Positions 1-64,000 of a DNA stretch of 64,000 nt are shown one piece after another (within the stretch, counting starts at the first letter, position 1; every line of letters starts with the position of its first letter). The notes under the pieces are model-generated. The model did not search any database, had not been told where the DNA came from, and was given only the letters and a program-made list of their open reading frames with translations. The stretch lies in the NCBI GenBank assembly GCA_025786725.1, contig JAHLTZ010000026.1, forward strand, positions 331,129 to 395,128, given 5' to 3'. The position numbers were made by a program, and so were the translations under genes. Origin of the DNA: Syncephalis fuscata S228. Taxonomy: Eukaryota; Fungi; Zoopagomycota.

Positions 1-353
1 ATTACTAGTACATTTAATCTAATGTAATGTAAATATTAGATTATTGGTATATGTACTACTGTAGTGACACAATGGCAAGTACGACGAAAGACACGTTCAT
101 CCTTAGAAGGAAGAGGAACCGCTTTTTGTTAATAATGCTTCTTCACCAGATAGTCAGTCTTACTATCATTCTATGTCATCATCAAATTGATGGATACTCA
201 TTGAACACATCGTATATACACACAAATACACACACATATATATATTAAACGTACTCGGTACAAATAAACAATACCAATATTTTTATTTTTAATATCATTG
301 TAAAAGTAGAAACAGTACAGCAAAGTGTAATTACACTTCAGTGACATACGTAT

Positions 354-2182
354 TTATTGCAAAGCCCATATTTCTATATGAGCACAGGTAAATGTCTCAT
401 GAGTTGATAGTTGTGGATTATCAAAGGTGGCACACGGCATACTTGAGCCATTATCAAAACTACTATCAATCCATAGACCAAATTTGCCATTACTAATGTC
501 ATTGATAGTGTTGATAGATAGGATATTAGTATTGTGTCATTCGTTATTGTGTTGTTATCCCAACACTTACTCAACACCCATAGCAATGTAATTAGGCTCA
601 GTCATAATGGAATAGTCATTTTTGCCCGTCCATGAATACACTTCAAGTTTATCTTTACCATTAGACGGATCTTGATCTAATTGCCATAAAAGCTAGTATC
701 AAACGTATTAGTATATTAATAACTATATAGGATTATTATTTATATGGTTATTATTACCATTCACCAGATCCATAACAGCCAATATGTGGTTTAAATGATT
801 CAGTAGCATATCCACCAAATATCTAATAGTATTGGTTAATAAACAGCCATATCATTATTAATATTATGAATCTAATTACTTTGTTTTCTTCATCTTGAAT
901 GGCTAGAATAATTGGACCTTTGTTCTCTACACGATTTAGCATGGTAGTAAAACTAATGCCATGTTGATCAAGACTATACAAAAGAGACCATCGCCGAGAT
1001 AAACGTTGTAATGGTGGTAGTTTTAAACGAAGCTACAATAAAAATGATTCATTAATACATTAATATATTGTTGTTAATAGTTACCTGAGATGCTATCCTA
1101 GTTGTTAATACACGCGGACAGTCTGAATATCGACCTATTAGATCAACTTGAGGTGGTGGCACCATAGTACTTGAATGACTGGTGCCTGTATGCATGGGTG
1201 ATCGAGGAGGATATGGATCGTTGAATGTACCCAGGGTCATTGGAGATCTAGGAAAGACGGCAATACTATGACGTGGTTTAGTATAAAGATTGTCTTTAGA
1301 TTGCTCTGGTGTAATAGATCCTGATATATAGGATTTACTACGAGATTTAAATAATGGTTTACGTCCAAACCACCAACTGCCCATTTCCTCTTTATCACTC
1401 TCTGTATTCTGTTCATCTCTATCTGTCTTTTGAACATGATCAACCTCACTATCTTCAATTCTACCATGACTAGGCATAGCATCCAGCGATAAGGTCGATC
1501 CCCGTTTATAATGATTTGACGGGTCTACATGCGTAAACTTTACTTGACCGCCCCGTGAAAACCGTGTCGTGGGAGACATCGTTGTCCAGGTGTATTCCGA
1601 ATGTTCCTCCACTGGACTGGCCGCCAATACAAATGACGATGTCGAGTGTCGTTGTCCACGTCGCAGGGCAACATAAGGCGAGCTCTTTGGCGTTGAGTGC
1701 GGGGCCGGTAAAGGAGAAGTGGGTGCCGATGACTCAGTCGGTGACTCACATAGCACTAGTGAAGATGTGCTTGTGGCCGGTAGACCGCCGCTAGTTATTT
1801 GTACCGGCTCTGAAATAGTCGACAGAGAACGAGAGAACCCATGACTAGTATCGGGCGGCGATCTCGATATCACCTGGACTTGTTGGTGCGAGTGAGCCGT
1901 GGTGGCCGTCGTTTGTTGTGACGAGCCGTAGATTAGATCGCGAACAAATCGACCAAAAGCACCACCACTAACCGGTGCACTGTTGTGACTGCGTGTTGTA
2001 GTTGTGGTGATAGCACCCGTTGAAGCGGGTGGCTGTGGGCTACTGGCACTGCTGTGACCATATTTGCCGCTGTTATGGTCACTATCGTCTGTGGTAGCAC
2101 GATGACCCACCGGCATAGACTGGCTTCGGATAGCCTGGCGCTTCCAAGGGTCCAGTATACGCTTAGTATCAGTTTCAGTCAT
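354..2182 (-). CDS. OXR1: TLDc-domain oxidation resistance protein (Oxr1-like) with long Ser/Thr-rich N-terminus; multi-exon
   Basis: The 376-aa ORF splices into exons reading LPPLQRLSRRWSLLYSLDQHGISFTT, IFGGYATESF, CYGSGE, GKFGLWID..FDNGSSMPCATFDN and IEIWALQ*, which are TLDc motifs. Confidence 0.85.
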
Positions 2183-2959
2183 TGCAGTAAAAGGCTCAAT
2201 AGGCGGTATTTAAAAGGAAATAGATCACGACGAGCAGCAGGTGCGATATAAACAAAAAGAAACAAAGAATAGAATGCTGCCAACGCGAAACACGGCCTCC
2301 ACCAGCACTAGACGCTTTTATATTGGCTGTCGTTATGGCTAACAACAATAATAACACGGCCAATGATATTCATACTCTATGCTAAACTACCATATACACA
2401 GCCGTTGACTCAATACTGCCCCCACCAACGTACCAATACGAAGAATGACTACTGACAAGCCGCAATGCTGATAGACTACTATTGCTATTACTGCTACTAT
2501 CGCTGCTACCGTCCAATAGACGATAAAAGGATTAATGATGCACTGTATCCGGAAAGTCTTTTGTGCATAAGCTGCCGAAGCAGAATAAAAAAGGAGTAAC
2601 AAAAGTTAAGCGATAGAGTGAAGAGAGGAAGTGTAAAAATAGACAACTGGTAAAGTGAAATATAATACAAAATGGGGCATTCATATAATTGAGACCGGAT
2701 GTGGTTAAATGTGTTGTTTAATTATGATATTGAATGTGTAACATACGTATCATATTGGATGGATGGTTGGTTATGAATCAATAAACTGTCATGACTTATT
2801 AATGAATATATCAGTGTTATTGATACATTGACCTATTCTATAGACTATATAGATTGTTTACCAATTTATTGGTTGTAACTCAGTTTATTTTCTGGCGAAA
2901 GGGCCTGTAGTATTGGTGTAGCTCTCTTTCTTTTTTGGTTCTCGTTCTATTTCAGTCCA

Positions 2960-4420
2960 ATGAATTCTAACGACATGCCTAGCCAGAGAAAAGTAGCGTT
3001 TATTGTTAATGGCGTGGCTGGCGGCGGTAAAGGCTATGCTGTATGGAATGAAGTAAGAACTGTAAATACTTCAAGTATGTTCAATTGATAGCGTCTACAT
3101 TAGGTTAAACCACTAGTGGAGGCTGATTATCCATTAGGATATACTATGGCTTCCACTGAACGATCGGGCCATGCTATTGAATTGGCACAATCATTCGTTA
3201 CAGATGGTATGTATAGGGTAGATAATAGATATGAGTGTATTGATTATGATAGTATAGGATATGAATTAATTGTAGCCATTGGTGGAGATGGCACTATTAA
3301 TCAAGTCATTAATGGCTATTTATTAGCAGGTGGTAAAGAACGTGGCACTGTTATAGGAGTGATGTCAGGTGGCAAGTAACATGGATGAATGATGATCGGT
3401 ATCGATAGTAACACACTACATTAGGCACAGGAGGTGATTTTATACGTTCATTAAATATGAATAAATTAACATCAAAGATGGCATGGGCAGGTATCTATAG
3501 ATGTGCACTATGCATGATTAACACTGTTCTATTTAGGAGGCGGTCAAGGAAGGAAAGACGATGGCCGTTGATGTAGGCTTGGCCACGTATAGACCAGTAC
3601 CCGAACCGGTATCGACAGCATCTCATGAAGAACAACGATACTTTATCAATATCTGCAGTCTAGGCATGACGTAAGTTATATAGAGGATCAACATCAGTAG
3701 GTTGTAACTATATCATAATGTGCTATTAGAGCGGAGGTAGTTAAAAGTGTAGAAAACAGATCTTTGTTAAAGAAATGGAGTAGATCATTTGCTTATTGGG
3801 TGCAAGGTGTACTTACGCATTTGCCGTATTATCCATTACATCCGGTGACTCTTTCATGGTCATCACCGAGTATGAGTTCGGCCGATGTTGCCAGTGATAG
3901 TGCGCATTCACCGACGGCTACCATTATAAAGGAGAAGGTGAAGCTCTATTTTGCGGCTATTTGTAATGGACAGTATTTTGGTGGTGGTATGCGAGTGGCA
4001 CCCGATGCACAACTATCCAGCGGTAGGGTAAGTACTTTTAGCATAGATATTGTTGTTATTAATGCTTGCTGATATAGCTTGAGTTGGTGCGTGTACGGGA
4101 TATTAATTTATATCGTGCCCTTGCGCACATTATTCCTGGCCTTAAAGAAGGACAAGTATTAACGAAGGCTGGTCCTGCCCATGCTGTATCGGCCTCATGT
4201 ACAACTTTTAAAGCCGAGCCTGACCCATTGGACGAATCTTTTACTTCGACATTTATTGAGCTCGATGGAGAGTTTGTTGGTAAGTCATGGCTAATGATAG
4301 ACGCATTATAATAACATTTATAGGATAGGTACACTTCCCATGGAAGCATCGGTTATTAATGAGGCAGTTTTACTTCGTATGCCTAATTCTAATTCTGATT
4401 CTAATTTTGATTCTATTTAA
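2960..4420 (+). CDS. Diacylglycerol/lipid kinase family protein (DAGKc, YegS/BmrU-like); multi-exon
   Basis: Motifs IVNGVAGGG, GGDGTINQVING, GTGGDF (restored by a GC-AG intron at 3372-3424), CNGQYFGGGM and ELDGE. Confidence 0.85.
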
Positions 4421-4430
4421 TACTACAATT

Positions 4431-5354
4431 TTATTCATCATCATCATCTTCTTCTTCTTCTTCTTCTTCTTCGTTATCGGATGCAAAGTGAATATGTTCG
4501 CGTTTCTGTTTGTATTTGCGTTTTTTCAATAACTTTCTTTGTTTAACTTTATCGGAATCGATTAGTTCAGATAGTTCTATTGGCTGTTTATCTGTCTTCA
4601 TAATTACTCCACTAACAGTGTTATTGATATGTGATGCCTTTCGTTTACGTCCATAATCGGTAGTTTGATGAGTGCCCATTAACATTTGTTGATTGGTGTT
4701 TATATGGATATCATTAGGATTAGACTGCATTTGGTGCTTTTCTTCTCTTAATCTATCTCTATAAGCAATATACTCTTGTTTTAATTGTAGCCAGTCGTGC
4801 CTATATCGAATAGCTGGTTATAAATAGCTTTTTACACTTTACACCTTGCTTACTGGCTCATTATCCGTGTATCGCTCAATTCTTTACGTAATGCTGCTAG
4901 TGATGAGGGCACCTCTGAGCTTTTACTAACTGAGACTTCATTGACTTGTAATTTATCTATTCAGTGATAAGTTATATATATATATATATATATATCTAAT
5001 AACAATTGACTGTTCATTGTCTTACAAAGAGTTGTTTGAGATTGCAACTGGTCAATAAACTGTTTTGCTAATAAAGCGTTTTTAAACTGAATAAAGCACC
5101 AGTCGCGTAAACGTCCTTGTTCATTACGTGGAAATTCAATACATTGAACTGTGTCTGTTCCTATAGCTGCTTCTACACTGTTACATATTTTCTCTTCAGT
5201 CTTCCAGGCTGTTGGTAATTGCTCCTATTACATAGATTGGCGTCTATTGGTATACTCAAGCTATTATTTATCTACCATCTCTTACCAGATACACACTGCC
5301 TGCAATTACCTCTTTATCTTCGTTTGTACTAATTAAAGTAGTAGCAGTAGACAT
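4431..5354 (-). CDS. RRM protein resembling the central part of LARP7/Pof8 (no La motif visible); multi-exon
   Basis: Spliced GSVYL|EQLP...IEFPRNEQGRLRDWCFIQFKN (RNP2/RNP1), then RIMS.HDWLQLKQEY, similar to the LARP7 LRVLSKxEWxxLKxEY block; basic and acidic tail. Confidence 0.55.
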
Positions 5355-5572
5355 GATTCATTAATAAAGGATAGGTTGGAATATCAGTTAATTTCGATCA
5401 ATAGTGGTGTTTGTTATGTTACTAATTAGTAAAAAGGATTTGGCTTAGGTGAAGTACATATTCAACCCAATATTTTTTAGTTCAGTTTTCTATTGATACT
5501 GAAAAATACTATTATCATTACACTTATTATTTCATTTTAATTTCTGCGTAAAGCTTTAGTATGATTTATATG

Positions 5573-5756
5573 CTATAATAGTATAACGATTTTAGCTACA
5601 AACCAACAAACCATGATGTTAATAAATATATCGATCTGCACATTACTATAATTGCAACATACTACAGCGAACTAGAACTGGCATATCATCCACCATGGCT
5701 ATACTGGCTACAAAAGTCACGAGGATGATACAGATACCAACAATAAAGAGCTTCAT
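5573..5756 (-). pseudogene. Truncated or degenerate paralogue of the micro-exon secreted-peptide family
   Basis: 94-nt exon 5663-5756 encodes MKLFIVGICIILVTFVASIAMVDDMPVLVRC plus a phase-1 GTATGT donor. It is clearly homologous at DNA level to 38117-38209, including upstream sequence. No intact micro-exon chain follows. Confidence 0.6.
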
Positions 5757-6499
5757 GGTGATACTGATTTATTAAGACAAACAAGTAGAATAGACAATAG
5801 ATTGTGGTGGTAGAAAGTAGTGTGTGTGGGTAATACTATTAGTTGCTTGTGTGTATTGTGTGTCCTATTTAAGTCTATGGCTATACTGGAATATCAATAT
5901 AATGTATTGTATAAACTATATTGTTGATGCGCAATGTAAACCAATAGCAGCACATTTATATGATAGTTCGAGACTTGCGTATGCCAATATATCGATGGCG
6001 CAATAGTATACAACCAAATCTTTGCTTTAACCTGTTCAACATTTACGCAGATGGCACAGTATTCTCAGCATCCGGTACATATGCGGTAGAATATATATGT
6101 AAACCTGTATCTTTTTACACAATTCAACTGTTTAATGAAAATGTGCATTGGTTCAGTAAAAACAGGAATAATGTCTTTGTTGCCACTTTTACCAACTAGC
6201 TCAGTCTCCAACATTTGTATGCATACCAAACAGCGCACAGCACCAATGCAGTAACAATTCTGATGCGTTAGGATATGGCCATTATCACAAAAACGAAAGA
6301 TACCATTTAAAAAATGTATTGTTATAGTGTTAAATATACGAATAGTAACAGTTAGTACACTAGCATTATTTAAACAATTGACTAAAAAATAAATTAAATT
6401 AATATTATATAACGCTATCATGATGATTTATTAAAATAAAGCATTTAAAAGTTTTTAGCTAGTAAAATACTAGTCAGTGTAAATGTCACACAATTGGCA

Positions 6500-9107
6500 T
6501 CTACTTACAATGCTTGAAATCTTTAACCGATCTTCATTTGTAAACGATTCATTTGATATTGATTGTTTTAAAATTTGCTAAGCCATTGGTAATAATGCAT
6601 CTAATAGCGTTGATATTGTTAACGGCTTTTGCGCTAATAGCTGGATTACTGTTGTTGGTAAAGCTGCTGTTTTAGACACTTCCTGAATTATTGCTGGTAT
6701 TGACTCGCTTGTGTCATCTAATTGCAATATCTTTTTGTTGCTTTCTTGTGTTCTTCAACTAATTGTAGTCTGGCAGTTTTTTTGGTTGTTTAAAAAACCA
6801 AGAACTAGCCAACGCTTGATCCACCGTTAAACAAGTATTGCAATTGATATCGAGTAGATCAGGCATTAGCTCTTGACCTGTAATAATAGTAATAGCTGCT
6901 ATTTACATCAATACTATTATATTTGTGTACTACCTTTATTTAAAAAATGATTTCATTGACCAGGAAAAGGTAGCGGTTCGGTTAAAAGCCTTATAATATA
7001 TTGTTCACGCATTTTGCAAATACTACAAAAATGACTGCCTAAATAAATACTATATTAGCACAAATGCATATGCTGTTTATATGTGTCTACCTAATAGTAG
7101 AATGTGAAGTACTATACCAAGACTCCACATATCCACTTCTTTTCCATAACCCTCCTCAGCAAACTGCGAATTTAGCATGTTTTGCAAAAAAGGATTTAAA
7201 TCAAGTATAGCTGCAACTATTTTGTCTTTAGATTTGGCCTTAAAATTATATCTGGAGCAGCAAATCCAGGTGTTCCACATGTGTCAATAAAATATGGTTT
7301 TTTTCGGTAAGCATCTGCACCAAACCAAAATCTGAGACTACTACAGTGGGATTGGTACAATGTTGCTTCAAGAGAAAAACATTCGGCTAACGTTAAAAAG
7401 TTAAATGCTGTTAAAAACAATATAATGTAACTTCTCTACTTACTTTGATGTCCAGTGATATTTAATTAATATGCTGGTTATAGTAGTAATGTATATATTA
7501 ATAGTTATGGTTATGTACTTACCCTAATGAACAATATTTCTATAATGAAGACACTAAATTTATATAAGCAGTGTATTATTGAATTTTAGTAAAAACTTAC
7601 CTTTACTCCGTTCAGCAATTGCGTAAAAATGTACTTTGACTCTGTTTCAGACAGCGGTGCGTATCGCATGTAGTAGTCAAACAGATCACCACCGAGAGCA
7701 TACTCAAAACCATATATGTATTTTTCTTGGTCACTCCAGTGTTCAAAAGCTGTACAACATTTTTGTGTCTTTAAAAAGGCTTTAACAATTTAATTTCTTG
7801 CCTTATATTATTGGGATTGTTGTCGTCCTCCAAATGCTTAATTCGATCATTGCTGACTATTTTAATAGCAATAGGTGTATGATTGTTGCGCGTGTAACCT
7901 GAAATAACATATTCATACCTGCCGCTATTGTTCATATTTTAACAATGCAGTTAAATAGTATTAAAGACCTACGGTGCAATTACTCTACTGCTCAAAACAT
8001 ACTTGTTTTAATTATCTTGATTACCAAAAGCGTTAAATTAATATAGTTACAATTGCAAACATTATACTTCATCATACTCGTCGCTTTCATCGTCCTTATA
8101 AACTTGAATGGAAATCAGTGTGTATATATTGAAAGTAGCTAGTAATAACAGAAATTAGGCAGTTACTAGCATGAAGAAACACTTACTAGGACATCCAGGT
8201 ATACGGAAATAGCTATCAAAGTAATTCTCGCACGTATAATTTGGTTGAATTTTTTCGTCATTGACTATGGAATTAATTAGTTGTTGCATGTAAAAATTAT
8301 ATTCGTGACCCACCAACTATTACAGAGTTGCTTATATTCTAAAATAAAAACATTAATATGAATACAGCTAGACACAGTTGGCCTATCTGAAACTAAATAA
8401 TATTGACAATCTAAATAACGATTGTTAGCTAGCATCATCAAAATGCTATTAAGATACAATCTATTACTTACACGATATATACGAAAGTGTTTGGAACAAA
8501 TGCGCTTTTCACTCAATACGTAGTCACTAAAATATGCAATAGATTGCTAACAGGTGATGCTATAATAAATCCACACTATTTATCAAAGTAAATTACAACC
8601 GACTACACAATCTTTAAAATTACGAATGAAAAACTCTAAATAAACAGTTACAATTAATTTGTTTTGTTTAAAATGCAATTATCTGTTTTTCATCATCAAA
8701 TGCTTCAACCCACACAATTGTTCCTTCTTTTTCTCTTTGTCTAAACTGTCCCAACAGTGAACATTTTTGATAAACAACCCTTTCTCGCTGGAAATCCGAT
8801 ATTGCAGTTAAACCAGAATCAAATGGGATAAAAAAGCTGGAGGATAAGAGCATGAGATATCATTACCTACAACAGAGACACTTGCGTGCATGAACGATGC
8901 TGGACTAGCAAAAGCAGAAACAAAACGCTGAGCTAATGCAGTAGTATTTGGAACATACGTTGGAGTAACGGTAGTAGATGTCGTCTTTTCTGCATTTCTG
9001 AAAGGTATTGGAGCTGACATGGATGCAGTATTTACGGCATAATCGTTTACATCTCTGTTAGTATTTACTACCAAATTAGATAAAGGCAGCTTATCAAAGG
9101 CAGACAT
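6500..9107 (-). pseudogene. Degenerate FHA-domain Ser/Thr kinase (Chk2/Dun1/Mek1 group)
   Basis: Fragments LSEKRICSKHFRIYR (FHA), IAIKIV, EYALGGDLFDY, DTCGTPGFAAPDI and GYGKEVDMWSLGIVLHILLLG are interrupted by multiple stops and frameshifts. Confidence 0.7.
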
Positions 9108-9734
9108 AAGTCGAGGCTAAACAACGTAAAATAGCTTTAAAAATAAAGTAAGACGTTTGTTTGTATAAGACGGCAATGAAATAAAATTATAATGGTTTAA
9201 ATATTTTATTTTCTGTTAACCGAAAGCGCCAATACTATTACATTTGAATGACGCTTATTACAAAGTCTTAAAAAATGTATAGCCATCAATAGTGTGCATT
9301 ATTTAGAAAACATCAACGCGTTGATAATAGTTCTAAAAACGGGTCTATTCAAACCAGCTCCATTTGTTAGTACAGATGTATCTATTTTTTATCTTCACAT
9401 GTTAATTGGCTCTAATTTAATCGCATTTCCAAGTGTCATATTAATTATTATTATCTAAGTGTCATGCAATTGACAGCATTCTATACAAAACTCTTAATTT
9501 TTATTTTTAATTACAAAATACAACAAAGTATTGTCCAGTCTAAATATACTAATTTAAGCTATTGTTACAAGTTAAATTAATTTAATAATAATAATAATTT
9601 TTATCAAATTAATATTAGAACATTTGACTAAGCTACTACTACTATTTCTTTTCTCTTTTAGTTACTTGAGCAATGTTACATCTTTTTATTACTGATGTTA
9701 TAACAACATCATTTTTTAATGAATTAAAATCAAA

Positions 9735-9962
9735 CTAAGTGTTGTAATAAGAAACAATAGCATCTATTGAGCTATTACAATTGTTGGTGTATATCCAATA
9801 ATTAGATATGTACTTAATGCTTTTGTTTGTACATTTTTTGACTTTACATTTGAAAATACAACAACATCGTCTACAATTGCCAATAAGCTTAAACCTGTCA
9901 ACGGCAATCCTTAATTCTTTGATACTGGTAAATATGACCCCTTCAAACAGTTTGTTAAACAT
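9735..9962 (-). mobile_element. Possible relic of a MULE/FAR1-type transposase N-terminal domain
   Basis: LFEGVIFTSIKELRIAVDRF followed by a Cys cluster and W resembles the MuDR/FAR1 DNA-binding region. No catalytic domain or TIRs were seen. Confidence 0.3.
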
Positions 9963-10692
9963 TGCAAGTGATTGAAAGATGCAATTAGACTATTTCAGCT
10001 ACTTGTGACACACTGTGACGATTAGCAATTTAATGGCTATCGTCTTGTTTACGCTTACTTCTATCGCCTAAGCATTAGTAACCACTAATTAATTGCTTAC
10101 CTTGGTATAACACGGGCCTGATGCTATTATAACATAAACAATAAGTAATCATTCTTTTAATTATCGACTACCACAGCTAAGCTTTAACAACTAAATAACA
10201 CGTGCAACTAAAGCGGAGAAAAGAATATAGAGCCAAGGATATAGAAAGTGAACTAAAATCTTTAGTAATAATTTAAAAACGGTGTATGTTTCAAATATCT
10301 CCTACTTATTTACTAAATTATTTACTTTGTTGTAATTAAATGTCAATCTTCAACATTTTGCTCTAGTTTTTGTTTCTTTATTTGGCTATATCAATTAAGT
10401 AATTTCTACTGTCTATTTAACTCAGCAAAGGCACAAGCTGTTTGTGATTGCAAATAGCAATTCTCCATGTGGCAGTAATTATTGCTTTAATGGTAAAAAG
10501 GCTGAGTTATATGGATATATATATGTATCTCCACACGTTCTTGATACTGAATAAGAGTTATCCAAAATTTTAAATATTTTTATAGTAATAGACAAAAAGA
10601 AGCTATTATAAAAGTCCATATTGGCGCCGCTGCTCTGCTCCAACTACTTTCCTCAATCTTTATTTTTACGCTAGCTCAATCAAAACGCCATC

Positions 10693-11733
10693 ATGATATT
10701 TGGTATTCAAACCAATATTTACGCAACCACTGTTGTGCTACTTACAGCTCTAGCGGTCAGTAGCAATGCAGCCTCAATATATAGGCGTGACGATATCCAG
10801 CAAAGTAAGCTAGATATTCTATTTAATGTGCACTGGAGTTTACAGATTTTAGCAGGCAAATTCTTTGATCAGCCTATCAATACGCCCGACGCCTTTAAAC
10901 AAAGCACACTTACCATAAACAAGGTTCTAGAAAGTAAGCATGGCATATCTTATGCCGAGGGGACCTATCAAGACAAGCCTATCCGCATTGCTTGTGGAAA
11001 CGATAATGATAACGCTGACGATCATGAGCTTTTGGTGCTCAAGGTATGTTCTGCGAAAAATACATCAGCAGCAGCCAAAGTTTTAAACCTGGCAACAATA
11101 GGATCTTAGGAAAGCCACTGCCATTTCACGTGCATCGGAACCCGGCTACAATTATCTTGCCTACCCAATACACGACTTTAACATTAATGAAAATAAATGC
11201 TACATCACCTCAGCTCGATGCGATCACAAACTAAGCGATCAGAATGAAAAGAAACTAAGTCCATCAATTTTATCCAATACAAAGCTTCCTATGCTAGGAA
11301 CGCAATATTTGGAAGGTAGATATTGTTTGTACATTAATTTACAACACTAACTTATATTATCAGCACTTTATGCTTTACGTAGAATTGGATGGTCCTATGG
11401 CGATGCAGAGCCAGAGGGTAGGTTTTAATTATTAGTACATTATTAACCAGTAACTGATTTTATTAAATGCTAGACTTTTGTGTCAATGCCGATGAAAACG
11501 AAGGTTTGCAGCTTGTTGTTCGCAACTTTGAAAAGGCCGACTATTTAAAAATCTCGGGTACTCAAGGTGTTAGCGTCAAGCGCTTTGTTGAATTGGTGAA
11601 CTGGCACACGATCTATCTGATTATGCTGACCAACAGCTTTATCAATGACTGGCTTTTTTCCGTAGGAGGATTAATTAAATCCCGTTACATTGTAACTGAA
11701 ATTATGAATGAAAAGTACTATGGCCATATTTAA
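10693..11733 (+). CDS. Secreted protein-kinase-like protein (pseudokinase); 4 exons; C-terminus may extend to 11843 if there is a 1-bp indel
   Basis: Signal peptide TTVVLLTALAVSSNA followed by IYRR. First intron 11044-11101. ALYALRRIGWSYGDAEPEDFCVN and LVVRNFEKA map to the kinase catalytic-loop and DFG regions. Confidence 0.6.
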
Positions 11734-12308
11734 AAGAGACTGGCGATCAAACTTTAACCAAACCAACCGAGACCAAGCCAGCATACCCGGCTATCTCGTC
11801 ACCACCTAGTGCGCAATTAAAGGATGATCCTATTGGATATTAACTTAATTGCATGACCATCCAAGTGTACTGGTTGTAACGATGACCATTAAAATAAACC
11901 AATGAATTAACAAATAAAATGTGATTGAATAGATTTATTCTATCGATGTTACTAGTTACTTTACAGTGCACGTCACGACACCAGTCAGCTGTTGCCATTC
12001 ATTTATTGCTTTCATCCTGCAGTTGATCACGAGGTGTGTTCAGCCGACTATAGCCACTTTTCTGTTTTATCATCTTGTCTCTGCCAATTGAATTACCAAA
12101 GCTCAACTCTTTCTATTCCGCTACTGTAACCAATTGTTTGTTTTTATTTGACATTGGAACGTGTGTATACAACCACGCAACGTGACGGTGCTAACACGCA
12201 CCCAGCTTTTACAATTCAATCCACCCGACGCGTAAGTTAGGTAGTAGCAGGAATCCAGGTTATATAATAGCTGGTACAGCTGTTACCGAGGTAGTCAACG
12301 CAGCAATC

Positions 12309-15300
12309 ATGGAATGGTAAGTTCTCGCGCTAGATGACCGATGATTGGACGCAGTCTGATGTCAATACTGTACTAGTATCAATTACAATCTATATGAAGA
12401 TATTTTGCAAAGTATAGCAGAAACAACGCAGAAAAGCACTACGTCACAAGATGATTTGAGGAAAATACTGGTGCAATGTCCGGTTCTTGAAGGCGTTAAC
12501 CTGACGATTTGATGGACGAAAATGGAGGGCGTCGTAACGAGGAAATTGTAAGTATATCAATAGGCTGGTCATGAGTATTGAAGCTAATCATGTATAATGA
12601 ATATGGAATTGAATGATTTAGACGCAGCGTGCCGGAAAAGCACTAGTGACACTAGCGCGTATGATTCCATCAGCACCAGCATCAGAGCAAGCACGTTTGG
12701 TTGATTATTTGCTAGAATTTCTACGCCAAATGCTAAGCTTTACATTTGAGGAACGACTTTATAAAGGTAAACTAAAGATACTTAATAAACAAATGTCATA
12801 TTTAACACAAAATCATTTTAGATAAAACGTTGATCGAGTCATTTACGCATGATTTGGTGGCCGAATTATTGTGCATTGCCATTAAATGTCCACAATTTGC
12901 AACGACGATTAGTCAAGAAGTTTGGAATTTTTGGAAGAGTTTTCAAGTGCACTGGCCCGAGATGATCTTGACCGTACTTTTTGTATGATTATGCCATCAT
13001 TGATCGGTCTATTGGACGCGATAGAGAAGACGGAATTTGTATTCCCTGACGAGTATTTCCGTCCATTGTTAGACTTGAGTGGCAAGTTATTGCACACCTC
13101 CGTGCTGGACCGAGTACGTGAAGCTGTGCAAGCCGCGTTTGATCAACCGGAAGGATCGTACGCCTATCGTTTGGCCCGTGTCGCATTAAGAAATTGCAAA
13201 CTATCTGGCAATTATTTAATTTTATGCTATTTACGCGTGATGAGTGCCTATCTAGCTAGACATCTTAATTTTGTATCGGATCAGTTTATGCCGCAAGCCG
13301 CCATGCTAATGACCGATCGATGGGCAGCTTTAAGTTCTCACGAAGCCGTATCAGCCCTTAGTGGTGGCGATGAAGCACATCGTGTGCTGCGTGGTGCTTA
13401 TGTGATGGCCGGACAATATTTTAGTGATTTGTATACATTTGCAATTACACTACGTGATGAAGATAAGATTTGTAGTTCCGATTTATATGCCAGTGACATT
13501 ATGAGTGTTAGTTTGGTAAGTAAAATAAACAGTAGTGCAGTTAATATAGTAACAATTGCATCACCACATAGATGGTATCCACACTAAGCGCAGTCCATTT
13601 GCGCAATGTAGATGAGTCGCTTTTATCTAAGCTGGATTCTGTTCTTGTCAATGGTCCATTACGTATTGGCAACTTTTCAGATACTATTCTTCATTCAGCT
13701 TGTTTGCAAGCATGTACGATCTTGGTTAAAAAGTTTGTATAGATTATAGATACTATTAATATAAATATTAATGATATATATATCTATATTTATTGGGTCC
13801 TAGTTTCCGACAACTTCGAGAAAGAATCGGTGATTTAATGGCCAATGCTCTTGTATCTCCCGCTACTTCATGGCAAACTATGGATGATGTGGAAGTCACT
13901 GAACTACGTGACATGACAGTCAATGCACTAGGCTGTTGCATGAAAGTAGTCAATGTATGTTTACATTTATTCAAGTTAAAATTGGTTTAAATTAATTATA
14001 TTATTATAATAATAATAATATTATTATTATTATAGGATACGGATGGTGATGAACGAGTTGTAGCACGTATCAACATGCTATTAAATGCATTATATGCACT
14101 GGCTATAACGTCAGATAATGCTGAAGAAGACTATATCCGTCATCGTTTGGTCAGCGAGAGTATTGTATCGGCTATTGCCGGTATTGCCAGTATATTAAAA
14201 GATAATAAGGTAGGAGCGATTTAGATAGCCATAGCCAAGTGACCCAACATCTATATACATCTAGGTGACCGCTTTCTGTTTATCTATTCTATCACGCCGT
14301 CTGGGCAATCCAGTATCTCCATTAGATCCAGTTATTCTAGCAAAACTGGTCGATATTGCACTAGTAGCACCAGAAACTGTATTTGAAGAAGTGATCCATA
14401 TGTTTACACATATTGGCAAACAGCGATCTTCATCAAAGAATGCCGCTATTACAGCTGCTGTAAGTAATGTGATCCACTGTAAATACACAGTATATTAATC
14501 AATTGACTATAGGCACTTCAAAGCCAATTATCGTTAGCCAATCGCATTAATTCACGACCTGATTTATATGAAGCACTTTTAAAGTCTTTATTAAATCAAT
14601 TTAACGAGAAAGGCGTCATGATCCAACAAATGATACAAGACAGTGGCAAGAACCAGCAAATGTCATCACTGGCGGCAGAATTGGGCGTTCTCCTTCCAGT
14701 GCTTCATGCTTTAATTAGCCATGATGATTTTGATGAAAAGTTGCTGCATAAACAAGAGGCAGCCGCACTTATGCGCAACGTCTGGTTCCATTGTGTACTC
14801 TTTGGATTCTGTCACGAACCCGCCTGGTTACGCGAATGGGGCGATGCTCTAAGAGGTATTGCTATGAAGACGCCATTATTAGTACCACCTAGTGCGGCTG
14901 CCTATTTAGATGAAGAAATAGCACTTAATTCAGTACTGCGTCGAGGATTCTCCGATCAAGTAAGTCGTAACAATAAGCCATAATAGCTATAACCAACCAT
15001 TACTGTAGATTATTCAAGCTTTACGCAATAATCTAGCATTGATTCTATCTGAACCACCATCAGCACTTCGTCAATTATCATTTGGACATCATATGTTTTT
15101 ATTGGCTGTTTACTACATGGAACTATTCCGTGCACAGTCTGGTTCTTGTTCTCATGTATTTAAATACTTTGAAATACCCGGCGTTAATGAAAATAGATTG
15201 GCTCCCTATTTACGTACCATTTCCGATAAAATACTTGAAGCGTTTATCGATACGCAAATGCAACAAGCCGACAGCATTAACGAACATACACAACAAGAAA

Positions 15301-18300
15301 TGCGCAGTCTAATGATTGGTAGCTGTCATGGTATACCCAATGCCCATGTTCAGTATTTAAGAGGTGCTGAGCGCATGGTCGGTCAATTCCCTATGCTAAT
15401 GGCCGATTGTAAGCTTGTTTATCTTGGTCTTGAGCTTGTCCATCTACTATGGCTTAGTTGCGAGGCTGAAACATTGGAAGAGGCAAGTATTTCATAGATA
15501 AATAGTATGAATGTTATTAATAACCCTATTTATAGTACTCGACAGAATATCATTTCACATCACAATTGTGTAATGTAACCCTTGAACTGCCAGATAATAT
15601 TGGTTATCGACGTGATTTATTAAGTCGGGTTAAAGCATCAATTGAAAACTGGATTATCATTGCTTATAAACAAAGTCCTGATGAAGTATCTGCCGTGTTA
15701 CAGGTAACCATCCAAGTATATATATACGCGTGCATATTTATTATTAACTGTTATAATCAGCATTATCTATTCCATACAGAAGAGAGTGAATTACACGATC
15801 TAGGTCATACAGGACGTGTATTAGCCTTGCAGATAGGACAGAGTGCATCGCGTAAGTATTGTATTAATAATAGTAAAATCAATTACACTAATACTAATAC
15901 TTGTAACATTAGATAATGTCGGTGCGTTAAAACATACCGGGTCATCATTTCTACGTGGATTTGCCTCAAGACAACGTAGTTGGGGACAAGTTTATAAGAT
16001 TGTTGAAGATCCAGATCTACCAATATCCGATAATGATATTGCCAGTGATTTGGAACATAAACTTGAAACGATGTTAACAAATGCTCGACGATCAATGACC
16101 GTGTGTCCATCTGAACTAAGTGAACAGCTACATCGAGCAGCCGTTCTTCTTATTAGTGCTAAAGAGGTAACTAGCGTAGGTTATTGTGTTATTATTAGCG
16201 TTAATATTCTTGTTTAGATTAATTATAAGATACTTGATTATGTCTGTGATACACCGGTGGCTGTATTTACACCAGAATCTATGAGAGCTGCCACTTCCGT
16301 TTGGTTATGGCTTTGTCTAGCTCGACCAGAAATTGAACCATTCTTGGCAGTTAAAATATCGCTTTGTTGGTCGGAAATGTTACGTGGTCGCAAGGGTATT
16401 TTCTCTGAGAGTTACAAGTTAGTCTTTCAATATCATAATAGTATAGTTATTAATATAGTTTATATAATATATTATAGTCTAACAGATCCAATGATTACCA
16501 AGATGCACTATGCGCCATCAGAAAAGAATCCACGCTATCGACAGAACCGTATGGCTATTAGAGCATTTGCCGCCCATACTATTTGGATTAAATTCTTTGC
16601 CAATCATTTTGAAGTAGTTCGTATGCGTAGTCAAGATTTGGTTCGGTTCTTTACCAATACCCTTATTGTTACCTTTTATAATCGACAAACCTTTAGGTAT
16701 GAATTAAAGGTATGGACATTTACAATACTAATTTATCTATTGTTGATAGTAATCATCCATTGGCCCGTGAACCTATATTCCGACTTATTCGTCTTGGTCT
16801 ACGAGTACTTGAACGGGCCAACATCGATGTTGTGTGCGAGTATCGTTTCCGGTCATTATTGTATAATGCCGCATTTGTATGGTTCTCAGGTCCACCCAAA
16901 TGGAGCTCTAATGGCAATAATAAGCTGGCCGCCCAGGAAGTTGAACTATTACTCGATGTTTACCAAGCAGTTCAAAGCGATACAGAAAGTATTGACCAGG
17001 CCGCATTTGAACACCAAACCAACATGAGACGTGACAGTACACAATTACCTGGATTAAAGGAATTACGCGATACGGCGAAAGATATTGCCCCCGGTCTACT
17101 TAAGAATATCCACCCCGTATCACTCAATGGTAAGTTGTTACTTAATAATAATAAGAATACCAATACCATAACCAGTTATTTATATCTATGTTTCTATTAG
17201 ATAATCTAAGACGATTTTCAAGATGGAGACGTTTATTGCTATTGTTACTAGAAAGTGAAATTAGTCGATTGGGTGCATGGAATAATCCAATTCTTGGTAC
17301 AACATTTACTCCATCCATTTCCAAGAGTTTAACTGATGTACGTTTACTATATTACTAATGATGAATTACTAGTTATTAACATGCATATTAATAGGATGCT
17401 TGGAAGAATGCTATACGATATGCATGGGATGTATCACGTGAATTGGCATTTGGTCTATTATCTCGATACCGTACACCTATTTTAGAGGCTGAAGTACTTA
17501 ATCTACTAACAACTGATCCCAATCAAGCAGTTGGTATTCCAGAGGCTATGCCTTATTTAGTTGAGCATTTACACGAACTATCATCATTCCAACATAAGGT
17601 TAGTTTTAAATGATAGATAGTAATCTATACTAATCTATACTAATATGTATTTGTATATATATATATATATATTGATTAGTATTTACTTTATTGGCATCCA
17701 GTGCCACCAGTGACAGCCATTACGTATTTCATGCCCCAATATACTGGTCTACCACAAATGTTACAATACGCCATTCGTTCACTTGAACACTTTGATGTCA
17801 ATCTTGTCTTTTTCTACATTCCTCAACTTGTACAAGCACTTCGATATGATCGTCTTGGTAAGTAGATGGTATAAATACTATAAGTTATTCTAATATATAT
17901 ATATATGTGTGTGTGTGTATGTGTGTATATATGTATATATGTATATGTGTATATGTGTAGGTTATGTTGAAAAGTATATTATTGAAGCAGCACGTGTGTC
18001 TCAATACTTTGCCCATCAAATTATTTGGAATATGAAGGCCAATATGTATAAAGATGAAGATTCTCAAATAGTAAGTTGATAATAATAATAATATTATTAT
18101 TACTTAATATAATATTTAATGTTAATCTATTATAACTATAGCCTGATGATTTGAAATCAGTACTGGATCGTATTGTTGATGAAATTGTTAATGGATTATC
18201 TGGAGAGGATCGATCATTCTATACACGTGAATTCACCTTCTTTAATGAAGTAACTGGTATTTCTGGTAAACTTAAACCATTCATTAAAAGTAGTAAAGAG

Positions 18301-19909
18301 GAGAAGAAGGTAATAAAGTACACGTAATGAATACACAATACTAACTATTTAAACTATTTAAACTATTAAATATAGAAAAAGATCGATGAAGAGATTCGTA
18401 AAGTACATGTTGATGTTGGTGTCTATCTACCAAGTAATCCTGATGGCATTGTTATCGGCATTGACTATCAATCAGGTAGACCACTACAGAGTCACGCTAA
18501 GGTTAGTAATAAATAGATTAATATTGATACTTTATTAATATTAATAACGATTGATAATGATAGGCACCATTTATGGCTACTTTCCGTATTCAACGTACAA
18601 TTGAAGAAGAAAGCCCAGATACCGCAGCACATAATAGTGCATTGGTATCAACTTCATCGGTAGTGGCTACTTGTTCGGATACTGCAGTAGAGAGTAAAAA
18701 GAAAGCGGTTGTACCCAATAAGCGAACAAGCAGTCTAATCCAACGAGATCCATTAATGTTAAAGAAACGATCTCGCGTAATTGAAACTTGGTTATCGGCC
18801 ATTTTCAAAGTAGGCGATGATTGTCGACAAGATTTATTGGCCCTCCAATTGATTGCCATGTTCCGCAGTATATTCGATGCTGCTGGTCTAGATTTATGGG
18901 TATTCCCTTATCGTGTCGTTGCTACAGCACCTGGAGTAAGTGGTTAATTATTAGTAATTGGTAGAGGAATAGGACTAATGACACTCGCTCCATTAATAGT
19001 GTGGTGTTATTGATGTTATTCCCAATTCTATATCGCGTGATCAATTGGGTCGTGAAAAGGTTAATAGTCTCTACGAGTAAGTATTATGCTGTGTAATATT
19101 TGTATATAGTTACTAATCGTTAATAGTTATTATATTACTAAATTTGGTGGTGTCGACTCGATTCGATTCCAACAAGCGCGTAATAACTTTATTAAAAGTG
19201 TTGCGGCCTATTCAGTCATCTCTTATTTACTACAATTTAAGGATCGACATAATGGCAACATTATGATTGACTCGGAAGGCTATATGATTCATATTGGTAG
19301 GACCATTAGTGTAGGTTAGTAGATTTAACCAACGCTTTTATAATATATAGATTTTGGATTTATATTGGATATTTCACCGGGTGGTATTAATTTTGAAAGT
19401 TCTCCATTTAAATTGACCGCTGAAATGATTCAAGTAATGGGTGGTAATGCCGAAGTACAGCCATATAAATGGTTCTGTGAATTATGTATCAATGCTTACC
19501 TAGCCAGTCGGTAAGTATATCATTGAACTATAATAATAATATTTAATTCATTTACTTCATTTCTATTAGATCTTATATGGATCAGATCTGTCAGATGGTT
19601 GAACTTATGTTAGATTCAGGACTTCCTTGCTTTAAAGGTAAGTAATTCATTGGTTAATTAAGATATAATTATAATAACATTATAACATTATTTAGGTGAA
19701 ACGATTAAACGATTGAAATATCGATTCCAACCAGAAAGGACTGAACAACAAGCAGCTCAATTTATGCTTGATCGTATTAAGGAATCATTTGAGAATAGAC
19801 GTACTGTTTGGTACGATTCTTTCCAAAAGGCCACGAATGGTAAGTAGGATACACATAATTAACTAATTACTCATCATACTAATTGATATCTATAGGTATT
19901 CCATATTAA
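12309..19909 (+). CDS. STT4: Phosphatidylinositol 4-kinase type III alpha; many exons
   Basis: [71 protein letters not shown] and C-terminal NGIPY*. Confidence 0.97.
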
Positions 19910-20209
19910 ATATTCATTCTAGGGTATTAGATAGGGTAATTGTTTATCATATCTATTATATCCATTTATCCATTCATCTGTTTGACTATATCTTAATTCT
20001 ACATATGAATAGTTCAGTATCATTAAGAATAAATAAAGTAATAAACCATTCTTATATTCAATCAATTGTCTGTTTGTAAAGTAGGATGTGTGTGTGTGTA
20101 CTATAGATGTAATGGTAGTAGTAGCTGTTGTTGTTGTTGTTGTTGTAGTAGTGTAGTAGAATACTAATGATAAAGTAGTCATTATCAAGTATATCGACGC
20201 CTAGACACG

Positions 20210-20768
20210 TTAATGTGGTCCTGGGAATCCACCACGCATACCACGACCACGACCACGCGCTATTTAAACATAAATATAGATTAATAAGGTATTATATATA
20301 TATTAGTTGTTTAATATTTACCTTGAGCACGAGCCACTGTCGCTCTACCACGTCCCATACCAACACCACGTCCTTTAAAGGCATTGGGTCCCATTTGTAG
20401 AAACATAGGCGCGTTCTTTAACATATCCGGTACGACAAAGAAACGAATCTGTGAACCACGTACATAGACCTGATCAAGATGGGCCGTTCGTCCATCGCGT
20501 TGCGTCACCGTAATATTACGCATCTGTACATTCATATTGTCCTCGGCTAATCGTATTAGAGTGCACAAAAATGATATTGTAGATTAGAAAACGTTTAATT
20601 GATTCAGCGCGGTCAACGATCTAACCACCCGATGATGTCTTGTGGTAAAGAGAACGCGTACTTACCTTCATACAATTTACCACGATAAGTCTGACCCGTT
20701 TTAAGTTCAAGTGTCACGATATGGCCCTGAGCCTCGTGTAGTAACTTGATAGGAACACCGATAGACAT
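20210..20768 (-). CDS. SMD3: Small nuclear ribonucleoprotein Sm D3; 3 exons
   Basis: [48 protein letters not shown] and an RG-rich tail. Confidence 0.97.
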
Positions 20769-21803
20769 AATTGATTACGGTTACGGTTATTGCTATGGTT
20801 GGTTAATCAAGTAAAACAACCACCTTGGTAAATGAAAACAAAAGGAAAGAAAAATACTACTCGTTCGTTGGATCAATGGATACTAGATGAACATTCGGAT
20901 ATTAATTAGACATGTCACGTGATATTGTATGTTTGTAATGATGGATCACTCAAATTAGCGTATTTACAACATTAGTATGAATTACTGTATCAATATTAAT
21001 AATAGTGTTATTAGCTTAGTATTAATATTAGTAGTTGGTATGAATTATCTTAATGATTATAGTTGTATACAATAAATATAATAGTTTATTATTCTATAAA
21101 CCATTTAAATACTTGTCATGTGTGTATCTATTTGTGTGTGTATTTATTTGTGTGTGTGTGTGTGTGTTGACATCAACTAATCATCCAGTCAACACACACA
21201 CAAATAGATACACACAAATAGATCCACACGCAGTATTGTGGCCATTTTCTTTCTTACCCTCTCTTACTCCTCTTTCATCTTACTTCACATTGGATTGACG
21301 TGCGTGCCTGTGTACGCGGCTGTTATTTCATACTTCTCGTCTAGTCTGGTAAGTAAACAACTGCGGTGTTTCTAGTACTATTATCTAGTCATCTACTGTC
21401 TATGGCATATATCTATGTGTGTATGTATGTGGTACATAGCGCGGATGATAAATGTAGAGTGGCTAATACGCAAATACACGTCCGCTATTTCTCCGCGCTA
21501 TAAACTACGACTTTTATGGTATGACTTATGTTACTTGCTATTACTACTACAACTACCATAACTACTTAATATAGCTATTATAAGTATAACCATACTAACT
21601 AGTTATCTTTCTTTTAACTTTGCTATTTAATATTTAATATTTAATATTTAGCCTTGTTACTAAGCCTATACCTCAAGTAAGTAGATGGGTTGTCTAGTAT
21701 CTATATAGACATATATAGACAGATATATATATATAATATGGCTGAGCTAACTATAATACTTTATGACCTAGCCTATATAACTCTACTCACTTTCTATTCC
21801 ACG

Positions 21804-22173
<370 letters not shown>

Positions 22174-22417
22174 TAAAAGCATAGGCTTTGTTTTATGCGT
22201 GGATGATGCGCTATAGTATGTGTCTTGTCAATTGATTTTAATATACTAAAAGACGTATCAAATCATTAATTTATATTGAATTTTAATGTGTATGCCTTGT
22301 ATTATATATATTATATTATATATATATGTATGTATGTATGTATGTATAGTTTTATACCATGTTAGAAATAATCATTTATTAGTTTATATTTAAACTGAAG
22401 CATTGAACACTATTCTT

Positions 22418-22900
22418 TTATGCTACAGTTCTTGTGGAGGTGGATGTTGTTGTTGCTGTTGCTGTTTTATCGTCTATCGGTATAGCTTCATTGCTTTCAG
22501 GCGTGCTAGACATTCGATTCTTCCAGCCACGGGTGCGTGCGCGTAGTCGTTCACGATATGCCTTTGCCTCTTTGCCGCCAAAGTCATCTTCAACATTAGG
22601 TGGTTCGGGGAAGTTAAATTCGTCAGCGAGCGTAACAATTACTTTCTTCCAAGTTGGATCTCGCTTTACGCGCGGTATACCTGATTTCGTTATATGTGTG
22701 CGTTCACGGCCGAGAAATACGGCTGTACGTACATCAAGTATACGTACACCATAGACGTGCCATAGGTAATCGCGTACGTCAAGTTTATTGACGTGTGGTT
22801 CAACGCGAAATACCGCTTGATTTGGTGGCAGATTCGAACGCACTAGCGTAAGGATCAGATTGGGAAAATAGACGCGCTTTGTACCAAGTCGAAAGGCCAT
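22418..22900 (-). CDS. MRP20: Mitochondrial ribosomal protein uL23m
   Basis: FRLGTKRVYFPNL, AVFRV...NKLDVRDYLWHVYGVRILDVRT and WKKVIVTL. Confidence 0.9.
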   Translation of the reverse strand: MAFRLGTKRVYFPNLILTLVRSNLPPNQAVFRVEPHVNKLDVRDYLWHVYGVRILDVRTAVFLGRERTHITKSGIPRVKRDPTWKKVIVTLADEFNFPEPPNVEDDFGGKEAKAYRERLRARTRGWKNRMSSTPESNEAIPIDDKTATATTTSTSTRTVA

Positions 22901-23223
22901 CGTATAACAATATAACAATATAATAAAGAACAATAGCCACGTAGTCAATAATCTGCCAAAAGAAAGGAAAGAAGAAAAGTCTGTCAAACTATGTGTGTGT
23001 GTGTGTATTGTTATAATAGAATATTAATGACTGATTAATAAAATAAAATATAATGTAATGTATATGTGTGTGTGTTGTGTTTGTGTGTGGCAAATGAATA
23101 GAAAAAGTAATTATGAAATTTTGGTTTTCTTTTTTTTCCTTGTATTGTTCTTTCAATTCTACTCGTCTATAGACGATTTACTATTGTATTTCTGTACACG
23201 CTGGTTTATGCACGATTAACGAC

Positions 23224-25245
23224 ATGTCACAACCAACACCGTCCTATCGACGACTGGCCGTGAAACAGTACCCGCGACTAGCCTCACAGAAGGAAAATAT
23301 TGATGGCAAGCATTGGAAGAAATTACAGGTAAACTAGCGTCTATTAAAGAAGACTGGCTAGTTCTAACACTAATGGTATGGTCTATTATAGGCACCGGCA
23401 CTTATTAAAGAATATGGTACTATCAACGCTATTGCCTTCTCGCCTGTTGCACCGCATGATTTTGCAGTAGCTGCTTCAGCTAGAATACAGCTTTATGATG
23501 GTCGTACGCGAACAGTACAGCGCACTGTCTCGCGTTTTAAAGAGCCTGTTCATTCTGTCGACTATCGTAGTGATGGTCGTTTAATAGTGGCAGGTGACGG
23601 TGAAGGCTTGGTACAAATATTGATGCAAGTAGTCGCGCTATTCTTCGCACACTGCGTGGACATACACGGTGGGTTATTATAGAATGAATGATCAAAGAAA
23701 AGTAGATTAATTATATGTTTATTAATCATTATAGACCAGTGCATGTTACGCGGTTTGCTTCCAACAATACACAAATACTTAGTTGTTCCGATGATCGATC
23801 TGTACGACTATGGGATGTACCAAGTGAACAAGTAGTTGTACAATTCGATGAACACCAAGTAAGTGATTAGTATACAAGATAGAATATAGTATTTAATATT
23901 AATATGTATACTATATATTGTCTATTAGGATTATGTACGAGCAGGTCGATTCTCTACTGATTCTCCATCGCTATTTATTACCGCTTCATACGATCATACA
24001 GTTCGGCTATGGGATGCTCGAATGCAACAATGTGCTATGACCATGCAACATGGACAGCCAGTTGAAGATGTGATTGCATTCCCAGGTGGTGGTCTTATTG
24101 TATCAGCGGGTAAGTTGTTATATCTATTTAATTAACTATATTTATTTGATAATATACACTAGGTGGCCCACTACTTAAGGTTTGGGATCTATTGGCGGGT
24201 GGACGACTTGTCCAGGCCATTGGTAATCATCAAAAGACGGTGACCAGTTTGGCATTTGCCTTAAATGGTACTCGACTCATGACAGGTTCGCTCGACCAAC
24301 AAGTAAAGATTTATAATCCACTTAATTGGCAAGTGGTGCACACCATCTCGCAACCAGCTCCGGTGCTCAGTCTAGGTATATCAGTAAGTATTTTGGTATT
24401 TGTATTAATTGGTAATTAATGGTCTATTATTTTATAGTCAGATGATTCAGTGTTAGCAGTGGGTCTATCCAGTGGCATGCTGTCACTGCGACATCGCCGT
24501 CAAACAGCCGATGAATTTGCCCTTCAGTCTGAACGTGATGATGCAGCCCGTCGTGATATCTTTGACTTTAGATCACATGGCGGTATGAGCCATGACGGTA
24601 CTCAGGATGACTTTGTCGTTGAAGCACGCCGTATTAAGAAATTGGCTGTTTATGACCGATATCTACGCTCGTTCCAGTATGGTAATGCATTAGACGCGGC
24701 TCTAGGCGGTGTAAGTAATATTGATTTACTGAATATGTATAGCTTATATAATCTATTAATCATTGTTATTACTACTATAGGGACATCAGTAGTTATTGTT
24801 GTATCGTTATTGCAAGAACTTATTCATCGTGGTGGTTTACGTATGGCTTTGTCACGACGTGATGATGTGGCATTAAAACCACTTTTACGCTTTTTGTGTA
24901 AAAATATACGACGACCACGTTTTACCGCTACACTCATTCAAGTGGCAGAAGTGGTGCTTGGTAAGTATGATGAGCATAACAACGATAATGAATCCATTAT
25001 TAATGCGATATCTTGTAACAATAGATATTTATGAGCCTGTACTATCGGACTCGCCATTAACGGCCGATTTACTGGCTAAATTAAAAACGGCCGTACACCA
25101 AGAAGTACGCCAACAAGAGGAACTAATGCGTGTTATGGGTGCCTTGGAAATGGTTCTATCCATGGCTACACTTAGTGCTACTTCAACTACCGCTAATACT
25201 TCAGAAGACTTGCTCGATACTACCACTATAGAAACGAGCCATTAA
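23224..25245 (+). CDS. UTP15: U3 snoRNA-associated protein 15 (WD40 repeats plus UTP15_C); apparent 1-bp indel near 23620
   Basis: FSPVAPHDFAV, YRSDGRL, DYVRAGRF, NHQKTVTSL, YDRYLRSFQYGNALD and ELIHRGGLRMALSRRD. Confidence 0.92.
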
Positions 25246-26746
25246 TTGTTTGTTTATGGATTAGACCAGTCCTAGTATTCATTGATGGCATGCCTTCACT
25301 ATTATGTTATAAATGCTTATTACTCTCCTCTTTAAATATTGCCGATGTGTATTTGCGTCGGATTTGCATTTGAGTTTCAATTGTTTGTCGGGGCAATAGA
25401 ATAGAAACGTGTTTATATGTCGGCCTATGAATGACGACGTGTTTGTTCTATGCAGACTGGCGTTGCATATGGAGTGCAGTCATCTGCTGAGGACTAGCTG
25501 CAGCGTTACCTGCATAACGCCAGTATTAACTGCAAGGTCGTGTATGGCATATGCACGCGTGTAGTATAAGTGTGATGGGTAGAGCTATTTCACTTTAAAC
25601 CCATATATCTTATTTAGTTTATTAGTTCAATATAACCATTTATTAATAATTTGTAATAGCTTAGTGGCCAAATGACTATATTTAATAACACCTAATCTAT
25701 TGAACATGGTGATGGGCGGTGAGTGACATCAATCATCAAATACTCATTATTGTAGATTCATTATCCAGTACGCATATATCCACCATTTACCTATATCATT
25801 TCCATTCTATTACATACTACTATATATCATTCTACGATACACTAGACACATTATATTCATTATATGTTTCAATATATTCCACTCATTATATTATATGCAC
25901 TATAACTTTAACATCGTTTTATATCCCTTCATACCGTATATTTATCATTCTATACTCGTTTATCCTTTCTCATCCAAAACTGTTTTTATTTTTGTTCTAC
26001 CTTTATTATTAATAAATCTCAGCTCAATCAACAAGTATCAGTATCCATAAGCTATAAAATTAAAGTTAAAAATAAAATAATCCATGCTGTACGTAGATGC
26101 AACAACGACTGCGGAATGACATGGAATTGGATCATATGGCTTCTATTGATATTTAATCAATCTTTCTACACATGGCCAACAACAATAATGATCAACTTCA
26201 AATGTTCCAAAGAAATCAAATAATACGCTATATTTTTATTTAAATCGATTTATTAATAGAATATTTATTTGGAAACGATATAATTATGGTGTGTATAACC
26301 GCATGGCTTCAATTAGAACGAGTTTTGCTTTGAAAACTCAAAATAGAATTCAACGTGATGGATGATGCATAGAAATACATGATAATAAGCAAAATTAGAT
26401 CAACAATAATAGAGCGATACTACAGTAATAATGATAGTAATAAAGGTCTATTTGACCAATTATATGCCACACAATAGTTATTTGGGATTAAATAGCGGAC
26501 ATTGTATGTAAAATCTTAATTGGTAATACAAGTTGGGTAATTTATCAAACAAACTATTTATTTACACATACTTATACAAATATATACATTTATATGAGAG
26601 AATAGAAGTGTGTGTGTATAGCTATCGGTAATTGGTGTGGATGGGTGGATGTATGCATATAGAAACTAGACAGGTATTGATCATATCCATACAAATGGAG
26701 AGAGAGAAGTAGAATGACGAGCGGGAATCCATTTCATTCGACTCCT

Positions 26747-27078
26747 ACACACACACACACACACACACATACACACGCACACATTGAGAGACAGAGAGAA
26801 GGCCACACGTGTATAGAAGGCAGCTTGCACATCAAGTTCCTTCGTTCATCTTATTCCTCTTTCACTCTCATCGACTACTACTACTACTATTACTATTCTT
26901 ACTTCATCTATAGCCTGTCTTTGCCAGTGTTTTGTTTTATCTGATTACTTTGCTGGTTCTACTACACTTTCTCTATACTATATACCTCGTTTATTGAGGT
27001 GGCTGTTTTATTGTGCTGATTAGTTTTACTGAGTGATCTTGGCCGCGCCAAATCTCGGCGACTAAACACCGCGACTAT

Positions 27079-27113
<35 letters not shown>
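26747..27113. repeat. Microsatellites (AC)n and two (TAC)n tracts upstream of the MAPK gene
   Basis: Direct inspection: (AC)n ~26747-26781; (TAC)n ~26875-26895 and ~27076-27113. Confidence 0.8.
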
Positions 27114-27116
<3 letters not shown>

Positions 27117-27290
27117 TTTTTTGGACGTTGTGTTTGTTAAAGTAATAAAACACGCGCCCAGTTTATTATCTTGTGCCAATCGTAGTACTGGTAAGTAAGA
27201 AGGGCCCGTAACAGTAAAAGGGCGACGTGGTGCGTGCACAGACAAATAGCGACTAACATTGACTGGTACGTGTAAAGATATAGTTTCACC

Positions 27291-28717
<1,427 letters not shown>

Positions 28718-29763
28718 ATAGACGCTAGCAAAAGTGCCATCTACCGGTGTGTCCCTCGGACGAGTATTCGAGGTGGCAGCATGCATCTTTTTTAATAATT
28801 GCCTATTACTCTTTGCGAATGTATATGCCGTTCTTTATTGAAGGCAGGGATCGTTTATAAGCGATCAGGTGTAAGGGCCGATACTTTTCCTTTTATTTTC
28901 CGCATTAAAGTCTGATGCAAACACATACACGCACACACCTACACAAGAGTGACACAATGTTTATAATAGAACAATACAAATGTTACTAATGAGCTATTAT
29001 TAATAATAACTAACTGCATGTTTACTTAATATTTATTATTATGGCTAGTTTATTGTACCAGTATTATATTGTTTAAGCAATTGTATGCTTAAGTGTTTCA
29101 ATAGCTATAACTTGCTGTTTATCGCTAACACTCGGCTGATGTTGTGTTGTAGGTTATGGTTTGATTGACTATAGCAATACTTGTACGTCAATATTGCCAC
29201 AAGGTAAATTGTTCACGCGTTTAATGCAATTGCAAGGCCTAATCATCGGTCACTGTGCCGTGCTGCACACTCACGGTAACACAAGCAACACATGATGGGC
29301 ACTTGAACACGTTATTGCAATAAAATGTAATATCAAATTACATTAAGTATATTTGTATATTTATTATTAAATAATACATACATAGATGTAATGCTTATAT
29401 TTTGTCAACAACTACTAATATATATATATAATAAATATTTCTTTAATTTATTAACAAACATGATACATTTGCCATGCATAAACAACCAACTTGTAACAAC
29501 ACATTTGTGGTCATTGATTCACATGTATCGTGCATTGTTTAATGTTAACTGAGAGCGATGTGAGAAACTATTCTAGTCATTATCTTTAATACCGCATGCT
29601 AATTTACCACATGAATTGCCTACTATGGATATTGTTATAATCATATACTGTTCATTGTCTTACGATAAATAGATAATATGCAAAAGTCTATTCCACCTTC
29701 TTTAATTCATTCTTCTAGTCGCCTCTCTGTACTCTTCTATCTTTCTATCAAAACGATACAACT

Positions 29764-30399
29764 ATGAAGTCCTTTGGTGCTGTCGTACTCGTCCTCGTAC
29801 TGAGCGTTTTATCCAATGTAGCTGTAGTGACCGCCAAACCCATACCGTTTTATAAAGGTATTTGCAATAATGCATAACTAAATACTAGATCATCTATAAT
29901 ATTTGCTATTTGTTCTAATACATTGATACTGGTAGATAGTAGGTTATAAGGCTTGGCCGTTGATGTAAATTAACAATTGTATCTTTCAATGGTTCTACTC
30001 GACATGTCAATATAATAGGTAATAAGCACGGATATTTCACAAGCTATTTAGTACTAACAATACACTATTTGACACTTTTAAATAACTATAACAGTCAGTA
30101 GGTTTTTAAACATTCAAATAAACGACAATTAAATAGTAGCAATAGCCTGTAGGTGATAGTATACGACATATCATTGGCAATACTAACCGTATACTATCTA
30201 CATGATTTGATAGCCCGTATATGGCGCTTTTGATTGATCAGCAAATGGACTGACCGATCAAGATTAGCCATTATCGTGCTTGCTGGACAAGCACATATAT
30301 AAGGTTAGTTGCAATTGTAACAATAACTACGACTCATACTGTATTACACTTACTAACACTGCGTTACTATATCAACATTATAATATATTAGGCCATTAG
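29764..30399 (+). CDS. Small secreted peptide gene with 3-nt micro-exons (family member B); 3' end uncertain
   Basis: 94-nt exon 29764-29857 (MKSFGAVVLVLVLSVLSNVAVVTA|KPIPFYK, phase 1). It is followed by YAG-NNN-GT units at 29936, 30095, 30146 and 30214, plus a non-canonical unit at 30019. TACTAAC branch points at 30052, 30181 and 30351. Confidence 0.7.
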
Positions 30400-30990
30400 T
30401 CTCAGCAAAATATTCAAATTATTAATTATATGTTTTCGTTTTATTGTTTTCTATATCAGTAAACACCGGTAAAATTGGATTTGTTTATTAAAGACTTATA
30501 AAAACTACAACTACTTTTGTTCTATTTAAAATGATTATGATGCATTAGCTATAAGTAATAATTGTAACACATTTATTCAAGTAACAAATAGGAAATAAGT
30601 AATCCATTCAAGTTATATTGTATAAATGTCAATTAGTTATTTATAATGTGTTTTTCTGATATTTGCCATATATTTACAATTTAGATGTACATTATTTTGT
30701 TCATCTTAGAAAGTCACTGGGTGCATTTAGAAATAATAAACAATATAAAATTGCAGTCAATTAACTTTATATATTATTTGATATTCTAACTCGCCTCTCA
30801 TTATAACTTTAAAATAAATAGATTAATAATATATTTAATAACACTAATTACTATTTATTCTTCCTTTCTTTAACTTTACAATGAATATAGCATTATAATA
30901 CTGTAATGGGATCCCTTCAAACTATAGTTTAATAGCAAATCATTCTAATTATATTTTAATAACTATGTTCATTACATCTGTGTTTCCATT

Positions 30991-31558
30991 CTATCCTGTC
31001 CATAAATAGCGACAATCCTTATTAACGCACACGTAGTAGAGGGTCATTTTAGTATCTGCTCGACGAGAACTCGATTGAAAGTATACTGCTTCGGTAGATC
31101 CACAAAGTGGGCACGCACTCGTGGTACGTGGCTATACTTCGTCAATCACCATTCTATATTCTTGCTATCACTCTATCAATAACTTACCAGTGACGGATCG
31201 CTACTTAGATCCATATGTGCCATATTGCCCTCACTATCATGGACGATGATATATCATTAATTAATAGTCACTTGCCCATTCACTATATAGCTTACGATGG
31301 TGTTTGCTGCACTACATGTTCGTACACTCGATAATTATCGGCATGTTCACGATAGTCACAGTTGCGACACGCGTACATAAGACGCCTATGCGCGCGATCC
31401 TCCCAGGGGTAAAGCATATTCGAGCTGCAATTAAATATAGATTAACAAATACATACCAAAGTTTAAAGTTAAATAGCTACTTGCCAGATCTTGCAATACT
31501 TGAAGGAAGGCCGTGCCGTCGACTGGGCCTCATTGCTTTGATTAAAAAAGTTATCCAT
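30991..31558 (-). CDS. RPB9: RNA polymerase II subunit 9; 4 exons
   Basis: FKYCKICSNMLYPWED, ACRNCDY, DPSLPRT..CPLCG.EAVYFQS and MTLYYVC; first intron is GC-AG (31425-31484). Confidence 0.93.
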
Positions 31559-31737
31559 GACAGCGGCAAATGCAGTGTCGTTAGATGGAATAAGATAGAT
31601 AGGTAAGAGTGTGCAAGTTATAACAACAACAACACTTTGAAGTTATAGCCTTTTCGTTGATTCTTTCTCTTTACAACTCTACACTCACCACACACGCACA
31701 CGTCCTTTTCGTATAGGATTCATTGGATTATCTATCA

Positions 31738-32199
31738 ATGCCGGTTCCATTTGAGGCTCTATTGCCACTTGGCATTATTACTGGACTGATGGCCGCGACT
31801 GGATTTGGTTTGCGGGCAATAAAAAGGTCTGCCAACGAAGGTCATGTAAGTAGATAATATGCGCGCATATAAATATACATATATATATATGCTAGCTAAC
31901 AAGATCTAATCATCTCTAAATTGATTCTCTGTTAACAATACTAATATATATATATATATATATATTGTATATATTCTAATAAACTTTAGAAACCACGCTA
32001 TCACTTGGATACTTGGGATCATAGCATGATGCGTCGTGATAATCGTTTGACGGGCACTTTCCGTGGTCAACAGGCAAGCAATATTGTTTATTTAAATATA
32101 TTAATATTAACAGGCTAAACACAATAGAGCGATGAAAAGGCGCCAAGTGATTTTGCTACCAGCAGTATTTGGTACGCAGAAAAAGTACCAATGATTTAA
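31738..32199 (+). CDS. NADH:ubiquinone oxidoreductase MWFE/NDUFA1 subunit; 3 coding exons
   Basis: MPVPFEALLPLGII and KPRYHLDTWDHSMMRRDNRLTG; second coding intron is GC-AG (32074-32127). Confidence 0.88.
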
Positions 32200-32273
32200 T
32201 TGAGTTTATTATGTTTGGCGATATATATATATTCATATAAATATATAACACGGCAATACATTTAATAATGTGA

Positions 32274-32765
32274 TTATTTTCTATGTTGTTCTACAGTAGT
32301 TGGGTGGTCGTGGACCAATTCATTAAATCGATGACCTTGAATACGTAGCCAGTGATCGGCCAATTTACCCGAGTAGAATAGTTTACTAATATTGTATTTG
32401 TATTCATAGTATTGATAGTTATTAGTAATGGATATACAGCTAGAGATTACTTTAGATTACCGTGATGCATAAAGTTCATTGATTGAACTACCTAGTGCTT
32501 CACTTTGCTGTATATTCTCCAGTGCATTCGATAGTTGATTTTTAAGATGCTCTTTTTGAGTACGATCATCTTGATGAATAACATCTATATTGATGATTTA
32601 TAAGCAAAGTACAAGCTATAATTGATAGAATGCTACTTACCAGCTAATAGACTAGCCATTGGGTGGCATACTTTATGTTCAGTTATCGAGTTGGGAATAG
32701 TAACCGGTTTTAACAAAGGCATTTGTTGGATGGTATTTGCTAGTGTAGTTATAGTTGATTAACCG

Positions 32766-32796
<31 letters not shown>

Positions 32797-35434
32797 TAGA
32801 TAATGAATAGCTTACTATGTAATTGAGTCGATTGTTCTAAATGGGAAACAATCTGTCGTTGTTCCTTGGTCATTGCTTGTTGCATAATTACTAAAGTGAT
32901 GATATTAGCAACAATTAAATATAATGAATGACAATTTACCTTTAGCACTTAAATCACCAAGATGAATGGGTAGCGAGTCAAATGTCTAATAAATATTAGT
33001 TTATGTATTCTTTAATTAATGGTGTATATACCTGATAGGTTTTGAAATGAGTAGCATTGTAGAGTTCAAGTATAGCAGGATCTGTTTTTATACGGTTATT
33101 TAATAGTGACCCACTTAATAGATTCTTGTTTGATCGACTATACAGCTAACCGTTAATACCAACACTAATGCTTAACTAAATGTATGAATACTAACTCTGA
33201 TGATATCGAGAGAACTTGGCCTCGAGTCACGTCAACATTATTAAATAGTGCACACTCCTGTGCTATACACGTTGTTAATTGCCGTTGATGGTTAGCAAGT
33301 ACTTTGGAAAGTGGTGCAGTTTGATTTGAATAAATATTATTCGTCTTTAATGCGTTCAATTTAATGAGTCGTCGATATTAATATTACTATCGACTAACCT
33401 GTAAGCTCAATTGAAGAATCTTTTCTCGAAGCGTAGCAGTAGCTTTTGTAATTGGCCTATCCATAGGCGACGTTGAATCTAATCATCAATACATTAGCTA
33501 TATTAATAGTTTATTACACTATTATTACTCTCTTACTAGTGTGTCATCTAGTGCATCTAATGCTTCATTCTCTAAATTATTTGTGTGTTCCCAAGTGATT
33601 ATCCACTGTAGAATGCTGATTTAAATATTTATCTTGTATAAATTATTCGCTTTCTCTAAACCACTAATATGTGCATTACATAAGCTATTTTTCTATTAAA
33701 GATATACATATACATATATGTATTAAATTCGTATTAATGATTGAATGAATTACTACATAATTGTTTGAGCTCGCATTTCATCCAGTTCACAATTTGATAT
33801 CGTGTCTTTTAAAGTCGATTCTGCTTGTAAGATATCATCTAATATTGTTTTACTTGTTGCCTGTAATTGTTTAATATCTATAAACAATTGAACGTGTGCT
33901 TGTAAACAATCCTAATTATAAATATATTAAATACATAATAGCATTAATACTATTAAATGAATACCTCAATTGTTGTTAACAGTGGTTTATATCCTTCTTG
34001 TTCCAATTCTTTTCTATAGTATAGCTAGTTAGCAAATAAATGGCTTGTATATCTTAAATGACTACCTCATAGTTTGAGCATCTTTATTAAAATCAACACT
34101 TGCTATCCTATCCTTTACTTGTTGACTAGACATTTTTAATGAAAGAGCTACCGCTTTAAGCAGGACTATTGGATTTGACGAGTTATATATCTCCTACATG
34201 TTAATAGCATATCAGTAGTAGAATGACACCGTATCCATCTACTTACATTGATCCTTGTTACCATTGTCTCTTGTTGTTTCTGTTCAATTGCTGTGTTTCT
34301 ATTAAAGTTTAGATATTTGATCTGTGTGCACTTAATACAATATACTTACGTAGTTAAATGTTGCTTAAATGTTGGTTTCACACTATCAACCATAAAAGAC
34401 AATTGTTTCTATATCGCGTGTGATTAAGTAGATCTATAGGCTATTCACAACTATTACCTGAGTCTGTACAATATCCATATCCGATACTCGATATGTAGTA
34501 TTTTCTCTACATTAACCAATTAGCATTTAATATTGCAGTTTACTAACAACTTACTGATTTGCCGATATTCGTGCCATTGCTTCCATTGTAGTACTATAAG
34601 TTTTCATTTCTTCAATTGTAGATTGAATACGTGCACGATAGCTACGTTTTAAATGAATTCTATGTTGTGCTTTTCTAATTCTCTCTTCCAACTCATTAAC
34701 CGTATTCTCTACCCATTACTGCCATTAGATTCGTGTATTCAACATGGCTATATATACATATATACCTTTCTCACTAATCTGCTTCACCAATAGTTGACAT
34801 TGTTGTTGTTGTATTTCAGTACACTGTACAATAGCTGTCATCCTATCATTTTGAGCTTTTCTTGTTTCCTCTAACCGTGTCCGTTCAGTAGATTGATTGG
34901 GTGGCAATTGGTGCTTTTCATAAGCACTAAATATTTATATATCATTAGACATTTGTATATTATCGTTATAATAGCTTACTATTGAATAGCCCGTCTTACT
35001 TTTGCTACATGTCTAATAATAAAAGTAATAATAATAAATTTAGTATATTAATTAAACTGAATTATTATTATTAATATATCATTGCTTACGTGCGAGCAAA
35101 TAAATGTTGTTTAAGATGTTGTAATATCGGTTGTATAGGCCCTCGGCAAATACTAAAATACGTTAGATATACGCTATTTATTACTTTTAGCCACCTACGT
35201 TTCAAGTGTCTGCGGCGTAAATTGTTTATTATCATCGATACCCTGCTTATGCTGTGTTTGTATTAGTGTTATGGTGGATCGATAACCCAGTTCTTGAGTT
35301 AACCACGTATATGTCTGTTCAGACAGTTGCTGTGGTGAGATAGCTGAACTTTCACTATTTCTTGCCTGTACAGGCGTTGTTCGGCGTGTGGCCGTTGTTT
35401 TTATCGTTCTGGTCGGTCGTTTAGACGATGCCAT
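32274..35434 (-). CDS. Augmin/HAUS complex subunit 5-like coiled-coil protein; many exons
   Basis: N-terminal TWLTQELGY...ICRGPIQPILQHLKQH...RHVAKVRRAI matches the HAUS5 N-terminal pattern; coiled-coil exons follow. Confidence 0.6.
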
Positions 35435-35696
35435 ATTACTGTAGCGTGTAAGAGTAATCGTGACCAATAATAAGAAAATACTTTTCTATCTACCAAGAAA
35501 GCGAAACGCTACTTTATTTCTCTCTTTCTCTCTCCCCTTTACTCTTTTCTCCAATATCATATTTCATTTATTATTTAGTAACGTGCATCTAGTGTGTAGT
35601 TATCATCATTTATCTATTGTCTTTGTTTCATCGCAGTCTCGTTCAAGTGTATAGTTTATTGTTATTAGGGTAGTCGGATTACTATAACGTCGACGA

Positions 35697-36485
35697 ATGG
35701 CGGCTTCATCAAATGGTGGTTTGGCTGGTCGAGGCGCCGATTCAAGAACACCATCGCCGCCACCACGACTGGTTAAAAGCGCCAAAAAGACTGGAAAGAG
35801 TCCGAGTCCATTTACTGGATTGGGCAAGGCTCAAGCATCTCGACTATCGCTTACGTCTGAAGAAATGGAAGATATTCGAGAGGCATTTGAGATTTTCGAT
35901 TCAGATAAAGATGGATTGTTGAATGAGGTCGAGTTACGTGTATGTGATCCTACACTAAATTGCCTATCTACCAACTGGTTACTAATGACGAGAATAGGCG
36001 GCATTTAGAGCATTGGGTCTACCGCTTCGTCCCTCAGAGTTTGTCCGCATACTGTCCAAGGCGGGTAGACGGTTTGAGAAATCACCGGAAAGCCTAATAG
36101 GCTATAAGGACTTTCAACATTATGGTAGGTCAATATAGGCAATTATATATATATATATATATATACGCATATCATTAACTTTAAAAGTATAGCTACACAT
36201 TTTATGCTTCGCAAGTCTTCAGAACATTTAGTCCAAGATGCTTATCGTCTATTTGATATGGATGGCAAGGGTGGCATTACTGTGGATGATCTACAACGAG
36301 TGGCGTTGGAACTTGGACAAGCAGTTGATGATGTGGAGTTACATCGTATGATTCAGGAATTCGATAAAGATGGTGACGGCAAAGGTAAATTTAAACAATT
36401 GGTTTAATGACATATTAGTAATTGTTGTTTATTAGTGACGGAAATGGAATTTATGCATATACTACAGCCTAGAACAAGTGAATAG
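35697..36485 (+). CDS. Centrin/caltractin-like EF-hand protein; 4 exons
   Basis: IREAFEIFDSDKDG and AYRLFDMDGKGGITVDDLQRVALELG...MIQEFDKDGDG. Confidence 0.85.
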
Positions 36486-37192
36486 TTATTAAGGCTTTGA
36501 TTTATTTTATTGTATAATATATATTGCAGTTTAATACAATAGTACTATATATATGATTATCATCAGTTGTTAACACTAAAAAGTGGACACTTAATTTGTT
36601 GATGTACAAGGTAGCGAGAAAATAATAGACCTTGATAAACTACTTGCTATTACACTAAATATACTGCTTGTGTGTTTATTGAAATTGATATCGCGGTGTT
36701 ATACCTTACAAAAGCTATTTTGTGGATAAACAATGATATATTGTATCGGAACTGGATAATAATAATAATAATTTGTATTTGTTTAGTTTATTAACAAGGC
36801 AGTGGAAGTATTGCTTGTATGTTACCAAAGATTTTCTGTTATAGGATCGTTATTCTGGATATAATATATTTTTTTAAAATATTAGCATTACATCGTAGCA
36901 TTTAATGCTGTCGCGCTATATTAGTAGACTAATAATAATACCAGTGGCTTATTTAGTATTATTACTACGAGTTTACATAGTTAAATAAACAACTGAATGC
37001 AGGCTTGTTGGTAATATAATAATGCATTGATTAAAAGCGGATAAATTGGAGTATTGGATGGAACTCGATATGAGAATGGACTAGAGATTGCCGTTAAGTG
37101 ATCTTGACTTTTGCTAAATTTAAATACTTAAAGTATATTAAACTAACAGTTCAGTCCTATCACCAATACAGATATCTTGGAAGCAACGCTTA

Positions 37193-38209
37193 TTCTGTGT
37201 TCATAAACATATACAATCATGCAGTATAATTAGCATATGAAATATAGATATATGATGTCACTTACAAGCTATTAATATTAGATTTTAATATAAGTATTAA
37301 ATATTATGTAATGGGCGTATTATTAACTAATATCTAATGTTACTTACGAGCTATCATTATGCTTAAATTGGTAATGCACGCAGTATAAATGATGGAATCA
37401 GCACATAACCAATTATATACGATATTACTTATGAGCTATTAGTGTTAAATTTTCAAAAACATATATGTATAAAGCCTGTTTAGTGAATAGTTAATTGATA
37501 CAATTATTACTTATGACCTATAAAGTACATAGAAGTAATTAATATGTAAATACTCTATATGCATTGTTACCTACGTCCTATTGATACAATTTATTAAACA
37601 CACACACAATGTATAATATGTAATTGGCATGTAGTTAATTGATATACGATAAAACTTACGAGCTATTCGTGTTGGTTATTAAAGATACAGTATATAATAT
37701 CTAATTAATACATCTTTAATCAAAACACAAAATTACTTACGGGCCATGAACGCTATTTTAGTTATACAAATAGTATTTAATTAGCTAAATAACTAATATT
37801 TTAGTTTTATTTTACCTCCTATTAATGGAAATTCAACATATTAGCACCATCAATACAATATTTTATTTATATTTAATGTTAAGCCTACCTTCATTTAATG
37901 GATTTGATTTATTTATTATACATTAACAAATAGCCATTAATCAACACATCAAAAACATATATTTTTATTACTTACCAACTAATATAATGCATTTAAAGCG
38001 CACAGTAAATGTTGGGATAACTATTTATAATTGCGACTTACTGGCTAATATTATGATTAGTTAGTTATAATCTAGTACGTATGCCAATATGCACATTTGT
38101 TATGATTATAACATACCATGACGGGCTAGAACTGGATTAGCATCCACCATGGCTGTACTGACTACAAGGGCTACGAGAATGTGCAGGTAACGGCAATAGA
38201 AAGCCTCAT
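37193..38209 (-). CDS. Small secreted peptide gene with a chain of ~11 micro-exons (family member A); 1-bp deletion in exon 1 as assembled
   Basis: Signal exon 38117-38209, then TAG-NNN-GTA units every ~60-90 nt. The spliced product ends in a TAA formed across the last junction. Confidence 0.75.
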
Positions 38210-38861
38210 GGTGTCTTGATTTGTTAAATCAAACAAGTAAAATGGCCGATATATTGTAGTAATGATGCTACTAGTTATTTGTGTATATTTTGTGGTCTAT
38301 TTAAATCTATAATTGTGCTGAGATGTCGGCAGAATGTTTTATGTCTAATATGCCATTGAAATATAACGTGAACCAATAAAACACGTATAAATAGTAACAT
38401 AAAGCTTGTGTATTAATATATTTTTGCTTTGCTTTATGTAGTCTAGTTCTTTGTTTTCTAAAATATTCAATAACAAGTGTTTTCATGTACTTAAACAAAG
38501 TAGGTTGTACTGAAAAACCTAATGCATTGTGTTTTTTGTGAATGCATATCATATGCGTAAACTATTTGTAGTTTATCAAGCCATAGGGTTATTCTAGACA
38601 GAAATCGTTATCATAAAATAAGTATAAAGCAAAATGCAGTGCACACAGGTATTATGTGTTTATATCATTTATTGGAAAGTAATCGTAGTATGCTATCATG
38701 GCTATTCAAACAAAAGCAAGAATATAATTATATAAAATTGAAGTCTTCTATAATATTAAATATAAAGCAATATAACTGTTGATATTTATAGCATAGCAAT
38801 GATCAGCTAATTGCCATTGCTACAATAGTATTAACGATAGCAATGGTTACCATTTAGCCGG

Positions 38862-40588
38862 TTAAATAATTCGTTGATTTTGTGACTGTTTACATTTGTC
38901 TTCACTTGCCCAATATTCCCGTACTTTATCCTTCTCTTTTTTCCGCTGATTCATATTTACTTGCTTAGAACTATAATTCTTTTATAATCGTTAATTATTG
39001 TTGATTAAAATTATTCTATTCTTACTTGTAAACTAAATATGTCCGACTGATTATTGGTTTGATTCGGTACATGCGGAACAAATATTCTTGGCGTTGACGC
39101 TAGCTTATCTAGCACTGACGTTGATGAAAGCTGTCCTTTCTTTTTAGATGACAATTTAGTAAAAAACTCTTCATTTGTTTTTTGACATAATTCTTTTGTT
39201 AAAGCTTTGTTTTGTTTTGACGAAAGTGCCTGTTTGCTTTTTTTCTTAAATAACAATTCAGTAAAAAACTCTTCATTTGTTTTTTGACATAATTTTTTGT
39301 TAGAGCTTTGTTTTGTTCTGGCGAGACCGCCTGTTTGCCTTTTCGTTCAACTTTGGTGTTTACGTTATCATCATCTAATATAACTGTAATAGATGTAGTT
39401 TTTCCCTTTGACTTATTTAAATATGAGTCCAGTTTTGATCTATGTTTGTATTTTCTTTGATAGATGCATTTGGCATTTCCAAGCAAGCTGTATCATTAGT
39501 GGATGTATTGGCACTATTATCAGTATCAGTAATACAAGTGTTTGTAGTGGTAGCATTATTAGTTGTCGTAGAAGTAACAATACTAGAGTGAGTATTGCCA
39601 TTTTCATTGCTGATGATTTTAGCCATAGCAACATCAGTGACAAGATCTGAAGTTGTACAAGTCGGTGTATTTTCACAATCGTTGGAGATAATTGTGTCTA
39701 CTTGACAACTGGCGCTAAAGATTCTGTAGTTATTTCTGTATTTAAATCCACAATCTTACTCCAATCAACCTTTTGCATCTTATTGGATAATGTTTCTACT
39801 GAATCGAGCACGTCATCTGAATGGCTTTTCATCTATTTAGCTGTCAGATACCATTATTACTATCGTTGTTACAGCTCGCTATTTACCTCGTCCGCAACTG
39901 CTTTGCACATATCTATCATAAAAAATAAATGACCTGGAACTAATTAAGTAGCATTGCTTACCTGGATGATTGCCATTAGCTTTTTTTCTAGCAGGTTGGC
40001 TCTTTTATGCTCCCATGTTATAGTAGCTATAAAAGTTTTTAGTATAGCTTCATGGAAAAATAGACGTTGTTCCTCTGGCCCATTAAGCAACGAGTATGCA
40101 TTGCGACAATCAAACTTCCAATCCAGAGTTTTGCCTCCAAACTTTCTAGAGACTTTTAAACTGATCTAAATGTATAATTGGATCAATATCTTGTCGATGA
40201 ATTATATACAGCACTAAACACTTGCTTTATCATCTAATTCTTTATTAGTAAATACCACGCCTTTCTCCATATTGAACATTTCAGCTAAAAAACACACTAG
40301 AATTTGTCGTTGATGAGTGTCACATGGCACCAAGTCATATTTGACATTCTAAATAACATTAATAAACCATTCACAACATGGATACTTTACAAATACCTTG
40401 GCACGATTTGTTAAATCTTCTTTTTCGAGAATATCGACCCAACAATCATATAAATTAGTTAACATAAAGAGATAGCCATCAGGTAGTATAATAAACTTAT
40501 AAAACAACCGTTGCTTTATACTAGGTTTTTGGGCTGGTAATGATGTCCATTCAACATCGTTCAATCTAGACAATAAATCTTTACGCAT
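38862..40588 (-). CDS. XLF/Cernunnos (Nej1)-like NHEJ factor with low-complexity C-terminus; apparent indels
   Basis: N-terminal VEWTSL...FYKF...YLFMLTNLYDCWVDILEKEDL..RAK and LDWKFDC fit the XLF head domain; a coiled coil follows. Confidence 0.55.
39155..39345. repeat. Two-copy ~102-bp tandem duplication inside the XLF-like tail
   Basis: AGTAAAAAACTCTTCATTTGTTTTTTGACATAATT recurs at 39158 and 39260 (KQA...QNKALTKELCQKTNEEFFT twice). Confidence 0.85.
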
Positions 40589-40707
40589 TTTAAATTCTTT
40601 TGCTTAATAACAATAAAATAGAAAAATGGCCGTTTATATCTGTTTTATTCTTTTGTTTTTATTGTTAAACAAAATAGGCAACGCGTTTATTTACGATTCC
40701 AAACACC

Positions 40708-42333
40708 ATGCACGCTTATTATAGACCAATTCTACCGGTGTTAACACGACGATTCTACACGTCTGGCCAGCCTCTAATGTCTGGCGTGTCTACAATACGC
40801 CAAATATTAATAAAGCAACATGCAGGCCAGCCTACTTGTATACACGGCTGGATTCGCTCAGTGCGAAAGCAAAAGAATATGGCGTTTGTCGATGTCAATG
40901 ACGGCAGTTGCATGCGTGGTATTCAAGTCATCGTCGATCAGCCTATTGACGGGTAAGTTATTCGGATATCTGCTATTGACGTCCAGCTCTGACATATTCA
41001 GTAAAGACTGGCAGCTGGTTGCGCGGTGCAGATCGACGGACATTTAGTTGATAGTCCAGGTCATGAACAGTCGCTTGAACTGCATGCTCGAAATATTAAA
41101 GTAGTTGGAGAATGTGATGCAGAGGTATGTAAACACATAGGTATTCAGTTGGTTTACTGATTTGTAGAATAGAAATATCCATTACAAAAGAAAAGACATA
41201 CATTAGAGTTTTTACGAGAATGGCCTCATTTAAGATCACGTACACATACAATGGGAGCAGTATTACGTATAAGAAACCAGGCAATTCATAGATTGCATCA
41301 ATTCTTTCAGGTCATTAAATTAATGTTATATAGTGTTTAAACTAATAGATGGTTTAGAATAATGATTTCTTACAAATCAATACACCAATCTTGACAGCAC
41401 ATGACTGTGAAGGTGGTGGCGAAGTATTTCGTGTAAGCACAAATACACCAGCTGTCCATGGTAGCAATAAGGTAGAGGATGGCTTAGATAGTAGTAATAA
41501 CGAGTTTTTGGTCGACCGGTCTATCTTACGGTATCGGGCCAGCTTCATTTGGAGGCTATAGCTATGGCTGCATCTCGAGTATACACACTGAGTCCTACAT
41601 TTCGTGCGGAGCCTTCACAAACATCCCGACATTTGGCGGAATTCTGGATGTTAGAGGCCGAAATGTCATTTATTACTGAGCTTGATCAATTAATGGATCT
41701 GTGTGAATCATGTATTGTCAATACAACACGACAGCTACGCACTACACTACCAGATGAGATAAATCTATTTAAGCGATGGGTTGATCCAGAGCTAGAAAAG
41801 CGGCTTGCTTTGCTGGCTGCAGATCAGCAACAGTCCTATGCTCGTATGACATATACCGAGGCTATTGAGGTGTTGCAGAAAGCGCCAGTCAGTTTTAAAT
41901 TTGCGCCTACATGGGGTGCGCCACTTCAAAGTGAACATGAGCAATATTTAGCTGATCGTCACTGTCAGCGTCCGGTATTTGTCACACACTATCCTGCTTC
42001 GATAAAACCATTCTACATGTTGGTTGATCCTGCATCGGCCTCTGAATCAGATAAATCAACAGTGGCATGTATGGATTTATTAGTGCCAGGTGTAGGCGAG
42101 TTGGTGGGAGGAAGTCTTCGAGAGAGCAATGAAGCGACATTGAGAACACGTATGGAAAAGGCGGGCGTGGATCCACAAGCTCATGCTTGGTATCTTGATC
42201 TTCGAAGATTTGGTGGTGTACCTCATGGTGGCTTTGGTCTTGGACTAGAACGTTATTTGCGGGCCGTGACGGGTATAGCAAGTATCAAGGATCTAATACC
42301 ATGCCACGATCCATTGGCCAATGTCCCTGCTAG
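40708..42333 (+). CDS. SLM5: Mitochondrial asparaginyl-tRNA synthetase; apparent 1-bp indels near 41508 and 42302
   Basis: [62 protein letters not shown] and [11 protein letters not shown]. Confidence 0.92.
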
Positions 42334-42337
42334 CTGT

Positions 42338-43574
42338 CTAATAGCTATCATTAAGCAAGTGTTTTATGATTCCGAGTGCGCTGTAGCGATATGTATCACT
42401 GCCTAATAAAATATAATGATTAAGATGATGATAGAGTTCATATAGCTTTACTCGGCGATCTCGCTGTTTAGTAGGTGGAAATGAGCGGTTGTATTCTTCA
42501 TAAAAATCTAATAATAATAATGTATATATATAAATATAAATAGTACTATACAATTATGTGCAATATTAATACCATGCGATAACCCGCCAACATTCTATTA
42601 TGCCAAACTCGGCCTCATAGTGTCCCTGATTATTTGATTAATAGTTTAATTATTAAAGTTTGTAATTTGCTTAAAAATAAAGAGCAGGATCATAAATACT
42701 GCTTGACCTGTATCGGCTCGTATACCCCAATTACCGGCCCCTAATGAATATTTAGTAATAATAAATATCATGTTGAAATACTTGCATAAATTCCATGAAT
42801 TAGACTTGGCTTAATCAATGTATTGTCCCCAATAATCTGCGGTACTATTTCTAATAATTCTTCACCTAATTGAAACAGCTCTTGATCATGAGAAAGAGTC
42901 TTAAACAACGGCAATAACCGCTGATTTTGCCAAAAGCTAGTCCAATTGTCGATACATGGATCGTTTGATTGTGGTGTTGCTCCACAATAAGTAGTGCATA
43001 GAAATCCGTAATAACACGGTTTATCATTACTTTGACAGTCATCATTCCAAGAAGATCCAATAGCTTTGGCAATTAGTGGATCGTCTCTATTCACTGAACT
43101 TATTTTATCGCATTTATGCAATTGAGCCAAATGTTGGGCTAAATTACGCTGATGGCTTTATTACAGTAATGATGATTTGTCAATTTATTTACTAGTTACC
43201 TGTGCTGCAGCATCCTTTTTGCCAGACATTTGAACATATTCAGTGACAAGAAAGGCACCTTTATCACTACTATCTAACTCTCCATATAGTATTGGCTGCG
43301 GTGCAAATCCTTCGACGACCTTATTGATCAAGCTTAAAGATAAATACTCGGCTTGAAACATCTGCAAGGCTTTATCTCCATAATGAACCTAATATATTGT
43401 TAATAAATATTGTTAATAAACATGGCTACCTACTTTGACAAAAAAAGGTCCCTGATCTGTTTGATAGCAACTAGTAGCGCTGGTATCGCCACCGCTTACT
43501 ACGCTTGCCTTATATACAGTTGCGCAGTGTTTGTTTTGTAATAACGCTTTTACAATACACGATATTGGTTTCAT
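42338..43574 (-). CDS. Fructosamine/ketosamine-3-kinase family protein; multi-exon
   Basis: VSGGD...PFFVK, MFQAEYLSL, LAQLH, YGF, PSLIHG, GNWG, DPA, GHYEAEFG and LYELYHHLNH. Confidence 0.88.
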
Positions 43575-43681
43575 GGCTATTAAAAGAAAAAGTGATTAAT
43601 AAATGATGACGTGGACACTGAGGTGTGACAATATTTATTGATATAGCCTGCTAATCTATCGCTTTATTTATTTTAAAGTGT

Positions 43682-43797
43682 ATAGTGTTGCTTAATTATT
43701 TAATGATAATCTGCTGCATGATAATGAATATATATATAGCCATTATAAATATAATCATTATCATGAAGCAGATTATCATTAAACAATTGCACACTAT
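43682..43797. repeat. Long inverted repeat (foldback/MITE-like hairpin)
   Basis: TTTAATGATAATCTGCTGCATGATAATGA pairs with TCATTATCATGAAGCAGATTATCATTAAA (1 mismatch); outer arms ATAGTGT/ACACTAT. Confidence 0.8.
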
Positions 43798-44060
43798 CAA
43801 TAACGGTAATTTTCATTGCCATCTATATTCACTATAAATATTGATTTGATTGCTGATATTATACATTTTTTGGTTATCTATTTAAGTTCATATTATTTTA
43901 TTTTTTGGCCAATTAAGAAATAAAGCTTTTAAAATACAACCTTACTATGCATGAAATTAACTTCATGACTACTAGAGATAAGGCAATTATGTATGATGAC
44001 ATGGACATTACCTAGGACTGATATTGCTTTATTTATTAGTATATTTTACAAGTTATTAAT

Positions 44061-44441
44061 CTAACAAGGCTGCGTCGTTCTACCACATTTGCGGCATTCT
44101 CGATGACGCAGTAAAACCATACTGAGTAGACCGAACGGAAACATAAAAATAGTAAGTAAAAGACATGGAAATAGGTATGTTCTGACCCAGTAGTGAGGCC
44201 GACCGTCAACACACAATAGCTCATTGGGTCGTGAATAATCCACGGGCCCATAAGTCATTGGTTCTGATGTACTGCGAGCCATTATAGAATTAGATTTGGG
44301 TTGATAGATTGACATCGCTGATATGGGCGATGTCATATAAGAAGATGATCTTGGTGGCAGTGTTGGCGAATACTGTAATGTAGCCGATTTATATCGGTAG
44401 ACTGTCTTGTCTGATTGAGAATACAGCTGAGGATATTCCAT
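44061..44441 (-). CDS. BRI3-like Cys-rich small membrane protein
   Basis: Pro/Ser/Tyr-rich N-terminus, then C..G..H, a hydrophobic LLTIFMFPFGLL segment and RECRKCG. Confidence 0.7.
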   Translation of the reverse strand: MEYPQLYSQSDKTVYRYKSATLQYSPTLPPRSSSYMTSPISAMSIYQPKSNSIMARSTSEPMTYGPVDYSRPNELLCVDGRPHYWVRTYLFPCLLLTIFMFPFGLLSMVLLRHRECRKCGRTTQPC

Positions 44442-45508
44442 GATAATGATAAAATAGTAAACGGAAAAAGAAGGGGTATTATGCAAGTCAATACCCAAAA
44501 AACAGTTAGCGTATATATTTATACAATTGGTAAGAGCGGTTCAAACAAAATAATAAACGCATGCGGTGGCGCTACATGTTTGAAAAATTCGATTAAAACG
44601 GCAATGCCAAGAATTGCCAAGATATGGTATGAATCATCAAATGTTCAGTATTGGTGATCACACATTTGCCCAATTATTGATATCTTTGCAACAGCTGTGC
44701 TTCAGATTACATATTTACACACGGTTAGCAATGTATATAGCATTAAACAATGTATTCAAGTGATAAAGCATAAATAATAAACCTTGGGCAATCGATAAAT
44801 ACTGATCACATATATTTTGATTAATTAGTATAATACACTGCTTTCTATACAGCATCTGATGGTTACTACTATCTACCACAAAACACAGTAATACAATACA
44901 AACAATAACTTATTAAAAGACAGCGTATATATAATAGTATATTAATAGACTACTCTTATATTTAGATTTTAATGATTTATTTTTTAAAACAACATTACAA
45001 AAATACAATTATGTGCTATGTACTTGTTCGCCTGTTGAACCGGTATTGCCAAGAACATGCATAACAAATAGTTAAAATACCTGTAAGTAAATAACAACTA
45101 TAGTTGCATCATTAATCATCGGCAGTAAGTTCCGTCTATTTAGTCGTTCATTTCATTTAACGATCAAGTAATCAGCATTATAGTTCGTGTAACGTTCTAT
45201 GAAACAATCGTAATCCAGCTTGATACTCATTAACTAGCACGTTGGAATTAATATTAAATAACCCATCATTGACAAACCATGCTCCAATATCAAATATGAT
45301 AATTATAACAATATTTTAATTTACTTCTGTCATCAGTAGTATATATCTTGTATACACGCATACACAGTTTTTTGTTTATTATGTCATTGTGGTTTACACA
45401 CCCGAAGATGATCGCAAATAAATCATAATGGCCAGAAAACGAAGTAAGTTTTATAGGTGCATCGTATAATTGTATATATATACACATACACACGTAAACA
45501 ATCCTTCT

Positions 45509-46130
45509 TTAACCACGGCCGCGTCCTCGTCCACGGCTTCGACCGCCGCGGGGTCCGCCGCGACCACGTCCACGTCCGCGTCCACCGCTTCTATAGCAAT
45601 ATATTAGCCAGTGTTTATTCACTAGCCATTCGACTTACCCTCTTTCTTCTTCTTTGATTTTGCCTTGGGCGAATCGTCAACCAGTAGCGTATCTAGCGGC
45701 AAACTATCCGGCAGAATAAAGTACCGAATATTATTACCGCGAATACTTAGTGAGTCGAGATTGGCCGGGTCGCGATTCTTCATCGTCATCTTGACCATCT
45801 TTAAATGTGTATTCATACTCATATCCACACCTATCAATTATTACATATATCAATATGTCAATATATGCCTATTGTGTATCATCCAACTTAAACATACCAG
45901 TGATAGTACCGTGAACAACCGTGCCATTCTTAAGCTCAATGGTCACGACTTCGTTGCTCAGCTTCATCAAAAATCTACATAGAACATCTATTATTATTTG
46001 ATAGGAATTCATATAGATCGTCGCTTCTAGTAGCTTTCTAACTTGTTCAAACGCGTCGCAACACGTTCTACAGGCTAATTTCTCGCTGATGATGAGGCGA
46101 TGACGCGTCTACTTACCTGACTAGCTTCAT
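45509..46130 (-). CDS. SMD1: Small nuclear ribonucleoprotein Sm D1; 4 exons
   Basis: [54 protein letters not shown] and a GR-repeat tail. Confidence 0.97.
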
Positions 46131-46496
46131 GATGCCTCAAATCACGAGTAATCAGTGGAATTTAATGGGAAAAGTGCCTATCGTGTAATACAGGATGGCT
46201 GTACGGATACAAGATGGATAGATATTGCTTTCTACAGCAGTATCCGTTGTGAGCCTGAATAGATGGATGGATGGATGGATGGATGATGGTGGTGATGATG
46301 ATAGTGGCGGCGACGATCTTAGTGATGACGATAATAATAATAATGTTAATAATGTTAATAATAATGTTAATGATATGTGACGTTTGTTTACATTGTTAAT
46401 AGTAATAAAATGGTGTAATAATCATCGACGACGCGTTAATATTAAATACTACTCTTGTTGTTATTACTGAATCTATCACATTTAACATTGAACAAG

Positions 46497-47068
46497 ATGA
46501 ATGCACAGCTGGAAGGATGTATTTCACGTCTACAAGAAATGAATGACGCGGTAATCTACAGTCAAGTTAAATAGTATACAGTATAATAACAATCTATTAG
46601 TTGCAAATCTGTACGCAAAGTCTTCAACAGGCTACATCGGATTTTCCTCGTTTACAGTCTGTATCTGTACTTAAAAGAGTAAGTAGTCCATTGCATTAAT
46701 GAACTAGTCAACTAACATTATTATCGTATAGGACTATGAACTTGTAACTGAGGCAGAGATGCGAGCAGCCAAGGATCAAGTGGCCGATCAAGTGGACCAC
46801 AAATGATCAATCTTTTGAGTCAAGTAGAGGATATTTTGTGTGCACTGGAAGTGGAACGAGATCATATTGCTACCAAGGTAACAAATAGTCTATCTATTGA
46901 TTCAATTATATAAACAATTATGTCTATTTAGTTAGATGAACCAATGCCTGTTCAAACTACACCGGTTAAACGGACACCAATTGCGAAACCAGGTGTACAG
47001 CGACTTAAAGCATAAAACGGAAGAAGGAGATGTTAGCTCGAGATCTTAGGAAGTTCCGTATGCAATAG
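46497..47068 (+). CDS. SPC19: DASH/Dam1 complex subunit Spc19-like; indels present; may extend to 48110
   Basis: LEGCISRL, SDFPRLQSV...R.YELVTE, PQM..LL and QRLK...RKKEML. Confidence 0.7.
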
Positions 47069-47121
47069 TGACAAAGTAAGTGCTATTTATAAATTGAGTG
47101 TATGTATTGACGAGTCAATAG

Positions 47122-48110
47122 GAACAAGAGATGTCTATTGCATTTGAACCAAAAGAACATGTAAGTCATATTATATTAGTAGGCTATATTTTTAATCAGT
47201 TACCATTAGAACGAAAGCAGTTCGCCAACAAATAGCGTTCATCAGAAGATATACAAAAGGATCAAGATCATTACCAGCAACTAAAGGAGGAATACGAGCT
47301 ACTTTCTCGTAATTTAACCAATCGACAAACTGAATTAGAGGCCATGCGAGCAGAAAAAGCTTCTCAAAAGAAAATACAGCACAACCAACAACATCTGTTA
47401 ATAGGCCATCTTTAGGTAAGATGTTAGAATAATGGCTCTTTAATCTAAATAAAACATACTAGACCGGGCTCGTAAATTAAAAGTATATCAGCAACAATCA
47501 GCATGGCTTAAGCAACAACATGAACACAATAATGGTAAGTAATATAAACAATTATATTTATATAATATTAATGATTGATAGTTAAATTGCCTATTAACGA
47601 GTTTATGGAATGGCACAAGACACTTGACAGCGAATATAATGACGTAAGTGGTGCTATGTGACAATATATTTAATTTACATAAAACATAAACACAGCTGAA
47701 AGCAGATGAGATCAACACAGCGACTGAACAGCGTGTACTAGCCATTAAACAGTGCAAGGCTCGATTAAAACTATTCTTCCCTCAGCGATCTATGGGCAAT
47801 ACTATGGGCCGTCTTCTTGAATTGCTTATAGATACGAATGATAAACAGATTATTCTACGTACACTTGAAGAGGTAAGTGTTACGGTTTGCATTGAATCTA
47901 GCCTTCTATCCATCTATTAACTCTTCATTACTAGGAATTTCCACCGGCCAAAGAGGCTCGTCACGGTCTAACCCAAGCAATCGATCGATTAAAAGCGCTA
48001 GGATTAATAGAACCATAGTGGTAACCGAAACCACAGAACCATATGACGGTGCAGTCATCGGCGATGTGTTATTGCGTATTGAATTTAATAATATGGATAA
48101 AGTGCTTTAA
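47122..48110 (+). CDS. Spliced coiled-coil and small alpha/beta region of unknown function; extension of SPC19 or a separate gene; frameshifted
   Basis: Canonical splice sites link coding-like segments YQQLKEEYELLSRNLTNRQTELEAM, GRLLELLID and LTQAIDRLKALGLIE. Confidence 0.4.
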
Positions 48111-48198
48111 GCCGTAAATCGTAAACCATAATAAAATGAGTATAATAACCTTTAAAATACACCTTATAATAGCAGTATTGATAATAAATTGTATCGTA

Positions 48199-48925
48199 TT
48201 AACTATAATCATCATCGTCATCTACTAATGGTGTGGAGGCAATAGGCACACCGTGTATATAAAGTGTTACTGCTGTTGATCCCATAGATTTTACAGCCGG
48301 TCGCCTACAACTAAGCCTTTAAGTTGTCGGGCAGCCATATCGTTCCATCGAATAGCCGTGCAAATACCGTGGTGCTCGGTTACTAAATCGACTAATACTA
48401 ACGGTGCAATGGAACTGCGCCATTCTCTTATGGCCTGTTGACCAAAACCTTTAGCCGCAACCAATATACCAATAGATTGTTCACGTAATGCTACACCTGC
48501 CAATTCACGTATCGGTCCCGGACTAAGTTTTTGACGCAAGTGTTTACACTGACAAACAATACGTACACGCGCTACACTATCCACATTGTTCGCACTATTA
48601 CCGTAGTGAGTTATTGGTTGTTCGCTGCTTGATGGTTCAAGTGTCCACCAACCGCGTAGGTCGATACCTCGATCACCTGCACCACCACAACGCTCATACT
48701 CATACCAAGCTGTGTTAATACGCGCTTTGCCGTTTGTTCATACGCCGTGCCTATATGAACATGTGCTTGTTTGGGCGCCTCACTTAATGATGCAGTTGTT
48801 TCAGCATCATCGGTTAAATTACTTAAAGTTGATAGACTTTTTTGTAGTAATAGTGGTCGTTGTAGTGATCGATACTGTGTTTTAATAATAGTTTGTAAGT
48901 AAATAGAGGCTAAAAGTCGTGTCAT
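48199..48925 (-). CDS. RRG7: Rrg7/DUF2034 restriction-endonuclease-like mitochondrial protein; indels
   Basis: GTAYE, AGDRGIDLRGWW, VCQCK and GPIRELAG...GILVA..GF. Confidence 0.8.
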
Positions 48926-49039
48926 AGTGAGACAAGTTGCTAAACTCCAAACCAAATACTTGTCTTTTATTTTTTATTGTTTTAAGCAACTTGAATAAAT
49001 CTATTTCTCTTTACAACCATTGCCTTTAACACTAACACT

Positions 49040-49693
49040 ATGGCTACGTTTGCATTTGGACCTATTCGCATTAGTACGAACCAGATATTTTTTGCCTCTC
49101 GGCTCAGCTATGGTATGGTCAATTTGAAGCCACTTGTTCCGTAAGTAGCATATGCAATAAACTATGAACGCTACTGATAGGACTATAGTGGTCGTATCCT
49201 TTTTATACAGGCTAGATACATTAATATTACTTAACTCAAGCACTATCTACACTATTGTAGATGTTCTTGTGGTCAGTAAGCGTAGTGTGTCACGTTTCAA
49301 CGACTTGTCCTCGGAAGAAGTGGCCGACCTGTTCCAAAGTGCCCAAACTATTGCTCATACCATTGAGCAAGTCTATCAAGGACATGCAATGACGATAGCA
49401 ATGCAGGATGGACCAGTGGCGGGACAAACCGTACCACACTGTCACGTCCATCTTATACCGCGAAGCAAAGGTGACTGGCCAAATAACGATGATATTTATC
49501 GTGATTTAGACAAAGAAAAGACCGAACATATCATTGAAGATTTAAGTAGGCCACCACGCAGCATAGAAGATATGGTAATATAGATGGGTTTATTTAACTA
49601 TCAGAGGCACCACTGACAATGAACACTGCTTTCTAGGCGGCCGAGGCGGCCAAGCTGCGTACTATGTTTCCCGAAAATAATAAAATTGAATAA
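49040..49693 (+). CDS. HNT2: Dinucleoside triphosphate hydrolase (Fhit/Hnt2, HIT family); 3 exons
   Basis: FAFGP, VNLKPLVP.HVLV and QDGPVAGQTVPHCHVHLIPR. Confidence 0.93.
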
Positions 49694-49712
49694 AGCTATT
49701 CTCTAACGCATA

Positions 49713-50652
49713 CTAATCTGCTTTGACCTTCAATGGATGCGAGTGTAGCTTTTGATGAGCATAAACGGCTAATAGGTATTAGTATTAGTATTGGCAAGTT
49801 AGCGTAAGCAACTACTTACTTAATAGATAGAATCCACTAGCAATAATGGCGCTTATAAAATAAAAGGCTAAGCGTTGCAAATGACCAAGTTGTCCAAGGA
49901 ATGGATAGACCCAGAATCCGTTCATGTAAAAGCACAGCTGCAGCCAAGTGCCATAAGCAGGCACAAATAATAATAAACTTAATAAATGGCGATAATTGTA
50001 TTTAAAAGACGGATTGTAAACATATAATTCGGTATAAACTAGTAGACAAGGGAAAAGATGAACTGAGCAGTCAAAGAAGATACCTAGACTATATAATAGA
50101 TAGTAAATAATAATTAGTATACTATCTATGTATCATATCATAGTATCTTACACGGGATCTCCGGGATGTTTAAGTAAATTTGGATCAGCCAAACAAAGTC
50201 CCCAATAAAATGTAGTAATTACGGCTTGTAACTAATCGATAAACAATTAGATCATATTATACATATACATACTGCTTACAGGAAAGCCGATGATCATTAA
50301 AGCTCGTTTAATAAAGGTTAATACTTTAAATAGTCTAGTTAATTATATCATCTAATTAATGGCTACTGTTTCTCTTTACCTTTATTGTTGAGTATATCGT
50401 TTAGTAGAGACAAAGCAAATGTAAGCCATACCACGGTTAGGCCCACTATAGTCAAATACTGTAGTCATATAAATGGTTTGTTATTCACATGAGTAACAGA
50501 TGCCAACAAGCTAATATTTAAACACTTACGGTAAGACGACCACCAAATCCCATACTGACTTGCGTGTCTATTTTACGCATTTCATTGTAGGGAAAGGTTA
50601 AAAGCGCCAATCCCAAACCATGGAAAGCTATTTGGCGTAATTGTGCAGTCAT
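49713..50652 (-). CDS. FAR-17a/AIG1 (ADTRP-like) membrane hydrolase; multi-exon, some indels
   Basis: GFGG, QYLTIVGL, VITTFYWGL..DP.L, WLQLCF..NGFWVYPFL; multiple transmembrane segments. Confidence 0.75.
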
Positions 50653-50824
50653 GACGTAAAATGGTCTACGTGGCTGTATATAGACTAATAAAGGTGATGG
50701 AATTAATGAAGTAGTAAGTGGTAGATTGATTTATTGTGTAACTGTAAGTGAAGGACAAATCAACGGCAATAAGTAGAAGTAAGTAATAGTGTAGAAGTAG
50801 TAAAGAAAAGAGACAAGTTGAATA

Positions 50825-51917
50825 TTAATTATCGTCGAATTTAATAGAACGTGATTGGAAGTCAATCTGGCCACCACGATAACTACCACGCTTCTTTTTG
50901 TTCTTCTCTTTAGTGAACCCTTTACCACGTGTTACAATCAAATCTTGGTGTGCCTTGAATCCATATGAGTTCTCGGTAAATCCCTATTAATAATGGATAA
51001 GTACGATATCGCTATATTAATATAGAGTATCAATAGACTTACACCACCAATAAATGTATTATCAGCTAGACGATCATCTTGATATATGACATCTTCTTCT
51101 TTAATACGACAGAATGGTGTATTTTGTGTTTTCTCCTATTTAATTTAAATTAATTAATGTTAATTTAATTAGATTAATATTTTTTAATTTACCTTTTTAC
51201 CCGCTGATGTTTGGGCTTTTACTTTTTTGTTATCCGATGGTCTAGTAATTAATAATAGATTAGATACTATTGATTAAATAAATAGTGTTACTTACGTTGT
51301 GGGTGTTGAAGCAACTTGCTTTCGTTTCTTGTCATTCTTTGGTGTATTGGCTGTATTATCTTTCATTTTAACATCTTCATTATCTGAATCTGAGGAGGAT
51401 GAAGAAGATGAGGATGAAGAAGAGGAAGAGGAAGTGGTATTTTTAGTTGACGATTCTTCTTCTGAATCACTAGAATCTGATTCTGATTCTGATGATGAAG
51501 ATTTGTTGGTAGATTTCTTATTACTATCACTATCACTGCTGCTACTGCTTGAATCATCGCTGTCGCTGCTACTGCTACTGTTAGAGTCTTTGCTCTTTTC
51601 TTCGCTTTCATCTTCATCTTCATTATCGCTACTATCATCACTATCACTGCTGCTATCTTCAGTATCTGAAGAGTTGCCATCATCATCACTCTAAAGTTGA
51701 ATATAGATTAGTATATATTAATAAATATATAAACATTAGTATTAAATACTTACCTCGGATGAAGAACTTTCTTCTGATTTACTATTGATAAGTATTAGAT
51801 TAGTATATATTATAAATAGAGCTTTAATTTACTTACTCATTAGTCAATTTGTTGGCTAGTTTTAAAAAAGCATCAATATCTTCAGCTTTAATTTTGATAT
51901 CAGTTGTTGCAACCTAT

Positions 51918-51951
<34 letters not shown>

Positions 51952-52112
51952 TTAATTAGCTATCAAAACGTTTATATATACACACTATGCTCTACCTTTT
52001 TAGTTTCTTTATTAAAGACTTCGACGGTACGGGTCAGTCCAAACACTTCAAGAAAAGTGCGCACTAATTGGACTGCCGCACGTTCCTTTGCAAGTACATA
52101 TTTTGGTGTCAT
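50825..52112 (-). CDS. SRP40: Srp40/Nopp140-like nucleolar protein; multi-exon
   Basis: LisH-like N-terminus, S/D/E-rich repeats, and C-terminal PFCRI, YGFKAHQDLIVTRGKGFTKEKNKKKRGSYRGGQID..SIKF. Confidence 0.92.
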
Positions 52113-52509
52113 GGCCTAATATCTTAATAGTATACTCGAAATTCAGCAATAAGTAACGAAAAATAGCAATAACAACAACAGCGACAACAGTAACAGCAAC
52201 AGTAATAAGCAGCACAGAATACTGAAAATACAAAGTTCTATTTCTTTTTTTCTAATCTCATCTATAATAAACTGTACAGTTTATAATCGCCTATTGAATG
52301 GCACAGACAATGACACTAATTTACTCTCCTATTCATGTATGTGTGCGCAGCGATCATAGCTCAGCATATCCCACGTCTCGTTTCTCATCTCAAACAACAC
52401 CTATATATGCATATATTGTATCTGTTACACGCTCTAGCCTGATATTATCGGTCAACAACAACAACAACAACAATTTTGCACTCTAGTATATTTTATTAGT
52501 CTAAAACCA

Positions 52510-54660
52510 ATGGCAAGTTACCCACAGCGTTCGATGGGAGCCAGTGATGGTCGACAGCCTTCGCGCCAGCCTACATTAAGTACTAGCTCGTCTGCGGGAC
52601 AAGGTCGACCACTTCCCAGCCACCAAGGACAGCAAGGTGCAGTAAAAAATGAACAAGGTTATACACCGCAACAAGAACAACGCTACAAAGAATTGCTACG
52701 ACAAGAACAGCAGCTACAACAACTACAACAGTCCAAGTCACTTTCTGCACTGAACGGTGGTGCGTCTACCGCTGATAATACAGCAGCTTCTGGTCAGGGT
52801 ATTCGGCGGTCGACCAAGTCAATTCGTCGTCTTTCTGCCTATCGTCCAGGTGCTAGTCACCCTCCTATGGACGATGAGTTGATGAGCGGTGTTAGCAATA
52901 GTAGCACATCGTCAAATCTGTTGGGTGTAGGCGCAGCAACAAAAAAAGATCTACCATCTATACCGGTATCATCGGGCCGTCCATTGCCTAACGTATCTAG
53001 TAGTCAAGATGGTCAATTAGCTAGAAAAGGTAGTTTTGAAAATACCGCATCTTTAGAACAAGGTAGCAATTCATCACATAGCACACCACGTTCTGCACCT
53101 GGATCACGTAAAAATACGTTAAATGATGGTAAATAGCAACGCTACATAATTATTATGTAATTAATCCAATTAATCCAATCAACAATGAATTAATAGGTTC
53201 ATCAGCACCCAATGCACCACGTTCATTGTTTCTTCAAGTTGGTAGAGAAACGAAGCGAGTGGCTTTTCCAACTGAAGCATTGAGTTTGGAATTAATTAGA
53301 AAGATGTTTAAAGATCGTTTTGCACGATTAACTGCTATGAGTGGACCATTAACTATTCAAATACGTGATCCATCCATTGGTGTATTTTATTTATTGGAAA
53401 CTATGTCAGACATACGTGATAAAACTGTATTACGTGTTCGTGTTCCAGGTAAGCTATTAATATATATATTAATTAATTAACAAAATATTGTATTTAGACG
53501 ATGATCCATTGGAACTGTTACGTAACAGAGTAGATCTTGGATTCACAGGTGTTGCTGCATCAATTACTGATTTGCGTACATCTATTGCAAAGCAGCATAA
53601 CTTGTCGAAAGAATTAAAAACATCTCAAGATAGTTTAGTACTTAGTCAACAACAACAACAAGAAAAGCTTGAACAGTCATTGACACAGTTGGAACAATTA
53701 CAACAACAGGTAGACACGATTAAATTGGATGAAAAGACTGCACCAGCTTCAGCTGATAATATACCTAAAGGTGTAAACACAAGCGCTGAAATAAAAGGAC
53801 TGCAACGCGATTTACGCTCACTTCAAGATGAGCTAGGATCTGTTCGTCGTGCTTATGACTTGTTCCGCAAAGATACTGTGGACGTAGTTGAAACGCTAGA
53901 AAAACAATGTGCAGAACTTCGAACTGCACTTGATAATGAACGTTTACGAACATCTGGATCAGCTCGAGCCTTTATTACTGAAGGCCAAACCATTATGGAT
54001 GCACGCACAGAAACAGTGGCCAGTAAAATTGAAGATGCAGAGGATATTTGCAACGCTATTAAGCTTGATTTAACACAACGGCGTTCAATGCCTAGTGAAG
54101 CACATATGAAAGCAGTGCGTGAAGCACTATCGATGGCTGATAAAGAACTTACCTCGCTCAACGACATGCTAGAAGAGACACGGCCAAAGTGGAAGACTGC
54201 CTGGGAGAAGGAGCTGCAAGCTGTACTTAATGAACAACAGTTTCTTAAAGAGCAAGAAGAACTGCTACTTGATCTGCATGATGACTCTACTCGACTAACT
54301 GAGCTATTTGACCAGTTGCAACAGGTAGCAAAACTACAATCTCGCCAAGGGCTGCGTAAACAACCCAACCTTCAAGTGTTATCGGCTGAAGAAGGCTTTT
54401 TACAACTTAATCAAGTAATGCAAGAGATTACTTGTATAGAGCCCGACTCCAATCGTCGTTTGCAAGCATTGGAACAAGCAGAACGGCTACGCAAACTTGA
54501 ACTTGATCAGAAAGTGGATGAATTCGAGGAAGAACTGGGCAATTTTGTGGCCGAAAAGAAACTACGACCTACTGGCGGTGTTGAAGAAGCAGAGCGTCGA
54601 CGTGAAGAAAGACAGAAAGAAGCCATCCGGGCCATGCTTGCTTCAATGGCTGATAGATGA
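52510..54660 (+). CDS. BUD6: Bud6/Aip3 actin-interacting polarisome protein; 3 exons
   Basis: LFLQVGRETKR..LIRKMF, IQIRDP..GVFYLLE, RPKWKTAWEKELQ...EQQFL and FEEELGNFV..KKL..TGGVEEAER. Confidence 0.88.
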
Positions 54661-54952
54661 AGTTGGTCATTGTTATACTTTGTTGTATGTAATAATTTTG
54701 ACTGTAAATCAATAATGATTCATTTATACTAATTATAATATTTACTATGTTTATAAAATGTGTACTATTGATTGTGTATTATTTAGTGTGTGTGTTAAAC
54801 AGCAGCTAACTAAATGGATGACGTACACTGCTATTTCCATTTACCATTCCTGTTATCGCCATTACTCACTTCTATTCATCTCTGCTGTTTCCACCTTCGT
54901 TTTTAGCCAGTTAAACTATTTCTATACTGTTGGACCAGTAATTGTTTAAATC

Positions 54953-56167
54953 ATGAGCGCCATCGGTACCGGTGTAAGTGCGATGTACAAGTCTACGCCA
55001 TATCTATAACTTACATTCTATCTGGCAGTACGATCTGTCGGCAAGTACCTATTCGCCAGACGGCCGCATCTTTCAGATCGAATATGCTACCAAGGCCGTC
55101 GACAATAGCGGGTAAGGAGTATAGGTCAAGGCAATGCATTAGCCAACTAACCATCAATAACTAGCACGGCTATTGGTCTCCGTTGTAAGGATGGTGTTGT
55201 TTTAGCGGTCGAGAAGCTTGTTCAGTCAAAATTGATGGTGCCTGGATCTAATCGCCGTATTCTTGCTGTGGACCGACATACCGGCATGGTAAGTGTAGAT
55301 GGGTGGGCTAGTTAGTAATATGGCTTATAATAAATATAATGGATGATAGGCAGTTGCCGGTCTATTGGCCGATGGACGTCATGTAGTTAAAAGAGCGCGC
55401 GATGAAGCTGAAAGCTACCGTGACATTTATCGCGTACCTATTCCTGGCAAGGTTAGTTATCATTGTCTAATTGATTGATAAAATACAATTTGTGTTAACT
55501 GTCATGCCATATCATGTAGATGTTGACCGACCGTATTGGTCAGTATGTTTCCATGCACACACTATACTCGAGTGTACGTCCATTTGGCAGTGCTCTATTG
55601 GTGGGCGCAGTAGATACCCATGGGCCACAGCTATTCCTTGTGGAGCCATCAGGTGTTTACTGGGTAAGTGCGATGATATTAAGACTAATATTTAAGCGAG
55701 CGCAGTATTAATCGGCCATTTAACTGTTCAGGGCTACGCCGGATGTGCCATTGGCAAAGGAAAACAAGTGGCAAAAGCAGAAATTGAAAAACTAAAACTT
55801 GATGAATTAACAGTCGAGCAAGGTGTAAAGGAAGCTGCTCGCATGTAAGTATTTATTTAATAATAAAAATGTAATCATAGCTGGTGTTAATTAATTTGTT
55901 ATTTAGTATTTATGCGGCACATGATGAAAATAAAGACCGCGAGTTTCAGTTGGAAATGAGTTGGATTCCCGTGTCAAATGGCGGTCGTCATCAGCCAGTG
56001 CCATCAGAAATTCAAGAAGCAGCTGAACAATATGCCAAGGCAAGTAGAAAAAGCAATATATACATAGAATAAAAATGCGCTGTTATGTTATACTGATGAC
56101 TGAACTGTTGATATAGGATGCATTACTAGGCGACGATATGGACGACGATGACGACGATGAGGTCTAA
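54953..56167 (+). CDS. PRE10: 20S proteasome subunit alpha 7; multi-exon
   Basis: [46 protein letters not shown] and [16 protein letters not shown]; last intron is GC-AG. Confidence 0.97.
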
Positions 56168-58283
56168 TCTTGAATGCACAGCCAGGCTACTCGTATACAA
56201 TTGTTGTTTTGTCTGTTAACAATGTGCTTCTTACACTCTTATAAACTGAACAAAATATCATTCATGAAGCTAGAGAGAGAAAGAGAGGATATGTTAAGAG
56301 ACTGAACTATGTATTGTTTTTATTGTGTTTTGATATGAATCATTTGAGTAGTCAAAGAAAGTGTAGAAATATTAGAGACAACAAAATGATTTACCTAATG
56401 AAATATAAATGTATAGAATGCATGAACAATATAGCTATAATATATGTGACTGAATAAGCACAATGAATGAACGTGTAAAAATACAACTAGCAATAAATAA
56501 TCGGTTTTTTATTAATAATGCATAATTAATGTATAATAGAACGAATATACAGCATGTTGCGAATAATAGAAAGTAATACTGTGCTGGTAGTTTAGTAAGT
56601 AAATGGGTCAAGATTGATAGCTAAGGCAAATAAGTATCCAACAGGCAATGATTTGAACAGAACGTTGCTACTATATTATAAAGTGAGACTCGAAGAATGA
56701 AAAGCAAAGGGAAGGAGAGAAATAAATAAGGCGAAGTTAAAAAATAAGGACACTATGAATTAGAGGATAATGGATAAAGCAGCTAACAATAAGCAAAAAT
56801 AGCTTCAAGTTGCTATATAACAATAATATTTGTATAATAACAGCAACTGGCCAAATATAATAATGCTACAGCAAAGGGAATTGAGTAGCATGTCAATAAT
56901 ACTGCCATTATTTTTGTTAAATAAAATAAAATAGATTTATGAGTATAGTAACGTTATATATTTAGTTTTAATGACGCAACATCACTATTATGACTATCAA
57001 GTGTGTACAAATACAGAAATCTACATGTATTTTATAATTACAGATTTACATACGACTATCTATACCTAATGTAATACGGCATCTACAAAGCCATATTAAT
57101 TAATTTCAATAATTAATGAATAGCTATTTTACTAAAGAATAGTAGATGAATTATAGATTCGAAGCTACTGTACTTTGACTCCCTATCTTTAAACTGAAAG
57201 TTAAAAAGATTCATAACTCAAGTAAGCCGTTGATCAATTTTAATACTGAAAAGTGATTTGTTGAAGTAATGCTACATCAACTCCGATTGAATCAATCAGT
57301 CATAGTTAATTTGCACTATTTTCAATATTAAAATAGATATTAAATAGTAGTTTCATGTCGCTTACAATAAAATATAATAAATAAATGTTAATCCATATCA
57401 TTGCTACTGTAAAGTATTCAAAGCATTATAATTTGCTTATTTAATAGCACTCACCATTTAGTTCCATGTTTAGTAGAACAACAATGTGTAGTTCAATCAA
57501 GTAAAGAATGTCAATTTCGATCTTTTGACACTGAATCACCTTAGTCTATGTATTAATTATTAGATTGGAGTTATTCTATTTTAACTTTCATATCTTTTCT
57601 TTATCCATTTCACTTCCCTTTTCTTACCACTTTTAAATACAATTAAACACTCATTTATCAGTGTGACATGTATAATATTACATCCAACATTAATTAATTC
57701 ATGTTTAATTATTAATACAATGACGTAATTACTTAGTTATCTTGATTATTGCTTTAACATATATATATATTGTCATTTATTTAGTCAAATTGGCTATAGG
57801 GAAATAGCTGTTTTACTAAAGAATAAATGACAATAATAAGATTTCATTAAATTAAAAGATTAAAAGCCATTCACCCCGTATGTGACTGGTATAGCTTTTG
57901 CATTTCTTTGCAACAATCTCCTACGCTTGTCCCTCCATAATTTGTCATTGTTTGTATGGGCTAGTATATTGGTGCAACACCTTTGGTGCCTAAAAAGGTT
58001 CCTTCGACTTTTGAATTCGCCTATTACTATTTTGATACAAAAACATGTGGTCACTGTCTAAAATAAGTCAATCTGTTACTTGGAAATTGTACGCTTTTAG
58101 TAGATGAATTAAAGATTTAAAGAAATTTACCGCGCACAGCACCTCCTCTAAATTATTTCAATCTCTCCTAATTGCTCGTAGCTTTAATTTTTTTAACGAA
58201 AACTCTAATAATTATATTCGCCATCTAATTTCTATTATATCTATTGCATAATTTACCATTTGCCACTTGCGCTAATTAATCTA

Positions 58284-61094
58284 ATGGCACCCGAAGCTAA
58301 TTCAAAGGCTTTGTTTCCCAATGCTATGGGCAGTGCTATCCGGGAGATGCACAACGTTAACCGAGATAAGCAACGTAGCATTCGAATAACCATCGAAAAT
58401 CATCACTCAACGCTTCGACTATCGGGTGCACGATTTGATTGTCAGGGAAGCAGCTGCAAAGAAGTACCAAGTCATGTCGTTGATTCGTGCCATGAACAAA
58501 CAACGCAGATTGTGTCTGTAATGCCTAACACTGCGTGTAGTGGCTATATAATCTACCGGATGCTTGATCATGCACCGGCTCTGCCCCATGAAATGGAGTT
58601 ATTCGTTCTTATTATCTGGGATGTTCCCATTGTAGGCACCAACCGATATCTGCTTGAAATCCTACAAGCCTCGCCTGGAACCCATTTACTACGCCAAGAT
58701 AATACTGTGCAGGAAATCATAGACTATAGGCGTAGTCATCGACTCATGGCAGCTACACATGCCCAATCTCAAGGCTGGAGTGTTGCGGATAAGGCCTTTA
58801 TGGCTATTGCTGCCATGACCAATACAATTAATGCAAAATTGGAGCTACGTATTACAAACGTTCCGGATGGCTCTTCGAAGCTGCTTGATGCACCTGAACA
58901 CGTCCAGTCTACGGGGTAAGCTGTACACGATCTAATTGAGACAATATGTCGTTAACTCAGTATGTATCAACATTAATCTTTATTAGCGAGTCGATCGATT
59001 GGGGCTTTAACATTGACCCCATATCGCCTAAGCCAGTACTACGAAATGGTAAGAAATAGATCGACTAATAATAAACAAAAAGCACAGTCACGTATGCAGT
59101 AAACTAATCCAGAACATCCTGTCGCACTGTCCTTTAGACTCCTGTTGTGGCATGCTAAAGAGGGCAAACATGGTTGTACAGCTGAATAACCAAACCGACC
59201 GAATGTATCTGAAAAATGCTCGACTGTGTATTAAAGAGGGGAATTCAATAGCCCATACGTTTCATGATGTTGCACCGCAAGATCAAGTGTTGATACCATT
59301 TACTGCCCATCGTAAACTAAAAGGCTGTCTCGTCTACGAGATCACTACGCAACAAGCGGTGAAGGCTGATGCGATTGCTGTAGACACAGCTGCTGCCTAT
59401 CGTAACCATTGTCTATTTTTATTGATTGCGTGGTCTACTCATCCACGCAAAGGCAATCGACTCTGTGTTGATGTCGTGCGCGCGCGATGTGATATATTTC
59501 CTGGTACTGATCAACAATTATCGCAGTTTTACGATGCTTACATTCGCTACCTGCTGGGCTCGACGACACGGCCATCAATCTGGCAATTGGCAAACGGCGA
59601 TCGTATTAAAATTACGTCGTTTATTGATGCTGGGCTACATGACGTCGTTCTACTGCTGGATATTGGCGATGTTACGCTTGATTTGGCCCGTGCTGAAGCA
59701 CCATTATTCCTTCCAAATCTTGGCATTGGGTAGGTTATTAGGTATTATAATAATAACGACAACGCTAATAGGAATGGCAATTGATGCAATAACACGCGAT
59801 AATAGTGTCACAATGAATAACTCGCTGGCCGATGTGACCGAACGATTTGCGCAACGCGCGCATTGGAAACAACAACAGTTGTTATTAATTGTTGAAAATA
59901 CCCATCATAACTTAACACTTACGCCGATATGGCCCATTGAAAATATTGACCAACAAATAAGCCAGGGACGTCACGAGCTAAAAATGTTGAATCGTGCACG
60001 ACTCCACTGGGCAACTGAGGGCATTCGGATTTATCAGATTATTATGCGCAACTCAAAGACTGCCAGTCCTAATATTATTTATTTCTTAGTTGTACGTGCG
60101 CGCGACACAGAGCTTAGTGTTGGAATTATGGCTGCCTGGGCTTCCGCTTATTTGGAAAGCTCGATCGATATGGATTCCATTGTTAACTGTGTACGTATGG
60201 TGCCGAACATGGACCGTTTACCGATGGCTCGACACATTCAGCAAGATATTCAACTAAACAACGGAACCGCCTTTCAACTGACGGCATTTCGTAATCCCAC
60301 TATGCCATTTACCCTTACACTGACCATAGGTCATGCAAGTAGCAATCAGGTAAACAAAACAGCCATTTACGTAGTATATATTGTTTATCATTATACCATT
60401 ACATAGATACAAAACTGGCCAGAGCAGCGTACATTCGCTATACCAGCTGGTAAGTTATAACTTGCAGCTAGCATTAAAGCTAATCGTTTATATTATAGCT
60501 GGTTTATGGCGACCTTTACAGGGACATATTAACTCACCGATTCCACCACAATTACGCGTTACAATGCTTAACGATGAAAGTGGATTGCAGCTGGGACATT
60601 CGCAGGTGTTCAGTGTTGGTTATCAATTAGCAGCAATACCTGAAAAAACCCAGTTGCCCATAACAAAATCGGTTTTTAACTTTAAATCCCTTCCGGCCAA
60701 TGAAGAGCGAAGTATTTATATATTCCACACTTTACTTGACACGTTCAGTGCATTTAAAATATGGTTTTCTGTACAAGCAAGGGGCGATTTATTAAGTTTC
60801 CACGCTAAATGTAGACTGGATGAACAAGAAATGGCGACTTTGGAATCTACAATGTCTAGGTCAATGTGCACGGCGACGGCACTGCCTGGCAATGATCAGT
60901 CCAATAATTCAGTGGCTGTCTTTAGTCAGCCAGACGGCCAAGCATTTTATGTTGCACTTTGTATTGGCCGCAATTTGAATGGCAATCGAACTGAATTGAT
61001 CATATGCTGTGCCGATCAACGTGAAAAAGTAGAAGCTTGCGTGCAAGCATCGAATGAACATCTGCGTTCGTCAGTAATGGAGGTGCAAGAGTAA
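58284..61094 (+). CDS. Unknown protein with ~4 tandem actinoporin/aegerolysin-like beta-sandwich domains; multi-exon
   Basis: Repeated pattern (I/V)x(I/L)xN...LxL...G(Y/C)(I/L)(I/V)Y...LFxLIxW...GxN in successive ORFs. Copies 3-4 are more diverged. Confidence 0.5.
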
Positions 61095-62244
61095 CGACAA
61101 TTAACTTTAGTTTTATTTTAATGTAAAATCCGTATTATACCGCGCCTATCTGGACGTCATTCTATGCTGACTTTTATAAGCTATTATAATTATGGTGGGC
61201 GAACGCGGAAAATATCTACAAATGGATGAAAAAGCTATCGCGATCACTTACGATGTGAATAATATTTTAATTTTAAGTTTAATGGGATGTTTATGTTTTT
61301 GTTTTATGTAAAAATATAATATATATTGTTTGACAACCATTACATTGCGATTTCGTATTGCAATATAATTACCATGCTGGAGTACATCATATACTTTGCG
61401 TTTTAATTTAGCAATCGGAATGTTGTTTAGTATTTTAATTTTACACTTGTTAATTTGTCAAAAAATAATCAACATAAATGAATTTAACAAGATCATTTTA
61501 ATAAAAAAGGACAATAATTTACTGTGTTACCATATTTAGTAGTATAAATTAATTAAAATTTTGGAGCTAATGTACTTTAAATAAACTTTTCTTCATATTA
61601 TTGTCGTTGCTTGCCATTTATATAAAATATAACTAGTAGTTGAATACTTTCTATTGAGCTATAAATTCTTATTAAATATGATGCTGAATGGGAGTAGTAT
61701 CAAGTATTGAATTATTAAATTAAAAATATCTTATCGTCAGTATATAATAAAATAGTATATATATATATCAGCATCATCATCACCCTTGCATATTCATATA
61801 TATATACTATTTTATTATATACTTGTATCGTATTAATAAAAAGCTGTTTATTTATTACTGCGTGTATTTATCATACATTTTAATTTATTCCATTCAATGT
61901 ACTCTACTTACAGTCATATACACATTATAGATGTACCATTATTATATTACTACTGGTATAATTACTAGTATTATTGCTGCTATTAGTTATGCTGTTTGTA
62001 GGTTGTAATTTGGTTTGTTTAATCGTATACACATTATAATTGCTAATATACATAGATATTTACCAAACTCGATATTTTTATTGACAAGGAAATCTACACA
62101 CTCTGCGTCAACACAGTAACGTGTATAGGATGCATTGTCGTATAAACTGCAAATAAAATGTAAAATGTAAAGTGGATGGGCAGCTATTGTAATGTTGTGA
62201 AGAAGAGAGGATTGGTAAAGATGTCAACAATGTTGTATTAGTAT

Positions 62245-64000
62245 TTAGTCGACCTCTTCCATCTTGGACTCGGCATCCGCAAGCTCTGGCATCTCTTCAT
62301 CGGCCACCTCTTCTGGTGCTTCGGTGTCATCGATGGATAGACCAAGCTTGATCATGCGGTTGATACGGCCAGCAAATGCGGATGGGTCATCAAGGGAGAA
62401 GCCAGAGGCCAAAAGGGACGTTTCGTAGAGCAAATGGGTAAGATCCTTGACGGTCTTGTCGTTCTTGTCGGTGACCACGCGATCCTTAAGGGCCTTGATG
62501 ATTGGGTGGGATGGATTGAGCTCCATAGTCTTCTTGGAGGCCATGTAGGAGGACATGGATGAGTCGCGAAGAGCCTGGGCACGCATAATACGTTCCATGT
62601 TGGCTGACCAGCCAAATTGGCCGGTAACCAACACGCAAGGTGAGCTGACAATACGAGAGCCGACAGTAACCTTCTCAACCTTGTCGCCCAAAATCTCCTT
62701 AACGGCAGCGCACAATGGCTCCAAGGCTGTCTTTTCCTCCTCGAATCGCTTCTTTTCCTCCTCGTCCTCCTCTAGCTCTAGGCCTTCCTTGGTGACAGAC
62801 ATAAGCTTTTTGCCTTCGTATTCGCGCAATTGCTGGACGCAGTACTCGTCGATTGGATCAACCATGAATAGTACTTCAAAGCCACGCTTCTTCAATGCCT
62901 CAAGGAATGGCGAGTTTTCAACAGCTTGGCGGGACTCGCCAGTGATGAAATAGATGTTCTTCTGCTTCTCTGGCATACGTGTGACGTAGTCCTTCAAAGA
63001 AGTAGCCTCATCGCCAGACTTGGTCGAGTGGAAGCGCAATAATTCGGCCAACTTGCCACGGTTCTGTGCATCTTCGTGGATACCGAGCTTGACGTTCTTG
63101 CCAAAGGCTTCGTAGAACTTGTTGAAGTTTTCCTTGTCCTCGGCAATTTCAAAGAACATATCAATGCATTTCTTGACAATGTTCTTGCGAATGACCTTAA
63201 GAATCTTGTTTTGTTGCAATATTTCACGCGAAATATTGAGTGGAAGGTCCTCGGAGTCGACAACGCCCTTAACAAAGTTAAGCCATTCAGGAATAAGATC
63301 TTCACAGTCATCCATGATGAATACACGGCGGACGTACAACTTGATGTTGTTGCGCTTCTTCTTGGTCTCAAACATGTCGAATGGCGCACGTTTTGGTGTA
63401 TAAAGAATAGCACGGAATTCAAGCTGTCCTTCAACAGAGAAGTGCTTAACAGCCAATGGGTCCTCCCAGTCGTTGGTCAATGCCTTGTAGAATGCATCGT
63501 ATTCTTCAGTCTTGATATCATCTGGATTACGCGTCCACAATGGCTTAGTCTTGTTAAGCTCCTCTTCTTCAGTCTTGGTCTCCTTGACTGTCTTTGTCTT
63601 CTTCTTCTTCTCCTTGGCCTCTTCTTCTTCGTCAATCTCTTCAATCTTGGCGCTGTCTTCGGCCTTTTCAGCGTCGACTTCCTCCTCTTCTGCTTCGTCG
63701 TCAGTAACTTCAGTTTCGGTTTCCTTGGTCACAACGAGCTGAATTGGGTAGCCAATAAATTCAGAGTGCTTCTTGACAATCTCCTTAATTTTGGCCTCTT
63801 CAACGTACTCGACCTGGTCCTCCTTAAGGAAAAGCTTGATGGCGGTACCACGGCCGAGTGGCTCGTTGACGGTATCGAGTGTAACGGTGAAAGAGCCACC
63901 AGCAGCAGATTCCCAAATGTATTGTTCGTCATCGTTGTGTTTGGTGATGACTTGGACACGGTCGGCCACAAGGTAGGCAGAGTAGAAACCAACACCGAAT
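62245..64000 (-). CDS. HSP90: Cytosolic Hsp90 (5' end outside window); no introns in the visible part
   Basis: [36 protein letters not shown] and C-terminal MEEVD; strong codon bias. Confidence 0.99.

Follow-up and report, generated by a model that had tools for sequence, protein, structure and literature searches.

Organization of the gene 2 locus

Syncephalis fuscata (Zoopagales) parasitizes other moulds. On the forward strand of the window (the whole 64-kb stretch of S. fuscata DNA analyzed here), a chain of very short candidate exons without an annotated product was found at 29764-30480 (contig JAHLTZ010000026.1, positions 360892-361608) and is termed gene 2 herein. We consider the chances about even that the chain forms a gene peculiar to Syncephalis, so far missed by annotation, which encodes a small secreted peptide and is built in the manner of a micro-exon gene. 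Its features are listed below, with slashes at splice boundaries and with PWM totals and percentiles relative to 141 reference introns.

29764-29857 (+), exon 1: 94 nt, ATG at 29764, 31 codons plus G, phase 1, donor GTATTT
29858-29935 (+), intron 1: 78 nt, GTATTT...TAG, weak donor; PWM total 13.5, 21st percentile
29936-29938 (+), 3-nt exon ATA: tag/ATA/gtaggt
29939-30018 (+), intron 2: 80 nt, GTAGGT...TAG; PWM total 19.8, 65th percentile
30019-30021 (+), disputed triplet GTA: tag/GTA/ataagc; a 3-nt exon reading would require the non-GT donor ATAAGC
30022-30094 (+), rest of intron 3: ends in CAG, TACTAAC at 30052
30095-30097 (+), 3-nt exon TCA: cag/TCA/gtaggt
30098-30145 (+), intron 4: 48 nt, GTAGGT...TAG, without a CTRAY branch motif
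30146-30148 (+), 3-nt exon CCT: tag/CCT/gtaggt; 9 or 12 nt via upstream acceptors, always in frame
30149-30213 (+), intron 5: 65 nt, GTAGGT...TAG, TACTAAC at 30181; PWM 21.4, 79th percentile
30214-30216 (+), 3-nt exon CCC: tag/CCC/gtatat
30217-30267 (+), intron 6: 51 nt, GTATAT...TAG, branch CTGAC; PWM 15.3, 28th percentile
30268-30303 (+), 36-nt symmetric exon: P-IIVLAGQAHI, stop TAA at 30300-30302, donor GTTAGT follows
30304-30391 (+), intron 7: 88 nt, GTTAGT...TAG, TACTAAC at 30351; PWM 19.8, 65th percentile
30392-30480 (+), last exon: 3'UTR or a short alternative ending (..RH or ..GH, then stop); 3' end not defined

Exon 1 encodes 24 signal-peptide-like residues, then KPIPFYK, then one base. 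The signal peptide is predicted from sequence features, namely K at position 2, a hydrophobic core (mean Kyte-Doolittle 3.38 over about 11-13 residues) and V-T-A at -3 to -1. G+C content was 0.46 in exon 1 and 0.42 in the 36-nt exon, versus 0.30 in the gene 2 introns and 0.21-0.27 in the flanks, a contrast matching that of the neighboring MAPK gene (exon/intron 0.45/0.30). The internal exons, at 3, (0 or 3), 3, 3, 3, and 36 nt, are all symmetric (phase 1-1); since all are multiples of three, any subset could be included or skipped with the frame intact. Intron 7 lies downstream of the stop or would be used upon skipping of the 36-nt exon. A transposon or introner at this locus was considered and rejected, as TRF, a repeat search, and blastn showed no tandem or dispersed repeat.

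All elements that the first-pass annotation had listed were recovered at their positions, including the intact 94-nt first exon (24-aa signal peptide, KPIPFYK, and 1 nt), the triplets, the 3' exons, the TACTAAC branch points in three introns (at 30052, 30181, and 30351), and the in-frame tandem acceptors. The latter, AGs of intron 4 that end at 30136, 30139, and 30145, leave every variant in frame; use of 30136 or 30139 would give introns of 39 and 42 nt, under the 5th percentile of real introns (45 nt), and the 39-nt intron is also under the 40-nt floor used in inferring the reference introns. The proposed spliced reading D-S-I-T-S held in part: its triplets are present, but the serine contributed by 30019 needs a donor starting with AT, and GT-AG introns only give ...KPIPFYK-D-I-T-S-P....

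The site at 30019 is better read as a zero-length exon, TAG/GTAATA, than as a 3-nt exon. The intron 30019-30094, with donor GTAATA, scored a PWM of 17.3 (45th percentile), versus 11.1 with a negative donor score for 30022-30094, and GTAATA is the donor in 6 of the 141 inferred introns. Junctions comparable to 30018/30019, in which an acceptor AG abuts a donor GT, were observed in gene 1 at 37888 and in a gene of S. plumigaleata at L002 3107 (cag/gtaagt), both described below.

Splice signals, decoys, and simulated sequence

The 141 reference introns were inferred from annotated genes, so that comparisons with them are model-based and approximate. All seven gene 2 introns (48-88 nt) fell within the 5th-95th percentile length range of this set (45-92 nt) and scored at its 19th-79th percentile; for decoy GT..AG pairs the median was 7.2 and the 95th percentile 15.6. 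The score of intron 2 was equalled or exceeded by 0.7% of decoys, and intron 4 scored a PWM total of 13.2 (19th percentile) with a branch score of 0.9. The donors following the triplets comprised three perfect GTAGGT, one weak (GTATAT), and one that is not GT. Among ordinary introns GTAGGT made up 3% of donors and TACTAAC was present in 2 of 141, yet gene 2 has each three times; on the + strand of the window TACTAAC occurred 10 times and GTAGGT 15 times, three of each inside a 420-nt stretch of gene 2. The 20-nt flanks of these signals were only 25-55% identical, and whole-intron similarity barely exceeded that of shuffled sequence. Exact splice signals amid unrelated flanks fit selection on the signals.

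The motif [CT]AG-NNN-GTA[AG]GT occurred 8 times per strand, versus 0.66 per 64 kb in 1,000 third-order Markov simulations, and at least three such motifs within 700 nt arose in 1 of the 1,000. The clustering of elements in gene 2 is not chance. Searches of both strands of L004-L008 (about 71 kb of other Zoopagales loci plus a Syncephalis-like metagenome contig) returned scattered single motifs only and no such gene.

A chain scan with strict donors and a mod-3 control was run on both strands of the window, L002, L004, L005, and L006 (about 134 kb), a looser chain rule having proved too permissive (simulated sequence also gave chains of 3-6). Chains of at least three were confined to the Syncephalis micro-exon loci, and in all of them the exon lengths were divisible by 3; gene 1 and the L002 gene reach a strict chain of three and gene 2 does not. 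Exons of 3 nt leave the reading frame unconstrained, so that an open frame says little for gene 2.

Related loci in S. fuscata and S. plumigaleata

Two further loci of the window were compared with gene 2:

37150-38209 (-), gene 1, the first micro-exon gene of the first-pass annotation: exon 1 of 93 nt, frameshifted
5663-5756 (-), gene 3, a gene 1 paralogue: intact 94-nt phase-1 exon 1, no micro-exon array behind it

After exon 1, gene 1 has exons of 3, 3, 0, 3, 12, 3, 3, 3, and 3 nt and two further triplets whose donors read ATAAGT. It carries degenerate intron-plus-triplet repeats of about 82 nt that are 60-74% identical, and no gene is called in this region in the NCBI record. Genes 1 and 3 share 78% mean identity across the promoter, exon 1, and the beginning of intron 1 (blastn E = 3e-26), with a 1-nt gap inside the signal-peptide region. 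In S. fuscata, two copies out of three are thus visibly broken, gene 1 being frameshifted and gene 3 truncated.

In S. plumigaleata (L002), an unannotated micro-exon gene was identified in the same MAPK-RPB9 gap as gene 2, on the opposite strand. It has ten exons of 12, 3, 6, 12, 9, 3, 6, 3, 6, and 9 nt plus the one 0-nt junction, with strong donors throughout, and exon 1 imposes the one frame in which these 69 nt are open. Micro-exons account for 31% of its coding sequence, versus about 10% in gene 2. Between the two species, the MAPK-RPB9 gaps could be aligned at the edges only, and orthology therefore cannot be claimed.

The first exons of gene 1, gene 3, and the S. plumigaleata gene are 93-97 nt long, in phase 1 where intact, and carry A/[KNR]-P-[IVL]-[PL] at the predicted cleavage site (here marked by the slash). 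Gene 2 has the same kind of first exon (94 nt, phase 1, signal-peptide features) with A/K-P-I-P, although its donor is GTATTT versus GTATGT in the other three loci. Only genes 1 and 3 match each other by sequence; gene 2 had no significant blastn or BLASTP similarity to gene 1, gene 3, or the S. plumigaleata gene, and its family membership rests on anatomy and position. The earlier claim of a second, sequence-divergent locus with the architecture of gene 1 was borne out, with blastn and BLASTP finding nothing between the two. Its extension, that architecture is conserved while sequence is not, stood insofar as anatomy and position recur at a third copy in the window and in S. plumigaleata; homology of gene 2 itself is not demonstrable. 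With two of three S. fuscata copies broken, the divergence is accounted for equally well by fast decay and by fast adaptive evolution.

Database searches and predicted products

No protein containing gene 2 exon 1 was found among 1.84 billion representatives, the exon 1 sequences of gene 2, gene 3, and the S. plumigaleata gene matched no family in Pfam, and a back-translated DNA pattern of gene 2 exon 1 was absent from the metagenomes searched. No called record was found for a gene 2 read-through ORF, and Rfam and tRNA scans of the 64-kb window were empty. Protein homologue searches for taxonomy and anchor genes succeeded with HSP90 and AsnRS, and a centrin exon gave a single short metagenomic match. 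Exon 1 is the only searchable part of gene 2, the micro-exons and the 11-residue C-terminal exon being too short for similarity tools.

In-frame translation of the gene 2 variants gave pre-peptides of 33-49 aa and predicted mature peptides of about 10-25 aa. The 3-nt exons contribute 12-15 of 141 coding nucleotides (about 10%, or about a third with the 36-nt exon included), and exon 1 alone 67%. The predicted products lend no support to the effector, pheromone, or antimicrobial roles suggested in the first-pass annotation. Of the marks of a mating pheromone, the gene 2 products showed no CAAX box, KR/RR (Kex2) site, or repeat, and they end in ..QAHI, ..RH, or ..GH. Sexual signalling in zygomycete-grade fungi relies on trisporoids and is not known to use peptides. 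As for cysteine-rich effectors or defensin-like peptides, no gene 2 variant has a cysteine after the signal peptide; two cysteines lie close to the C-terminus of the S. plumigaleata product.

Single-codon exon arrays in metagenomes

A metagenome scan, from which many matches were removed as CRISPR arrays (e.g., L016) or TAA-rich low-complexity DNA, revealed at least 45 arrays of consecutive single-codon exons, up to 58 in a row, in which units of the form tag/NNN/gtaagt are separated by introns of 60-80 nt. Across 45 arrays the 642 triplets included 2 stop triplets, versus 37.1 ± 4.4 expected. This stop avoidance indicates that 3-nt exons are evidently decoded in some eukaryotes. A Pfam search of the ORFs flanking two arrays returned nothing.

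These arrays differ from gene 2 in that they insert whole codons in phase 0 inside larger genes, whereas gene 2 is a tiny gene in phase 1, and in that their neighboring introns are about 66% identical, as in young tandem repeats, whereas gene 2 introns are unrelated. We tentatively propose that genes assembled one codon at a time are real and undescribed, with amplification of an intron plus a 3-nt exon taking place in many soil eukaryotes, probably fungi. The Syncephalis genes may then be an old, diverged offshoot, a fungal equivalent of schistosome micro-exon genes in which a mould parasite varies a secreted peptide through inclusion or skipping of codon-sized exons, and current gene predictors would miss such genes.

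A proposed route for splicing, and its alternatives

If gene 2 is a working gene, exon 1 would supply a cleavable signal peptide plus seven residues and stop one base into a codon. Four (possibly five) 3-nt exons would follow, each between ordinary short introns and carrying phase 1 on, and the 36-nt exon would provide the C-terminus and the stop. At about 50-90 nt, the introns here are probably recognized across the intron. A 3-nt exon cannot carry both flanking splice complexes simultaneously, so the introns would be removed one after another, as recursive splicing does, with each step fusing one more triplet to a larger exon; for exons of 0-3 nt, no processing other than sequential removal is plausible. 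On this reading gene 2 would be transcribed and serially spliced and its product secreted, possibly with a role at the parasite-host interface. Classical ratchet points subdivide animal introns of tens of kilobases. The abutting acceptor and donor at TAG/GTAATA (30018/30019) resembles such a recursive splice site; unlike at ratchet points, the pieces in gene 2 are about 80 nt (156 nt together) and most junctions keep 3 nt. The arrangement may have originated by tandem duplication of "intron plus codon" units, as still appears visible in gene 1, and the metagenomic arrays may represent an extreme form of this process.

An unlikely but substantial alternative is that gene 2 descends from a working gene of the S. 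plumigaleata type and is now nonfunctional, its signals being leftovers that have not yet mutated. In favor of decay, a frameshift and two GT-to-AT donors are present in gene 1, and the array has been lost from gene 3. Gene 2 itself has the ATAAGC triplet donor, weak donors at GTATTT and after CCC, and one branchless intron; its internal micro-exons are all at the 3-nt minimum, where gene 1 keeps one of 12 nt and S. plumigaleata has 3-12 nt; and the stop lies two codons short of the end of a symmetric exon, with an intron still downstream. The search of 1.84 billion representatives gave no gene 2 protein product, nor is there a called read-through ORF. Against decay, exon 1 is fully open with its signal-peptide pattern intact and an exon-like GC, five of the seven introns score like good real introns, and the early stop costs only two residues. 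Three exact GTAGGT and three exact TACTAAC stand amid near-random flanks, and neutral decay would not keep them.

In tallying points against a working gene, we counted the damage to both sister S. fuscata copies, the stop that precedes a further intron, the weak GTATTT and GTATAT donors, the lack of a branch motif in intron 4, and the absence of GT as donor after the 30019 triplet.

It is improbable that gene 2 is a real gene whose triplets are absent from the message, the array being removed as one or a few larger introns, maybe via AG/GT ratchet sites. Exon 1 would then join 30268 or 30392 directly, which would make the tiny exons by-products or aids of splicing. Full skipping does stay in frame and yields sensible products of 33 or 42 aa, the zero-length junctions at 30018/30019, gene 1 37888, and L002 3107 would suit such a route, and it would avoid the steric limit on 3-nt exons given above. 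However, the longest of the 141 inferred introns is 144 nt, and a single intron of 410 nt would have almost three times that length. Furthermore, each of the 3-12-nt micro-exons of S. plumigaleata has a length divisible by three, and no frame but the correct one is open, which would be pointless if they were untranslated, and the stop avoidance of the metagenomic arrays indicates that such triplets are translated elsewhere.

An artefact of AT-rich intergenic DNA with splice-like words, or of a dispersed or tandem repeat, is very improbable: TAG and GTA-rich words are common at 30% GC and a single 3-nt-exon motif is expected about once per 64 kb, but clustering as in gene 2 arose in 1 of 1,000 simulations, the control loci L004-L008 were empty, no tandem or dispersed repeat covers the locus, and one strand combines exon-like GC with TACTAAC, GTAGGT, and a signal-peptide exon that opens with ATG.

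Comparison with known micro-exon systems

In schistosome micro-exon genes (MEGs), roughly 80% of the coding region consists of micro-exons of 6-36 bp (PMC5825161). Gene 2 is like them in having a signal-peptide first exon followed by very short symmetric exons, in being a small, lineage-specific parasite gene with a predicted secreted product, and in that exon skipping, through which alternative splicing could generate variants, keeps the frame. It is unlike them in that its exons are mostly 3 nt and make up about 10% of the coding sequence, short of the roughly 80% of MEGs, and in that its host is a zoopagalean fungus with introns of about 50-90 nt. MEG transcripts and proteins are documented, whereas gene 2 is a prediction from DNA sequence. 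Neither Pfam nor the 1.84 billion representatives showed similarity between schistosome MEG families and gene 2 exon 1.

Single 3-nt exons are found in human RPS24 and MAP4K5, so the spliceosome can include an exon of three bases (PMC12207440, PMC8632122). Those exons are isolated and lie in long, exon-defined genes, whereas in Syncephalis four to ten follow one another within a tiny gene for a predicted secreted peptide. Duplication of a segment with splice signals can create a new intron (PMC4974935), and the approximately 82-nt repeats of gene 1 look like repeated rounds of such tandem-duplication intron gain; the known cases are single events, and in gene 2 the repeat signal is erased. A functional fungal microexon has been described in Trichoderma Xlr2 (PMC11121469), which, unlike the runs in gene 2, is one regulatory microexon in a transcription-factor gene.

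Significance

If transcripts confirm the structure of gene 2, it would belong to the first family of fungal genes in which codon-sized exons follow one another, and the lower limit of exon size would move from rare, isolated cases to routine serial use. With seven introns in 630 nt, gene 2 would then offer a compact system in which an intron-defining spliceosome meets exons of 0-3 nt. The resemblance to schistosome MEGs would be a notable convergence in another parasite. None of the four Syncephalis loci is represented by a protein product, and at two of them no gene is called; a whole class of small peptides may therefore be absent from the secretomes and effector lists compiled for parasitic and early-diverging fungi. 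The metagenomic arrays, in turn, point to a general way in which proteins could grow, by duplication of an intron together with one codon.

Gene 2: anatomy and splice signals

Re-reading the sequence recovered every element that the first-pass annotation had placed in gene 2.

Elements of gene 2 in the window
29764 (start), + strand: exon 1, 94 nt (31 codons plus G)
29936, 30019, 30095, 30146 and 30214, + strand: five triplets
30136, 30139 and 30145, + strand: ends of tandem acceptors
30268-30303, + strand: 36-nt exon with a stop at 30300-30302
30391, + strand: end of the intron after the 36-nt exon
30052, 30181 and 30351, + strand: TACTAAC

For comparison, 141 reference introns were inferred from the annotated genes of two S. 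fuscata loci (L001 and L003) and one S. plumigaleata locus (L002), taking for each gene the GT-AG set that reproduced the annotated product length, so that the set is approximate. These introns had a median length of 56 nt (5th to 95th percentile, 45-92; longest, 144 nt), with GTAAGT as 33% of donors and TAG as 75% of acceptors. The seven introns proposed for gene 2 (78, 80, 76, 48, 65, 51 and 88 nt) fell, in order, at the 21st, 65th, 45th, 19th, 79th, 28th and 65th percentiles of real introns under PWMs built from this set; decoy (random) GT..AG pairs had PWM scores of 7.2 at the median and 15.6 at the 95th percentile. Perfect TACTAAC occurred in 2 of 141 reference introns, where CTAAT and TTAAT dominate, versus 3 of 7 in gene 2, and GTAGGT made up 3% of reference donors versus 3 of 7. 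These micro-exon introns carry unusually strong signals. G+C content was 0.46 in exon 1 and 0.42 in the 36-nt exon, compared with 0.30 for the introns and 0.21-0.27 for flanking DNA; in the neighboring MAPK gene, exons stood at 0.45 and introns at 0.30.

The triplet at 30019 kept its position but is doubtful as a 3-nt exon, since its donor would be ATAAGC. We read it instead as a putative zero-length junction, because the acceptor set directly against a GTAATA donor (used by 6 of 141 reference introns) scores normally and AG|GT junctions occur in two related genes. With GT-AG introns only, the predicted product is ...KPIPFYK-D-I-T-S-PIIVLAGQAHI, 46 aa before signal-peptide cleavage. Further variants had been proposed, and in translated models all the inclusion and skipping combinations tried did keep the frame, giving 33-49 aa. 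Exon 1, the one exon of sufficient length to search, had no match in 1.84 billion representative proteins or in Pfam, its back-translated pattern was not found in metagenomes, and its read-through ORF had no database record.

Related loci

Three further loci with comparable first exons were compared with gene 2, the third of them newly found.

Loci related to gene 2
37150-38209, - strand: gene 1, exon 1 of 93 nt, then exons of 3, 3, 0, 3, 12, 3, 3, 3 and 3 nt spaced 66-90 nt apart
L002:2200-3340 (JAIXMF010000009.1), - strand: S. plumigaleata micro-exon gene, 73-aa secreted-protein model
5663-5756, - strand: gene 3, intact 94-nt phase-1 exon 1

The S. plumigaleata gene is the clearest micro-exon gene among these loci. 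Its position is the MAPK-RPB9 gap, where S. fuscata carries gene 2 on the opposite strand; the intergenic gaps of the two species align at their edges only. A 97-nt, phase-1 exon 1 with a signal-peptide-like start precedes ten micro-exons of 12, 3, 6, 12, 9, 3, 6, 3, 6 and 9 nt (all multiples of three) and one 0-nt junction, each micro-exon having a strong donor, and a terminal exon closes the array. Taken together, the micro-exons (69 nt) are open solely in the frame that exon 1 sets; the 73-aa model has two cysteines near its C terminus. The NCBI records call no gene here or at gene 1.

In gene 1 the intron-plus-triplet units form degenerate tandem repeats (~82 nt, 60-74% identical), and two further triplets have donors reading ATAAGT. 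Aligned with gene 3, its exon 1 shows a 1-nt gap within the signal-peptide region, which brings in a stop at codon 13; gene 1 is broken. Gene 3, a third family member, is paralogous to gene 1 and 78% identical to it from the promoter through exon 1 into the beginning of intron 1; with no micro-exon array downstream of its exon 1, it may be a two-exon remnant.

In a strict scan of both strands of the window and four fetched loci (L002, L004, L005 and L006; ~134 kb), chains of at least three micro-exons were confined to gene 1 and the S. plumigaleata gene and always had exon lengths divisible by three; controls with 1-mod-3 and 2-mod-3 exon lengths gave no such chains. All four first exons share a predicted cleavage site, A followed by [KNR]-P-[IVL]-[PL]. 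Gene 2 had no significant DNA or protein similarity to the other three loci, in line with the sequence divergence noted at first pass.

Single-codon exon arrays in metagenomes

Metagenomes were scanned for GTAAGT followed by TAG-NNN-GTAAGT and then TAG-NNN-GTARGT at intron-like spacing, and at least 120 contigs matched. Many matches were CRISPR arrays or TAA-rich repeats and were filtered out, among them L016 (Ga0209668_10004689), a false positive of the splice-motif scan; it holds a CRISPR array of 45 repeats, and TAGGGAGTAAGT lies by chance within the 37-nt repeat. At least 45 non-redundant arrays on at least 34 contigs remained; each had 6-58 tag|NNN|gt units in a row, and the triplets varied.

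Metagenome contigs with tag|NNN|gtaagt arrays
L019, L025, L040, L062, L063/L096, L079, L086, L095, L111, L119, L121, L125 and others

Among the matches listed, array introns were 60-80 nt long (median 68) and neighbors ~66% identical. Stops made up 2 of 642 triplets, also among the matches listed, whereas shuffling the columns predicted 37.1 ± 4.4 (lowest of 2,000 shuffles, 23); the other two phases contained 20 and 96 stops (48 arrays and 676 listed triplets, duplicate contigs still included). Evidently each triplet is translated as one codon, which requires exact splicing of the intervening introns. Some arrays lie within larger genes, following ordinary exons in L086 and a transmembrane exon in L125. 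From the sample series and intron style, our guess is that the hosts are soil and root-associated fungi.

Other features of the window

Additional features
62245-63969, - strand: HSP90 exon, nearest named species Thamnocephalis (89%)
41501-42403, + strand: mitochondrial AsnRS exon, 100% identical to a Syncephalis fuscata protein
10693-10804, + strand: 112-nt first exon with an ATG start and a signal-peptide-like sequence (phase 1, donor GTAAGC), opening a 138-aa ORF

The last of these may belong to an ordinary secreted-protein gene. Window positions 30708-46000 are 100% identical to the fetched AsnRS locus across 15,293 nt, which places the window in S. fuscata assembly GCA_025786725.1, contig JAHLTZ010000026.1, positions 331129-395128. 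The window ends at the contig end, where its HSP90 is cut. Positions 57163-64000, with HSP90 and an adjacent 822-aa gene, recur inverted at 99.4% identity at the end of JAHLTZ010000046.1 (L003), a different contig of this assembly, which also holds positions 55556-57770 in direct orientation; the explanation is a duplication at contig ends, haplotypes that differ by an inversion, or an artifact of assembly. HSP90 at L003:3314-5437 is intronless (707 aa in 2,124 nt), and neighboring genes have 5-10 short introns each.

Interpretation

Anatomy, composition and recurrence make it very likely that the gene 2 locus is a real gene-like structure. That it is a working micro-exon gene is the reading we favor, at about even odds. 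Its intact exon 1 counts for function, and its exact signals (three GTAGGT and three TACTAAC) persist between flanks that are 25-55% identical, with whole-intron similarity barely above shuffled, which looks like selection on the signals.

A recent relic is unlikely but a serious rival, because both S. fuscata sister copies (genes 1 and 3) are damaged and gene 2 has several weak sites: an exon 1 donor of GTATTT versus GTATGT at the other three loci, a 48-nt intron without a CTRAY branch motif, a GTATAT donor after CCC, and the ATAAGC donor that the 30019 triplet would need. Against decay stand the rare exact GTAGGT and TACTAAC sites and the intact exon 1. Removal of the array as larger introns, leaving the triplets out of the message, seems improbable given the 144-nt maximum among reference introns, the frame constraint on the S. 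plumigaleata micro-exons and the metagenomic arrays in which comparable triplets appear translated.

Within 420 nt, gene 2 holds 3 of the 10 TACTAAC and 3 of the 15 GTAGGT on the window's + strand. The motif [CT]AG-NNN-GTA[AG]GT occurs 8 times per strand, whereas third-order Markov simulations gave 0.66 per 64 kb, and 1 in 1,000 of them placed three inside 700 nt; ~71 kb taken from other Zoopagales loci and from one Syncephalis-like metagenome contig had isolated motifs and no cluster, and no tandem or dispersed repeats were found over gene 2. A pattern produced by chance is hardly credible.

If gene 2 is a working micro-exon gene, its splicing would be intron-defined and sequential (recursive-like), since an exon of 0-3 nt is too short to carry the two flanking complexes simultaneously, and the array may have originated by tandem duplication of intron-plus-codon units. 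In the literature searched, 3-nt exons or micro-exons in series turned up as isolated cases only, such as human RPS24 and MAP4K5, and according to a 2024 paper no functional microexon had been described from filamentous fungi (PMC11121469). By analogy, the closest counterpart is the schistosome micro-exon gene (MEG), in which symmetric 6-36-bp exons form ~80% of the coding sequence, products are secreted and exon skipping generates variation (PMC5825161). Like a MEG, gene 2 has a first exon for a predicted signal peptide, symmetric exons and a parasite context; however, its micro-exons are ~10% of the coding sequence rather than most of it, and there is no sequence relationship. Gene 2 would therefore work like a MEG without being a member.

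The predicted product has no CAAX or Kex2 repeats, marks of peptide pheromones, nor those of cysteine-rich effectors. Species of Syncephalis parasitize Mucorales and Mortierella by means of haustoria, and a plausible guess is that gene 2 encodes a small secreted peptide acting at the parasite-host interface.

Follow-up and report, generated by a model that had tools for sequence, protein, structure and literature searches.

The micro-exon genes (MEGs) of schistosomes join a signal peptide to a coding region that lies for the most part in very small symmetric exons; they were overlooked by automatic annotation, and the skipping of exons yields near-identical variants (PMC4350168, PMC10526429). 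MEG exons are mostly 15 bp long (6 to 81 bp, with some of 3 bp), the introns between them range from 0.1 to 5 kb, and the genes are apparently restricted to flatworms (PMC4350168, PMC10526429). In Tuber melanosporum, alternative splicing of tens of 3-bp exons has been reported for the nank genes by Iotti et al. (2012; Fungal Biol 116:261), whose findings are given here as relayed by the papers that cite them (PMC4986451, PMC10197012, PMC3689799, PMC13449251). By these accounts, the nank genes of this ascomycete encode large intracellular NLR-like proteins, and alternative splicing has been proposed as the source of their diversification. Fungi also splice isolated exons of 1 to 3 nt, as in Trichoderma Xlr2 (PMC11121469) and in the Coprinopsis annotation, which holds 27 three-nt exons in 26 genes (bioRxiv 10.1101/2024.05.10.593147).

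We analyzed a stretch of 64,000 nt (the window) that forms the end of scaffold JAHLTZ010000026.1 in assembly GCA_025786725.1 of Syncephalis fuscata (Zoopagales, Zoopagomycota). Members of Syncephalis are parasites of other fungi, chiefly Mucorales, and S. fuscata is accordingly no pathogen of humans, animals, or crops. An earlier note on this DNA had proposed a secreted-peptide gene with about one intron per codon, here called gene A, and had known of no such family described in fungi; the latter statement is too strong as regards codon-sized exons, which are on record for Tuber nank in the citing papers. As for the gene itself, our best explanation, taken as a whole, is that gene A is probably a damaged representative of a Syncephalis gene type which has escaped annotation and encodes small secreted peptides. 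A centrin-like gene and an XLF-domain gene bound the interval in which it sits; no gene is annotated in this interval, and we found no long open reading frame (ORF) there. Two further genes of this type, B and C, are described below, and all three are missing from the deposited annotations.

The likeness to MEGs lies in small symmetric exons of a single phase (3 or 12 nt in gene A, 3 nt in B, 3 to 12 nt in C), in the occurrence in a parasite, and in having escaped annotation; the putative signal peptide would be a further point of likeness. The Syncephalis genes differ from MEGs, however, in that introns are short (46 to 88 nt across the three genes, with one 162-nt gap in gene C), exons are mostly 3 nt long, and the genome is fungal; no sequence relationship to MEGs was detected, which points to convergence. 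With nank, as the citing papers describe it, they share a fungal host genome and chains of 3-bp exons. In contrast to the large nank proteins, gene A would specify a small signal-peptide protein in which the chain makes up nearly the whole mature part; the Syncephalis chain is in phase 1, its exons recode junction codons, and it comes without the NACHT and ankyrin domains of nank. The isolated micro-exons of Xlr2 and Coprinopsis occur one per gene, whereas the Syncephalis exons stand in tandem chains. The Syncephalis genes thus belong to neither the MEG nor the nank family. The literature searched, which included few subscription papers, describes no such genes in Zoopagomycota, among fungal secreted peptides, or among HET-domain genes, and on micro-exons in Syncephalis or its zoopagomycete relatives, in HET-domain genes, or in small secreted proteins of fungi it yielded the Tuber citation alone. 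What we found undescribed is the combination of a secreted peptide, codon-sized phase-1 exons, and Zoopagomycota, together with the breadth of such exon chains across fungi.

Gene A lies on the minus strand. Its exon 1 (38117 to 38209, 93 nt as assembled) opens with a good ATG at 38209 and nine codons, after which two extra bases (38181 to 38182) separate codon 9 from a hydrophobic core in a shifted frame; a signal-peptide-like segment and a short pro-segment precede a phase-1 GTATGT donor, one base into a codon. The coordinates and letters that the earlier note had given for 11 downstream units, triplets and 12-nt exon alike, are all correct, and the CTAAY branch points it had seen are found 7 to 32 nt ahead of the acceptor in introns 0, 3, 4, 8, and 10. 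The proposed chain holds for 8 of the 11 units, in which both splice sites are intact: the 3-nt exons CCA (38042 to 38044), TTG (37976 to 37978), GAG (37816 to 37818; donor GTAAAA), CTC (37660 to 37662), GAC (37575 to 37577), CTC (37348 to 37350), and CTT (37266 to 37268) and the 12-nt exon (37741 to 37752). Three units are defective. AAG (37889 to 37891) is preceded by ATG, with no AG, and followed by an intact GTAGGC donor, making it either a dead exon or an abutting AAG/GT junction, while GTC (37515 to 37517) and CTC (37433 to 37435) carry ATAAGT in place of a GT donor. The first of these had been flagged; the two AT donors had gone unmentioned, and the full join of all units proposed at the time therefore includes three for which canonical splicing as 3-nt exons is not possible. 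The introns measure 72, 63, 84, 70, 63, 78, 82, 57, 79, 82, 79, and, last, 71 nt. Between TAG and donor, the region shows a spacing of 3 six times and of 12 once, and no other.

The terminal exon begins after a CAG acceptor (37190 to 37194). The final T of the CTT exon opens a stop across the last junction, as had been claimed, and a second TAA (37192 to 37190) follows directly. The frame thus ends at most one codon further on, no matter which exon is the last, and the coincidence at the junction carries little weight as evidence. Joined in phase 1, the eight intact units give the tail A-I-G-A-F-M-A-P-R-P-P-stop, and the whole product would have about 45 residues, NACHT and ankyrin domains being absent.

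A scan for chains of exons with lengths of 3n identified two sibling genes. Gene B (29764 to 30302, plus strand) is located in the window between a MAP kinase gene and an Rpb9 gene. Its intact, signal-peptide-like exon 1 (29764 to 29857) comprises 94 nt, or 31 codons and a G, and ends at a phase-1 donor. The 3-nt exons ATA (29936 to 29938), TCA (30095 to 30097), CCT (30146 to 30148; 9 nt if an in-frame upstream acceptor is used), and CCC (30214 to 30216; donor GTATAT) lead to a terminal coding exon (30268 to 30302) with 11 residues to a phase-1 stop and a CTRAY branch-point-like sequence 18 nt upstream; a further unit, GTA (30019 to 30021), is followed by ATAAGC and represents a dead donor or an abutting TAG/GTAATA junction. 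Four intact units compare with 0.038 expected. With its intact first exon, gene B is a better experimental target than gene A. Gene C (3340 to 2250, minus strand, of JAIXMF010000009.1, our locus L001) is a near-intact member in the sister species Syncephalis plumigaleata; like gene B it lies between the MAP kinase and Rpb9 genes, and its strand is the opposite one. An intact, signal-peptide-like exon 1 of 97 nt ending in phase 1 is followed by 10 micro-exons of 12, 3, 6, 12, 9, 3, 6, 3, 6, and 9 nt, where 0.24 units would be expected, and by a terminal exon of 18 codons; phase 1 is the only phase in which the micro-exons are open. The secreted-peptide gene with MEG-like logic that had been suggested for gene A would accordingly be joined by two others of predicted like build.

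Exon 1 of gene A resembles the intact first exons of genes B and C, and a hydrophobic core with a small-residue cleavage pattern can be read, by eye and with a hydropathy filter, in all three, broken in A. Aligned with that of gene C, exon 1 of gene A scored z = 4.7 as DNA and, read with X at the break, z = 4.5 as protein. Across A, B, and C, z ranged from 3.4 to 4.6, a modest excess over unrelated signal peptides (up to 3.0), so that the common descent of the three genes is likely but rests mainly on shared architecture. A Pfam search with exon 1 of each gene gave no match, a protein search with 38109 to 38228 (a piece that includes exon 1 of gene A) gave no candidate among proteins of 22 to 70 amino acids, and no protein homologue was found with exon 1 as the query, micro-exons and terminal exons being too short to search. 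The sole HMMER match to this piece of gene A, a tandem-repeat protein of Phytophthora sojae, was rejected, its score being summed over a repeated hydrophobic stretch. The gene A interval is absent from S. plumigaleata, since there the centrin-like gene directly adjoins the AsnRS gene (41549 to 42403 in the window, where it is 100% identical to the S. fuscata protein). Between these two genes, S. plumigaleata lacks the equivalent of 36400 to 40700, that is, gene A, a 101-nt tandem duplication (39136 to 39343), and the XLF-domain gene. The contigs of S. pseudoplumigaleata and Thamnocephalis do not cover the gene A interval, and the Syncephalis DNA covered amounts to about 85 kb in total.

As their sequences show, genes of this type begin with a first exon of some 31 codons plus one base, which would encode a signal peptide ahead of a short pro-segment and which ends in phase 1; exons with lengths of 3n, usually 3 nt, are then strung between short introns, and a short terminal exon follows. 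Residual similarity among units shows that the chain grew by tandem duplication of an acceptor-triplet-donor unit of about 80 nt, selection having retained the splice sites while the intron interiors drifted to roughly 60% identity. Since every exon is symmetric and in phase 1, it follows arithmetically that the reading frame would survive the skipping, gain, or loss of any exon and that each such change would also recode the codon spanning the junction. Transcripts may skip exons variably, as in MEGs and, by the citing papers, in Tuber nank, and so provide a pool of short secreted peptides. The 256 subsets of the eight intact gene A exons correspond to 220 distinct tails, which would be the upper limit of that pool. 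It is conceivable that the peptides, once secreted, act at the interface with the host fungus or with other microbes or competitors. In this way, many variants of a peptide could come from a single gene; a role in parasitism would be purely speculative.

The main rival to variable skipping, unlikely in our estimation, is that these are real micro-exon peptide genes spliced constitutively to give one peptide each, with an architecture that serves fast evolution at the DNA level, through duplication, loss, or mutation of single residues, and not isoform production. Turnover of this kind, with units born by duplication and dying by splice-site loss, agrees with the exon number and content, which are wholly different among genes A, B, and C. 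Short fungal introns are, moreover, normally recognized by intron definition, which favors inclusion of the exons between them. The strict 3n lengths and the phase-1 subsets free of stops are what selection on skipped forms would produce, although duplication and loss would select likewise, and the schistosome precedent and, according to the citing papers, the Tuber one are alternatively spliced. We retain variable skipping as the preferred reading.

The frame of the chain can be stated with more assurance. The signal-peptide first exon followed by symmetric phase-1 micro-exons, as first read in gene A, recurs in genes B and C, where first exons are intact and phase 1 is used. In this phase, genes A, B, and C all stay free of internal stops whichever of their micro-exons are joined, and codon usage in gene A scores +0.57, against -4.05 and -5.96 in the other phases; together, these observations settle the frame in favor of the earlier note. 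It is very unlikely that the chain is instead read in phase 0, as in ascomycete arrays, which would extend the peptide through a terminal exon of 18 codons that include two for cysteine. Exon 1 as assembled does measure 93 nt from its ATG to the donor, the gene A micro-exons and 18 terminal-exon codons are open in phase 0, and this is the commonest phase among the metagenome arrays described below, but three stops in the ATG frame of exon 1 would require two compensating indels, and neither the codon usage of gene A nor the intact phase-1 first exons of B and C agree with such a frame. RNA editing that would rescue TAG stops in the ATG frame was also considered; since it is the shifted frame that agrees with genes B and C, this idea was abandoned.

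Chance does not account for the chain. On the minus strand of the 927-nt gene A region, the strict unit YAG-NNN-GTRRG occurs six times, and on the plus strand it does not occur. Shuffled AT-rich DNA with equally long arrays, which the earlier note had named as evidence that would count against it, was not obtained: shuffled versions of the region contained a mean of 0.037 and a maximum of 2 strict units, with 0 of 5,000 reaching 6. In 300 composition-matched resamples of the 64-kb window, the longest 3n chain was 4 in two instances and never 5; the observed chains have lengths of 7 and 4 (window) and 10 (L001). Among six other early-diverging fungi, no chain exceeded 3 in roughly 100 kb of their real DNA. 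The units of gene A are decayed tandem copies of about 80 nt each. Six pairs of introns are 56 to 66% identical (z = 3.0 to 4.2), and intron interiors, with 24% GC, drift freely. Under neutral decay, retention of AG and GT in 8 of 11 units has a P value of 0.003 to 0.04 and retention of the full 8-nt signal in 6 of 11 a P value of 0.0001 to 0.006, rough figures since the units are nonindependent; the splice sites are thus better kept than neutral decay predicts, indicating selection on them through most of the history of the array. That the units are related by duplication, and that invariant repeats such as a cyanobacterial CRISPR repeat also fit the pattern, could be taken to mean that gene A is a decayed minisatellite or a chance pattern in AT-rich intergenic DNA, the unit of which happens to contain TAG and GTAAGT. 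We consider this highly improbable, given that splice sites are retained as interiors diverge, that TRF finds no array, that a chain is paired with a phase-1 signal exon at three separate loci, and that exon lengths in gene C change in steps of 3. In a CRISPR array or simple tandem repeat, the repeat is invariant, whereas in gene A the triplet varies and the units are about 60% alike. Scarcely credible is a noncoding host transcript whose tiny exons just separate introns bearing small RNAs: host genes of intronic snoRNAs typically have tiny exons set between short introns, but Rfam has no match up to E = 1 in 28700 to 39400, the interiors drift freely at 24% GC, the exons have lengths divisible by 3, and each of the three chains is headed by a signal-peptide exon.

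The condition of gene A was assessed from its lesions. The earlier note had attributed the break in exon 1 to a 1-bp deletion and had left a choice between an assembly error and a recent pseudogene. The break is real in the assembly and is perhaps an excess of 2 nt and not a loss of 1 nt, as DNA alignments to genes B and C place a 2-nt gap in this part of exon 1. With three dead units added, gene A has four lesions in all, and 3 dead units of 11 exceed the 2.2% seen in non-RIP metagenome arrays (P = 0.002). The break and the dead units indicate a recent pseudogene, toward which we lean; a live gene with an assembly indel is possible, and we hold that reading as the less favored of the two. Gene B has a dead unit despite its intact exon 1, and intron read-through at the dead donors of gene A meets a stop within three codons, so dead donors may simply yield shorter tails. 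RIP was rejected as the origin of the AT donors in gene A, dinucleotide indices being near 1. Each of the three genes has one AG/GT spot at the expected unit spacing (37889 to 37891, 30019 to 30021, and L001 at about 3107), which in gene C is a perfect CAG/GTAAGT; instead of dead units, these spots may be exons of zero length that serve stepwise splicing.

Metagenome contigs were scanned for three consecutive TAG-NNN-GTAAGT units spaced 48 to 78 nt apart. At least 120 contigs matched, and after removal of invariant repeats and simple tandem repeats at least 71 arrays with at least 1,215 exons were left, with up to 62 exons per array among the matches listed. Among these, adjacent units are 36, 36, and 52% identical at the three exon positions, versus 58 to 84% at unconstrained intron positions; no other part of the unit is as poorly conserved as the triplet. 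In the arrays among the matches listed, triplet stops number 24 in phase 0, versus 76 expected, and 132 in phase 1. Most phase-0 stops and most dead donors among the listed matches fall in arrays with a RIP-like signature (L013, L047, L051, L070, L116, L118, and L120 carry it), and 17% of units in such arrays are dead, compared to the 2.2% in non-RIP arrays. Over all arrays listed, 92 of 96 dead donors changed specifically from T/GT to T/AT.

Several arrays adjoin recognizable ORFs. HET-domain ORFs confirmed by Pfam lie beside L017, L027, L082, and L100, and L100 keeps to phase 0 throughout its first exon, its array, and the long exon that comes next, upstream of the HET ORF. Between 6 and 34 hypervariable 3-nt exons were observed upstream of HET-domain ORFs in L017, L026, L027, L082, L100, and L120. 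L016, L039, and L092 adjoin NACHT or NACHT-ankyrin ORFs, a likeness to nank. Signal-peptide first exons, in phase 0 where the phase is clear, precede the arrays of L012/L042, L019, L065, L074, and probably L081, and these loci may be secreted-peptide versions in other eukaryotes; two of the first exons in this set end in KR. Arrays of 3-nt exons were also noted on very AT-rich contigs (GC, 0.16 to 0.25; L021, L030, L046, L056, L066, and L119), and the start of a kinase-like ORF adjoining L056 is one that we take to be Glomeromycota-like. Taxonomic labels of metagenome contigs beyond Pfam domains are our own reading; none of the contigs was taken to be human.

The same three-unit pattern had 47 matches in prokaryotic genomes, almost all of them invariant, and none passed the array filter; viral contigs gave no match. 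Most prokaryotic matches are a cyanobacterial CRISPR-type repeat, and in all of them, unlike in gene A, the triplet is invariant. Poly-GGA "arrays" (L003, L044, L105, and L111), considered as poly-glycine genes, were discarded as matches to cyanobacterial CRISPR-type repeats. This repeat (also L125 to L169), TAG-GGA-GTAAGT at a spacing of about 70 nt, is a false positive for micro-exon scans. Invariant matches of the TGG type match a Segatella repeat, and a few short invariant matches from gut-type or unnamed assemblies (L018, L054, L062, L079, L088, and L112) were set aside.

Tentatively, we suggest that chains of codon-sized exons could be a general, annotation-invisible generator of diversity across fungi, in HET- and NLR-like genes as well as in secreted peptides, and that many phase-1 genes of Syncephalis might release combinatorial peptide libraries toward the host. 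Skipping in the latter would both delete and recode residues. Exons of 3 nt elude both gene finders and read aligners, and sequenced fungal genomes may for that reason conceal a whole class of peptides that parasites secrete. Should skipping be confirmed, these genes would be a fungal counterpart of schistosome MEGs at the limit of one codon, in a tractable fungus-on-fungus system. The metagenome arrays extend the single Tuber report to HET-domain genes and putative secreted peptides in many fungi, so that the diversification of fungal recognition and interaction proteins becomes a testable question.

Elsewhere in the window, several long ORFs at 58260 to 61094 and 10693 to 11109 are without a Pfam match. 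For that at 58260 to 58916, no homologue of similar length was detectable, and the ORF at 10693 begins with a signal-peptide-like stretch.
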